37,587 nucleotides of DNA, from IMG/VR virus record IMGVR_UViG_3300048591_000798, positions 1 to 37,587 of that record; one strand, written 5' to 3'. The stretch comes from a virus. The position numbers and the translations under genes were made by a program. The number at the start of each line of letters is the position of its first letter. Position 1 is the stretch's first letter. This document shows positions 1 through 37,587 of this stretch, in pieces. The notes under the pieces were generated by a model. The model was not told the origin of the DNA. It worked only from the letters and a program-made list of their open reading frames with translations, and did not search any database.

Positions 1-127
1 TTCCTTGGAATTGATAAAGAAAAGTTCGTCACTACATTGTTGATCGGATATAACCATGATAACGGTAAACGATCTCATGGAAAGGCTAAAGACTTTCTTG
101 ACGATCTTCTAAGTCGTTTAAATATCA
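1..127. repeat. Terminal direct repeat copy 1 (identical to 37461..37587); circular-assembly overlap
   Basis: Read directly: the first 127 nt equal the last 127 nt base for base. Confidence 0.95.
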
Positions 128-144
128 CTGTTAAGATTTCTTGA
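1..144 (+). CDS. 3' end of junction-spanning hypothetical ORF (start 37296); partial at window edge
   Basis: Frame 1 is open from nt 1 and is the same frame as the 37296 ORF through the repeat; stop TGA 142..144. Confidence 0.5.
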   Translation, partial: FLGIDKEKFVTTLLIGYNHDNGKRSHGKAKDFLDDLLSRLNITVKIS

Positions 145-212
145 TTGGTATTTTCACCAAGCAGGGTGTAAAAGCAGGTCCGGTCGATTCAAGGGGCGAG
201 AGCCCCGAGACA

Positions 213-548
213 TCACATTGAAGCTTCGCGTGTTCCAGCTTCTGCAGTGCGACCGAAAACATTTGAGCCTCTCTCAAGCTGATCTTGAATTTCGATCACG
301 GTTGAGACGATCTCGACTCGTTGCATGACTATGAAGTGATAGCGGCACTCCTGGCACTCAATTAAATTCGGGGTAGGGGTAGAAAAAGAGTATTTAATTT
401 TTTCTTCAGATTGATGTTCGCAATACGGGCATTTTATGCTCTGAGTTTTCACTTTCGGACGATCATCAGGATTGTGAAAGATCTCAGTTTTTTTTGCGGC
501 CACTTCTTGAACTTCTTGGGCCTCTTTTTTCTTACGTTTATCAACCAT
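213..548 (-). CDS. Zn-ribbon protein (CPYC-X21-CQEC) with Lys/Glu-rich N-terminus; possible small transcription factor
   Basis: 111-aa ORF; RBS GGAG upstream of the ATG; CX2C-X21-CX2C motif in the translation; only leftward gene in this block. Confidence 0.6.
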   Translation of the reverse strand: MVDKRKKKEAQEVQEVAAKKTEIFHNPDDRPKVKTQSIKCPYCEHQSEEKIKYSFSTPTPNLIECQECRYHFIVMQRVEIVSTVIEIQDQLERGSNVFGRTAEAGTREASM

Positions 549-575
549 TTTTATATCTCCATACGTTTGGGTTGT

Positions 576-600
576 GGACCATCACCATATTATTTGGTCC
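576..600. promoter_or_regulatory. Inverted repeat GGACCA-N13-TGGTCC in the divergent control region (operator candidate)
   Basis: Perfect 6-bp arms read in sequence between the 213..548 gene and recT. Confidence 0.2.
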
Positions 601-739
601 GGCAAATTAAAATAGCAAAAAATACTCATTATGCTAGCTATTTTTTTTGACGCACTTGGACTTGTATGGCACTTCGGGCAACCCCTGCATATTCATTAAA
701 CAACTGTTAAATGAACGACCTACATATAGCGTGCTATTT

Positions 740-768
740 TGAAATACCCCATGAGTGAAAATACCCAT
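740..768 (+). repeat. Two direct repeats TGAAA(A)TACCC(C)AT immediately upstream of a -35 box
   Basis: TGAAATACCCCAT (740..752) and TGAAAATACCCAT (756..768), then TTGACA at 777. Confidence 0.35.
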
Positions 769-776
769 ACGCATAC

Positions 777-805
777 TTGACACATTCTAGGCAGAATTAT
801 TTATT
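777..805 (+). promoter_or_regulatory. Sigma70-like promoter candidate TTGACA-N17-TTTATT
   Basis: Exact -35 consensus, 17-nt spacer, AT-rich -10; upstream of recT. Confidence 0.4.
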
Positions 806-822
806 GTCCGCACAAATAATAG

Positions 823-851
823 TTGCAGAAACTATTGCGCTACGCTATAGA
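823..851 (+). promoter_or_regulatory. Sigma70-like promoter candidate TTGCAG-N17-TATAGA
   Basis: 4/6 + 4/6 matches, 17-nt spacer, about 40 nt upstream of the recT ATG; overlaps palindrome ATAGTT-N5-AACTAT (819..835). Confidence 0.35.
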
Positions 852-890
852 TGTTTTCGTTAACTAACCATGTTTCAAGGAGACAAAAAA

Positions 891-1736
891 ATGAGTTCCG
901 CCCTAGCAATTTACGAGAATTTTCAGCAAACCAAAGATATCGCTAATGCCCTGGCTGCAAGCGATTTGGTACCCCCACATTTCCAACGAAAACCAGCTAA
1001 CATTCTCATCGCTCTGGAGTTTGCCCAGCGAAATGACATAACCCCTTTTGCCGCTATGCAGTCAATTTTCGTGGTGCATGGTCGCCCCGGCATGAGCGCG
1101 GCCATGGCAATCTCGCTTGCCAGAAAACACAATGCTTATAAGTCGCTTGTGTATAAAACTCATGGATCTGGAGACACCTTGGCAGTAACGGCAATTGCCA
1201 CCCTCAACACAGGTGAAAAAGTCGAGACTACAGTGGACATGGCTATGGCTAAAAAAGCTGGCTGGACGAAAAATGCTATCTATGCCTCGATACCAGAACA
1301 GATGCTCAAATACAGAGCGGCCACTTTTCTTATCCGCTCTAACTTCCCTGAAGTCCTCTTTGGGATGCAAACCGTTGAAGAGATCGAAGACGTTGAAGCT
1401 TCAAAACGGGCTGTGCCAGTCAAACCAATTATGCCAGCCACGACCGTCATTGACGTAAAAAATGAGCCTGATCCCGTCAAAGAAGAAGTTCAAACAATCG
1501 AAGAAGCTATTCAAACCGAGCCAGTCATTGAAGAAGACGCAATGATTGAGGATATGGTCATAGAGCGAGACATCGAAGACTACCGGGGTGAGATCAGAGA
1601 GTTTCTTTCAACAAGAGACAACGACTGGTTTGCAAAAATTGGCAAGTCCCGAGGTGAAATGGTCGCAAAAGTCGAAGCGGAAAATTCACTGGACAAGATG
1701 AAGCACTTTTACGATTTCATTCAAAAGATAGGGTAA
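891..1736 (+). CDS. recT: RecT/Redbeta-family single-strand annealing protein with acidic C-terminal tail
   Basis: ORF 870..1736; the ATG at 891 has AAGGAG 8 nt upstream. The segment PEQMLKYRAATFLIRSNFPEVLFG resembles the conserved ML-x-[HY]-[KR]-A...R...G region of Bet/RecT proteins. Confidence 0.7.
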   Translation: MSSALAIYENFQQTKDIANALAASDLVPPHFQRKPANILIALEFAQRNDITPFAAMQSIFVVHGRPGMSAAMAISLARKHNAYKSLVYKTHGSGDTLAVTAIATLNTGEKVETTVDMAMAKKAGWTKNAIYASIPEQMLKYRAATFLIRSNFPEVLFGMQTVEEIEDVEASKRAVPVKPIMPATTVIDVKNEPDPVKEEVQTIEEAIQTEPVIEEDAMIEDMVIERDIEDYRGEIREFLSTRDNDWFAKIGKSRGEMVAKVEAENSLDKMKHFYDFIQKIG

Positions 1737-1740
1737 TACA

Positions 1741-1833
1741 ATGAAAACTTACACAATGTTACTCCTGACTTTTGGGGGCTGGTGGGCCTTTTTCTGGATC
1801 TGTTTTTATTGGTTCCCACGATATTGCGGGTGA
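1741..1833 (+). CDS. 30-aa hydrophobic peptide (MKTYTMLLLTFGGWWAFFWICFYWFPRYCG)
   Basis: Own translation; fills the gap between recT and the next ORF; below the ORF-track cutoff. Confidence 0.3.
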   Translation: MKTYTMLLLTFGGWWAFFWICFYWFPRYCG

Positions 1834-1836
1834 ACC

Positions 1837-2205
1837 ATGCTCAATAAATATGATCAAGAGTGCTGCGATATTTGCGGAAACAGAGGGCCATGCAAATATT
1901 GCAGTAGAACTGCAAGTCACAATATTAACTATGATTTTAAACAATATTTAACAACTATGGGGTCAGAGTTTTACCGAGTTGAAAAGCGAGAGTCTGAAAT
2001 AGTTTGCGATAAAATCAAGATAACGTTAGAAAATTTAGCGTTGTTCGCAAACATGATGACGCTCAGAAAAAAGACAAATGAGCCTCCTTTAAATGGCTGG
2101 CCAGCGTTCGATCAGATCTTTAAACATCGTAAATTAAGCTCTGTTTGCACGTCGTACATACAATTTAATGGAGGAAGGTTTTCTTTGATCTGCGCATTGC
2201 GCTAA
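1837..2205 (+). CDS. Hypothetical protein, Cys-rich N-terminus (CCDIC...CKYC)
   Basis: 122-aa ORF in the early operon, weak RBS GGGTGA. Confidence 0.5.
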   Translation: MLNKYDQECCDICGNRGPCKYCSRTASHNINYDFKQYLTTMGSEFYRVEKRESEIVCDKIKITLENLALFANMMTLRKKTNEPPLNGWPAFDQIFKHRKLSSVCTSYIQFNGGRFSLICALR

Positions 2206-2217
2206 AAGGTAAAAACT

Positions 2218-2502
2218 ATGTCAAAGAAAAAGACCCCAACAGATTTTGAAAAGGCAGAGGAACAATTGCAAATTGAAAAGATTGAGGAGATGAAGAAGAT
2301 TCTTCATAGGATACCAAGGAACATAACTGTCAATGAGCTCCGTTTGGCTTACATCGAGCATGTGATGGAGCTGCATGAATACAACCGAACAAGTGCTGCA
2401 GCAGAGCTCGGACTAAACTACACAACAATCATGGCTATGATTAGACGCGGTGAAATAAGAGGAGGGCGGTCAGTACGTGGTAGACCAAAAAACGAGGTTT
2501 AA
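2218..2502 (+). CDS. Fis-type helix-turn-helix DNA-binding protein
   Basis: C-terminal NRTSAAAELGLNYTTIMAMIRRGEI resembles the HTH_8/Fis-type HTH; RBS AAGG. Confidence 0.6.
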   Translation: MSKKKTPTDFEKAEEQLQIEKIEEMKKILHRIPRNITVNELRLAYIEHVMELHEYNRTSAAAELGLNYTTIMAMIRRGEIRGGRSVRGRPKNEV

Positions 2503-2752
2503 GCTTATCAAGGGCGATGGCATCAAGAACAAAGAGGATATCGACCTTTTAAGAAAGCTTTTTGACCATTTGAATGAGCTTCACAATGAGCAGATCAAAG
2601 TGGGGCTTGACCCAAGGGCATCTACGTCCAGAGTTCTCTCTGCGCTCACAATTGCAACGGCCTCAACTGCTGCAGAAGGTGGGCTTGGGGTAGAGCATGT
2701 CATATACGCGATCAAAGATGCCTATAGCTTTTATAAGGACAATAACCCATGA
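2477..2752 (+). CDS. Hypothetical protein (non-ATG start; start uncertain)
   Basis: 91-aa ORF; its stop overlaps the next ATG as ATGA. Confidence 0.45.
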   Translation: MVDQKTRFKLIKGDGIKNKEDIDLLRKLFDHLNELHNEQIKVGLDPRASTSRVLSALTIATASTAAEGGLGVEHVIYAIKDAYSFYKDNNP

Positions 2753-2904
2753 GTGAGGATCTCATCGTTAAACTCATAGCTGCGCTTCTTATGTCATTTT
2801 GTATTTCTTACGGGGTATGCGGAATCATAAGAGTTGTGAGCGAAGAGCTCAAGTTCAAACGTCTAAACAAAAGGCCCGAAGTCACCTGGAAGGGGAAAAA
2901 ATGA
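2749..2904 (+). CDS. 51-aa single-pass membrane peptide
   Basis: Own translation MSEDLIVKLIAALLMSFCISYGVCGIIRVV...; ATGA overlaps at both ends. Confidence 0.4.
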   Translation: MSEDLIVKLIAALLMSFCISYGVCGIIRVVSEELKFKRLNKRPEVTWKGKK

Positions 2905-3119
2905 GATCACTAGCTGCCCTGGCTACCGTATTTATCGTGCTCAGCGCGGACGGTGGTAGGTTATTAAGGATCAACGTCGATGCAATCAAAATGTACTATG
3001 ACTTTCAGGAAGGGAATCACAAGACCCGTATCGAGTACATTGACCAGACGGTTGATACTGTGCTTGAGACCCCGGAAGAGATTGATCTCTTGCTCCAGGG
3101 AGAGGTATCAAAGAAATGA
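2901..3119 (+). CDS. Hypothetical protein (72 aa)
   Basis: Internal ATG of track ORF 2799..3119, preceded by GGAAGGGG; upstream part rejected. Confidence 0.55.
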   Translation: MRSLAALATVFIVLSADGGRLLRINVDAIKMYYDFQEGNHKTRIEYIDQTVDTVLETPEEIDLLLQGEVSKK

Positions 3120-3298
3120 AATTTGCGCTGAGAACAGAGCCGAGGATATTCATTTGCATCGGGATCGCCGTCTGGGCCTCCACTGGATCATTTCGAAGGT
3201 TCGCTGTTTACGTTCTTGCATATTTTTTAACCATGCTTGTGATAAACGTATTTATCGCATTTATATCCGCAATTAAGGAGATCAAAAATGAGATTTGA
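3116..3298 (+). CDS. 60-aa two-helix membrane protein
   Basis: ATGA coupling to the upstream gene; two hydrophobic stretches. Confidence 0.5.
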   Translation: MKFALRTEPRIFICIGIAVWASTGSFRRFAVYVLAYFLTMLVINVFIAFISAIKEIKNEI

Positions 3299-3611
3299 AA
3301 AGTGGCAACGACGCCCCGTCGATGTTGAAGCGATCCAGTATCAGGGTTTCACAATCGACTGTCTGAAGTATGATGTTCGTGTCAAGTTTGATGACAACAA
3401 CTCTGAAGCTACGGTACGCACTCTTGAGGGTGAGGAAGTGGCTAAGTTTGGCGACTACATCGTTCGAGGCCCTATGGGTGAGCTCGAAGTCATGAAACCA
3501 GAGGTTTTCGAGAACACTCATGACCGTTGCGACAATTGCCCAAGGCCCAGGACAAGGAAGAATAAAAAAGACGAAGTTGTAGATGTTTTTGAGGAAGTCT
3601 CAGAAATTTAA
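3288..3611 (+). CDS. Hypothetical phage protein (VEAIQ...GDYIV...GE...KPEVFE pattern)
   Basis: 107-aa ORF, RBS AAGGAG; pattern recalled from common small phage proteins of unknown function. Confidence 0.6.
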   Translation: MRFEKWQRRPVDVEAIQYQGFTIDCLKYDVRVKFDDNNSEATVRTLEGEEVAKFGDYIVRGPMGELEVMKPEVFENTHDRCDNCPRPRTRKNKKDEVVDVFEEVSEI

Positions 3612-3625
3612 CATTAGAGGTGAAT

Positions 3626-4198
3626 ATGACTGATTTAAACCGTGACTACATGCTCATTATCGACAAATCTGGATCAATGGCCGAGCGCGACTGTCCAGGT
3701 GGAAAAAGCCGATGGGACTATTGCCAAGAGTCTACCTTTGCACTTTGCTCAAAGATGGAAACATTGGACCCTGATGGGATCGACCTTTATGTGTTCTCAT
3801 CGAGCTTCAAGAGGTATGAAAATGTTACTTCTCAGAAAGTTAAAGACATCTTTAAAGAGAACGATCCTAGCGGGGGTACCGCTCTGGATCTTGTGCTTGG
3901 CGACGCTTTTGGTCGTACTAAAGGCCCTACTACCATTGTTGTTGTTACTGATGGTGAGCCTAACGATAAGTCTGCTGTTGCTAAACTCATTACTGCTCAA
4001 TCACAAAAGCTTGAGAAGGATGAAGATCTTGCGATTAGTTTCATTCAAGTGGGAAAAAATGAAGAAGCAAGGTCCTATCTGAAGTCTCTTGACGATGATT
4101 TGAAAGGAGCAAAGTTTGATATTGTCGATACTGTCACTTTTGATGAAATGGAAAACACGAGTTTGACCGAAGTTCTGACTAGTGCTATAACAGACTAA
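3626..4198 (+). CDS. von Willebrand factor A (vWA) domain protein with MIDAS motif, TerY-like
   Basis: DKSGS (DxSxS), GGTALD and VVVTDGEPND motifs; the ATG at 3626 lies 5 nt after GAGG. Confidence 0.8.
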   Translation: MTDLNRDYMLIIDKSGSMAERDCPGGKSRWDYCQESTFALCSKMETLDPDGIDLYVFSSSFKRYENVTSQKVKDIFKENDPSGGTALDLVLGDAFGRTKGPTTIVVVTDGEPNDKSAVAKLITAQSQKLEKDEDLAISFIQVGKNEEARSYLKSLDDDLKGAKFDIVDTVTFDEMENTSLTEVLTSAITD

Positions 4199-4266
4199 CA
4201 GGTTGCCTCCTGTTGCTGCCAAATTTGATGATGTTGATTGATGGGATCATTGGGGCTTGGCAGTAT

Positions 4267-4359
4267 GCGAGAAGTAAGCTCAGTTTGGTAGAGCTTGTGA
4301 AGCCGACACTGTTCGGGAGTAGTACCAGGGCGCTGGTTCAAGTCCAGCCTTCTCGCACC
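4267..4359 (+). tRNA. tRNA-like gene, non-canonical (8-bp acceptor stem, long D-to-T region, no clean anticodon arm)
   Basis: Acceptor GCGAGAAG/CTTCTCGC. D arm AGCTC-AGTTTGGTA-GAGCT. T arm GCTGG-TTCAAGT-CCAGC. Then A-CC. The central 35 nt folds only as CCGA/TCGG with a 6-nt loop. Confidence 0.45.
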
Positions 4360-4388
4360 TTGACAAAAAATAATGAAAATGTATAAAT
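4360..4388 (+). promoter_or_regulatory. Near-consensus sigma70-like promoter TTGACA-N16-TATAAAT
   Basis: Read in sequence immediately after the tRNA-like gene; no ORF downstream before the terminator. Confidence 0.35.
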
Positions 4389-4412
4389 ATTTTGCGTTCT
4401 CATAAGAAGTCG

Positions 4413-4466
4413 AAAGCCGAGCACAGAATAGTACCCGATCACTAAACTGAGCTCGGCTTTTGCTTT
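4413..4466. terminator. Hairpin (10-bp stem AAAGCCGAGC/GCTCGGCTTT, 28-nt loop) at the convergence of early (+) and late (-) transcription
   Basis: Stem read directly; followed by TTTTGCTTT on the + strand and T-rich on the - strand; lies between gene ends. Confidence 0.5.
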
Positions 4467-4692
4467 ACTTGGTGAGACCCTTCAGAGCGGAAAATACCAC
4501 TGAAGCAGGGCCAAGTTTCACCATAGCCAAGATCTCGATCACCGCGCCACCTATAAGAACCAAAAGCTCCTTTTTTTCTTCCAGATCCAGTTCTGAAAGC
4601 TCTTTGCCAACAAGGTCATAGTCAACAGACATGAGCCCTAGAATGTCAGATTTGATCATACCTATGAGTTTTTTTGTTTCAGTGATGCCCAT
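4465..4692 (-). CDS. Small protein with C-terminal hydrophobic segment (lysis/membrane candidate)
   Basis: 75-aa ORF, RBS GGGAGAG; last gene of the late operon. Confidence 0.5.
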   Translation of the reverse strand: MGITETKKLIGMIKSDILGLMSVDYDLVGKELSELDLEEKKELLVLIGGAVIEILAMVKLGPASVVFSALKGLTK

Positions 4693-4728
4693 ACCGATCT
4701 CTCCCTTTGAAACCTATAAATTGTGTGT

Positions 4729-4959
4729 TTACTGAATTTTATCACAATTCCGGCATTCTTGAGCAAAATGCTGTTCAAAAAGAGCTGTTTGCACGGCTAA
4801 GATTTTATCAAGTCGAGTGATGGAGTCAGAGAGTGTATTGATACGGCTATTGAGGGTTGTAATGGAACGATTAAACCACGCCCCCAAGGTGAACAAAGTT
4901 GTGGCCGCGCTGGCTGCCCCTGAAAAGATGATTTTTAGTAACTCAGCATCGATCTGCAT
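4729..4959 (-). CDS. Small protein with N-terminal TM helix plus coiled coil (holin/spanin-like candidate)
   Basis: 76-aa ORF, RBS GGGG; IIFSGAASAATTLFTLGAWF hydrophobic stretch. Confidence 0.5.
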   Translation of the reverse strand: MQIDAELLKIIFSGAASAATTLFTLGAWFNRSITTLNSRINTLSDSITRLDKILAVQTALFEQHFAQECRNCDKIQ

Positions 4960-5003
4960 AGACTACCCCTAACGTGAAATGGATAGGGATAGTTTATCAT
5001 CTT

Positions 5004-5213
5004 TTAAATAAGGGTAGACCCTAATGCTTCATAAGGAGAACATGCTTCGTAATCTTTGTTTAAGTCCTTAGTATTAACGACAATTTTGTCGTCTTTGCCC
5101 ACTTTCTTGAGTATCCAAGTCACCACAGAAACACCGCAATTTACACTGACTTTTGGATCTGCTGAATAATACTCATTTGGCACTGTTCTTGAGCGAAAAA
5201 AAACAGAAATCAA
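5004..5213 (-). CDS. Hypothetical protein (69 aa from TTG start); alternative long form 5004..5381
   Basis: AAGGAG 6 nt upstream of TTG at 5213; the upstream part of the track ORF overlaps 5245..5562. Confidence 0.35.
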   Translation of the reverse strand: MISVFFRSRTVPNEYYSADPKVSVNCGVSVVTWILKKVGKDDKIVVNTKDLNKDYEACSPYEALGSTLI

Positions 5214-5244
5214 AGCGTTCTCCTTTTTAATCAAAAAAGTGAGT

Positions 5245-5562
5245 CTAAAACTCGCAAAAAAGTGTGTACCTAAGCCACCTACCCATGCGACAAGACCACT
5301 CAAAAGCTTCCTTGCGAACACAGGTATGTCTTGGCTCACCTGCGAATTCCAAAATAAAGCTGTTTTCTGTCTTGAATTCATAGTTTCCTACGTTGTCCGA
5401 TGGAGTCGGGTTATGCCCAAGATATGACGCTATCCCGATATCTCCCGTTTTACCGACTGGACCCTCAAATTTTGTTGAGCTGTCCCATTGGAAATTCTCA
5501 CAGTAAGTTGCCGCATTTAAATTCGATGCCAATAGTAGCCCAAAAAGCAATATTTTTCTCAT
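5245..5562 (-). CDS. Secreted protein with N-terminal signal peptide
   Basis: MRKILLFGLLLASNLNAA signal-like N-terminus; RBS GAGGAA 5 nt upstream of the ATG. Confidence 0.5.
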   Translation of the reverse strand: MRKILLFGLLLASNLNAATYCENFQWDSSTKFEGPVGKTGDIGIASYLGHNPTPSDNVGNYEFKTENSFILEFAGEPRHTCVRKEAFEWSCRMGRWLRYTLFCEF

Positions 5563-5571
5563 AAAAATTCC

Positions 5572-8541
5572 TCAATTCCTTAGTGTTTTTTTGTATTGTT
5601 CGATTATAGCCATAAGATCTTCTTGTGTCATGTTTTCAGCCTCATAAGCTGCGTCATTCCAGAATTTTTTAAGTCTGTTCATTGTGTCACGATTGCCTTC
5701 AATCTGATATGGGTTTGATCTTAGGGCCTTCGCTGAAGAGGTATTGAGATCATATGACATTCTTGATTTTTGGCTGTCGAGAAGATCCCTTGTAATAGAC
5801 ATCATTTCCCTTGGCCCATGCATCTTATCGGTGATAACTTTTGGATCAATACCGTAAGATCTCATTTTGTTCATATAATGCCAATCGAGAGCTCTTTGCG
5901 CTGCAGGGTGAATCTTATTCATATTTTCAATTTGGGCATGAACATGCTCATGAGGAACGGCGTCAACACCCCGAGCCATTCCAAACCTTATCCCGCCCTC
6001 TGGGTTAGGAATAACAGCCCCATCGGAATGATGCATATAAGTCTCTCGATCTGGGTGCTGAGCTGTATAAGCTTCATCAAACTTCTTACCAGCTATCTTC
6101 TCAGAAGGGTGGAGTTCATCTCCCCAAAACCTCCTTTGGTCACCACCGACGTTCATGTCACGGTACTGTTTGAAAGTAAAACCTTTAATTCCAAAACCGT
6201 GGCCATCCATCTTGGGAAGCATCTTAATCTGGCTGCCCTCGGCTGAGAACTTGGGGAATAGCTTTTTGAAGCTAAAAGGCTTGATCGAAGCTGGCTGTGG
6301 CAAACCTTCCCCGTACTCGAAACCCTCTGGTGCTTTCTCTTGCGGGTCCAGGCCGACTTGGTCAGACCCGGTAAAACCGTCGATAATCGAACCTAGGTCG
6401 GCCCCGAGTCCTTTATATTGGGGGGTAGGAATTCTGTTTTTTTTTTCAGTATCGGTAGTCAAAGCTTGGTACTCTGGATCTCTTTTTGACAGCATGTAGT
6501 GAAGCATGGCTGGCTTGTTACCGCCCTCTTGCACTGCTTTGATAAACATGCCTTCATAGGGAGTTCCTGCGAGCTTATCGAAAGGGATCTCTTGACGCTT
6601 CGAATTAAGAGCCTCGGCACTTACCCCAAGACCCGCTGTTATTGATCTTCCGACACCTGGAGCTTTGAGTGGGGCCTTGATACCCGCACGGTAAAAGTTG
6701 CTGGCATTGTAGTCGAGAACGGCACCTGCTGCCGCACCAGCACCTATTCCGGCTGTTGTGGTATACCCTGAACTATCCCCAAGAACATAACCTGCAGCGC
6801 CGCCCAATAAACCACCAATGGACTTGCCAAGGTTAACCATTCTCGAGCCTTGAGCTTGGTCCATTGTTCCAAGATCCCTCAAAACCTTATTCTGTTCATA
6901 CTTGCGGTAAAAGTCCTCTGGCCCACCAGGGTGAGCATTCTCAGCATACCAGCGAAGCTTATCCTCTTGATTTACCGCCGGGTTTCCGGGTGATGAAACA
7001 AGGGAAGATCTCAAAGTGCTTTGAGCACTATCGGGGGTCATTCCCATTTTCTGTGACTTCAGAGTTTCAAACGTCGATTGCGCCTGATCATAAGCCGCTT
7101 GACTTGGGGCCTCTGGCCTAATTCCCATGGCGAGATCTCGCTTGAACTTATCCCTGTAGTCAAGAGTCTTTATAATGTCATCAATGGCAGGAACATTGAG
7201 GTTTATCATGTCCCTTTTTTTCATGGGATCTTTCAAAGAAGATTGGATCTTACCAAGTGGGTACTCGCCACCGAAAAGCTCCATTGCTTTTTTGAACCTA
7301 ATGGTTTCCTGCTGAATCTGCTTTCTTAGCGGATGATTGAGCGGTATTGAAACGTCTAAAACGTCGTTAAGATCATTAGCGATACTGTTGAGTCGGTACT
7401 GATAGGGCTGATTGTGAGAGCCAAAGCGATAATCGACCATCCCTTGATAAACTTGTCTGATTCTATCAAGCTCCCGAGCAGAAACAACTCTCGGAGGTGT
7501 TCCTATTTGAACATTAGAAAATTTAGCAGTTGATGGTTTAGCCAGTGATGTTATTTCTTTCCAAGCATTATTAATCGATTGTTTATCTCCAGTAGAGTAA
7601 ACACTGTTATAAGCTTTTAAATAAATTGGCTTTAGAAGGTTTATATCTATCTCGCCGCCCGAGTCTTCCAAGATCTTGTTACGAATACCTGCAGTCTTCT
7701 GATACTCGCCCTGTAGACCCTTGACCGCTTCCACTACCCTATCGCCGTCTAGTGTCCCGAGCTTGGTCTGATCTTCCATGTCCATGATAGCTTTTTTCTG
7801 CTCAGACTTTACGGAATTATCGAGTCTTTGAGCTTCTTCCCGAGCTTCCCTCAAAGCGGAGTCTTTTTTGCTGGAATATTCAGTAAGGTTGCCCTTCATT
7901 TCATCAATGAGAGCCTCTCTGGGCTTACCCTCTGTGGACGCCTCATACTCGTCATAGTAGTACGGGTTTTCTTCGTACTTTTTGAGAGAGGGCCTCTCGG
8001 CCTTGCGTGTTTTAATAAACCCCACGGCTTGAGCCGATCTTTTTGGAAGAGCAAGAGTTGCCCCTGCGACAACGGGAAGAGTGTTTAGACTGGTTTCAAG
8101 GTTAAATCCTAAACGCTCGGGGTGAGTTGTTGCCTGGTTGACGATAGGCTCAGTAGCCTGAACGACTGGTGGTTTATAAAGCGAGCTTGTCAGATCTGCC
8201 CCAACTTCGTAGGCATCCAGCAAAAGAGGATATTGACGCCGCAAATAGTCGTCGTACTGCTCTCTTTTTTGCTGCCTCTCGTCTGCTGTTTCCCCGGTGA
8301 ATAACCCAATAGCAGGGTCGATCACTTGGTGCTGAATAGTATCAGCGTAGGGAACAAACTTTCGAGCGGCCCTGACCGGAATGACCACGTTTTGCTCATA
8401 AAGCCTTCGGCCAAGTCCTGGCTGCTCATATTCTTCTGACTCTTTGGCCTGTTGGGGAGGAGCTGCGTCTTCCTCCCAGAACGAGCCGTCCGGCCTTTGC
8501 TGTGGCTCTGCATCTTCTTCCCAAAATGAACTGGCCATCAC
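5572..8541 (-). CDS. Large virion/ejection-type protein (989 aa) with HEHVH motif near the C-terminus
   Basis: Long ORF, start overlaps the upstream stop; last of four large post-tail genes (T7 gp14-16-like position); HExxH at 5938..5952. Confidence 0.6.
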   Translation of the reverse strand: MMASSFWEEDAEPQQRPDGSFWEEDAAPPQQAKESEEYEQPGLGRRLYEQNVVIPVRAARKFVPYADTIQHQVIDPAIGLFTGETADERQQKREQYDDYLRRQYPLLLDAYEVGADLTSSLYKPPVVQATEPIVNQATTHPERLGFNLETSLNTLPVVAGATLALPKRSAQAVGFIKTRKAERPSLKKYEENPYYYDEYEASTEGKPREALIDEMKGNLTEYSSKKDSALREAREEAQRLDNSVKSEQKKAIMDMEDQTKLGTLDGDRVVEAVKGLQGEYQKTAGIRNKILEDSGGEIDINLLKPIYLKAYNSVYSTGDKQSINNAWKEITSLAKPSTAKFSNVQIGTPPRVVSARELDRIRQVYQGMVDYRFGSHNQPYQYRLNSIANDLNDVLDVSIPLNHPLRKQIQQETIRFKKAMELFGGEYPLGKIQSSLKDPMKKRDMINLNVPAIDDIIKTLDYRDKFKRDLAMGIRPEAPSQAAYDQAQSTFETLKSQKMGMTPDSAQSTLRSSLVSSPGNPAVNQEDKLRWYAENAHPGGPEDFYRKYEQNKVLRDLGTMDQAQGSRMVNLGKSIGGLLGGAAGYVLGDSSGYTTTAGIGAGAAAGAVLDYNASNFYRAGIKAPLKAPGVGRSITAGLGVSAEALNSKRQEIPFDKLAGTPYEGMFIKAVQEGGNKPAMLHYMLSKRDPEYQALTTDTEKKNRIPTPQYKGLGADLGSIIDGFTGSDQVGLDPQEKAPEGFEYGEGLPQPASIKPFSFKKLFPKFSAEGSQIKMLPKMDGHGFGIKGFTFKQYRDMNVGGDQRRFWGDELHPSEKIAGKKFDEAYTAQHPDRETYMHHSDGAVIPNPEGGIRFGMARGVDAVPHEHVHAQIENMNKIHPAAQRALDWHYMNKMRSYGIDPKVITDKMHGPREMMSITRDLLDSQKSRMSYDLNTSSAKALRSNPYQIEGNRDTMNRLKKFWNDAAYEAENMTQEDLMAIIEQYKKTLRN

Positions 8542-10127
8542 TGCACCACCTTTCCACCTTTTTTGACATACTTATCAACACTAGACTTTGGAACGAAGCG
8601 CATGCTCCCATCTGGTGCCTGAATCTTAACCATAGCCTCTTTGTTTTGTGTTGACTTTAGTACCATAGGTTGATCGGGAACCTTGTAGTCATCTGGCTCG
8701 ATAACTCTCATTGGTTTTTGACCGCTCGACTTGAAACCGCCGAGTGTCTGACTCTGCTCAAAGTATTTTGACTTTTCGTCCTTCGATGCGGCCTTGGCAT
8801 CAAGATCGTCAATGGTTCTCAGAATCTTTTCAATGTTGGAGTCAACAGATAGCTTAGGATCATATGCCTTTTCGAGTATTGCTTTTCTCTCGCCTTCTGT
8901 TGGGTTTCCACCGAAAGTAGCCTTGAGACCACCCAGAGCCGCTTGCTGAACATCCTGCTCAATTTTTAAGCTGTCTTCTGATCTCAGAGCTCCTTCACCG
9001 ATCTTGCCCTTGAAGTAAACACCACGCCCTGAAATATCATCCGCCACGCCTTGATCTTTCGCCTTCTTAAGACGACTGACAGCATTCTCAAGAATTTTAC
9101 GGTTTTTGAGGTACTCTGACTTATCGTTCGAAGTCCAATCGTTGTACTCTTTGACATAATCCCTATCAAGTGCGTCAACCGCTTTGCTTTTTGGGATAAC
9201 CCTTTCTGTGATAGATCCATCAGGGTTTTCAATCCGCTCGATTGTTCCGCTTCCTTGCTGCTTGGCTGCTAGAACGTCACTGCGATAATCCTGATCTGCC
9301 CCAAGCTTTTCCCTCTGAAAGTCGAGCTCGTCCCTTCTAAGGTCAAGAGTGTCATCACGATATTCTTTTTCTGCCTTAACCTTCTCAGCATCCTGCAGAT
9401 ATTTTGCAAAGGCGTCGATCTCAGAAGCGGGAACACCTTGAACCTGCTCAGCATACTCAGGGTAACGCTGCGCAAACCAAGTTTGATACCTTTGGGACAC
9501 CTCGCTTTGCGGGTTATCCATTGCTGCTTTTTTGTCCATCTCCCTCATTTGCGAGAGCTCGGCGACGCCTTCCTGGCCAAGTTTCTTCTGGGTCAAGTAA
9601 TCTTCGATCTTGGCTTTGCGCTCGGCCTCTGCATTTTGCAAACCCTGCTGTCCCTGCTGCCTAAAATTTTGCCAGTAGCCTGAATTAGCGCCCGGTCCCT
9701 TGTGTGCCACCGAATGAGCCGTAAAAGCTGTCGATAGAGCTTCGCCAACATTGCCAATCGTGTTTTGTCTGTTGGCCGCTTGCCTGGCTGCATCAACTCC
9801 AGAACTATCAGCCGCCTTGCTATATTTTTGTGCAAGATACTGCCTGATTATATTACGCTGGGTGCGCTCGGGGTCCAGAGTGTTGCCCATTTTCCAATCG
9901 ACCGGGGAAACGTCCTGTGGACGTGCTCCAGGATCGCTTTTCATACCCCCGGTAGGGGCAAGGGAAGGGGCAATGTAAGTCTGGCCTTCAGGAAGGTTAT
10001 ACTGCCCTTCGTATGGATCTTGGTAATACTGACCGGAGGGATCTTGCGAATACTCCTCGTTCACATATGTCAAAGTATCGCTACCCTCTGGATCTTTCAA
10101 ATACTGCTTACTTCGCTGAAAAGCCAT
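8538..10127 (-). CDS. Internal virion/ejection-type protein (529 aa), charged coiled-coil-rich
   Basis: Long ORF, TAATG overlap with the upstream gene; composition and position. Confidence 0.55.
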   Translation of the reverse strand: MAFQRSKQYLKDPEGSDTLTYVNEEYSQDPSGQYYQDPYEGQYNLPEGQTYIAPSLAPTGGMKSDPGARPQDVSPVDWKMGNTLDPERTQRNIIRQYLAQKYSKAADSSGVDAARQAANRQNTIGNVGEALSTAFTAHSVAHKGPGANSGYWQNFRQQGQQGLQNAEAERKAKIEDYLTQKKLGQEGVAELSQMREMDKKAAMDNPQSEVSQRYQTWFAQRYPEYAEQVQGVPASEIDAFAKYLQDAEKVKAEKEYRDDTLDLRRDELDFQREKLGADQDYRSDVLAAKQQGSGTIERIENPDGSITERVIPKSKAVDALDRDYVKEYNDWTSNDKSEYLKNRKILENAVSRLKKAKDQGVADDISGRGVYFKGKIGEGALRSEDSLKIEQDVQQAALGGLKATFGGNPTEGERKAILEKAYDPKLSVDSNIEKILRTIDDLDAKAASKDEKSKYFEQSQTLGGFKSSGQKPMRVIEPDDYKVPDQPMVLKSTQNKEAMVKIQAPDGSMRFVPKSSVDKYVKKGGKVVQ

Positions 10128-11395
10128 TATCGACCCCTCCGTTTCATGTTTTGAAGTGCCCTCATCTGGGGCGAATTTTCGTGAACATAGCTGCCTATTT
10201 CTTGAGCAGGGGCCTGAGTCATAGAACGGGGAACAACTACTTCACCAGGAGAAAGAGTTGCCGGGATATAGTCGTTCAAAGGAGAGTCGCCCTCGACAAC
10301 AGGTTCACCGGGTACGCCGCCACCGTAGGCATACTTGAACTGATCTTCCCAAGTCTGATCATTTCCGAGCTGTGGGCTACTAGTGTTTTGATAAAGAGGT
10401 TTGGACTTGGGAGCTGATCCAGCCCCGATAGCTCCACCTGCTGCCCCGGCTGCTGCTGCCCCGGCTGGGCCTCCCATCGCTGCAGCTCCGAGCATAGCTG
10501 CTGAGTTCCAAAGCTGACCCTGGGCGATCCTTCCCTGAGAAACTTGGTCATTGTAGAAATTCGCCTTAGCCTGTGAGTTCCCGGCCATGCCTTGCGCTTT
10601 GCCAAGCTTCGCATTATAGGCTGCTTGAGGCTGCTGGAATTTGTTCATCTGCTCTTGAGCCTGTTGAGCCGATGCCCTCTGGTTGTAGACGCCCTGAGTT
10701 TTGTTCATATTTGACAGGGCTGCTTGCTGCTGCTGCTGAGCATTGAACTGAGCCCCTCGATTGGCAAGCTCGGTGTTGAACCTTGCCGCCTGATCCCGAG
10801 CTGCCGCAACTTGAGCCTGTCGGTTAAAGTCGTCCCGCTGCATACCACCTGCAAGATCTGCGGCCATACCGGACGCTTTGAGAGACCGATCTTGAGCCAT
10901 TCCTGCTATGTCCATGTTTCGCTGAGATAACCTATTGGTCCCTGCTTGGTTGGAATTGAGAAGAGCCATGAGAGCCATCCCGCTACCAGAATTGCCTTTC
11001 ATTTGCGCTTGGGTCATGATCGCTTCGCGCTGTGCCTTTTCCTTCGCCGCTTCATCCGACTGGAGACGAGCAAGGTTTGCCTCATCCATAGCAGTCATCC
11101 CGCCCCGCTGCCGGAGGTTCTCGAGAGCTGCAAGCTGAGCTGTCTGAGCCGACCGCGCTGTTGGGTCGGTTGAGATCTGTTCATAAGCTGATGGACCCGA
11201 CCGTTCAATAGCAACGGGATCAACACGAACGTCCGAAGAAAGTTCGGGGCCTTCATAACTCACAGGAGAAAACTCAACAGGGTTTAATTCCCGGTAAGCT
11301 GCATCGGCCTCTCCCATTGCTTCCAAAGCTTTGCGCTTGTCTCTGCTCGGATTGTAAAACAGACCGCTAAGCGGTGTTGAATCTAAAAGTCCCAT
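10127..11395 (-). CDS. Internal virion/ejection-type protein (422 aa), Gln/Ala/Gly low-complexity
   Basis: Long ORF, RBS AGGGGG; QQQQQ and AAAAGAAGGAIGAG tracts. Confidence 0.55.
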   Translation of the reverse strand: MGLLDSTPLSGLFYNPSRDKRKALEAMGEADAAYRELNPVEFSPVSYEGPELSSDVRVDPVAIERSGPSAYEQISTDPTARSAQTAQLAALENLRQRGGMTAMDEANLARLQSDEAAKEKAQREAIMTQAQMKGNSGSGMALMALLNSNQAGTNRLSQRNMDIAGMAQDRSLKASGMAADLAGGMQRDDFNRQAQVAAARDQAARFNTELANRGAQFNAQQQQQAALSNMNKTQGVYNQRASAQQAQEQMNKFQQPQAAYNAKLGKAQGMAGNSQAKANFYNDQVSQGRIAQGQLWNSAAMLGAAAMGGPAGAAAAGAAGGAIGAGSAPKSKPLYQNTSSPQLGNDQTWEDQFKYAYGGGVPGEPVVEGDSPLNDYIPATLSPGEVVVPRSMTQAPAQEIGSYVHENSPQMRALQNMKRRGR

Positions 11396-11406
11396 TGTTT
11401 CCCCCT

Positions 11407-12552
11407 TTATATGATCCCGCCGCCTTCTTCTGTAGCTTCACGGTATTGTTTTGCCTGTGGTCCTTCGCCCGTTTTGATGTAATGATCAAAGTCCGACTCT
11501 GTCCAGAGATAGCCGTCGCCTGTCCCTTTTCTTCTCCACTGAGAAACCTGTGCTTTTCTCTGCTCGATCTCAGAGTTTGCTTTTGCCCTGTCGATATCAT
11601 CAAGATACTTTTTGCCCCAAGCTTGGTTCTCAGCTCCTTGACGCTGCCGCTCTGCTGCCTCGGCATCCTCTTTTACTTTCTTGTCGTAAGCCTCTTTATC
11701 GGCCTTCTTCTTGGCATCGATAAGTCCGCTGTAAATGCTATTTGTTGTTTTGGCGTTGTTTGTTGCTGCAGTTTGTGCCGCCGACCACTGATCAGAGACG
11801 CTCTTTGCTTGGTTTTTTGCCGCCTCGATTTGTGAGCCGACTTTTTGCTCAGTTCCCTGTAGATAGTTGCCGATTCCCTGCCACTTCTTACTCGCATCTT
11901 CAACAATCTTACCGCCACCGCCGCCGTACTTTGTAATTGCTGTGTCTAAACGACCTACACCGGGGGCCCCTGAACCATACCCATACTTTTGACCCAAAGC
12001 TGTCTGTAGTCCTTCGGTTGTTCCAAGGGTTTTCGCCGAATCGCGAACTTTATCCGCTGAACCTTGAGCCTTTTGATAAGCACCGCTTTTGTCATCTGCG
12101 AAACTTGTCGGGCCTGTGTATGAGGAAGATGGAGATGTCGCACCAAAGGAAACCGTCGGAGCTTCCCCCTTGGTACTTGCATCCTTCTTCGCCGCTTCTG
12201 TAGGGGAAGTGTCGATCATCCATTGGTTGGCCACCGATTGGTTAAATTGTGGCGTTCCCTGCAGAATGTTTTGCCCAGCAATTTGCCCATAAAGATCGGC
12301 GTCCTTTTGGGCATCCATTCCCTGCTTTTCAATATCGCCGATAACATTCGCCCCCATCTCTGCTGAGCTGTTGGGAGACGTGAGATAGTTTACAATGTTA
12401 GTAAAACCGCCCGACTGCTGCTTTTGGGGCGCATTCGGTAGAGCTCCTGTGCTCGACCCACCTGTCATCCCTCCCGAGATATATCCTGTTCCCCCTGATA
12501 CCGGGGTTTCCTTATTCTTGTACTGCTCTTCGTCGTCATTAATGATTGCCAT
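11407..12552 (-). CDS. Virion protein (381 aa), Gly/Ser/Thr-rich N-terminal half
   Basis: ATG at 12552 lies 2 nt after the upstream stop, with GGGG as RBS; the track start at 12570 overlaps the upstream gene. Confidence 0.55.
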   Translation of the reverse strand: MAIINDDEEQYKNKETPVSGGTGYISGGMTGGSSTGALPNAPQKQQSGGFTNIVNYLTSPNSSAEMGANVIGDIEKQGMDAQKDADLYGQIAGQNILQGTPQFNQSVANQWMIDTSPTEAAKKDASTKGEAPTVSFGATSPSSSYTGPTSFADDKSGAYQKAQGSADKVRDSAKTLGTTEGLQTALGQKYGYGSGAPGVGRLDTAITKYGGGGGKIVEDASKKWQGIGNYLQGTEQKVGSQIEAAKNQAKSVSDQWSAAQTAATNNAKTTNSIYSGLIDAKKKADKEAYDKKVKEDAEAAERQRQGAENQAWGKKYLDDIDRAKANSEIEQRKAQVSQWRRKGTGDGYLWTESDFDHYIKTGEGPQAKQYREATEEGGGII

Positions 12553-12554
12553 CG

Positions 12555-12971
12555 TTACCCCGCAAAGCAAACTAAGGTTAATGTGTATTTTACTGTCGAG
12601 CTTGGAGTTATGCCTACAACATTGATAAGCCTAAAGCCATTGTTGGCGTCATAGGTCCACTGAACTGCCACCGCTGCCGTCAAAGTAAAGCCGATGTTGT
12701 CCACTCTCACCACATTACCGACATGAACCGATTGTGGACGCTGGTTAAGACTCCATTTTAAAGGGTAAGGGTTTGTCGCTGTAGGGACGCTGCTCAAAGT
12801 CACTGTAACTATGTCGGCAAGCATGTTGTCTTTAATCGTGATCGACTTGTTGAAAACCGATGCCACCCCTTCCATAAAATTGTTGAGAGGCTGGAATAGT
12901 TTTGAGATCCATTCCTTCTGAGACAAAAAGTCTTCAACCAGGAGCCTTCTGATCTGTGGAAGCTGAGCCAT
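12555..12971 (-). CDS. Tail-associated structural protein (138 aa)
   Basis: ORF tightly packed after the 962-aa tail gene. Confidence 0.5.
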   Translation of the reverse strand: MAQLPQIRRLLVEDFLSQKEWISKLFQPLNNFMEGVASVFNKSITIKDNMLADIVTVTLSSVPTATNPYPLKWSLNQRPQSVHVGNVVRVDNIGFTLTAAVAVQWTYDANNGFRLINVVGITPSSTVKYTLTLVCFAG

Positions 12972-15859
12972 TACACACCACCCCCGCCTTCATGCCAAAC
13001 CTTCTCGCTAATGTTGTTTCCTATGAGTGAGATCCCTTGGATTGCCCATGGGCTGAAACACACAGCATGTTCAAACCCGACAATGTGAAAGCTGGCCCTT
13101 TGCGAGACCCTAGGAACCATGACCCTTAAGGGCCGTCTTCGTGGACATTTGCCGCCCCAAGGAGCCACACCCCAAGGAAAGCGCCCCCAAGGAGCCGCAA
13201 TGCTTCCCATCACGGTTTCGTCTTGAACTGAGGGGGTGAGATCGGTTCGAAAGCTTACTGTGCCTTGACCGTAGAAATCGGATAGAAACAAAATTGTTGC
13301 TTCCCTGACATGCTTGTTGATGCCTGGGTTTCCAAAAGTGCTTGGAGACCAAACCATCTTTGTTTCAATGGGAGCCACAACATCGGCTGTTGAAAGAATG
13401 AACTGCGCGGGGTACTTCGTTGTAACAGTCGTAGCGCCAACAGCTTCAATTTCTCCCCAAATATCCGATTCAGATGGATCAAATGTTGCGACCTTGCCCT
13501 CATCACCGTTGTCTGTGAATGATACAGATGTACCCGCTAAAGCCGCCGCATAAGTCGGGGCTAACTTGAAGCCGTTAGCACTCGTCTTGATTATGAAGTA
13601 GTTCCCAGCTGAAAGTCCAGTCGGTAGTGCACCCGAGTTGATCGAAAGAGCCACCTTCAAACCAGTCAAAAAGCCATGGCTGTTGATTGTGATGACTCCG
13701 GTCGAAAAGTCAAATATCCCGCCCGTTCCCGTCGTCCCCGATTTAGTCGCGAAGCTTGGGATCTGGTAGAGCACCTGCCCAATCTCTAAGCTGCTTGCGT
13801 TCGAAACGGTCACGACCCTACCCGATACACCTGATATTGTCTCGGTGCGCATATAATCTGCATAATCGACGTTTGATGCAGTCTTGTTTTCGACATAGAG
13901 AAAGTCTTTGGTCACAAGTCCCAGATAGAGCTTGTCATCAACCGGGTTGACCCCCCCGCACTTCTTGCCCAAAGTTCCGCGTGTCCAGTTGTTGGTGATC
14001 GTATTGTAACGGTAATACTGTGTTGGGTAGGTATCCGTGTCTTTTTCAGGAACCCAGAGGTAATAGCTGCGCTGCGACTCATACGATACCCCGAATGACT
14101 CATTTCTGAGCACTGTTGGGTTGATCTGAAGGAGCTCCAGAAGATCGCCTTCAATGGGCCTCGACATGATAGTCACGCCCGTCTCTGAGATCGAGACCAC
14201 GCCTTGAGTCGTAAGGGCGAAAATTTGGTTATTGAGAACGACCGCTGTCTCGGGAGCGATAACATTCGCCGTCGAGTCGAGCTCTGAAATCTGGAAATTT
14301 GACGGGTCTGTTCCATACAAACGCGAAACCCCCCCGTCATCTTTCAAAATGAACAGTGAGTCCCTCAGTGGAATGATGCGCAAAATTCCGCTGTCTTTAC
14401 TGCCAGCATAGAGCCGATAGGGAAGAGGTACATGTTCGGGTTCAAGAGGTTTACTAAATGCAATCCCGTTCGGGGCCACCTCGTTTGTCGAGCTCTGGCT
14501 TGTGCCACTCGCTGGAAGCTGTGGAAGCCAAGTATTGGTGAGATCACTCGTCAAAGAAAATGCGCTGCCACCTGCGTAGTAGTTTCTGATCAGAATTCTA
14601 CCCGGCAAATCATCGGGTCCAGAAAGATACACTGCGTAGAATGTGGTGTACTGTCTGTTTATGATCGAAACGAGTCTTTTAGCTGTCTGCTGAACATTGA
14701 TCGCATCCGATCCCGATGAGATGACATCAAAGTACGGCTGACCGTACCAGGCATCGCCGGGAGCTGGGGTTGACCTACAGGCCCAGAACTTGATCCCACC
14801 AATTGTAATTGAGCTCGGCTGAGAAGCTGGAGGTATGCTCGCAAACTCCTTGACAGTCTTAAGCGTCAAAATAAAGCTGTGGTTATCCTGAGTATTTGCA
14901 TAAAACATGCAATCCTTGAACCAAGCCATATCCAGAGCTCTGGGAGGTGCATAGTTTGAAAGATCAATTCCCTGCTGTGAAGCGTTGGTATAAAGATATT
15001 CACCGTCGTTGTACTCGTCAGGTGTGAAGTCACTAAAGTTCACAATCCCTGACAAAAGCTCGGCTGCAGTGGGGGCTCTTTCCCCTACAAGCTTAAGCTC
15101 GTCATTAGGAACGGCAGACGAAGCCACGGCGTCACTACGATAGACGCGAAAGAAAAAGGGATCACCGTTCGCTATGGTTGAAGGAATGTAATGGCTTACA
15201 ATAACACAATATGTAAAACCGCTTGTATTTGAAATATAAACAAATTCAGAAGGTGGACCAATGTATAGATTGTCATTCTTGTCGCGATAGCACCACACTA
15301 CCCGGTAGGCTACCGCTTTTGCATCAACAAGCCAGTTGTATGTTGCGTTACTCGTGAAAGCCAAAAATGGGCTGATAGCTTGCGGAACCCCGGCAAGCAT
15401 CGGAGCTGCCGCCCGATCATCAAGGCGATGGGGGCCTAGTGTGTGAGTCAAATAAAGGTTTTGTTTAGCTGCTGCAGATCTCACCTTTACGTTGGTCTCT
15501 GGCTGAATAAACTCATAGGCATTGACGCTGCCCGTAAAAGCAGGGTTGTACGCCCAGCCTATCGTTGGGTCGAAGTAGGCAAGCTTGGGGTTTCCATTAC
15601 CGTCCTTGAGATGGGCGATAATCGTATCATCGTAGAAAAAGATCTTCTGCGCCCGGTTTGTCGTAGTTGGGGTAGCCGTTGGGAAACTTGCAAGTCCTGT
15701 GCTTTTTGCGTGATAAGTAAAGCCCCTTCTTGGCTCTGCTACCGAGTCTCTATCGATCACAATGTTGTCGGCAACAGAAAGAGAACCTTCCGGTACTGCT
15801 GAGAAGTCATTAGGGAACGTGTAAAGCCCCCGAAGCTTAGGAATCAGGTTTTGACCCAT
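12971..15859 (-). CDS. Large tail protein (962 aa), nozzle/tail-tubular-B-like by size and position
   Basis: ATG at 15859 with GGAGGA upstream, 1 nt after the upstream stop; follows a 302-aa gene as in gp11/gp12-type pairs. Confidence 0.5.
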   Translation of the reverse strand: MGQNLIPKLRGLYTFPNDFSAVPEGSLSVADNIVIDRDSVAEPRRGFTYHAKSTGLASFPTATPTTTNRAQKIFFYDDTIIAHLKDGNGNPKLAYFDPTIGWAYNPAFTGSVNAYEFIQPETNVKVRSAAAKQNLYLTHTLGPHRLDDRAAAPMLAGVPQAISPFLAFTSNATYNWLVDAKAVAYRVVWCYRDKNDNLYIGPPSEFVYISNTSGFTYCVIVSHYIPSTIANGDPFFFRVYRSDAVASSAVPNDELKLVGERAPTAAELLSGIVNFSDFTPDEYNDGEYLYTNASQQGIDLSNYAPPRALDMAWFKDCMFYANTQDNHSFILTLKTVKEFASIPPASQPSSITIGGIKFWACRSTPAPGDAWYGQPYFDVISSGSDAINVQQTAKRLVSIINRQYTTFYAVYLSGPDDLPGRILIRNYYAGGSAFSLTSDLTNTWLPQLPASGTSQSSTNEVAPNGIAFSKPLEPEHVPLPYRLYAGSKDSGILRIIPLRDSLFILKDDGGVSRLYGTDPSNFQISELDSTANVIAPETAVVLNNQIFALTTQGVVSISETGVTIMSRPIEGDLLELLQINPTVLRNESFGVSYESQRSYYLWVPEKDTDTYPTQYYRYNTITNNWTRGTLGKKCGGVNPVDDKLYLGLVTKDFLYVENKTASNVDYADYMRTETISGVSGRVVTVSNASSLEIGQVLYQIPSFATKSGTTGTGGIFDFSTGVITINSHGFLTGLKVALSINSGALPTGLSAGNYFIIKTSANGFKLAPTYAAALAGTSVSFTDNGDEGKVATFDPSESDIWGEIEAVGATTVTTKYPAQFILSTADVVAPIETKMVWSPSTFGNPGINKHVREATILFLSDFYGQGTVSFRTDLTPSVQDETVMGSIAAPWGRFPWGVAPWGGKCPRRRPLRVMVPRVSQRASFHIVGFEHAVCFSPWAIQGISLIGNNISEKVWHEGGGGV

Positions 15860-15860
15860 A

Positions 15861-16769
15861 TCAAAAGTTCCTCCAGTCGCTCTTAACTTTCTTTGTCCCG
15901 AAAACATCCCGAGGGGTGATCGTCTTCACCGCGCTTTTGATCATCTCGTTAAGCTCACCCTTCTTGTCTTCGTAAGCTGCCTTGTCACCAAGAGCAGAAA
16001 GAAGCTGAACTGCTGTAGCCTGGGCCAGAACCGGGAAGAAGTCGGCCATCATTTCCGGTAGTGGGGTGTAGTTTGCAGGGGCCAGCCAGTCGCCGACCTT
16101 TACAATCGACTTTTCTTCTCTGTTTTTGGGAAGAGATCCAAACGAGATCACATTCCCTGCAGAGATCACCTCGATTGGTTCATCGAGAGCATAAGGGCTG
16201 TACGGGGTGTTGTTATTGATAAAGTCCACAAGCATGGCAGATGACCATGAAGATGGATAAGTGCGCACTGTAACCGTCCCGTTAGCCTCGTCCACTGCAG
16301 TAATCTGAGCCGCCTCGTTATCCCTGATCAAGAGAGAGGGCCTCTGGTAGTACCTAAGCCTCAAGATCCCGCTTGTTGAGTTGGGAGTAGGATATACAAC
16401 CACCTTGTCGTTTTCAAAGTAGAAACCCCTCGGGTAAAGCCCGGTCTGGGTTGTCCCGATTGAGCTTGGATCAAGGGGGCTCAAATTGGTCACTGAATTG
16501 TTGAGGATGAACTGAACAATAGATGTTATCCCGCCAATGGCCCTGGCTGGAATATCATAGATTGCCTGACCATTGGTTAAATTGTAGTCAATGAAGGTCT
16601 CGTAATACTTCTCCCTCACTGACAAAATAATAGGCACAAGTTTCTCTCTTAGCTGCTCGGATGCCACCAAGAGAATATTGTCAGGTGAGAGCGAGCCCTG
16701 GCTTGCGTCGGGGAACATGCCCCTTACTCTCACCGATTTGATCAAATCTGTAGTCGTGTAAGCTGACAT
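15861..16769 (-). CDS. Tail adaptor/tubular-A-like protein (302 aa)
   Basis: Position immediately upstream of the large tail protein; inferred from gene order only. Confidence 0.4.
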   Translation of the reverse strand: MSAYTTTDLIKSVRVRGMFPDASQGSLSPDNILLVASEQLREKLVPIILSVREKYYETFIDYNLTNGQAIYDIPARAIGGITSIVQFILNNSVTNLSPLDPSSIGTTQTGLYPRGFYFENDKVVVYPTPNSTSGILRLRYYQRPSLLIRDNEAAQITAVDEANGTVTVRTYPSSWSSAMLVDFINNNTPYSPYALDEPIEVISAGNVISFGSLPKNREEKSIVKVGDWLAPANYTPLPEMMADFFPVLAQATAVQLLSALGDKAAYEDKKGELNEMIKSAVKTITPRDVFGTKKVKSDWRNF

Positions 16770-16782
16770 GATTCACCCAACT

Positions 16783-17196
16783 TTATAAATTGTTTGTTCC
16801 TTCTACTTTTCTTTTTTCTCTATCTAACTTTCTTTTCATTGACCAAAGAAGCGCTTCGTCTAGCTTGGTTATGATCAAAGCATTTTCTCTGCATGGATAC
16901 TGCTTGTTTAACCCTTCAATTATGATCTTTGCTGCTTCTATTAAAGTATCAACTTGACAGCCATTGACGCCTACTTCTTTGATTGGTCCGTTTTGCAAAT
17001 TAAACGTGATGCTATTTTTGTCTTTTCTTAAATAAATGAATTTGTTTGGTCTAATATCGCGCTCAAACGCTTCATAATCCATTTGACCTTTTAATTCATG
17101 TGGGAATAGATCGGGATGTTTTTCTCGCAAATCATCCATGACCACCACTTCAAAACCGCCAATTTCTTCGATTCCTTTTAATGTCTCTAAAGCCAT
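16783..17196 (-). CDS. Small protein with Acb2/Tad1-like C-terminal motif (candidate cyclic-oligonucleotide sponge)
   Basis: FNLQNGPIKEVGVNGCQVDTLIEAAKIIIEGLNKQYPCRENALIITKLDEALLWSMKRKLDREKRKVEGT matches a pattern I recall (FQ-GP..E.G.NG...CREN..A.TKLEEA..W...R...R...VEGT). Confidence 0.35.
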   Translation of the reverse strand: MALETLKGIEEIGGFEVVVMDDLREKHPDLFPHELKGQMDYEAFERDIRPNKFIYLRKDKNSITFNLQNGPIKEVGVNGCQVDTLIEAAKIIIEGLNKQYPCRENALIITKLDEALLWSMKRKLDREKRKVEGTNNL

Positions 17197-17514
17197 TTAA
17201 GCTACCCCACCGAAAAACTTCTCATAAAGCTTCTTGATCATCATTTTTGTCTCTTCGTCTACCGCTCCACCTTCCATCATTTGTTCTTCCTTCTCTTCCT
17301 CCTCTGGGAAAATCTTTTCTTCCACTTCTTCAACCCCGTCATGTCCGGCCTTAGCCATCTCGTTCTCAAGTCCAGAGCTTGGCTTAACCTCGGTTACTGA
17401 AACCTCGGCTGAAACAGGTTTTTTGAACTTCCCTTGGTCAAGTTCTGACATCTTGCCCATGAGGCCCTTTAAAACCTTCATTTTCCCTTTTTTTTCGTTA
17501 TCCGACAAAAACAT
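17197..17514 (-). CDS. Acidic Glu-rich protein (105 aa)
   Basis: ORF with an EEVEEKIFPEEEEKEEQMMEGG tract; in the structural operon. Confidence 0.5.
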   Translation of the reverse strand: MFLSDNEKKGKMKVLKGLMGKMSELDQGKFKKPVSAEVSVTEVKPSSGLENEMAKAGHDGVEEVEEKIFPEEEEKEEQMMEGGAVDEETKMMIKKLYEKFFGGVA

Positions 17515-17593
17515 GTGAGTCCTTTCTTAATTGTTATTCCTTTTAAATTGGGCCGAGGAGGCTGATGCAGAATGAATTTGATAGTTTCATGGC

Positions 17594-18562
17594 TTACCCT
17601 ATCGTATATGATGCAGTGTGCGCTAAAAAACCACCGTTCCCAGAACCCGCAAAAGAGGAGCCATTCCACTGTTGAAATATTTCAGCTGAACCGTCATAAA
17701 AAAGCACTATTCTACCGGGACGGTCTGGATACACAGTTGACTCATAAGTTGGTACTAACCACTGAACCCCTCCACTTGCTGGCCTAATTGCTGCGGGAAA
17801 CCCGTTTGCAGCTGGTATCACTACAGTTTGTGATTTATTTGTCGCAAAGATTGCTTCATTCATAACAATAGTGACTTGTTTTCCAATGCGAACATATCGT
17901 CCAGTCAGATTTTGTGTCGTGGCAGTCCATGGCCCTTGAGATATTACCGAGAATGTTCCTTCTTCGTAGTGATTCAAGGTACTCTGCCCTGCCGCATCAT
18001 CGAGCTTGAGACCATCATTATACGTCTTAACCCCAGCAAAAGTCTGCGCTTCTGTGCTAACCAAACCAGCCGCACTAGCACTAGCCGGACCAATCCAAAC
18101 GTCAACCGCCGTCACGCCTTCCATGTTCGCTGCTGTGGTGTATGTTGTGGGTTCGGCGTTTAGTTCAACATCTCCTGAAAACGCATAATAATCAGTCGTC
18201 CCAGAAGCATGTTGATAAGATACATTCCCGGTATTGGCCGTGGTATATGCCTGAGAAAACAGAGGACCGCCACCAGAAAATGCTACGACCGATTGGTCGG
18301 CTGTAGCTTTGAAAACTACATCCGCAATAGTCATTGTTGCAGATGTTCTGCTCCCGGATGCTACAGTATAACGTACGTTGAATTTCATTCTCCAAACGCC
18401 CGAGCTATCTGCATAAAATACCGCTACAGCTCTAGTAACCGCAGATACGGTTGGATTGCTTGTGACTGCTGAACTTAGGTCTAATTGTTTCGTCCTCTTC
18501 GTCGCAGCTGAGTAAGGGACGAGAACGTTATTGTTGCGGATACCGATTATGTTTGAAGGCAT
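17594..18562 (-). CDS. Tail fibre / receptor-binding protein 2 (322 aa)
   Basis: RBS AAGGAG; the LNHYEEGTF...G.Y.RIGKQV motif is typical of tail-fibre distal domains. Confidence 0.55.
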   Translation of the reverse strand: MPSNIIGIRNNNVLVPYSAATKRTKQLDLSSAVTSNPTVSAVTRAVAVFYADSSGVWRMKFNVRYTVASGSRTSATMTIADVVFKATADQSVVAFSGGGPLFSQAYTTANTGNVSYQHASGTTDYYAFSGDVELNAEPTTYTTAANMEGVTAVDVWIGPASASAAGLVSTEAQTFAGVKTYNDGLKLDDAAGQSTLNHYEEGTFSVISQGPWTATTQNLTGRYVRIGKQVTIVMNEAIFATNKSQTVVIPAANGFPAAIRPASGGVQWLVPTYESTVYPDRPGRIVLFYDGSAEIFQQWNGSSFAGSGNGGFLAHTASYTIG

Positions 18563-18574
18563 GGTTACTCCTTG

Positions 18575-21541
18575 TTATGCAATTCTTTCTGCTGTTATTC
18601 TACCGAAAGCTTGAACTGTTCCTGATGAAAACTCAGCATATGCTTTTAAAAAATAAGTTGTCTCTACCGTAGGAGTTACAATATCAGATGGGACGGCTAT
18701 TGTTGTTTCACAAGCAGCAGTTGGTGGAGTTGGAAGCAACCCAGCATTGCCACCTAATACTATTCCACCGCTAGCATTGCCATCAGCTGTACCTATACCA
18801 CCTCCAAATCTTGTCCCAGTTACAGCACCACCATTACCGCTGAACCCTACAATTGACTTCAATTCCCATTTTCCCGGTTTCACCGTGACACTAGTTACTG
18901 TTTTCCATTCGCTATTTGTTAAGGTAGTTCTGCTTGCTATGAGCAGAGATCCAACTTTAGTTTCACCAATATATCCTTCAGCTACCGCCACCCCATCAGT
19001 CTTACCAACAATACCGCCGCTTGGAGTGAAAGCCCCGGTTACCGTCAAAGGCCCGCTGACATAACCGCCAAGTCCGCCTGTGCCGTCGTTTACAATCCAT
19101 TTAGTGTTGTTTGAAATAAACTCAGCCCATTGCTCTGTTTCAGTAGCTACAAACTCCACGGTATCGTTGTCAGTATCGTTATAAAAGATCTTGTCTGTAC
19201 CGTTTCCATCGACAATTACTTTATAGCCCGTAGGAATGTTGTAGACAGTGACCTTGACGTTATATTCCGCTGCCACTGCAGGAAGTGTCAGAGTCTTGTC
19301 CTCGGTCATGCTTGAGCCATCGTAAAGATAGTGCTTGCCGTTCTCCAGTGTGCCGGATGAATCTTTGTTGATGGGAGTCGCAATAAGACCGCCGCCGATA
19401 ACCTTTAGATTTGTGCCGTCGTCAGAGTAGAATTTGTCGGTATCAATAGCATAGACAATTGTGCCCTCTTTTCTCGTGAGAGCGGTAAGGTTTGCGAGAG
19501 TATCTTGAGGGATTGTAATTCTCACCGTGTCGCTTGCCGTTTCACCGTTGAGCCCTGTGATTGCACTAGCAGGGTGAGAGTTGGCGTCACCTCTTCCCGA
19601 AAGACTGTTGTGGACCCCTGATACACCTGCAGCAACACCGGGGCTTGTCGTGCGCCTGATATCCTCCACGGCCTCAATTGTCACCCTAGCGTTGTTGTTC
19701 GTGTTTATTGTGCGATATCTCAGCGTGACTTTATATAGCGGCAAGATCTCTTGAACTGGCAAGCTCCCAAGAGACAGGTTAGCTATTGAAAACGCCTGAG
19801 CCCCTGCAAGTGTAGACGACTTATTTTGACCTGCGATAAGCATGAACCTGTTAGCTGACTCTGCTGAGTTTGTCGCAAAGATATAGACGTTGAAATAGTT
19901 GCCGTTCGTGACAGGGGTCAGGCCCCAAGATCCAGAGGTTGTATTGATCTGTGCCACGTTACTTGAATGAAACGCTGGAATAGTATCGGCTGAATCCTTT
20001 CTCCAATCACCGTTGGCCCCCGTTCGATACCACTTATCCCAGTTGTTACCCTTAGCCTTTGCAGTAACGGCGTTTCTAATGTCTTCATCCCAGAAGTTCG
20101 TGGCGTCGATAGCCATCTCAACATTCGATAAAGTATCGCTTGATAGTGTGTAGCCAGAGATAGCGCCGCCCGACTCATAAGCAGCACCTCTAGTGAGGTG
20201 AGCTTGCTTATGCTCATTTGCTGTCCATGATAGACCGTGACGCTCCTCAAGAAAGATGTAATCAGCTGTTGTGGCATTCCAGTAGAACCCTGCCCATATA
20301 ACTTGATTGAGAATATCAACCGAAGTCACGGCCTGAGCTGTGAGTCCTGAGTTTGTGAAAACTAGGTAGTATGAACCCGTCGTGTTAGGCACTGTAACAG
20401 TAACATCCGCGACCGATGAAACCTTGTTGCCTTTGTAGTAGTAGGAAAATGGGTGAGCAATCTTGATTTGCCTCGATCCTTCATACGTAACAGTTGGAGG
20501 AGTAGGAAGCACAACAAGACCCATTGGCTCTTTAGTGTCAGACACGATATTTTGTAGGGCTAAAACATTGACGTTGATAGAGTTGATCTGCCCCTGAATA
20601 CCGCTTGTCACTCCAGACACCCAGCCGAGCTCGGTAGCTGTCACTGCTGAAGTAGTAATAACTCCACCAGCACTTGACACTAAAGCTCTGCTTGCTGTAA
20701 GGGCTGCAAGCTTTGAAAGAGCAATAGCTGCATCCGACTTAACCATGGCATCTACAATATTGTCAGATTTGATTGTAAGACCAGAAGCTACGTCCGCTAA
20801 AATGTTGCCTAGAACCGAGGTGTCGACGTTCTCTGGAAGATCCGAAGAGTTTCCTATGATGAGATCATTTTCTGGAATCGAAAGACCGGGAACAGTTGCC
20901 CATTCCAAAGCGCCCCCGGCTGACTTGACTAAAGCCTGACCTGCTGATCCATCGGCATCAGGAAAGATAAAGTCGTAGTCTTCACTTGGATCGGCTTGCA
21001 AAGTGACATGATAGTCAGATCCAAGTTTCACGCCGCCCGTAGTGATCACAGATGTTGAACCAAAGTCGCCGTTAAATGCGATCTTACTCCAGGCAATAAG
21101 GGCATCGGCTGCAATATTGACATCTTTGATATTTGTTATCGGGTTATCGAGTGCATCAATGGACTTATTTGTCAAAGTTTGCTCGGTAGAAATATCGACA
21201 AGAGCAATATCTTCCCAAGTGATAAAGTTTGCCGAGTTTCTGCCCAGCTTCAGATCCGCACTATTGTCCTCATTACGCCAAGCGACGATATCGCCTTTAG
21301 CGAGTCTCACCGCCCCTGAAAGAGCGGGGGTAGCCGTCTTAGTCTTAAAATACTTTGAGACTACCCCATATGCGCTCCCAAGGTCGAGGTCTGCATCTGT
21401 TAGATGCCAGGCCCCGCCCGCCTTAGTCAGCATCCCGTTTGGGATCGCTACCATGAACTTTGTAACTTCATCACCCCAATTCACGTCGTCCGTATCGGGG
21501 ATTGTATAGTTAACACCATTATAAACAATTACTGTTGACAT
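18575..21541 (-). CDS. Tail fibre/spike protein 1 (988 aa)
   Basis: Long Gly/Thr/Ser/Asn-rich ORF with QTLTNKSI-type fibre motif; follows the head genes. Confidence 0.6.
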   Translation of the reverse strand: MSTVIVYNGVNYTIPDTDDVNWGDEVTKFMVAIPNGMLTKAGGAWHLTDADLDLGSAYGVVSKYFKTKTATPALSGAVRLAKGDIVAWRNEDNSADLKLGRNSANFITWEDIALVDISTEQTLTNKSIDALDNPITNIKDVNIAADALIAWSKIAFNGDFGSTSVITTGGVKLGSDYHVTLQADPSEDYDFIFPDADGSAGQALVKSAGGALEWATVPGLSIPENDLIIGNSSDLPENVDTSVLGNILADVASGLTIKSDNIVDAMVKSDAAIALSKLAALTASRALVSSAGGVITTSAVTATELGWVSGVTSGIQGQINSINVNVLALQNIVSDTKEPMGLVVLPTPPTVTYEGSRQIKIAHPFSYYYKGNKVSSVADVTVTVPNTTGSYYLVFTNSGLTAQAVTSVDILNQVIWAGFYWNATTADYIFLEERHGLSWTANEHKQAHLTRGAAYESGGAISGYTLSSDTLSNVEMAIDATNFWDEDIRNAVTAKAKGNNWDKWYRTGANGDWRKDSADTIPAFHSSNVAQINTTSGSWGLTPVTNGNYFNVYIFATNSAESANRFMLIAGQNKSSTLAGAQAFSIANLSLGSLPVQEILPLYKVTLRYRTINTNNNARVTIEAVEDIRRTTSPGVAAGVSGVHNSLSGRGDANSHPASAITGLNGETASDTVRITIPQDTLANLTALTRKEGTIVYAIDTDKFYSDDGTNLKVIGGGLIATPINKDSSGTLENGKHYLYDGSSMTEDKTLTLPAVAAEYNVKVTVYNIPTGYKVIVDGNGTDKIFYNDTDNDTVEFVATETEQWAEFISNNTKWIVNDGTGGLGGYVSGPLTVTGAFTPSGGIVGKTDGVAVAEGYIGETKVGSLLIASRTTLTNSEWKTVTSVTVKPGKWELKSIVGFSGNGGAVTGTRFGGGIGTADGNASGGIVLGGNAGLLPTPPTAACETTIAVPSDIVTPTVETTYFLKAYAEFSSGTVQAFGRITAERIA

Positions 21542-21572
21542 ATATAAAACCCCATCCTTGGAGTGAAAACTA

Positions 21573-22175
21573 TCAATACTTCTTGCCGAACAAATAAACC
21601 TTCATACCTGTAGCACCTGCATCAATTGCAACGGCAACACGAATGTACTTGTAGTATTTGTCTACAAGATCCCAAATTTTATGTGATCCTGTTGTGATCG
21701 CTGTTTCTGTGGTGAGAAGCTGAAAGTTTGTGCCGTCATTTGAAAACCAGATCCCAATGTTGGCCGTTCCAAGCACTGGAAAGTCGATTGTGTTTGTAGC
21801 ACCAGAACTACCAGCGTTCGTGATGTTTACCGCTGTCCCTGCTTTAGCGTTAGCCAAAGAAGTGGCAAGCTTGATTGTGTTCTCATCAACGACTATTACG
21901 TAGTAGACAGTCAGCAGCGAAAGACCACCCGGAAGAGTACCATCTGTAGTAATCTTGGTGATTTTAGTTCCTGTTAAAAGACCATGATTTGCAATAGTGA
22001 TAGTATTGGCGTCGGCGTCAACATCAGTATCAGCAAAGTCAACATCAGTAAAACTTGCGTCGGTCCATACCGCTTGAATTGACCCCTGATCGAGATCATC
22101 AAGGGTAAAATCAAAGTTCTTATCATAGACAATTGTCTCGTCTATGATCTTAGCGTTTTTAGTTACAATCATCAT
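21573..22175 (-). CDS. Structural protein (200 aa) carrying a ~65-aa module shared with the 962-aa tail protein
   Basis: ATGA coupling to the upstream gene; module NTITIANHGLLTGTKI...LPGGLS...IKLATS...AGTAV. Confidence 0.5.
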   Translation of the reverse strand: MMIVTKNAKIIDETIVYDKNFDFTLDDLDQGSIQAVWTDASFTDVDFADTDVDADANTITIANHGLLTGTKITKITTDGTLPGGLSLLTVYYVIVVDENTIKLATSLANAKAGTAVNITNAGSSGATNTIDFPVLGTANIGIWFSNDGTNFQLLTTETAITTGSHKIWDLVDKYYKYIRVAVAIDAGATGMKVYLFGKKY

Positions 22176-22732
22176 TGCCCCCTTGAATAAACGGTTGGAG
22201 CTTCAGAAACACCGCCAGCACCGCCAGCAAGAGCTGCTGCACTGACTACAATTCCGTTGGCTGTTGCGCTGTTTTCAGCAAGGGCGATAAGGTTACCGAT
22301 AACACCCGCTTGGTGAGCTGTAATTGTCACTACTCCAGCTGAAGTCACTGCTGCTGACACATAGAGCTTGGTTGTAGTGTTGGCATTAACTGCTGCTGCG
22401 AAGTTTGCTACAGTTGTTGCGAGATCGGTTTCTTTTTTGAACTGAACTGCGGTTGGAGTGCCAGCGTCAACACAAGTAAAAGTAACTCCAGCTACAGTTA
22501 CAGTATCGTTTGCTGCAAGGTTTGCGTAAATGAAGGTAACAGTTCCACTTGCCCTCACCGCTGCAGCCGCATTTTTTGCAGCAATTACTTTTCCAGAAAC
22601 AGTTCCACTTGCGAGCCGCGCAAACAATGTGCTGAGTGCTGTCATCTCGCCCCTTGGGTCTGTCGAAGATTTGAGGTAATCGTTTACATCAGCTCTATCG
22701 ACATTCACGGTTATATTTAAAGACTTTGCCAT
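22172..22732 (-). CDS. Ala/Thr/Val-rich head-associated protein (decoration/fibre candidate)
   Basis: 186-aa ORF, first gene after the capsid terminator; internal repeat SGTVTF.../AGVVTI... Confidence 0.45.
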   Translation of the reverse strand: MAKSLNITVNVDRADVNDYLKSSTDPRGEMTALSTLFARLASGTVSGKVIAAKNAAAAVRASGTVTFIYANLAANDTVTVAGVTFTCVDAGTPTAVQFKKETDLATTVANFAAAVNANTTTKLYVSAAVTSAGVVTITAHQAGVIGNLIALAENSATANGIVVSAAALAGGAGGVSEAPTVYSRGQ

Positions 22733-22750
22733 TTTGTTTTTCCCTTACTT

Positions 22751-22780
22751 AAAAGGGTTAGCGGAGTTTACCGCTAACCC
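22751..22780 (-). terminator. Intrinsic terminator after the major capsid gene
   Basis: Perfect 10-bp stem GGGTTAGCGG/CCGCTAACCC, 6-nt loop, then TTTT on the - strand; 30 nt after the capsid stop. Confidence 0.65.
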
Positions 22781-22810
22781 AAAGACTAAGAATGAATACG
22801 ACCCACCCAA

Positions 22811-24082
22811 TTAAGAGTTGACAATGTTGTAGAATTTTACTGCTTGAGCTGGACGAGAAAGAAGAACTGCAAACTCAGCACCGCAACGGAGTGAGTACCC
22901 GGCGTAGCCTGGGATCTCTTGGAAAAACTCGTCTGTTTTTCCGGGGCGCTGGAAGGAGAGTTCTTTTGCGCCAACGCGAGAAAGATACTTGGGAGGAACA
23001 AGATAAGCCTCTCCCTCTTTTACGATGTTGTTCACGACTACCTTGATCTTGCCGCCTGGGCCTTGGTAGCAGATGCCTTCTGTGCCGTTCTCAGATTCGT
23101 TGGAATCATAAGATCCATCGTACATTCTGAGAGCTGCTTGATCGGCGTTGAGGTTCTGGTAAGTCTTTGCTGAAACCATCAAAACAGACTCGCTGTTGAG
23201 ACCGCCGACCGATACCGCTTTAGCAGCACCCGCAAGAACCTTTGCCATTGTGAGCGAAGCACTCTCACAGTCATGAGTTTGACCTTGCCATAAAGGGTAA
23301 ACAGTTGGATCAATACCAAGGAATGTCGCACCGCCTACGATTTGCTTTTCAAGACCAAGCATATCGTTTGTGTAGGCACCCTTTGGCATCATGTAGACAG
23401 TCTGAGAGTCAACGGCTGTGTCCACTGCTCCAGCTAGAGTTGCACTTGCGCAAGTAATAGTGATTGTACGAGTACTAGCGACAACCTTTGTAATCTTGCC
23501 AGTTACGTTTGCGTTATCTGTGATTTGTGTCGAGCCATAGTAGAATTCAACAGTAGCGCCGATTGCGCCGCCCCAAATGCCACCTGACCACTGAGCTTCG
23601 GTGATCGTTACGGTAAGTACCGCTGAAGCTGCTGAAGCTGTTGCAATTGTTCCCCATCCTGTACTTGATTTACCATAGAGCATGGAGATCTCAAGATAGC
23701 GAGCAAGAGAATCATACATCACGCGAGCACGAAGGGTAGCTTCGGTCATGAATGTTTTAGCGTTGTTCGCCATTCTGTTCGCTACAGATTCAGAGATCTG
23801 AGTCAAAAGAATAGTTGGCTGAGCGTCAACTTCAATCTCGTCATATGCAGCTGCGCTTGCATCGTTAAGTGCAAACACAGATCCATCGCCAAAAGTAACT
23901 CCGTTTTCGTGGCTGAGCTGCACAGGAACTAAGTATTTTCTACCTTCCTTAGTTGCCTCTGTGATCTCAGGAATCATTTTCATCAGCACAGCATTCTCTG
24001 GAAGAAGTGTCTGTGATTTGTCCTGAACATATTTAAACTGGGTATTCAAACTGGTAAGTATTGATGCGCCATCGTATGCCAT
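22811..24082 (-). CDS. Major capsid protein (423 aa)
   Basis: Order terminase-portal-scaffold-this gene; size; bracketed by its own promoter and terminator. Confidence 0.65.
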   Translation of the reverse strand: MAYDGASILTSLNTQFKYVQDKSQTLLPENAVLMKMIPEITEATKEGRKYLVPVQLSHENGVTFGDGSVFALNDASAAAYDEIEVDAQPTILLTQISESVANRMANNAKTFMTEATLRARVMYDSLARYLEISMLYGKSSTGWGTIATASAASAVLTVTITEAQWSGGIWGGAIGATVEFYYGSTQITDNANVTGKITKVVASTRTITITCASATLAGAVDTAVDSQTVYMMPKGAYTNDMLGLEKQIVGGATFLGIDPTVYPLWQGQTHDCESASLTMAKVLAGAAKAVSVGGLNSESVLMVSAKTYQNLNADQAALRMYDGSYDSNESENGTEGICYQGPGGKIKVVVNNIVKEGEAYLVPPKYLSRVGAKELSFQRPGKTDEFFQEIPGYAGYSLRCGAEFAVLLSRPAQAVKFYNIVNS

Positions 24083-24234
24083 AAATTTAAAACCTCTTGT
24101 CTTAAAATTTAATTAAAAAAATTCAAACCAAACTATTTTTTGTGAGTTCGCTCTTGCTTGATTTGTCGCTCGGTTGTCTCCATCCTAGAGAGCCTTGCGA
24201 GATCTTTTTGCTGAGGCTTGTGCTCAGTTTTAAT

Positions 24235-24262
24235 CTTATATATTGCCGTGCTTTTTGGTCAA
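24235..24262 (-). promoter_or_regulatory. Sigma70-like promoter TTGACC-N16-TATAAG upstream of the capsid gene
   Basis: Read on the - strand 12 nt after the scaffold stop; leaves a ~145-nt leader. Confidence 0.4.
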
Positions 24263-24273
24263 CTTAACTGAAT

Positions 24274-25284
24274 CTAACCACGAAAGCCTCTCATCACCTC
24301 CCTTTCCCAGTCTTTGCCTGAGAGCTTGCGCTGTGGTTTGTCCCCTTTTTGCATGCCTTTTCCGGGAACGAACGTGTAGCCGCTCTCTGGCTGAGACTTT
24401 TTGAGCCGTGAAAGATCATAGTCACGTATTTTTTTCGCGTTTTTCTCTCCTAAGAACTTTAAAATTGCTGCACCGTCAAGTGGGTCTAAAAGCTCCGATA
24501 CGTCTTGCACATAGTCTTGGTATACGGCGTCAGCGTATTCAGCTGGATCACGGTTGATTCCAGCCTCGATATCGGCCTGAACATAATCGATCATTCTGCG
24601 AACTGCCCCGGTTGTTCTCGGTAAGCCGGAATTTTCAAGAGCCTTGGTGAACTTCTGGTCAAACTCTTGCTCATAGCGCGACTCCTCTTCAGCTTCCCTG
24701 GCTTGCTGCTCTTTTTGCTGCTGCTCAGCTCTCATTTGGTCATAGAGCTCAGCCTTCTTTCTAGCCTCGTGATAGGCTTTCTCCTCGGGGCTCATGCGCT
24801 TCATCTGTTCGGCCATTTGCTCTTGCTGGATCTGTTCCCAGATAAACTCTTCAGCAATGTTTTTAAAATCGATCCCGATGTTGGGGTCAGTGAGAATGGA
24901 ACGGGGGTCAGTCTTAAGTCGATGTTTGAAGTCATCGATCTCTTTTTTCATCTTGGCCGCTTCTTGCCAAGTTTCTGTGGCTGCCGCCCCCTTTTGCGCA
25001 TATTCGTGATATTTGGTTTCATCAACCTCGATCTCCCGCCCTTTGACCTTGAGTTTTTTCAGGGCTGCCTCGGCTTTTTTCATGGCCTCGGTGTCCGGTT
25101 TTTTGACGTCCTCTGTCTTATTTTCGGACTCTGGCTTTTCCTGTGGCTCTTTGGGGGCCTTGGCCTCTTTTTTTGCATAAGCTGGGTTGATGCCTGGAGG
25201 GGTTGCGTTGAATGCTGCCTCCAAGCTGTCTTCGTTTGTCTCTGTTTGAGTTGGTTCACTCGTATTTTGGGTAGCCGTTTCCAT
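24274..25284 (-). CDS. Scaffolding protein (Glu/Lys/Gln-rich)
   Basis: Highly charged ORF between portal and capsid; the ATG at 25284 lies 7 nt after AAGGAG. Confidence 0.6.
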   Translation of the reverse strand: METATQNTSEPTQTETNEDSLEAAFNATPPGINPAYAKKEAKAPKEPQEKPESENKTEDVKKPDTEAMKKAEAALKKLKVKGREIEVDETKYHEYAQKGAAATETWQEAAKMKKEIDDFKHRLKTDPRSILTDPNIGIDFKNIAEEFIWEQIQQEQMAEQMKRMSPEEKAYHEARKKAELYDQMRAEQQQKEQQAREAEEESRYEQEFDQKFTKALENSGLPRTTGAVRRMIDYVQADIEAGINRDPAEYADAVYQDYVQDVSELLDPLDGAAILKFLGEKNAKKIRDYDLSRLKKSQPESGYTFVPGKGMQKGDKPQRKLSGKDWEREVMRGFRG

Positions 25285-25314
25285 AATCACGCTCCTTGTG
25301 AATGGTTAAGTTTT

Positions 25315-27393
25315 CTACATCAATCCTTGAAGCTGCCTGTATCCTTCTTGCGCATTCTCATCAGCACCGTCAGGAAGTCCGGGAAGCCCTGGCATGTTGG
25401 GCTGGTTAACCTCTTGCGCTTGCTGCTGCATTGGAGGAGCCGCGTTAGCCATCGCTGCCATGTTCGGTGGCGGGGGCTGAACCTGCTGACCGGGGCCTTG
25501 GTTTGGCATCGGGGGCTGCATCGGGTTTGGAAGCGGACCCTCTCCCATCCATGCGAGCATCCCAGGGGAAGAGTTCTGGAGCTCCATAGCCATGTTGAAA
25601 TGCTCCATCATGTGCTGCTGAACAATTGACTGAAGCTGAACATCAAGACGGGCATCGGGGTTAGCGAGGATTGCTCTGTGTTCCAGCCAGTGTGTTTTGT
25701 GATCATCGGATGCAAGCATGATCGGCATTTTGTATGATCTCATGTCTTCGTTTTCGGCTTTGATGAGGATGATCTCGCTCATCTCTGACTCATAGAGTGG
25801 CTCAAGGGTGCCAGTCGTCACAACAGAGAGGTACTCTCTGGGGTTTCGAATCATGTTCGCTGAAAGAAGATCCTGCGCAATTTGCATCTTGCCGGGGGAC
25901 GTCTTGCTGAGAGACGAAGTGGTCTCAAGGATAACCCGGTCAACGTTCGACAAATCTTTGCCCGTGAATGTGCGCATGATTGGCCTATTGAACTTGCCAG
26001 CTATCACCGCTTGCTTCTCATAGTCAACAAAGTCCTGCAGGATATGGATAAGGCCCGTTCCAACCGACTCTTGAATCTGGTTGTAGCTGTTCTGCAGATC
26101 CGAGCTGAAAGTGAGAGCTTGGGATGCCACGAATGCAAGAGAGGACCCAGACTTCAAAGTGGTAGGAACCTCGCCCCGGTTCACCGAAGAGACTCCACTA
26201 ATGGTCTCCATGATCTTCTCTAGCCGTTCGATAAACGCAAAAATTTCTTTTGGGGTGTTGAGCATCTCCAAGACTTCGGGTTTGACGACAGACTCAAGAA
26301 GGTTGAGGCCCCCGGCGATCTGAAGCTTGGTGAGCTGGTTACCGGGTGGCTGCCAGAAGTTTTGCACACCGGAAGCAAATTGGTTCGAGGTGACAATCGA
26401 ATAGAGCTTGTCAATTACTTGCTGGATGCCAAGAAGATCGAAAGCCACCGTGTAGCCGAAGGGAGCACCGACAAGGTCACTTGCCGATATCCTGTAGATT
26501 GGGATCTCTTTGAATGCCAATGGTCCATCAAACAGCACTGTGCCGTCCTGTAGAAACACTGTGTAGCGACCGTTAGGAAGAGAGTCCGTTCGTTTGTGAA
26601 TGAAGTTATAGACATCAATGAGCTCCGTGTGCGAAGTGCCGACCCCTGCAGCGGGAATTATCTTGGTCGGATCGACGTACCTACGTCCGCTTGTAATGTC
26701 TGTCGAAATGTTGAGGATCTGTTCAGAAGCGTGAGGGTACTTTGCAGCGAGGTCAAAGCGATTGAAACAGTCGTGTGTAATGTACCAGTCAACATCAGTG
26801 TTGGGGTGCGTCACGTCACGGATAACATCAAAGGGGTGATAGTTGCGGCAAGTAACGTCTCCTTCGTACTCAAGACCGCTTTCGCCTACCCCGTACTCCT
26901 TGCCCTTTCTCTCATCCCAGTCAATTCTTATGAAACCCTCGCCAAAGATTAAAGCGAGCTCTACAGCATTGCGAAGGTATCTTTCGATCCTCTTTTCTCT
27001 CATGTAATAGTCTACAAGACCGTCGCCGAGGTAGGCTTGTGAGAGGGACTCACTGTCTGAGTTGATCGCCCTGCACTTAAGCTGTGGGCGCTGCTGAGTC
27101 GTGAGCACAAGAAGGTGGGTTATGAGGTTTCTCAGGTGGTTGACCTTTATCGATGCCATCTCACCTTCAACACCTGACTGTCTTATTCTTCCGATTGCAA
27201 ATATACCAAAACCGGATAGTGCTGTGTCTTCAATGAGCCCGTAATAACTGTAGAAAGCCCTTCTCCACAGGTCCGCGAGCGCCGAGCTTGTAAGATAAGC
27301 GTAATAGTCCGATACTTTCCCCGCCAAGCGTTCGCCGATCTCTTCAATTGGAGCACTCGCAAAGTGTGTTTTAGAGTCACGGTATTCCTTCAT
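25315..27393 (-). CDS. Portal protein (692 aa) with Pro/Gln/Met-rich C-terminal tail
   Basis: Size and position directly after the large terminase. Confidence 0.7.
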   Translation of the reverse strand: MKEYRDSKTHFASAPIEEIGERLAGKVSDYYAYLTSSALADLWRRAFYSYYGLIEDTALSGFGIFAIGRIRQSGVEGEMASIKVNHLRNLITHLLVLTTQQRPQLKCRAINSDSESLSQAYLGDGLVDYYMREKRIERYLRNAVELALIFGEGFIRIDWDERKGKEYGVGESGLEYEGDVTCRNYHPFDVIRDVTHPNTDVDWYITHDCFNRFDLAAKYPHASEQILNISTDITSGRRYVDPTKIIPAAGVGTSHTELIDVYNFIHKRTDSLPNGRYTVFLQDGTVLFDGPLAFKEIPIYRISASDLVGAPFGYTVAFDLLGIQQVIDKLYSIVTSNQFASGVQNFWQPPGNQLTKLQIAGGLNLLESVVKPEVLEMLNTPKEIFAFIERLEKIMETISGVSSVNRGEVPTTLKSGSSLAFVASQALTFSSDLQNSYNQIQESVGTGLIHILQDFVDYEKQAVIAGKFNRPIMRTFTGKDLSNVDRVILETTSSLSKTSPGKMQIAQDLLSANMIRNPREYLSVVTTGTLEPLYESEMSEIILIKAENEDMRSYKMPIMLASDDHKTHWLEHRAILANPDARLDVQLQSIVQQHMMEHFNMAMELQNSSPGMLAWMGEGPLPNPMQPPMPNQGPGQQVQPPPPNMAAMANAAPPMQQQAQEVNQPNMPGLPGLPDGADENAQEGYRQLQGLM

Positions 27394-27399
27394 TTTATT

Positions 27400-28842
27400 T
27401 CATCCTTGAAATAGCGAGCGAAGCACTGCTGCGCTCTTTGTTTGAGGTACATTGGTTGTATCGATGTAGTGAGTATGGGGCTGCGCATCTCCCAAGATGG
27501 GGTATGGGTTTTTGCGCACAGCGTGACGATAGCCGTAAACCAAGGCCATGAACGCGTCCATGTGTCCAAGGCTTTGGGTACGGGCAAGATCAGTTTTGTT
27601 CTCGTTGAAAGTTCCAGATCTCAAAGTTCTAATGAGAAGATCACAACGCGGATGGATCTCTATCTCGTTTCTGCACAAAGCAACTCGAATGAGGTTGACC
27701 GAAGTTTCAAGCTCTTCTTTGAGAGGGAGGGCGACGGGATACTTGTGCTGAAGCATGAAGTCAACCCTCATTTGCCCATCTGAGTCAACCCATCTTCCGT
27801 GAAAGTGAAACCGTGTCCTAGAGGCAGAATCACTTTTTGGGTGTATATATTCCCCCTCCATATTCCTCGCCTCGTCAACCATTTTTCCAGACCCTGTCTC
27901 AGGTTCGAAGTGTCTCTCATCCAACACAAGAACTTTCGCTCTAACGAAGTCAAACGCCATAAGAAGGAATACAGATTTATCACGTACTCCCCCCATATCA
28001 CCGCCGACCCATATATTTGCGTATTCTGGGAGTTCAAACTCTTTAACGTGTCTCTTTTCTTCAAATTCAGGTGCAAGTATAATTGTTGCATCTCTAATCT
28101 GTTCACAAAGGTACTCCCTTTTAAAGTCCGGTGACTCCATTCCTCCGCAAAGTTTCACAATCGCATTGAACTGGGCCTCAGTGATCTTCTTGTTGTCGTA
28201 GATTGTGAACTTGAAGAAAGCATTTTCAGCCTGGGCCTCTGGAACGGTTATTGTGCAAAATGGGTGATCTGGGATCTTGGGAAGCGTGGTCATGTAAATT
28301 ATCTGAGCATGTTTGCTGTGGGTCAGGGCTGGAGCAAGGTCAGAGCGGAGAAACTCTAGGTACATGTCTGGATCTGACTCAAGAATCTCTTCGATGTAAA
28401 CCTTATAAAGAGTCTTACCACGGTGGTCAGAGGAGTTGGTATCAAACCCTCCTAGTTTGAGTTCACTTCCATTGTGAAAATACCAAGTATCCTCTGACTT
28501 AACGTGCCTAATCATACCTTGCGGCATGTCTCGACATATAAGTTTCATCCTCGGCCTAACAATCGCTCTGGCTTGCTTGATTGTAGGGCCTATGATCATA
28601 ACGACAATATCTTCGTTTCTGAGGCAGTCTTCAGTAGCCAGAAGACAGCCCAGAACCGACTTGCCGTACTGTCTTGCGCACAAACACACCACGGTTTGAA
28701 TGCTGGTAGGCATTTTTCTGATGCGTTCGTAAATGTTTATCTGCTGCTGCCAAAGCTTGTATGAAAGATCACCGTGCTGCCACAACACCTGTGCCGCTTG
28801 TCGCTGCGAGATTTGAACTGCAGCTTTACTCAACTTGATCAC
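27400..28842 (-). CDS. terL: Terminase large subunit
   Basis: 480 aa; Walker-A-like CARQYGKS; Asp-containing WVGGDMGG in the C-terminal nuclease half; GTG start overlaps the upstream gene. Confidence 0.8.
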   Translation of the reverse strand: MIKLSKAAVQISQRQAAQVLWQHGDLSYKLWQQQINIYERIRKMPTSIQTVVCLCARQYGKSVLGCLLATEDCLRNEDIVVMIIGPTIKQARAIVRPRMKLICRDMPQGMIRHVKSEDTWYFHNGSELKLGGFDTNSSDHRGKTLYKVYIEEILESDPDMYLEFLRSDLAPALTHSKHAQIIYMTTLPKIPDHPFCTITVPEAQAENAFFKFTIYDNKKITEAQFNAIVKLCGGMESPDFKREYLCEQIRDATIILAPEFEEKRHVKEFELPEYANIWVGGDMGGVRDKSVFLLMAFDFVRAKVLVLDERHFEPETGSGKMVDEARNMEGEYIHPKSDSASRTRFHFHGRWVDSDGQMRVDFMLQHKYPVALPLKEELETSVNLIRVALCRNEIEIHPRCDLLIRTLRSGTFNENKTDLARTQSLGHMDAFMALVYGYRHAVRKNPYPILGDAQPHTHYIDTTNVPQTKSAAVLRSLFQG

Positions 28843-29137
28843 CCCTAGCGATCTTCACAAGATCCTGCAGTTGAACAGTTACGGGTTTTGCATTCTCTCC
28901 CTGTTCCCCTTCGGGCTGATTCAAATCAAGCTCTTTAATTTTTGGGTGCGTATAACTCAGTATCCTGTACAATATCGAGATGCGTTGTTCGAGTGTCACC
29001 TTGGGGTTGTTCCAGAGCTCGATTAACTTCTCTGCTACAACAAACCCTCTCGACTCAAGAGCGTCTCTTAATTGTATGGAGACCTTGTTCACGCTTCCTC
29101 TTGGCCGTCCTTTGCCAATAGGAGGTTTTCTCTCCAT
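28826..29137 (-). CDS. Terminase small subunit candidate / DNA-binding protein
   Basis: 103 aa, N-terminal KGRPRGSVNK; directly upstream of and overlapping terL. Confidence 0.45.
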   Translation of the reverse strand: MERKPPIGKGRPRGSVNKVSIQLRDALESRGFVVAEKLIELWNNPKVTLEQRISILYRILSYTHPKIKELDLNQPEGEQGENAKPVTVQLQDLVKIARGDQVE

Positions 29138-29162
29138 AAATTTTCCTTACTAAAATGCCATC

Positions 29163-29348
29163 CTAGCGTTTCAGTGTGAGAACAGATTTAAGGTGTGATA
29201 TCGAATCATCGATTGCCTTAAACCTGCTGTCTAATTCGTTCACGTATTTCTTGTGAGAGGTTAAGTGCCACTTCTTAACACGATAAGATGCAACACAGAC
29301 ACAAAATATCACTAAGTCAATCCAACTTTTTTCGCCTTTGCCCAACAT
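29163..29348 (-). CDS. 61-aa single-pass membrane protein with coiled-coil tail
   Basis: Internal ATG of track ORF 29163..29540; WIDLVIFCVCVASY hydrophobic stretch. Confidence 0.4.
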   Translation of the reverse strand: MLGKGEKSWIDLVIFCVCVASYRVKKWHLTSHKKYVNELDSRFKAIDDSISHLKSVLTLKR

Positions 29349-29400
29349 GTTAATTGTTGATGCAAATAAAGCGAAGTTTGTGAGGCTTAGTACACCACTG

Positions 29401-29661
29401 TTAAGCAGGTTTAGCTTCGATCCCGTACTTGTCAGGGTTTGCCCAATACTTGCCCACGCTAATCTTAAACTTTTCTTCAATGATTGGCCTCGTGTTGACA
29501 TCTGAAACCTCGGTCGTAAGCACATTGTAATTTTCATCAAGGTTTAGCTTGATAAATACCCATCCTCCAGCCGCCCTTGCTGTAGCAAAAGCTGGGATGA
29601 TTTTCTCTGGCTTTTCGAGCTTAGGTTTCGTGCTGCTTTTATTATACACCGTCTTGCTCAT
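29401..29661 (-). CDS. Hypothetical protein (86 aa)
   Basis: The ATG at 29661 is preceded by AAGGG; the longer track ORF overlaps the upstream gene. Confidence 0.5.
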   Translation of the reverse strand: MSKTVYNKSSTKPKLEKPEKIIPAFATARAAGGWVFIKLNLDENYNVLTTEVSDVNTRPIIEEKFKISVGKYWANPDKYGIEAKPA

Positions 29662-30097
29662 TTTCGACCCTTTCATGTTCCTTGAATGACTGTTCAAGAT
29701 CATCCAGTTCGGGATCTGCTTTGTCCTCTTCCTTGGGCTGCTTTTCTTTGTCCTTTTCGGCCTGAACCTTGGCGAAAAATTCCATGGTGTCTACGGCCTG
29801 GGAAACTAGGCTTGCGTGGGTAGCTGGAAACAGCCCTTCCATAAGCAAAGCGCCGATGCCCATGAAGACCTGAGTTGAGCCCTCTGGGTACTCGTCCAGG
29901 GTCGCGTATTCGTCCAGGTGGGCAATAGCACTTTTGATCAGTTTAGCATGGGTGCCGGGGTATGTGCCTTGCATGAGTAGCTGAGCTATGCTTTTGAGTA
30001 GGTCATAAGCCTTGATCGGCTGTGGCTCTTTTTTGACAATTTTGACTTTATAATCGTTGGGTTTTTTGTGCCTCGCACGTGCCTTTTTTGCTTGCAA
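29642..30097 (-). CDS. Hypothetical protein with internal tandem duplication; first gene of the late operon, TTG start
   Basis: GGAGG 7 nt upstream of TTG; LLMQGTYPGTHAKLIKSAIAHL and LLMEGLFPATHASLVSQAVDTM repeat. Confidence 0.55.
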   Translation of the reverse strand: MQAKKARARHKKPNDYKVKIVKKEPQPIKAYDLLKSIAQLLMQGTYPGTHAKLIKSAIAHLDEYATLDEYPEGSTQVFMGIGALLMEGLFPATHASLVSQAVDTMEFFAKVQAEKDKEKQPKEEDKADPELDDLEQSFKEHERVENEQDGV

Positions 30098-30154
30098 AAT
30101 ATGACCTCCATGTCATGGGCTCGTATTCGGTTTTTTGCATGTATGCCTCGACCA

Positions 30155-30184
30155 TTTATAACACGCTAAAATTGTTACTGCCAA
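30155..30184 (-). promoter_or_regulatory. Sigma70-like promoter TTGGCA-N18-TATAAA for the leftward late operon
   Basis: Read on the - strand in the divergent intergenic region. Confidence 0.4.
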
Positions 30185-30203
30185 ATTAAATAGCACTCGA
30201 CTG

Positions 30204-30232
30204 TTGACAAGCCTCACTAGAGCTGCTAGTAA
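30204..30232 (+). promoter_or_regulatory. Sigma70-like promoter TTGACA-N17-TAGTAA(T) for the rightward early block; spacer contains palindrome ACTAG-N5-CTAGT
   Basis: Exact -35, 17-nt spacer; 55 nt upstream of the 30288 ATG. Confidence 0.5.
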
Positions 30233-30287
30233 TGGTTTCAGTGAGACGCTACAGGGCGCAAAAAAACAACCCGAACGGAGATAAAAA

Positions 30288-30710
30288 ATGAGCACAATTT
30301 TAAACCTTAAAAACCTTGTAAACGAAAGTGTTAGAGCATACGGACTTTTCAGAATGTGCTTAGATATTTCTGACAAATCAAATTTGGAAATTTATAGGGC
30401 TATTGACAGAGATAGATTCGATAACGCAACAAAGTATGTAACAAAGCTAACTATTGCTTATATTCACGAGGGAATGGAACCTGAAATTGTTCACATTTTC
30501 GATCAAGAAAACCCTACACTGTCTGACCTTGAAACATATCTAAAAGAAAAGCTTACAGATGATCTTATGAAAGAGGTTGGCGTCGAGGTTTCTGTGGTCG
30601 GTAATATTGATCAAACAAGAATAGGTAAAAACACAGTTGAAGGTCTATTAAACTATCCTCATTTCATGACTGAAAATGAAAGAGAACGACAGTTTTTAAC
30701 ATCTTATTGA
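30288..30710 (+). CDS. Hypothetical early protein (140 aa, acidic)
   Basis: RBS GGAG; first gene after the early promoter. Confidence 0.6.
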   Translation: MSTILNLKNLVNESVRAYGLFRMCLDISDKSNLEIYRAIDRDRFDNATKYVTKLTIAYIHEGMEPEIVHIFDQENPTLSDLETYLKEKLTDDLMKEVGVEVSVVGNIDQTRIGKNTVEGLLNYPHFMTENERERQFLTSY

Positions 30711-30721
30711 GAGAGGAAAAA

Positions 30722-30976
30722 ATGCCCCAAATAACGACTAAAAAAGGACGAGTTTTCACATGGGTTTCCTACGTCGGAAAACCAGTTGTGATCGAGTCCC
30801 AAAACCGCAACAGAAGAACATGCTTCAAGAACGTTTTTAGCTGCTGTGACGGCAAGAATTATGTGTTCTATCAAGGGTTCTCATATGAGCATATCGGATC
30901 TTGCCCTATGAGCGGAAAAATGATGTTTAAGAAGTCAGAAAACCAATACGAATTTGACGATAAAAAGGTGGGATAA
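30722..30976 (+). CDS. Hypothetical protein (84 aa)
   Basis: ATG preceded by GAGAGGAAAAA. Confidence 0.55.
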   Translation: MPQITTKKGRVFTWVSYVGKPVVIESQNRNRRTCFKNVFSCCDGKNYVFYQGFSYEHIGSCPMSGKMMFKKSENQYEFDDKKVG

Positions 30977-30979
30977 TAC

Positions 30980-31168
30980 ATGTACAAAATAAAGCTTTAT
31001 GAGCGCAATGTTTACGGCAAAATTATGATGTATTTTAGAGAACAAAACGAGGCTGAAATATTCAAGATCTTGACAGGACAAAAGACTATCAGCATGAAGC
31101 AAGTTAAGGCCATGGAATGCTTCGGCGTGACGTTTGAAATTGAGAAGCTGCCGGAGAATGTAAAGTGA
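30980..31168 (+). CDS. Hypothetical protein (62 aa)
   Basis: ORF in the packed early operon. Confidence 0.5.
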   Translation: MYKIKLYERNVYGKIMMYFREQNEAEIFKILTGQKTISMKQVKAMECFGVTFEIEKLPENVK

Positions 31169-31476
31169 CATCGGTAAAGCTTACAGATGAAGAGCAGTTC
31201 ATTCTTGAATGCATAGCTGAGGATATTCATCAAGAAGATAGGAGAATTACTCCAAATGAATACATTTTCGCATGCAGAATAGATGGGATATTCGGCGATA
31301 TAGATGCAGATAATATTTTAGTTTCTTTAGTTGAAAAAGGGTTCATAACATCTCGTTTCAATGATTATTATGCTTGTATAGAAGTTGCCATTACAGAGAA
31401 AGGGTTTTCACACCTTGAAATAAATTACCAAAAAGAAGAGCCCTATCAGATTGGTGAAGATGATGAGTTAGAATAG
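31165..31476 (+). CDS. Very acidic small protein (103 aa), winged-helix-like
   Basis: GTG start overlapping the upstream TGA (GTGA), GGAG RBS; many Asp/Glu. Confidence 0.5.
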   Translation: MTSVKLTDEEQFILECIAEDIHQEDRRITPNEYIFACRIDGIFGDIDADNILVSLVEKGFITSRFNDYYACIEVAITEKGFSHLEINYQKEEPYQIGEDDELE

Positions 31477-31496
31477 CAATGAGAAGGAGTAAACGA

Positions 31497-31691
31497 ATGA
31501 AAGCCCGGCTTGAGTTTGAGATGCCTAAATGTTGCTTCAACTGCCCTTGTTGTTGGGAAGGTGCTCTATGCTGCAAAGCTGTGAAAGAAGACTATAGAAA
31601 AGACAGTTTAGGCTTTAAGCCGTTTGAATATAAATTTGACATATGGGAAGGAAAGCCCGACTGGTGCCCGCTGCAGGAGGTTGAGAAGTGA
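31497..31691 (+). CDS. Cys-rich small protein (CCFNCPCC...CC...WCPL)
   Basis: The ATG at 31497 lies 7 nt after AAGGAG. Confidence 0.55.
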   Translation: MKARLEFEMPKCCFNCPCCWEGALCCKAVKEDYRKDSLGFKPFEYKFDIWEGKPDWCPLQEVEK

Positions 31692-31990
31692 AGTATTCAA
31701 TGCTGGACAAAGACAAGAATGTAATCGAGATATGCAGAGAGTGTTATCTTAAAAATCATGAAAAAATTTGGTCCGAAAGGATATTAGCATGCGATTCAAT
31801 TGATGATCAATGCTTTGTAAGCACCATAGTCCTTCCTTTTAATCATGGCATTCATGAAGACCCACTGTTCTTCGAAACAATGATATTCAATGGCCCTCAT
31901 GACGGGTTTATGGATCGCTATGCAACATACGATGAAGCCGTTGCAGGACACGCTAAAGCTGTAGCTATGGCCAAGGGCGAACAAATTTGA
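31688..31990 (+). CDS. Hypothetical phage protein (VSTIVLP...FETMIF...RY.TY.EA..GH pattern)
   Basis: GTG start with GGAGG RBS; pattern recalled from common phage proteins of unknown function. Confidence 0.55.
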   Translation: MKYSMLDKDKNVIEICRECYLKNHEKIWSERILACDSIDDQCFVSTIVLPFNHGIHEDPLFFETMIFNGPHDGFMDRYATYDEAVAGHAKAVAMAKGEQI

Positions 31991-32029
31991 TTATAATATC
32001 CTCATTACCAACAAATTTTGGGGGTGTAA

Positions 32030-32224
32030 ATGAGGTTTACCGAGCTCAATATTGTCCTTCGTGCTACTAAGCTTTGCGATCTTCTGAAACAATTGAATAT
32101 TGATCTTAAACATGATAGAGCACTTGACATAATTTCTCGTCTTGAGGGGTACAAAGATTACGCCGAAATGTACGAGGTTTTGAAGGAGGAAAACAAGGGG
32201 TGGGAGAGGAGAAGACGGTTTTGA
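32030..32224 (+). CDS. Hypothetical protein (64 aa)
   Basis: RBS GGGGTG. Confidence 0.5.
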   Translation: MRFTELNIVLRATKLCDLLKQLNIDLKHDRALDIISRLEGYKDYAEMYEVLKEENKGWERRRRF

Positions 32225-32538
32225 TAAGTGAGAAGGTTGATAAATGCGCCCAGCACCTCATAAGCTGGTACGGTTTTAAGAACCAACTTCAAAAAGCTGC
32301 AGAAGAGTCGAAAGAATATGAATCAGCTTTGGATGATCTTATTGTACTTCCACTGATCGACTGTGTTGTTTGTGAGAAAAAATGTGATGAATTTCGCGAA
32401 GCTGTTGAGAGCTTAATTGATGAAACTGCAGACGCGATCTTTACAGCCTACCAAGTCGCAAAAATGATAGGACTTGAAAAGGTCATAGAAAGAATAGAAT
32501 ACAAAGCTAATCGTGCTGTTGAGCGAATAAACGCTTAA
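32200..32538 (+). CDS. MazG-like all-alpha nucleotide pyrophosphohydrolase candidate
   Basis: KAAEESKEYESAL ... IDETADAIFTAYQVAKMIG resembles the EExxE / E-x-aD motif pair of the MazG family. Confidence 0.35.
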   Translation: MGEEKTVLISEKVDKCAQHLISWYGFKNQLQKAAEESKEYESALDDLIVLPLIDCVVCEKKCDEFREAVESLIDETADAIFTAYQVAKMIGLEKVIERIEYKANRAVERINA

Positions 32539-32558
32539 TATATTTTGAAAGGACTAAG

Positions 32559-32792
32559 ATGATTGCAAGAACCGTTAATAATCCGATTGAATTAGTTGAT
32601 GCATGTATTCAGATGTTAATGTTTCATAAAATGAATATGATTCAGACATATAATGAAAATACAGGTAAGCAAAAGAAGAGTAAAGAACCCGCAAAAAAAA
32701 AGCAACGAAGAAAAAATAAGAAGACAACGGTAAGTGCTGCGAAAAAAAGAGGAAGACCGGGCAGGAAACCAGGACCAAAACCAGCGATTTAA
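32559..32792 (+). CDS. Basic protein with AT-hook (KKRGRPGRKPGPKP)
   Basis: RGRP core in a Lys/Arg-rich C-terminus; RBS AAAGGA. Confidence 0.55.
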   Translation: MIARTVNNPIELVDACIQMLMFHKMNMIQTYNENTGKQKKSKEPAKKKQRRKNKKTTVSAAKKRGRPGRKPGPKPAI

Positions 32793-32793
32793 T

Positions 32794-33102
32794 TTAGTTT
32801 TTGAGATACCCCTTTTCAGCCAAGATCTTGACCAAATCTCTTTTTTTATAGCTGACATCACAAAGCCAACGGCCAAAGCTATCTTGCTTATGAGGGGTAA
32901 GCTCAACTCTGTTACCTCCGATCAGAGAGGAAACATACTCTTTCGCTTCTATTCCTTGCTCTTTATCACAACCGTGCACTTCCCATGCATCACACCCAAA
33001 AACGCGAACAGTGACGTGAATAGACACGTTGAAGCCAAGTTCTACCTGGGCCTCAAAAGTATCCCCGTCGATCACCCTGGTGACTTTTGAATCATGGTGC
33101 AT
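32794..33102 (-). CDS. Staphylococcal-nuclease (SNase/thermonuclease) fold nuclease
   Basis: VIDGDTFE, RVFGCDAWE (compare R-x-x-G-I-D-A-P-E) and FGRWLCDV (compare YGR-x-L) motifs. Confidence 0.7.
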   Translation of the reverse strand: MHHDSKVTRVIDGDTFEAQVELGFNVSIHVTVRVFGCDAWEVHGCDKEQGIEAKEYVSSLIGGNRVELTPHKQDSFGRWLCDVSYKKRDLVKILAEKGYLKN

Positions 33103-33904
33103 ACCAACATTTCGGCCTATTACTACAAGTTTTTGCTTTTTTATCTAATGGGATAATCTTATCATCCCATGGTTTGTCACACAAGATACCAGCGATCATC
33201 GTATCAAGTCTGCACTGCGGGGTAGGATGCCCCTGGAATGTCTTTTTCACATCATTCTGCTCGGGAGTCGTTGGGTCTGTTTCTTTTATCCATGGGCGGT
33301 ACACAACTGCCAAGAAATCTGATAAACTTTTAGCCCCCATCAAAGTCAACATGCACACGTCTTTATCGTATTTTTCATCGAAATATTTTTCGCACAGATC
33401 GGACTCTATTCTGAGTTGATTGATCAGTTTTCTTTTTTTTATGGTTTTACCAAAAATCTTTCTGGCACAAACATGGGCTGCGTAGTAGTCGGCTTGCCCC
33501 TCTGTCGAGCTCTTGAGATAGTCCTTTATCGGGTAGCCCCCAAGCAGATGCCCGATCTCATGACAAAGAGCCATTGTAAAGCCCTCCTTTGTGATCTGTA
33601 CTTTCCTCGCCAAACCGCCGTGTACCTCGATCTTCCAGTTTCGCGCATACTGACTGTCAAACTGATAGACATACATATTGGAGTCTTTACTATCCCATTT
33701 GCGCTCAAACCAGAAGTTTACCCCAATGGCTTTGAAGATCGGCTGATAGGTATCATTGACGGATTGGATCAAGTCGTGAAACTGCTTTTCTGTGATATTT
33801 GAGAGTCCCGGATTATCGTCTGGAACATCGTTCGGCGGCATGTCTGCAAATATCATTGTGGAGACGAGAAAAGCGATGAGCAAAGTGACCATTTTTTGAC
33901 CCAT
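33092..33904 (-). CDS. Secreted Cys-rich zinc metalloprotease (HEIGH)
   Basis: N-terminal signal-like VTLLIAFLVSTMIFA; HExxH with Asp 9 residues after the second His; at least 8 Cys. Confidence 0.65.
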   Translation of the reverse strand: MGQKMVTLLIAFLVSTMIFADMPPNDVPDDNPGLSNITEKQFHDLIQSVNDTYQPIFKAIGVNFWFERKWDSKDSNMYVYQFDSQYARNWKIEVHGGLARKVQITKEGFTMALCHEIGHLLGGYPIKDYLKSSTEGQADYYAAHVCARKIFGKTIKKRKLINQLRIESDLCEKYFDEKYDKDVCMLTLMGAKSLSDFLAVVYRPWIKETDPTTPEQNDVKKTFQGHPTPQCRLDTMIAGILCDKPWDDKIIPLDKKAKTCSNRPKCWYAP

Positions 33905-33937
33905 AAAAAAACCCCCGATAAGCTGTATCAGGGGTTT
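33905..33937 (-). terminator. Intrinsic terminator between the cysteine protease and metalloprotease genes
   Basis: - strand: CCCC-T-GATA-CAGCT-TATC-G-GGGG followed by TTTTTTT, directly abutting the ATG at 33904. Confidence 0.55.
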
Positions 33938-33984
33938 AGTGTAGCATGGAGTAATGCCTTAGTGAAATTCGACTTGCTGCATAC

Positions 33985-35181
33985 CTATTGGAGTTCTTTA
34001 CCAAGCTTACCATGAGCCTTAATTGCTGGCAATACATTGACCGTTGTTCCATGAAAAGCGGTGCCACATTTTGTAGTAGCAAACACGGTCAGCCTCTTGG
34101 TGATTCTTGGCACATAATTGATCTGTGCCGTGAGTGGCTTACCGTTGTTATCAAAAGAGGGATCTGCGACCCAAGTATAAGTGTGTCCGGGACGCGCCTT
34201 TGTACCCATCACAATCCTCTGTCCTGCCCTTACACTGATGACATCGGGATACCCGGTGTAGGCAAAAGGCTGTGGCTGGCATCCTGGATCTGGCTTTGGA
34301 TCTGGGCCTGGAGGCGGTGGAGGGGGTGGGTTTGGCTCAGAGTCTTCGGCCACAACGTAGTTCGCCCAAGCGCCGATGCCATTAGCTTTAAACGAGATAT
34401 GGCCCCAGCCATTGATTCCCCAGCCAGTACCCCAGCTATTGCGCATGATCCAATATCCATCGCCGTTATTGTCATTCCAGCCTACTATGTTTACTGCATG
34501 ATTGAGATCCCTGAAACCTGTGTCTCTGAAGATGCCACCACGATAATTTTGTAGGGCGTCATCTACAGCTATACCAACTCCCAATGGACCGTAGGTCATC
34601 AAGGCTCGTTTCAGCCCATCAACATCATTTCCAGCATTGTCGCCACCAGGCAGATAAGCCCAGTTTTTGATCGCCCATTTGTAGCTTAATCCCGATTTAC
34701 ACTGGGAATCAGTTCCGGTATAAGGGTAATCGATCTCTAAAATTGATCCCTTCGGTTTCATCATGTAGTTGTACGCGAAGAACCCTCCGTTGCAACCCCA
34801 GCCTTCATTGTTACACGAAACCAAATACTGCTCTGAAAGATCTTCTTTCCCACCCTTAAAAATTCTTCGCACATCTTCAAAAGTAGCAACCGAGCTGTAA
34901 CTCCAACAAGAGCCGCACCCGCCTTGGTTGCGAATTGGCATCAATTCGGCCTTTGTTCTCCAATCGAAGGCTGATGGAAGGGTTTCCCCAACACGAAGCT
35001 TTGGGGCCTCTTTTACGTTCGTAGGTTTGAAGTTTGGGGGGATCTTAAGACCTGTTGCGTAGGGTCCAGCACCGCCACCCGATAAGACTGGATCTGCGTT
35101 AACAACGACACTGTTTGACGCCTCGTGCGAGCAAGCTGCGAAAGCCGCTATGAGCGCAAGGGGCAAAAAGAACTTCTTCAT
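33985..35181 (-). CDS. Lipoprotein papain-family (C1) cysteine protease with Pro-rich linker and ~100-aa C-terminal domain
   Basis: MKKFFLPLALIAAFAAC lipobox-like signal. Catalytic set NQGGCGSCWSYS (Gln, Cys), LNHAVNIVGW (His), NSWG (Asn). The ATG overlaps the amidase stop as ATGA, with GGAGGA RBS. Confidence 0.8.
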   Translation of the reverse strand: MKKFFLPLALIAAFAACSHEASNSVVVNADPVLSGGGAGPYATGLKIPPNFKPTNVKEAPKLRVGETLPSAFDWRTKAELMPIRNQGGCGSCWSYSSVATFEDVRRIFKGGKEDLSEQYLVSCNNEGWGCNGGFFAYNYMMKPKGSILEIDYPYTGTDSQCKSGLSYKWAIKNWAYLPGGDNAGNDVDGLKRALMTYGPLGVGIAVDDALQNYRGGIFRDTGFRDLNHAVNIVGWNDNNGDGYWIMRNSWGTGWGINGWGHISFKANGIGAWANYVVAEDSEPNPPPPPPPGPDPKPDPGCQPQPFAYTGYPDVISVRAGQRIVMGTKARPGHTYTWVADPSFDNNGKPLTAQINYVPRITKRLTVFATTKCGTAFHGTTVNVLPAIKAHGKLGKELQ

Positions 35182-35648
35182 CGATATTCCTCCGTATTGT
35201 ATTTCTCTTTGGCAGCATACCATAACTGGGTGTTTTCATCATACTTCCACATTTTGATTAAATCGAAATTAGGGCAAGTTTTGTAAATATTGTAGTAGTT
35301 ATGCGGCAAGACGTTCTTGCCGAGGATACGGTACCTGTCCATGAAGCGTTTCACGACGCCCCAGAGGGCCACAAATTGCTCTTCCGTGAACTTTTTATTG
35401 CCCGAGACACATATGCCTATGGAGTTTTTATTATGGCCCTGACAGTGAGCGCCAACCTTGTCCAGTGGGCGACCGTTGAACACCCTGCCGCGCTTGTCGA
35501 TAAAGATGTGATAGCCAATGTCCGACCAGCCTTTATCAAGATGCATTTTCCTGATCGCTTCGACGTTATCCAGATCTGGATTATCTGTTGCGCTGCAGTG
35601 GATAATAATCTCTTTTATGTCCGAAAGTTCACGGTTTGCTACCACCAT
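35178..35648 (-). CDS. N-acetylmuramoyl-L-alanine amidase, T7-lysozyme type (endolysin)
   Basis: IIIHCSAT...GWSDIGYHIFI...GAHCQGHNKNSIGICVSGN...CPNFD closely parallels T7 gp3.5. Confidence 0.85.
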   Translation of the reverse strand: MVVANRELSDIKEIIIHCSATDNPDLDNVEAIRKMHLDKGWSDIGYHIFIDKRGRVFNGRPLDKVGAHCQGHNKNSIGICVSGNKKFTEEQFVALWGVVKRFMDRYRILGKNVLPHNYYNIYKTCPNFDLIKMWKYDENTQLWYAAKEKYNTEEYR

Positions 35649-35719
35649 TCAAATCGATCTCCCAGAGGTCACAAATCTGCGCTTTTTCGCGCTCACAAAA
35701 CATGAAATATTTGCACTTG

Positions 35720-35959
35720 TCACAGCTTTTGAAGTTCTGCAATTTCAAACTCTCCCATAACTTCTTCAAGTGGATCAAAAGCCTCTGCTGCGACTGCTTT
35801 TGCGTAGCATTTTACGCGCTTTTTTGAGTCCTTAATCTCTCGATTATAACCCGCAACAAGTTCCTTTTTTTCCTCTGTTTGTTTCTCGATATGATTTGTG
35901 ATTTGGACGATCTTTTTACTCAAAAATTCGATCTGTTTTTGATTCATTTTTCTCACCAT
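35720..35959 (-). CDS. Coiled-coil small protein (79 aa), first gene of the hydrolase island
   Basis: ORF with alternative ATG five codons in; no TM segment. Confidence 0.5.
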   Translation of the reverse strand: MVRKMNQKQIEFLSKKIVQITNHIEKQTEEKKELVAGYNREIKDSKKRVKCYAKAVAAEAFDPLEEVMGEFEIAELQKL

Positions 35960-35983
35960 GGTTAGCTATTTTTTTATATGATG

Positions 35984-36012
35984 AGAGTAGCGAGTTTTTG
36001 GTAGGGGTGCAA
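35984..36012 (-). promoter_or_regulatory. Promoter candidate TTGCAC-N17-TACTCT for the hydrolase island
   Basis: Read on the - strand; a TATAAA box also lies at 35973..35978. Confidence 0.3.
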
Positions 36013-36017
36013 TGCTT

Positions 36018-36055
36018 AAAAAAATAGCAGTTCAACATGATGACTTGAACTGCTA
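36018..36055 (-). terminator. Strong leftward intrinsic terminator (11-bp stem, 9-nt loop, T7)
   Basis: TAGCAGTTCAA/TTGAACTGCTA arms; - strand followed by TTTTTTT. Confidence 0.6.
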
Positions 36056-36202
36056 ATCAACCCAAACAGACGCCACGAATTCAAAAGAATTTTTGACAGT
36101 TGTTTTTGGCACCATAACACAACAAATTTTTATTGACTAGAGGTGCATATTGAGAGTACCAAGAAGCGGTAGTAATTTTCTCTTTCCTCTGAAAATAAAA
36201 AA

Positions 36203-36233
36203 GCACCGCTCTCAATTTGCGATGCCTTTTTTT
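36203..36233. terminator. Hairpin flanked by an A-run and T7 in the rep leader (attenuator or bidirectional terminator)
   Basis: GCACCGC/GCGATGC (one mismatch), 9-nt loop, then C-TTTTTTT; preceded by AAAATAAAAAA. Confidence 0.4.
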
Positions 36234-36373
36234 AGCCCAGTTGCCTCGACAAAGTGACTTGGGCCAGTCGTTAGAGTGATTTTTTGTAACTAACCATGTC
36301 TACACCCCCAGCACGACGCTTGAAACATAGCTTTTCGTGCTGGCGATTGCAAGGCCATTTTAAAGGGAAAGCT

Positions 36374-37240
36374 ATGTCTATTGTTAAAACTACAAATTCT
36401 ACCCATGAAAAAAAATCAGTAAAAAAATCAGATATCTTCGACCCTTTCGCTGGTGGTAGGTTTTTGATGGCTATTGCTGAAAATCAAAACCTAACTGCCG
36501 ATGAGACGCTGATTTTATTGATTATAGGGTCTCATCAAGACTTCAATGATTTCTTGCACTCAAAACGGTACATGACCATTGAGAGAATCGCTTTTTTAGC
36601 TAAACGCACAGAAAGATGGATCAAGAAATGTCTAAGGTCATTAGAGCAAAAAGGCTACTTGATCACTGAAGAGTGTTTTAGAAAAAGCGGTAAGCAGTTA
36701 GCTAACAACTATTCGTTATCAGACATAATTTTTACAGACGCGCACCAAAATTGGCTGTCGAGTAGGGGTGAATACAGTTCACCCCACAAAGTGACGGAGG
36801 GTGAATACAGTTCACCCCCAGGGGTGAATACAGTTCACCCCCAGATCCCTAATAAAGAGGTCCCTAATATTAAAAAAGGTAAATCTAAAGATTTACCTAA
36901 AAAGGGAATTACTCAGAATAAAAAGTGGGAATTAAGGCAATGCCAGGACATGGGGATCGATGTTTTTACTCCCGACGCCGATCAGCAGGGAAGAATTCCT
37001 AACCCTGGGAGGAGAGCTATCGAGCTTCATATGTCTGAGATGCACCAAAGATACGGCTACCAAGCCGTAAAGCTCTTTATTGATGATCTCAAGGATCAAG
37101 GTCTAAGGGGTAAAGCTCTTTTCAACAGGGGCAAGATTGATAATGCTGTGAAAGCCGCTTTTGAGTTTCTGCAGCAAAAAAACTCTGAGGCAATATCTGA
37201 GTCCTCTCAAAGAATTCAAGACCAACCAATACCATTTTAA
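36374..37240 (+). CDS. Replication initiator (winged-helix N-terminal domain, lambda O-like organisation)
   Basis: The ATG at 36374 follows AAAGGGAAA. The N-terminal half shows an HTH pattern (TIERIAFLAKRTERWIKKCLRSLEQKGYLI). Iterons and an AT-rich tract lie in the linker. Confidence 0.65.
   Translation: MSIVKTTNSTHEKKSVKKSDIFDPFAGGRFLMAIAENQNLTADETLILLIIGSHQDFNDFLHSKRYMTIERIAFLAKRTERWIKKCLRSLEQKGYLITEECFRKSGKQLANNYSLSDIIFTDAHQNWLSSRGEYSSPHKVTEGEYSSPPGVNTVHPQIPNKEVPNIKKGKSKDLPKKGITQNKKWELRQCQDMGIDVFTPDADQQGRIPNPGRRAIELHMSEMHQRYGYQAVKLFIDDLKDQGLRGKALFNRGKIDNAVKAAFEFLQQKNSEAISESSQRIQDQPIPF
36765..36842. repeat. Three iterons GGGGTGAATACAGTTCACCCC, each an inverted repeat GGTGAA-N5-TTCACC
   Basis: Copies at 36765..36785, 36799..36819 and 36821..36842, read directly. 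Confidence 0.85.
36765..36935. other. Putative origin of replication (iterons plus adjacent AT-rich tract with TCCCTAATA x2)
   Basis: Iterons are followed by an AT-rich ~90 nt; TCCCTAATA at 36846 and 36861; the layout parallels lambda ori inside gene O. Confidence 0.55.
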
Positions 37241-37295
37241 CGATTTTAAAGAACAATGCCTAAAAGTCATAGTAACCGCATATCATGGAGTATTT

Positions 37296-37587
37296 ATGCG
37301 TCAATTAAGTCAACTTGAGTACAATTTAGCTTTATCGATTGTTACAAAATTTTATCGTGACATTGAGTTATTTACAAATTTAGAAGCAGCAATTGGCATG
37401 AGCTGGGAGGAGTCTAGGTTTTGGGAAGCTAACCTAGATTTGGTATCAGAACTGCTCTTATTCCTTGGAATTGATAAAGAAAAGTTCGTCACTACATTGT
37501 TGATCGGATATAACCATGATAACGGTAAACGATCTCATGGAAAGGCTAAAGACTTTCTTGACGATCTTCTAAGTCGTTTAAATATCA
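37296..37587 (+). CDS. Hypothetical protein (102 aa when the circle is closed; continues at 128..144)
   Basis: ATG 6 nt after GGAG; open to the window end; completed by nt 128..144. Confidence 0.55.
   Translation, partial: MRQLSQLEYNLALSIVTKFYRDIELFTNLEAAIGMSWEESRFWEANLDLVSELLLFLGIDKEKFVTTLLIGYNHDNGKRSHGKAKDFLDDLLSRLNI
37461..37587. repeat. Terminal direct repeat copy 2 (identical to 1..127)
   Basis: Read directly; lies inside the ORF that starts at 37296. Confidence 0.95.

Follow-up and report, generated by a model that had tools for sequence, protein, structure and literature searches.

An uncultivated phage genome carries a leftward operon in which a T7-lysozyme-type amidase and a small SNase-fold nuclease are encoded together with two proteases bearing export signals, and this gene order recurs in other phages. 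Our best reading, held tentatively at a probability of about 40%, is that the operon provides envelope proteolysis preparing or assisting lysis. The window analyzed here, a stretch of 37,587 nucleotides, has a 127-bp terminal direct repeat, and its assembly is therefore circular, with a genome length of 37,460 bp. The phage belongs to an SU10-type podovirus lineage whose hosts are probably Bdellovibrionota, a host clade that we infer from the distribution of the HExxH protease family described below and from the nearest cultured TerL, found in a phage of a Silvanigrella (Oligoflexia).

Organization and proteins of the leftward operon

The ORF list contains all five of the minus-strand genes that had been described for the island, in the order p79, T7-lysozyme-type amidase, lipoprotein C1 protease, signal-peptide HExxH Zn-protease, and SNase. 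Rightward blocks lie on both sides as described (30288-32792 and 36296 onward), the second of which runs on across the circular junction into 870-4198. The GC and GC3 values of the island equal the genome average, and the island is native to the genome, not foreign DNA. No integrase was found among the scanned ORFs of the complete 37.5-kb genome, nor was a partition gene or a recognizable repressor. The missing integrase and the typical composition suggest that the island genes probably serve lytic growth, and they disfavor the secreted morons that the preliminary description had offered as an alternative.

The first gene (35720..35959, minus strand) encodes p79, a small hydrophilic protein of 79 amino acids that matches no Pfam or PHROG family and whose position is kept in relatives. 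Homologs of 76-86 amino acids lie between the resolvase and amidase genes in loci L003, L004, L089, L090, L095, and L096. Hydropathy analysis detected no hydrophobic or transmembrane segment in p79, and a holin function was ruled out on these grounds. The second gene (35178..35648, minus strand) encodes an N-acetylmuramoyl-L-alanine amidase of the T7 lysozyme type, as had been proposed (Amidase_2, PF01510, E 3e-17; phrog_822, E 1.6e-40). The best solved structure is T7 lysozyme itself (1ARO/1LBA, E 3.4e-20), with which the HCSAT, GYH, and K-x-CP-x-F motifs align. No signal peptide or SAR segment is present at the amidase N-terminus, here or in relatives, and the enzyme is predicted to be cytoplasmic. 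Pfam, PHROG, and further scans recognized no other peptidoglycan hydrolase in the genome, and the amidase is its sole recognizable endolysin candidate. The amidase stop codon and the start codon of the C1 protease overlap as ATGA, an arrangement through which the two genes are predicted to be translationally coupled.

The third gene (33985..35181, minus strand) encodes the expected lipoprotein of the papain family (C1A), a 398-amino-acid protein matching Peptidase_C1 (PF00112, E 1.5e-51) with an N-terminus, MKKFFLPLALIAAFAAC, that fits a lipobox. The signal and lipobox (residues 1-17, nt 35131-35181) are followed by a tether of about 50 amino acids with a conserved TGL..P..FKP motif, a catalytic domain (residues 68-267, nt 34381-34980), a Pro-rich linker (nt 34285-34347), and a C-terminal β-sandwich of Ig/PKD-like type with a conserved Cys pair (residues 300-398, nt 33988-34284). 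The protein matches ficin (E 4.7e-41); in this alignment the mature domain begins at residue 68 and no I29 prodomain is present. Residues Q86, C92, H228, and N248 are invariant among 20 clade members, and the lipobox Cys is kept across the phage clade. The AF2 model of the C-terminal domain reached a pLDDT of 91.9, and Foldseek returned Ig/PKD-like matches with TM scores of ~0.55-0.6. Many of the viral C1 matches in IMG/VR come from large eukaryotic viruses; the clade of the window protein is found mostly on phage-sized contigs and has its own lipoprotein architecture, with the Pro-rich linker and the Ig/PKD-like C-terminal domain.

The fourth gene (33092..33904, minus strand) encodes a putative Sec-secreted, Cys-rich Zn-metalloprotease of 270 amino acids with an HExxH...ExxAD signature. 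The HEIGH motif, an N-terminal hydrophobic signal, and eight Cys residues bear out the preliminary assignment. The family alignment shows no variation at H115, H119, E135, or most of the Cys positions, and every member carries an N-terminal signal. The conserved Cys residues of this protein and of the C1 protease would fit an oxidizing compartment. No Pfam family scored above threshold and no significant fold match was found in the PDB; weak Peptidase_M48 matches occur in 17 of 30 family members (best E 7e-5, below the cutoff), and the window protein itself scores 12.5 bits against a cutoff of 20.3. Its AF2 model (pLDDT 86.6) contains a β-sheet, an HExxH helix, and a Glu helix, and the protein appears to be a distant M48-like gluzincin. 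Cellular relatives number at least 528, nearly all from Bdellovibrionota, where the genes often form tandem arrays of 2-5 with several paralogs per genome. Identity between phage and cellular copies is low (30-36%), pointing to an old capture and a gene maintained since. In five of the closest, phage-type relatives, about one-fifth of that group, the catalytic Glu is replaced by Q, A, or D, perhaps suggesting that catalysis is not always needed.

The last gene (32794..33102, minus strand), which overlaps the HExxH gene by 11 nt, encodes a 102-amino-acid SNase-fold nuclease, confirmed by PF00565 (26.2 bits, cutoff 21) and phrog_452 (E 1.6e-19). Comparison of N-termini revealed no signal peptide here or across the phage group. 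The nuclease thus appears to be cytoplasmic, as does the amidase, making the previously suggested role of a secreted, DNA-degrading enzyme of corpse digestion unlikely. The description of the island as a set of exported hydrolases therefore fits only two of the four enzymes, the proteases with their export signals; the amidase and the SNase carry none, here or in relatives. Rather, the operon has two parts: cytoplasmic functions resembling those of T7 class II (amidase, SNase, and, in relatives, a RuvC-like resolvase) and two proteases with export signals.

On its minus strand, the intergenic control region between the island and a divergent replication-initiator-like gene (35960..36295) forms strong structure that includes two terminator-like hairpins; the RNA fold has a z-score of -5.1, and none of 100 shuffles folded equally well. 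A consensus scan identified no sigma-70-like site on the minus strand of this region. The promoter candidate at 35984..36012 consequently did not hold up in the scan; about 6 of 12 consensus positions match by eye. Intrinsic terminators had also been proposed, and here one part stood: a strong terminator- or attenuator-like, GC-rich hairpin lies in the gap between the C1 and HExxH genes (33909..33937, minus strand), with a U-tract reaching the HExxH start codon. The terminator scan gave it 12 pairs, and it folds at -25.9 kcal/mol (z -2.6). No terminator was found at the 3' end of the island; there the stop codons of SNase and the convergent gene abut. All 11 phages examined have a corresponding hairpin between C1 and HExxH, its stem differing in sequence, and two expression units are possible.

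Gene order in other phages and lysis genes elsewhere

A search for the same gene order in related phages was successful. The order RuvC-like resolvase, p79, amidase, C1, HExxH, SNase was found on at least eight independent phage-sized metagenomic contigs other than the window, with 45-63% amino acid identity, far above chance expectation. The RuvC-like Holliday-junction resolvase heads the operon in these relatives; the window phage lacks it. The amidase gene is followed immediately by C1 at 10 loci on 9 distinct contigs, counts that include the window and L008. Three phages (L007, L091, and L092) have C1, HExxH, and SNase together with the amidase elsewhere, HExxH stands alone in L006, and C1 stands alone in five loci; the amidase link to the protease trio is thus not obligatory. 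The neighbors of the trio in L007 are of accessory or counter-defense type: a glycosyltransferase and an Acb2/Tad1-like gene. None of 80 cellular HExxH loci in Bdellovibrionota has a C1, SNase, or amidase gene adjacent, and the combination is phage-specific. Neither the cultured-phage database nor the literature searched contains a report of this arrangement.

The preliminary description had found no Rz/Rz1-type spanin pair in the genome, and a genome-wide lipobox scan agrees: the lipobox of the C1 protease is the only one in a real gene, so an Rz1-type o-spanin is not recognizable. No holin is encoded within the island operon. A conserved set of small envelope proteins is present at the end of the late operon (4465..5562, minus strand), about 6 kb from the island operon across the circular junction. 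By hydropathy, these are sp105 (5245-5562), with a signal peptide; tm76 (4729-4959), with an N-terminal transmembrane segment and a helical tail; and tm75 (4465-4692), with a C-terminal transmembrane segment. None matches a PHROG or Pfam family, and homologs cluster in L007, L089, and L092. This set is a candidate holin or late lysis cassette, and the island is therefore probably not the whole lysis system.

Comparison with known systems

The amidase resembles T7 gp3.5 lysozyme not only in being most similar to it among solved structures but also in lacking a signal peptide. The T7 class II neighborhood includes gp3 endonuclease I and gp6 exonuclease; likewise, in the relatives the gene directly before the amidase specifies a Holliday-junction resolvase, and their operon, which is not a late one, includes a nuclease gene. 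The operon diverges from a replication gene, and together with the resolvase at its head in relatives this suggests middle rather than late expression. By analogy, the setting resembles the middle, DNA-metabolism neighborhood of gp3/gp3.5, not a late lysis cassette. Exported proteases are present in the cluster here and absent from that of T7, and the resolvase of the relatives is RuvC-like rather than endonuclease-I-like. T7 lysozyme also regulates the T7 phage RNA polymerase; no phage RNA polymerase was recognized among the scanned ORFs of the window phage.

Baculovirus V-CATH, which acts with a chitinase, is likewise a virus-encoded C1A protease; after replication it degrades host structures and frees progeny. 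As a eukaryotic-type enzyme, V-CATH has a full propeptide but lacks a lipoprotein anchor, whereas in the phage protein the I29 prodomain is missing and a lipobox, an Ig-like domain, and a Pro-rich linker are present. The HExxH protein shares with periplasmic or outer-membrane M48 proteases of Gram-negative bacteria, namely BepA, YcaL, and LoiP of E. coli, the HExxH motif, a downstream Glu, and, by prediction, export to the periplasm. It differs in scoring below the M48 cutoff, in lacking a TPR domain, in being Cys-rich, and in belonging to a family almost confined to Bdellovibrionota and their phages. At the Bam/Lpt machines, BepA, YcaL, and LoiP act on proteins of the outer membrane, and this analogy suggests such proteins as one possible substrate class. 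T5 Llp is also a phage-encoded outer-membrane lipoprotein, made before lysis and acting at the cell surface. Llp is a small, non-enzymatic blocker of receptor binding, in contrast to the predicted protease here, and sequence similarity between the two would not be expected.

Phages whose hosts have special envelopes can supplement the endolysin with factors against a further mechanical layer, a precedent set by mycobacteriophage LysB and corynephage LysZ (bioRxiv 10.1101/2025.06.24.661397). LysB acts as a lipid esterase and LysZ is a membrane protein, each encoded inside a holin-endolysin cassette, whereas the present operon supplies proteases as its extra factors, has no holin next to it, and belongs to phages of Gram-negative hosts. 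Spanins (lambda Rz/Rz1, T1 gp11) offer another parallel, an outer-membrane lipoprotein encoded with lysis genes, and both spanins and the disruptin phiKT gp28 disrupt the outer membrane, which is step three in the lysis of Gram-negative cells. A further preprint describes the disruptin as a spanin substitute, puts phages without spanins at ~15%, and for that reason leads one to expect alternatives (bioRxiv 10.1101/515445). Spanins and disruptin are small and non-enzymatic; the lipoprotein here, a candidate for such a function, is a 398-amino-acid protease without an inner-membrane partner.

Possible roles of the operon

We infer the localization, timing, and substrates of the proteases and the amidase, and their effect on lysis, as follows. 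The C1 and HExxH proteases would reach the envelope via Sec and Lol, independently of any holin, and there cleave host envelope proteins, with catalytically dead variants binding instead. They might target a surface layer, proteins of the outer membrane, or the tethers that link this membrane to the peptidoglycan. A holin, probably from 4465-4959, would then admit the amidase to the peptidoglycan, and with the outer layer loosened beforehand the cell could burst and free virions without a spanin. The nuclease would act on DNA inside the cell, in host DNA breakdown or DNA processing, not in envelope demolition. The module of envelope demolition proposed earlier thus survives in part. It is favored by the conserved, phage-specific module, the amidase as sole recognizable peptidoglycan hydrolase, the ATGA coupling, the amidase-C1 adjacency at 10 loci, the lack of a recognizable spanin, and the invariant C1 catalytic residues, and opposed by the cytoplasmic nuclease and amidase, the lack of a holin in the operon, the non-late setting, the optional amidase link, the possible division into two expression units, the accessory or counter-defense neighbors in L007, and the occasional loss of the catalytic Glu.

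Several of these last points would suit receptor destruction or superinfection exclusion, which we regard as less probable but as a serious alternative. Here the C1 lipoprotein, anchored in the outer membrane, and the Zn-protease in the periplasm would cleave or mask the phage receptor or other surface structures (pili or outer-membrane proteins, for instance) soon after infection, blocking secondary infection and preventing loss of progeny on debris, a role like that of T5 Llp achieved through proteolysis. From its position, the operon would be expressed early or in the middle phase; exclusion is the classical function of phage lipoproteins (T5 Llp, TP-J34 Ltp), and C1 is the sole phage lipoprotein of this genome; its modeled Ig/PKD-like domain and long Pro-rich linker would suit binding to surface proteins; HExxH variants that have lost the catalytic Glu might mask a target simply by binding it; and the amidase link is optional. 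Exclusion does not explain, however, why C1 so often adjoins the amidase gene and is coupled to this endolysin through ATGA, it would not require a linked nuclease and a second, different protease, and no proteolysis-based exclusion system was found in the literature searched.

Another alternative to be taken seriously, though rather unlikely, is that the operon is a mosaic without common function, a T7-class-II-type set of amidase, nuclease, and, in relatives, resolvase joined by independently acquired accessory proteases that manipulate host physiology. In such a mosaic the HExxH protease would be captured from the secreted-protease arsenal of the host clade, and one possibility is a boost during infection to the prey digestion or nutrient supply of a host that may be predatory. 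The expansion of the family in Bdellovibrionota (tandem arrays, paralogs), a further phage whose HExxH gene stands by itself amid small early genes, the differing module composition, the conserved terminator-like hairpin dividing the operon after C1, and a resolvase-amidase order mirroring the gp3 then gp3.5 of the T7 map are consistent with this. Yet the C1-HExxH-SNase linkage persists on different phage backbones, as one would not expect of accessory genes without a relationship, the C1 clade, distinct in its lipoprotein architecture, lies mostly on contigs of phage size, and the HExxH capture appears old, with the gene maintained (30-36% identity to cellular copies). Highly improbable, finally, are lysogenic-conversion morons, prophage-expressed secreted proteases that benefit the lysogen, for example, in virulence or competition. 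Exported proteases are common conversion factors, the internal hairpin could allow independent expression, and one relative has ParB_N and Mom genes nearby, but integrase, partition, and recognizable repressor genes were not found among the scanned ORFs, island GC and GC3 are genome-typical, the genes sit within a conserved operon with endolysin and resolvase, and among 80 cellular HExxH loci of Bdellovibrionota not one adjoins a C1, SNase, or amidase gene. With envelope proteolysis in preparation or support of lysis as the preferred reading, the operon may represent an undescribed phage route of attack on host envelope proteins.

Enzymes Encoded by the Island

The preliminary description had placed five minus-strand ORFs between positions 32794 and 35959, and all five were recovered in our analysis. 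The gene at 35178–35648 (−) encodes a protein that matches Amidase_2 (PF01510, E 3e-17, 63.6 bits vs a cut-off of 26) and phrog_822 (E 1.6e-40). Its closest solved structure is T7 lysozyme (1ARO/1LBA, E 3.4e-20), with which its HCSAT, GYH, and K-x-CP-x-F motifs align, and the Zn ligands (His, His, Cys) and catalytic Tyr and Lys are present as in T7 lysozyme. The second of these His residues is displaced by 1–2 positions in the pairwise alignment, yet it is conserved in all relatives. On these sequence features, we assign the protein to the Amidase_2 family as a T7-lysozyme-type member. No phage RNA polymerase, the enzyme that T7 lysozyme binds and inhibits, was recognized among the scanned ORFs. 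The 79-aa protein p79 (35720–35959, −) is hydrophilic, and no transmembrane protein is encoded anywhere in the island. Neither p79 nor the 270-aa protein with an HEIGH motif, hereafter the HExxH protein, matched a Pfam family above threshold.

The gene at 33985–35181 (−) encodes a papain-family protease, C1, with a strong match to Peptidase_C1 (PF00112, E 1.5e-51, 176 bits vs a cut-off of 20.7). Plant papain-like enzymes such as ficin are its closest solved structures (E 4.7e-41); the alignment opens at phage residue 68 and residue 1 of the mature enzyme, and all 20 proteins compared in a family alignment keep the catalytic Gln86, Cys92, His228, and Asn248. No Pfam match to an I29 propeptide was found in C1. 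Residues 42–67 alone, with a conserved TGL..P..FKP motif, can be aligned with the final stretch of the propeptide of procathepsin K, and we speculate that this segment might be a short tethered inhibitor. The N-terminus of C1, MKKFFLPLALIAAFAAC, matches the lipobox pattern in a rule-based prediction and is the only such signal found in a real gene by a genome-wide lipobox scan; three of the other matches are ORFs that run antisense to real genes, and the fourth is a 34-aa intergenic ORF with a GTG start. The latter, at 30113–30217 (−) upstream of the late operon, carries the lipobox-like MRLVNSRVLFNLAVTILAC and is probably spurious. The lipobox Cys, mostly with Ser next to it, is conserved in the 14 aligned proteins (of 20) that are closest to C1 of the window, while the more distant relatives in this alignment have plain signal peptides. 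A Pro-rich linker leads into a C-terminal domain of 99 residues, two of them invariant Cys, which was modeled (pLDDT 91.9) as an Ig/PKD-like β-sandwich (TM about 0.55–0.6). Judged by this model, the domain is of a generic kind that serves secreted bacterial proteases for binding or as a spacer, and its fold names no ligand. The architecture of approximately 400 aa is common to >100 clusters, many of them on 31–46 kb contigs. Overall, the sequence identifies C1 as a C1A peptidase with a predicted lipoprotein anchor and without the usual propeptide.

The HExxH protein starts with a classical signal peptide and contains eight Cys residues. In its family, His115, His119, Glu135 (within EGQAD), and most of the Cys residues are invariant, and Glu116 occupies the catalytic position of the window protein. 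An AlphaFold model (pLDDT 86.6) contains a three-stranded sheet, the HExxH helix (106–121), and a Glu-carrying helix (135–157), a predicted layout that is that of a zincin/gluzincin. The score against Peptidase_M48 (PF01435) was 12.5 bits, below the 20.3 cut-off, and 17 of 30 family members likewise gave sub-threshold matches (best E 7e-5). A fold search of the PDB returned no match at E ≤ 0.001, its best-ranked entries being uninformative, and a profile of the family alignment found nothing among PDB sequences. Matches in BFVD were weak (E 0.006 and above) and mostly to zincin-type peptidases, SprT, and IrrE. Because the protein falls below the M48 threshold and has no significant link to a solved structure, we call it a distant M48-like gluzincin rather than an M48 member, the likeness being that of the sub-threshold Pfam matches and the motifs.

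The HExxH family comprises >2,700 relatives, the closest of which are on 30–49 kb contigs. A scan of the genomes of 185,579 species identified at least 528 cellular relatives (29–36% identity), nearly all in Bdellovibrionota (Oligoflexales, Oligoflexus tunisiensis, Pseudobacteriovorax, Bacteriovoracaceae, Halobacteriovoraceae, Pseudobdellovibrionaceae, and Silvanigrellaceae). Cellular homologues often occur in tandem arrays of 2–5 genes with several paralogues per genome (loci L035, L044, L025, L058, L080, and other Bdellovibrionota loci); the arrays in Bacteriovoracaceae and their kin are a lineage-specific expansion of an uncharacterized secreted protease family. The catalytic Glu, intact in the window copy, is replaced by Gln, Ala, or Asp in 5 of the 120 closest relatives, and all five of these are within the 23 best matches, largely on phage-sized contigs. 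The Glu-less copies (P0003; P0004, at 4714–5520 of contig L002; P0006, at 6001–6834 of contig L004; P0018; and P0023) keep the His ligands and most of the Cys residues; in the L004 copy, the Asp of ExxAD is also changed, to Trp. These proteins may be pseudo-enzymes or substrate traps. Their existence indicates that catalysis is dispensable in some phages, in which binding may then matter.

The gene at 32794–33102 (−) encodes a nuclease that is, by score, a member of the SNase family (PF00565, 26.2 bits vs a cut-off of 21; phrog_452, "endonuclease", E 1.6e-19). Its DGDT, R-x(4)-D-x-W-E, and FGR motifs are conserved in 11 phage copies and were matched, by eye only, with the Ca-binding and catalytic residues Asp21, Asp40, Arg35, Glu43, and Arg87 of the S. 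aureus nuclease; a search of PDB sequences gave no match at E 0.01. Both the SNase and the amidase lack a signal peptide or a hydrophobic N-terminus, in the window as in eleven relatives. The earlier label of "exported hydrolases" thus holds for the two proteases, which carry signals, and not for these two enzymes. Because the SNase is predicted to be cytoplasmic, it most probably acts on DNA within the cell, as T7 gp3 and gp6 do. We rejected a secreted-nuclease reading on the lack of a signal peptide, and with it the proposed digestion of the host corpse by such a nuclease loses its support.

Conservation and Layout of the Operon

ORFs were called on a set of fetched loci, comprising metagenomic phage contigs and cellular genomes, and searched with the window proteins. 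The same gene order, which the preliminary description had suggested seeking in related phages, was found in multiple phage-sized contigs. A divergent replication gene followed by genes for a RuvC-like resolvase, p79, amidase, C1, HExxH, and SNase is the order in IMG/VR contig L001/L002 and in L003, L004, L089, L090, L094, and L095, although our searches picked up no p79 in L001/L002 or L094 and no SNase in L095. Contig L096 has the module order without HExxH. The first operon gene in the relatives encodes a Holliday-junction resolvase (phrog_1770, E 1.4e-15), a gene that the window phage has lost. In L007, L091 (with two HExxH copies), and L092, the genes for C1, HExxH, and SNase are together without an adjoining amidase gene; L007 and L092 carry one at another site, and none was seen in L091. 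Smaller subsets also occur: resolvase, amidase, and C1 only (L008), HExxH alone among small genes upstream of terminase (L006), and C1 alone (five more distant loci).

No gene for C1, SNase, or amidase was found within 5 kb of 80 cellular HExxH genes, and the HExxH gene of Pseudobacteriovorax antillogorgiicola is an ordinary chromosomal singleton. The GC and GC3 of the island equal the genome average. Taken together, the synteny among phages, the absence of a cellular counterpart, and the native composition indicate that the combination was built and kept by phages and is not a recent import. Recent horizontal acquisition was rejected on the match in composition. The module is conserved across an uncultivated phage lineage, and it links an endolysin gene to two proteases predicted to be directed to the envelope.

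Insertions around the module vary between relatives. In L007, a glycosyltransferase gene and an Acb2/Tad1-like (anti-CBASS/Thoeris sponge) gene follow SNase (10540–11875). An ORF between HExxH and SNase in L089 (9115–9777) resembles, by eye only, an HNH/AP2-type homing endonuclease.

The island is flanked by rightward gene blocks on both sides. The amidase stop and C1 start codons overlap as ATGA, with a GGAGGA motif upstream, and the HExxH and SNase genes overlap by 11 nt. A promoter candidate previously proposed at 35984–36012 was not recovered by a consensus scan. As for the intrinsic terminators ascribed to the island, one strong terminator-like hairpin is indeed present, at 33909–33937, but it is internal; the 3′ end of the island abuts the stop codon of a convergent gene and has no hairpin. 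The internal hairpin lies in the C1–HExxH spacer, where a GC-rich hairpin is found in all 11 phages compared (the window, L002–L004, L007, L089–L092, L094, and L095). Its stem sequence varies between phages, and a U-tract usually comes next and runs into the HExxH AUG. Its appearance is that of a conserved element for termination, attenuation, or translational control. Resolvase, p79, amidase, and C1 would then form one expression unit, and HExxH and SNase a second, read-through-dependent one.

The divergent intergenic region at 35955–36300 (−) is unusually structured (z −5.1) and contains two terminator-like hairpins upstream of the first gene of the island, one of them flanked by an A-run and a T-run. 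A similar T-rich leader with TAACTAACCATG (TAGCTAACCATG before p79) is present at 843–873, 36269–36299, and 35960–35975, preceding the first genes of three transcription units (RecT-like, Rep-like, and the island), and the units may share it as a signal for translation initiation or regulation. No known RNA family was found within the window by Rfam.

Phage Type, Probable Host, and Other Candidate Lysis Genes

An exact 127-bp direct repeat is located at 1–127 and 37461–37587. On this evidence, the window either represents a complete genome of 37,460 bp that was assembled as a circle or is a contig carrying a short terminal repeat. In a circularly assembled genome, to which the end repeat points, the rightward block from 36296 continues into 870–4198. 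Within a replication-initiator-like gene, three copies of a partly palindromic 23-nt unit (GGGTGAATACAGTTCACCCC...) at 36766–36844 look like iterons and suggest a likely origin of replication. The late genes, all leftward between about 4.5 and 30 kb, include those for the large terminase, portal, SU10-type major capsid protein, and adaptor; the capsid protein and adaptor mark the phage as a podovirus built on the SU10 structural plan. Among the scanned ORFs of the window, none was recognized as an integrase or partition gene. A 989-aa protein of the virion block (5572–8541, −) has an HEHVH motif near its C-terminus and matched no Pfam or PHROG family; this region may represent a zincin-like domain carried by a large virion or ejection protein. 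Relatives of this protein, sought as a means of reaching the late-operon ends of other phages, were not found.

The island DNA had no match among 50,697 cultured-phage records, the HExxH protein had none among cultured phages, and C1 had only five distant matches there, in unannotated gut contigs. These searches indicate that the module is absent from cultured phages. The nearest cultured terminase (33.5% identical, E 1e-67) is from a phage of Silvanigrella aquatica (Oligoflexia). This similarity and the distribution of the HExxH family suggest that the host is probably a member of Bdellovibrionota, an assignment from gene sharing that is short of proof. To our knowledge, almost no tailed phages are known for this phylum of predatory bacteria.

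Lysis by phages of Gram-negative bacteria is understood to involve a holin, an endolysin, and a spanin. The island does not resemble a canonical lysis cassette of this type, as no holin gene adjoins the endolysin gene and no spanin is apparent. The earlier report that an Rz/Rz1-type spanin could not be recognized agrees with our genome-wide lipobox scan, in which neither a spanin pair nor a unimolecular spanin was found. A reading of C1 itself as a unimolecular spanin was rejected because it has no C-terminal transmembrane segment.

The best candidates for a holin/lysis cassette in this phage group are three small genes at the end of the late operon, encoding sp105 (5245–5562, −), a secreted 105-aa Cys-containing protein with a signal peptide; tm76 (4729–4959, −), which has an N-terminal transmembrane segment and whose helical tail ends in CxxC; and tm75 (4465–4692, −), with a C-terminal transmembrane segment. 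Homologues are clustered in L007 (12089–13797), L089 (1927–2383), and L092 (9933–11648), and the tm genes overlap. Their position recalls T7, in which the holin and spanins are likewise encoded in a late part of the genome. Although the topology of tm76 is like that of an i-spanin, the protein is just 76 aa long and is without a lipoprotein partner. PHROG and Pfam scans returned nothing for p79, tm75, tm76, sp105, or other small membrane ORFs. Just upstream of the terminase genes, an ORF near 29163–29400 (−) encodes two hydrophobic stretches and a tail that is helical and charged, and its layout is similar to that of an 83-aa ORF in the corresponding position of L002 (7522–7773). It is a second holin-like candidate, and its start codon in the window is uncertain owing to an overlap with a 100-aa ORF (29401–29703).

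Possible Roles of the Two Proteases

In the reading we propose, a T7-class-II-like cytoplasmic set (resolvase, amidase, and nuclease) shares the operon with two proteases that would reach the periplasm and outer membrane via the host Sec and Lol pathways. There they would act on envelope proteins; a holin would then free the amidase, and the outer layer would fail without a spanin. The sequence data directly show the protein identities, export signals, and catalytic residues, along with gene coupling, synteny, and how the families are distributed; timing, localization, and substrates are all features that we infer. We favor this envelope proteolysis, preparing or assisting lysis, with a probability of about 0.4, on account of the coupling and adjacency of the amidase and C1 genes, the status of C1 as the sole lipoprotein, the absence of spanins, and a likely lytic lifestyle. 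The envelope-demolition idea of the preliminary description would survive for the two proteases alone. Within it, C1, with or without the M48-like protease, could be an enzymatic replacement for the spanin that cuts outer-membrane-to-wall tethers or proteins that give the outer layer its strength, a narrower claim that we consider doubtful.

Several observations count against a part in lysis. The operon is not in a late position, and catalytically dead HExxH variants exist; if the proteases served in proteolytic receptor destruction or superinfection exclusion, this would account for expression early in infection, for the anchoring of C1 as a lipoprotein, and for why dead variants are tolerated. 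That explanation leaves the link to the endolysin unexplained, and we regard it as possible but tentative. The separability of C1, HExxH, and SNase from the amidase and the accessory neighbors in L007 (the glycosyltransferase and Acb2/Tad1-like genes) also count against lysis assistance. The operon could instead be a mosaic in which the proteases are unrelated accessory genes, perhaps feeding the secreted-hydrolase biology of the host clade; we hold this to be rather unlikely. Lysogenic-conversion morons, akin to the secreted morons offered earlier as an alternative, are very improbable: GC and GC3 match the genome, no promoter was found, and no close relative lacks the module; only the internal hairpin fits. 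A role as virion-maturation proteases was rejected, as both proteins have export signals and lie outside the structural block.

Literature searches on the involvement of papain-like or lipoprotein proteases of phages in lysis or exclusion, on Bdellovibrio and Silvanigrella phages, and on protease-based outer-membrane disruption did not turn up a module of this kind. In the literature and cultured phage genomes searched, no phage operon with this set of genes is described. Functional analogues include LysB and LysZ as extra lysis factors (bioRxiv 10.1101/2025.06.24.661397) and spanins and disruptin for the outer-membrane step (bioRxiv 10.1101/515445); the latter source puts phages without spanins at about 15%. 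Baculovirus V-CATH, the periplasmic M48 proteases BepA, YcaL, and LoiP, and T5 Llp are further functional analogues.

The proteins are small, separable, and testable through heterologous expression, and the C1 and HExxH clades provide a sequence handle for recognizing phages of this host group in metagenomes. If exclusion is the correct explanation, the operon would exemplify receptor destruction by proteolysis. Were the proteases instead lysis factors, proteolysis would join the phage lysis repertoire, and their substrates would reveal load-bearing envelope proteins of Bdellovibrionota. Enzymatic replacement of the spanin, if true, would be a fourth solution to outer-membrane lysis after two-component spanins, unimolecular spanins, and disruptin, specific to Bdellovibrionota phages.

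Follow-up and report, generated by a model that had tools for sequence, protein, structure and literature searches.

The window, a stretch of 37,587 nt that its 127-nt terminal overlap identifies as a complete circular phage genome, encodes a C1A endopeptidase that looks active and carries a lipoprotein signal, directly beside the gene for a T7-lysozyme-type endolysin. This protease is probably a so far undescribed factor that helps the phage to burst out of its host. We tentatively read it as an exported accessory enzyme of lysis or egress at the outer membrane, where it would digest envelope proteins from the periplasmic side. As its relatives are encoded beside four unrelated types of endolysin and no spanin candidates were found, it is a testable candidate for a new class of lysis/egress factor. 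Table 1 lists the features discussed below.

Table 1. Positions of the protease and amidase features and of other genes in the window.
Feature	Position	Strand	Basis
Lipoprotein-type Peptidase_C1 (papain family) protein, 398 aa	33985..35181	-	PF00112, homologues, AF2, Foldseek
Signal peptide and lipobox, MKKFFLPLALIAAFAAC	35131..35181	-	rule-based lipobox scan; Cys-Ser conserved in close clade
Conserved N-terminal segment, residues 39-67, YxTGLxxPxxFKP	34981..35067	-	pLDDT about 91-92; G44 invariant
Mature papain-fold catalytic domain, residues 68-283	34333..34980	-	invariant alignment columns; PDB sequence and fold searches
Pro-rich linker, residues 284-300, predicted disordered	34282..34332	-	pLDDT <50 for residues 285-296
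C-terminal Ig-like beta-sandwich, residues 301-385	34027..34281	-	AF2, phmmer; Cys301 and Cys372 invariant
ATGA overlap, amidase TGA / protease ATG	35178..35181	-	read from sequence; not conserved in relatives
Shine-Dalgarno GGAGGA for protease	35188..35193	-	6-nt spacer (7 nt A to A); read from sequence
N-acetylmuramoyl-L-alanine amidase, T7-lysozyme type, 156 aa	35178..35648	-	Amidase_2, phrog_822, 1ARO/1LBA
Intrinsic-terminator-like hairpin, 12-bp stem and T-run	33909..33937	-	directly 3' of protease; terminator scan
Secreted HExxH protein, 270 aa, Sec signal	33092..33904	-	CHEIGHLLGG...EGQADY motif, 8 conserved Cys
SNase-type nuclease, 102 aa, no signal peptide	32794..33102	-	Pfam SNase E 1.2e-05; phrog_452 endonuclease E 1.6e-19
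76-aa protein, N-terminal transmembrane segment and coiled coil	4729..4959	-	hydrophobicity scan; end of late operon
75-aa protein, hydrophobic C-terminal segment, conserved partner of 76-aa protein	4465..4692	-	hydrophobicity scan, conservation

A papain-family protease with a lipoprotein signal

The protease matches Pfam family PF00112 over residues 68-267 (E 1.5e-51; 176 bits against a cut-off of 20.7), and our searches found 668 homologues. The motifs NQGGCGSCW (Gln86 and Cys92, the latter encoded at 34908..34906), LNHAVNIVGW (His228) and NSWG (Asn248) are all present. These four residues, together with Trp250, are invariant across 28 aligned homologues and align to the residues of ficin. 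The AF2 model has a pLDDT of 84.6, mostly above 90 over the catalytic domain, and Foldseek matched it to procerain B, ervatamin and cathepsin K (E ~1e-19 to 1e-20, target-normalised TM about 0.9, rmsd about 2 Å). The mature domain is 33-37% identical to C1A enzymes (35-37% to ficin and procerain). Disulfide-forming cysteines are conserved among the homologues, which fits an oxidising compartment. The phage protein thus shares the catalytic set, the papain fold and the disulfide cysteines with C1A peptidases such as cathepsins L, K and S, ficin and procerain. Unlike them, it is phage-encoded, has no globular I29 prodomain, begins with a bacterial lipoprotein signal and continues, beyond the catalytic domain, into a Pro-rich linker and an Ig_7-like domain at the C-terminus.

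The N-terminus, MKK-FFLPLALIAAF-AAC, passes a rule-based lipobox scan, the rule asking for an n-region, an h-region and, no later than about residue 35, [LVI..][AST..][GAS]-Cys. The lipobox reads LALIAAFAAC, and Cys17 (codon 35133..35131) is followed by Ser at position +2, which would direct the protein to the outer membrane under the E. coli rule. An export signal is found in every complete homologue, and in the close clade the h-region of practically all complete members closes with Cys-Ser. In a sister clade (P0065, P0078, P0081, P0090, P0118 and others) the signals are of the plain Sec type, indicating proteins that are soluble and not lipidated. Outer-membrane anchoring is therefore not essential across the family.

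Only 50 residues separate the lipobox cysteine from the mature domain, and a Pfam search of the protease gave no match to the I29 inhibitory prodomain. HMMER and Foldseek pair residues ~42-67 with the final ~25 positions of the propeptides of cathepsin K and papain, the aligned segment being ~25-30 residues long, and the conserved segment at residues 39-67 may be a truncated prosegment. At the other end of the catalytic domain, the linker PPPPPPPGPDPKPDPG, whose Pro-X repeats differ in length among homologues, leads to six predicted beta-strands (AF2; residues 301-380, block pLDDT 85-94). A phmmer search with residues 296-398 found this unit in tandem, in up to about 30 copies, in giant proteins. 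The C-terminal domain had no direct Pfam match at E <= 0.1. The repeats of four of the five giant repeat proteins that were checked belong to Pfam Ig_7 (PF19081; Ig-like domain, CHU_C associated), and the domain appears to be a relative of these repeats and a generic Ig-like module. No hydrophobic segment lies beyond residue 31, and the protein ends in this domain with a charged tail. The lipoprotein-type signal, the full papain catalytic set, the linker and the ~100-aa beta-rich domain, all pointed out in an earlier note on this DNA, are thus present, the lipobox through the whole close clade and the catalytic residues without variation in the alignment.

The papain fold also invites a reading in which the protease is a second wall-cutting activity. 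By analogy with the distantly related CHAP and NlpC/P60 domains, it would cleave the stem peptides or cross-links of peptidoglycan as a secreted endolysin partner of the amidase. The gene adjoins those of wall hydrolases, and BFVD fold matches to the C1 model (16-17% identity) include phage proteins annotated as 'Peptidoglycan binding-like' and 'N-acetylmuramidase (Fragment)'. However, we find this hardly credible, as the domain, with all of Gln, Cys, His and Asn in place, belongs closely with the C1A enzymes and is neither CHAP nor NlpC/P60. C1A enzymes cut L-peptide bonds in proteins. Moreover, the protease has no wall-binding domain, its tail being apparently of the generic Ig-like kind.

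The amidase, the gene junction and the transcription unit

The neighbouring protein matches Pfam Amidase_2 (PF01510; E 3e-17, 63.6 bits, cut-off 26), the phrog_822 amidase (E 1.6e-40) and T7 lysozyme (1ARO/1LBA; E 3.4e-20). In the last alignment, the HCSAT, GYH and H..K.C (H...K-x-C) motifs coincide; as in T7 lysozyme, these presumably supply the zinc ligands together with a catalytic Tyr and Lys. Signal peptide and wall-binding domain are both absent. The amidase is a cytoplasmic endolysin of the T7 lysozyme type, which needs a membrane lesion for access to the cell wall. It is a close structural and sequence relative of T7 lysozyme (gp3.5), has the same size and likewise lies in a region of DNA metabolism; in one relative (L001) a gene for a RuvC-like resolvase adjoins that of the amidase, an arrangement reminiscent of T7, where gene 3.5 comes after gene 3. 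Unlike the T7 amidase, that of the window has a protease downstream. No phage RNA polymerase was seen among the window genes examined, so the polymerase-inhibiting role of T7 lysozyme probably does not apply here.

The amidase and protease genes are a real pair, adjacent and co-oriented on the minus strand. The amidase ends in ...EEYR and a TGA that overlaps the protease start codon (35181..35179). The ATGA and the GGAGGA upstream of it can both be read in the sequence as the earlier note described, but its conclusion that the two proteins are co-expressed stoichiometrically does not follow. Four-base overlaps of this kind are routine in the window (e.g., 8538-8541, 22172-22175 and 2749-2752, and further 3116-3119, 31165-31168 and 31688-31691), and the relatives have a gap of 10-96 nt between amidase and protease; the overlap of this pair is not special. 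A longer protease ORF from an ATG at 35223 was rejected, as the homologues start at the MKK position and the Shine-Dalgarno sequence serves 35181; the upstream start would also bury the signal peptide.

A stable hairpin equivalent to the one behind the protease gene follows the C1 gene in 10 of 10 relatives examined, with a clear T-run in most. This means that the C1 gene closes its transcription unit. A promoter-like TGATAYAAT at the amidase stop codon in relatives was dropped as evidence because the window contains the motif about as often as expected (16 matches, 15.4 expected). The natural limits of the feature are wider than those drawn by the earlier note, with the terminator, a secreted HExxH protein and an SNase nuclease lying beyond them.

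The HExxH protein has 2712 homologues and an AF2 model with a pLDDT of 84.7. It matched nothing in Pfam, NCBIfam, the PDB sequences or the PDB folds, the best fold being anthrax lethal factor at E 0.13. Its motif makes it a putative zinc metallopeptidase, and the family to which it belongs, uncharacterised and unannotated, is large (more than 2,700 sequences) and without a structural counterpart that could be detected in the PDB. In most close relatives its gene is found downstream of C1. The SNase gene is also syntenic in relatives; as its product has no signal peptide, it is probably an intracellular DNA-degrading enzyme outside the secreted set.

Replication genes adjoin the amidase-protease unit, which belongs to the early/middle region and is divergent from a replication gene. 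An exported active protease would therefore be present long before lysis, which counts against a part in lysis. The position would suit an early outer-membrane lipoprotein protease that clips the phage receptor or other surface proteins, so that superinfection is blocked and progeny are not wasted on debris. The T5 lipoprotein Llp, which binds FhuA, is a precedent for exclusion. That the protease is the only credible lipoprotein of the genome would also agree with such a role, as would the position of the C1 gene after tail-fibre genes in L115 and L125. Nevertheless, we consider it quite unlikely. Recurrent linkage to four endolysin families would not be expected of an exclusion protein, a protease anchored in the outer membrane's inner leaflet is turned towards the periplasm rather than the surface, and the soluble clade cannot remain with the cell surface. 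No similarity to known exclusion proteins was seen, and a PADLOC scan for defence systems found nothing relevant.

Relatives and the company of the protease gene

Amidase_2 is encoded immediately upstream of the C1 gene in the window and in L001, L002, L087, L088, L092-L094 and L172, and two genes away, in convergent orientation, in L171. Elsewhere the place of the amidase is taken by unrelated enzymes: a GH24 lysozyme lies two genes downstream of C1, after a small transmembrane protein (L110), an M15 peptidase three genes upstream (L125), and an SLT transglycosylase immediately downstream on a 182-kb contig (L006). The C1 relatives linked to wall hydrolases are full-length, have the same Ig-like tail, come from different phage lineages and are at most three genes from the hydrolase. 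The C1 genes of L096, L115 and L125 are flanked by genes for small proteins that combine a transmembrane segment with a coiled coil, an architecture similar to that of the 76-aa protein of the window (Table 1).

The recurrence of the C1 gene beside Amidase_2, GH24, M15 or SLT in different lineages suggests a connection with lysis. The part in lysis that the earlier note had proposed is thus strengthened by full-length relatives beside four non-homologous families of peptidoglycan hydrolases and by the lack of a spanin candidate in the genome. It is weakened by several relatives (L003/L004, L090, L095, L108, L173 and L174) in which no wall hydrolase was found near C1, and the company of exported hydrolases fits a broader role equally well. 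A literature search turned up no account of phage lysis with a C1 or papain protease as a partner.

Such a broader role could be played after lysis. A set of exported hydrolases would then digest matrix, sheath, debris or an enclosing structure until the virions can diffuse, and the export signal would serve mainly for disulfide-dependent folding. This is the logic of the baculovirus protease V-CATH and the chitinase ChiA, which liquefy the host after its death. V-CATH, like the phage protein, is a virus-encoded C1A protease and works at exit, and BFVD fold matches to the phage protein include viral cathepsins. Three jumbo-phage-like contigs combine C1 with other hydrolases or lipoproteins: L006 with a GH18 chitinase-type lipoprotein two genes away in addition to SLT, L174 with a GH5 enzyme, and L005 with a lipoprotein that has a weak, sub-threshold Trypsin match. 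A GH12-like gene is found near C1 in L172. The secreted HExxH protein after the C1 gene in most close relatives, the soluble secreted clade, the apparently accessory nature of the cassette (see below) and an Ig_7-like tail typical of surface and extracellular proteins point the same way. However, lipid anchoring through the close clade speaks for action at the envelope and not farther away, no glycosidase is encoded in the window, an extracellular scavenger needs no endolysin beside it, and the SNase is probably not part of a secreted set. The viral precedent also differs: the host of V-CATH is eukaryotic, and V-CATH has a full propeptide and is retained in the ER with ChiA, whereas the phage protease has no full propeptide and no chitinase is encoded in the window. 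We therefore judge digestion after lysis to be somewhat unlikely. If the target is matrix or debris and not the outer membrane, the protease would still extend the baculovirus strategy of a 'cathepsin for exit' to bacteriophages.

The whole cassette is absent from the ~10 kb upstream of the terminase gene in the two closest terminase relatives, L177 and L179 (70% identical), which makes it probably accessory and not core at that position. The extended L177 contig holds tail genes and small ORFs, with no recognisable endolysin or spanin; a tail-protein query for the cassette-less relative had no match in IMG/VR. Among GenBank phages, none matched positions 30000-37587 of the window at the DNA level, and the protease found only five weak matches (<30% identity), on short human-faecal contigs.

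In cellular genomes, a GTDB scan with the C1 alignment gave matches to the catalytic domain in scattered phyla, at 46% identity or less. At least 560 GTDB stretches matched, and C1 peptidases are not rare in environmental bacteria, contrary to the earlier statement that papain-family peptidases are uncommon in bacteria. Full-length coverage was found in one of the best 80 GTDB matches (L008, 36% identity, in a cellular context). On these comparisons the full architecture of C1 domain, Pro-rich linker and Ig-like tail seems essentially confined to phages. The named cellular homologues of the HExxH protein come almost all from Oligoflexales or Pseudobacteriovorax (Bdellovibrionota), where they stand alone amid housekeeping genes. 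This bias, with a G+C content of 45.7% in the window and 45.8% at the Pseudobacteriovorax locus, is a weak hint that the host may belong to the Oligoflexia. A literature search for Oligoflexia phages found nothing on point.

The same observations could mean that the protease and the HExxH protein were borrowed from a proteolytic or predatory host lineage and benefit the host by nutrient gain, with no part in lysis; the wide occurrence of C1 catalytic domains in environmental bacteria agrees with this. However, the phage is probably podovirus-like and virulent. No integrase or lysogeny module was seen in the window, and the terminase relatives all lie on free contigs of 30-37 kb, so a long-term benefit to the host is unlikely. 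(A single 145-kb contig with a terminase homologue was rejected as a prophage; it is another phage.) Borrowing for host benefit also leaves the linkage to endolysins unexplained and sits poorly with an architecture that is nearly always phage-borne. We regard it as very unlikely.

The outer-membrane step

A rule-based scan of the complete window genome found the protease to be the only credible lipoprotein on a coding strand, and hence no spanin candidate. This holds for o-spanins and u-spanins alike, and at 13 related loci the surroundings of the lysis genes likewise yielded no o-spanin-like lipoprotein. In some 13-15% of the phages that infect Gram-negative hosts, no spanin can be identified (PMC6139136; bioRxiv 10.1101/515445). 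o-spanins are small, non-enzymatic proteins, encoded with or inside the i-spanin gene, that act by membrane fusion (PMC6139136). A two-component spanin pairs the o-spanin with an i-spanin, a type II membrane protein that has a periplasmic coiled coil. The protease does not fit this scheme: it is an enzyme of 398 aa, and the gene next to its own encodes a soluble amidase. A transmembrane segment together with a coiled coil was seen in one protein only, encoded ~6 kb away around the circle, with no lipobox ORF in or beside its gene. A unimolecular spanin of the T1 gp11 type joins a lipobox to a C-terminal transmembrane segment, which the protease does not have. It resembles the spanins (lambda Rz/Rz1, T7 gp18.5/18.7, T1 gp11) as a predicted outer-membrane lipoprotein, presumably in a Gram-negative host, that is pre-positioned in the periplasm, is encoded in or near lysis cassettes and has no rival candidate for the outer-membrane step. 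Unlike them, it is a large enzyme with soluble relatives.

To our knowledge, disruptin is the only alternative to spanins described so far. It is a small cationic, amphipathic and membrane-active peptide, whereas the protease is an exported enzyme and neither small nor a peptide; beside the amidase, no disruptin-like ORF was recognised, though other parts of the genome may encode such a peptide. Disruptin (phage phiKT gp28) solves the outer-membrane step in a podophage without spanins (bioRxiv 10.1101/515445). A similarity of concept only links the protease to LysB, the mycolylarabinogalactan esterase of mycobacteriophages, and to LysZ of corynephages and mycobacteriophages, which are also extra factors of the lysis cassette. 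They remove a layer or tether of the envelope other than peptidoglycan and so let lysis finish (bioRxiv 10.1101/2025.06.24.661397). LysB and LysZ are an esterase and a membrane protein rather than a cysteine protease, host envelope and fold differ, and there is no homology.

We infer that the protease is the best candidate for the outer-membrane step in this spanin-less genome. In the reading that we tentatively prefer, it would be exported by Sec, lipidated at Cys17 and, owing to Ser at +2, delivered to the outer membrane, on its inner face. There it would fold with its disulfides on a membrane tether of ~20 residues, the Pro-rich linker and Ig-like domain reaching out from the other end. Once the amidase has removed the wall, the outer layers, protein-digested from the periplasm, would fail and the virions would be freed. 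The end of a cathepsin propeptide blocks the cleft of the enzyme, and the likeness of residues 39-67 to it offers a lead: the protease may be a tethered zymogen, and the activating cut may also free it from its lipid anchor. Taken to its most specific form, the protease would be a third, enzymatic solution beside spanins and disruptin, a tethered zymogen at the outer membrane that its short prosegment restrains. When holin and amidase act, one cut would both activate it and release it from the lipid anchor, and it would then cleave stabilisers or tethers of the outer membrane, so that phages without spanins can burst their hosts. We think this unlikely; the soluble sister clade, the company of exported hydrolases and the absence of the cassette from the stretch covered in the closest terminase relatives all speak against the specific cutting of outer-membrane tethers that the earlier note had suggested.

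Two small proteins encoded elsewhere in the genome, neither with a family match, may supply other lysis functions. The 76-aa protein is a candidate holin-like or i-spanin-like lysis protein, and its 75-aa partner a candidate lysis-timing protein. The gene of the 76-aa protein and the following gene are kept together in L002, L003, L087 and L090.

The amidase and its papain-family neighbour

In the window, the gene of a T7-type amidase adjoins a co-oriented gene for a C1A protease that bears an export signal, and a terminator then follows (see the table). The amidase is related to T7 lysozyme (E 3.4e-20), its HCSAT, GYH and H..K.C motifs align with the corresponding T7 residues, and it has neither a signal peptide nor a wall-binding domain. 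What is new here is a predicted phage lysis cassette that includes an exported C1A protease; a full-text literature search found no published case of a papain-family protease that acts as partner in phage lysis.

Coordinates and properties of the amidase, the protease and other genes of interest in the window
Feature	Coordinates	Strand	Properties
Amidase	35648..35178	minus	156 aa; Pfam Amidase_2 E 3e-17; PHROGs amidase lysis family E 1.6e-40
Protease	35181..33985	minus	398 aa; Pfam Peptidase_C1 E 1.5e-51, 176 bits
HExxH protein	33092-33904	minus	270 aa; Sec signal; CHEIGHLLGG...EGQADY; 8 conserved Cys
105-aa protein	5245-5562	minus	Sec signal; forms a conserved trio with the 76-aa and 75-aa proteins, end of late operon
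76-aa protein	4729-4959	minus	transmembrane segment and coiled coil; end of late operon
75-aa partner protein	4465-4692	minus	hydrophobic C-terminus; end of late operon
Large terminase	27400-28842		
Portal	25315-27393		

The earlier note had described the gene pair correctly. Every protease motif that it quoted is found in the sequence, the TGA of the amidase overlaps the protease ATG as ATGA (35178-35181), and GGAGGA is present at 35193..35188. Its reading of the overlap as a sign of stoichiometric co-expression did not hold: four-base start/stop overlaps are normal gene packing in this genome (also at 2749-2752, 3116-3119, 8538-8541, 22172-22175, 31165-31168 and 31688-31691), and in relatives the two genes lie 10-96 nt apart, the protease gene having its own ribosome-binding site. 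In several related contigs, the amidase stop codon lies inside TGATAYAAT (L001 3390-3400, L002 5986-5996, L088 5048-5058 and L092 5945-5955). This resembles an extended -10 element and hints at a separate promoter for the protease in these contigs; in the window, the motif showed no enrichment.

A search of 5.8 billion proteins returned 668 protease homologues, many of them full-length matches of about 400 aa on phage-sized contigs. Across a 28-sequence alignment, Gln86, Cys92, His228, Asn248 and Trp250 are invariant, as are Cys301 and Cys372 of the C-terminal domain and Cys89, Cys123, Cys130 and Cys161, which we take to be candidate disulfide formers by comparison with the disulfide cysteines of papain. 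In the AlphaFold2 model built from this alignment (pLDDT 84.6), a core with the papain fold is joined by a disordered Pro-rich linker (285-296) to a confidently modelled beta domain of six strands (301-385). By Foldseek, the core resembles procerain B, ervatamin and cathepsins K and S (TM about 0.9 on the target). In profile, catalytic set and fold alike, the protein agrees with C1A enzymes; it belongs to this family, lacks the canonical prodomain and is apparently catalytically active.

No I29 prodomain was found in the protease. Strong conservation and high model confidence mark residues ~42-67, which align with the final ~25 residues of the propeptides of procathepsin K and propapain. Foldseek alignments extend ~30 columns further with zymogens than with mature enzymes. 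Together these results suggest a truncated prosegment between the lipid anchor and the catalytic domain. A YxTGLxxPxxFKP segment is conserved at residues 39-67 (34981-35067, minus strand), between the lipid anchor and the mature domain. If these residues are inhibitory, an activating cut would simultaneously free the protease from the membrane.

The lipoprotein-type signal proposed earlier was borne out, since a rule-based lipobox test accepts the N-terminus MKKFFLPLALIAAFAAC-S. Cys-Ser ends the hydrophobic region in essentially every complete homologue of the close, lipoprotein-type clade; the more distant clade carries ordinary Sec signals with Ala-x-Ala-type sites. That the protease is a lipoprotein which destroys receptors or excludes other phages, we consider quite unlikely.

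The C-terminal domain, for which the earlier note had suggested structural searches, has no direct match in Pfam. In an exhaustive phmmer search, the unit was found repeated up to ~30 times in giant proteins, where the repeats are Pfam Ig_7 in four of the five checked. This link marks the domain as a probable generic Ig-like module and not a recognisable wall-binding domain; that the protease is itself a peptidoglycan endopeptidase seems very improbable. In the lipoprotein clade, the Ig-like domain is followed by a conserved short tail, K..PE[LV][DEQ] (window 33985-34026, minus strand; columns ~480-497 of protease alignment A1), which could be a partner-binding motif. In L091 (5938-8922), a 994-aa ORF begins with ~400 residues that correspond to the protease, its linker and the Ig-like domain, through either a fusion or an assembly read-through error.

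Wall hydrolases and exported companions

We tabulated the loci of full-length protease relatives (C1 domain, Pro-rich linker and Ig-like tail). Amidase_2 is encoded immediately upstream of the C1 gene in the window, in L001, L002, L087, L088, L092, L093 and L094 and in the distant Sec-type L172, and two genes away in convergent orientation in L171. Elsewhere, the neighbour is a GH24 phage lysozyme, encoded two genes downstream with a small transmembrane protein in between (L110), an M15 peptidase three genes upstream, in a small-membrane-protein block after the tail fibres (L125), or an SLT transglycosylase immediately downstream (L006, a 182-kb contig). No wall hydrolase was found near the C1 gene in L003/L004, L090, L095, L108, L173 or L174. 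The occurrence of the same protease beside four non-homologous wall hydrolases is hard to explain by chance or shared ancestry alone and ties the family to lysis cassettes, which backs the link to lysis drawn in the earlier note.

Directly after the protease stop codon lies a hairpin with a 12-bp stem and a T-run (33937..33909, minus strand). Although the sequences have diverged, each of the 10 relatives examined has a stable hairpin at the same place, in most cases with a clear T-run, which indicates that the amidase-protease pair is the end of a transcription unit. Equivalents lie between the protease stop codon and the next ATG in L001 (4672-4706), L002, L003 and L087-L094; in the window and most relatives this ATG comes right after the T-run, without an obvious Shine-Dalgarno sequence. 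Transcription of the unit diverges from that of the replication gene, and this places the unit in the early/middle region, where T7 lysozyme is likewise found.

For the HExxH protein encoded next, 2712 homologues were found, but none of Pfam, NCBIfam and PDB gave a match. AF2 models it confidently (pLDDT 84.7, pTM 0.85), with no significant Foldseek match to solved folds; the family may be one of zinc peptidases, so far unannotated. The gene after it encodes a small SNase-type nuclease that has no signal peptide. In the closest terminase relatives (L177 and L179, ~70% identity), amidase, protease, HExxH protein and SNase are all absent from the ~10 kb upstream of the terminase, so this quartet acts like a mobile accessory cassette. 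It is improbable, slightly more so than the receptor or exclusion role, that the protease is secreted for the benefit of the host.

The protease family is often accompanied by other apparently exported hydrolases. Within the window's own lineage this companion is the HExxH protein. Others are a GH18 lipoprotein that has a CBM-like region at its N-terminus (L006 10001-14102, jumbo-phage-like), a GH5 enzyme (L174 3275-6224, jumbo-phage-like, from an 11-kb fragment), a lipoprotein whose match to Trypsin is weak and sub-threshold (L005 9998-11959) and a weak GH12-like protein (L172 7940-8836); the larger phage contigs with such combinations measure 182 and 230 kb. The pairing of C1 with GH18 in the larger contigs recalls the cathepsin and chitinase of baculoviruses. 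Egress after lysis or digestion of matrix, as by baculovirus V-CATH and chitinase, is a possible role, though less likely than not.

Possible role in lysis

Our tentative reading, held at somewhat less than even confidence, is that the protein is an accessory lysis protease acting at the envelope. It would be exported by Sec and then lipidated, and its disulfides would form in the periplasm. Ser at position +2 would direct it to the outer membrane, on the side that faces the periplasm. There it would attack envelope proteins, such that the layers outside the wall yield once the amidase acts. Mycobacteriophage LysB and corynephage LysZ, to which the protease is unrelated, are possibly alike as extra cassette parts that hit a non-peptidoglycan envelope layer (bioRxiv 10.1101/2025.06.24.661397).

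The earlier note had proposed more specifically that the protease cuts tethers between outer membrane and peptidoglycan in place of a spanin. This is compatible with the data and, in our view, unlikely; the loci without a wall hydrolase, the absence from L177 and L179 and the co-travelling exported hydrolases weigh against a dedicated essential outer-membrane role. We scanned every ATG, GTG and TTG start in all frames for a lipobox after a hydrophobic stretch. The protease is the sole credible lipoprotein on a coding strand of the complete genome, it lacks a C-terminal membrane segment, and no lipobox ORF lies inside or adjoins the transmembrane/coiled-coil gene at 4729-4959; the window thus holds no candidate for a two-component or unimolecular spanin. 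Nor did the same scan find a small o-spanin-like gene near the lysis genes of 13 related loci. Phages without a spanin are known (91 of 677; PMC6139136), and one non-spanin alternative, the disruptin, has been described (bioRxiv 10.1101/515445); a small peptide of this type may be encoded somewhere in the window.

The protease itself was rejected as a spanin, from which it differs in size and in the absence of both a partner gene and a C-terminal membrane segment, and also as a disruptin. A few proteins of uncultured phages in BFVD have papain-like domains that are very distant, in some cases fused to wall-binding or muramidase modules. Lysis proteins with Clan-CA folds thus have precedent, unlike the cathepsin-close, lipoprotein, Ig-tailed form described here. 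The best holin-like candidates in the window are the trio at the late operon's end; on the circular map, they lie ~6 kb from the amidase. None of the three has a family match, and the 76-aa/75-aa gene pair is kept in L002, L003, L087 and L090.

Genome and host

The first 127 nt of the window are repeated exactly at its end (1-127 = 37461-37587), so the contig is a complete circular phage genome assembly with ~37,460 bp of unique sequence. It also encodes a RecT-like protein and a DnaD-like replication protein; no tRNA genes and no integrase were seen. Positions 30000-37587 had no DNA match among 50,697 GenBank phage records, and the terminase homologues are all on free contigs of ~30-37 kb.

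From the small single-domain amidase and the lipoprotein we infer a Gram-negative host. Nearly all named cellular relatives of the HExxH protein come from Oligoflexales or Pseudobacteriovorax, where the gene stands alone among housekeeping genes, and the G+C content of the Pseudobacteriovorax locus (45.8%) is close to that of the window (45.7%); we regard this as a lead to the host, not an assignment. A GTDB scan with the protease alignment gave, among the best 80 of at least 560 matches, catalytic-domain matches of at most 46% identity in many phyla, besides one full-length cellular copy (36% identity).

The replication protein gene contains three tandem-like copies of GGTGAATACAGTTCACCCC (36740-36850, plus strand), which encode GEYSSP repeats and may be iteron-like origin repeats. 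The last virion/tail protein (989 aa; 5572-8541, minus strand), which has no family match, carries an HEHVH motif close to the C-terminal end (…VPHEHVHAQ…), which may be a second metallopeptidase-like site.
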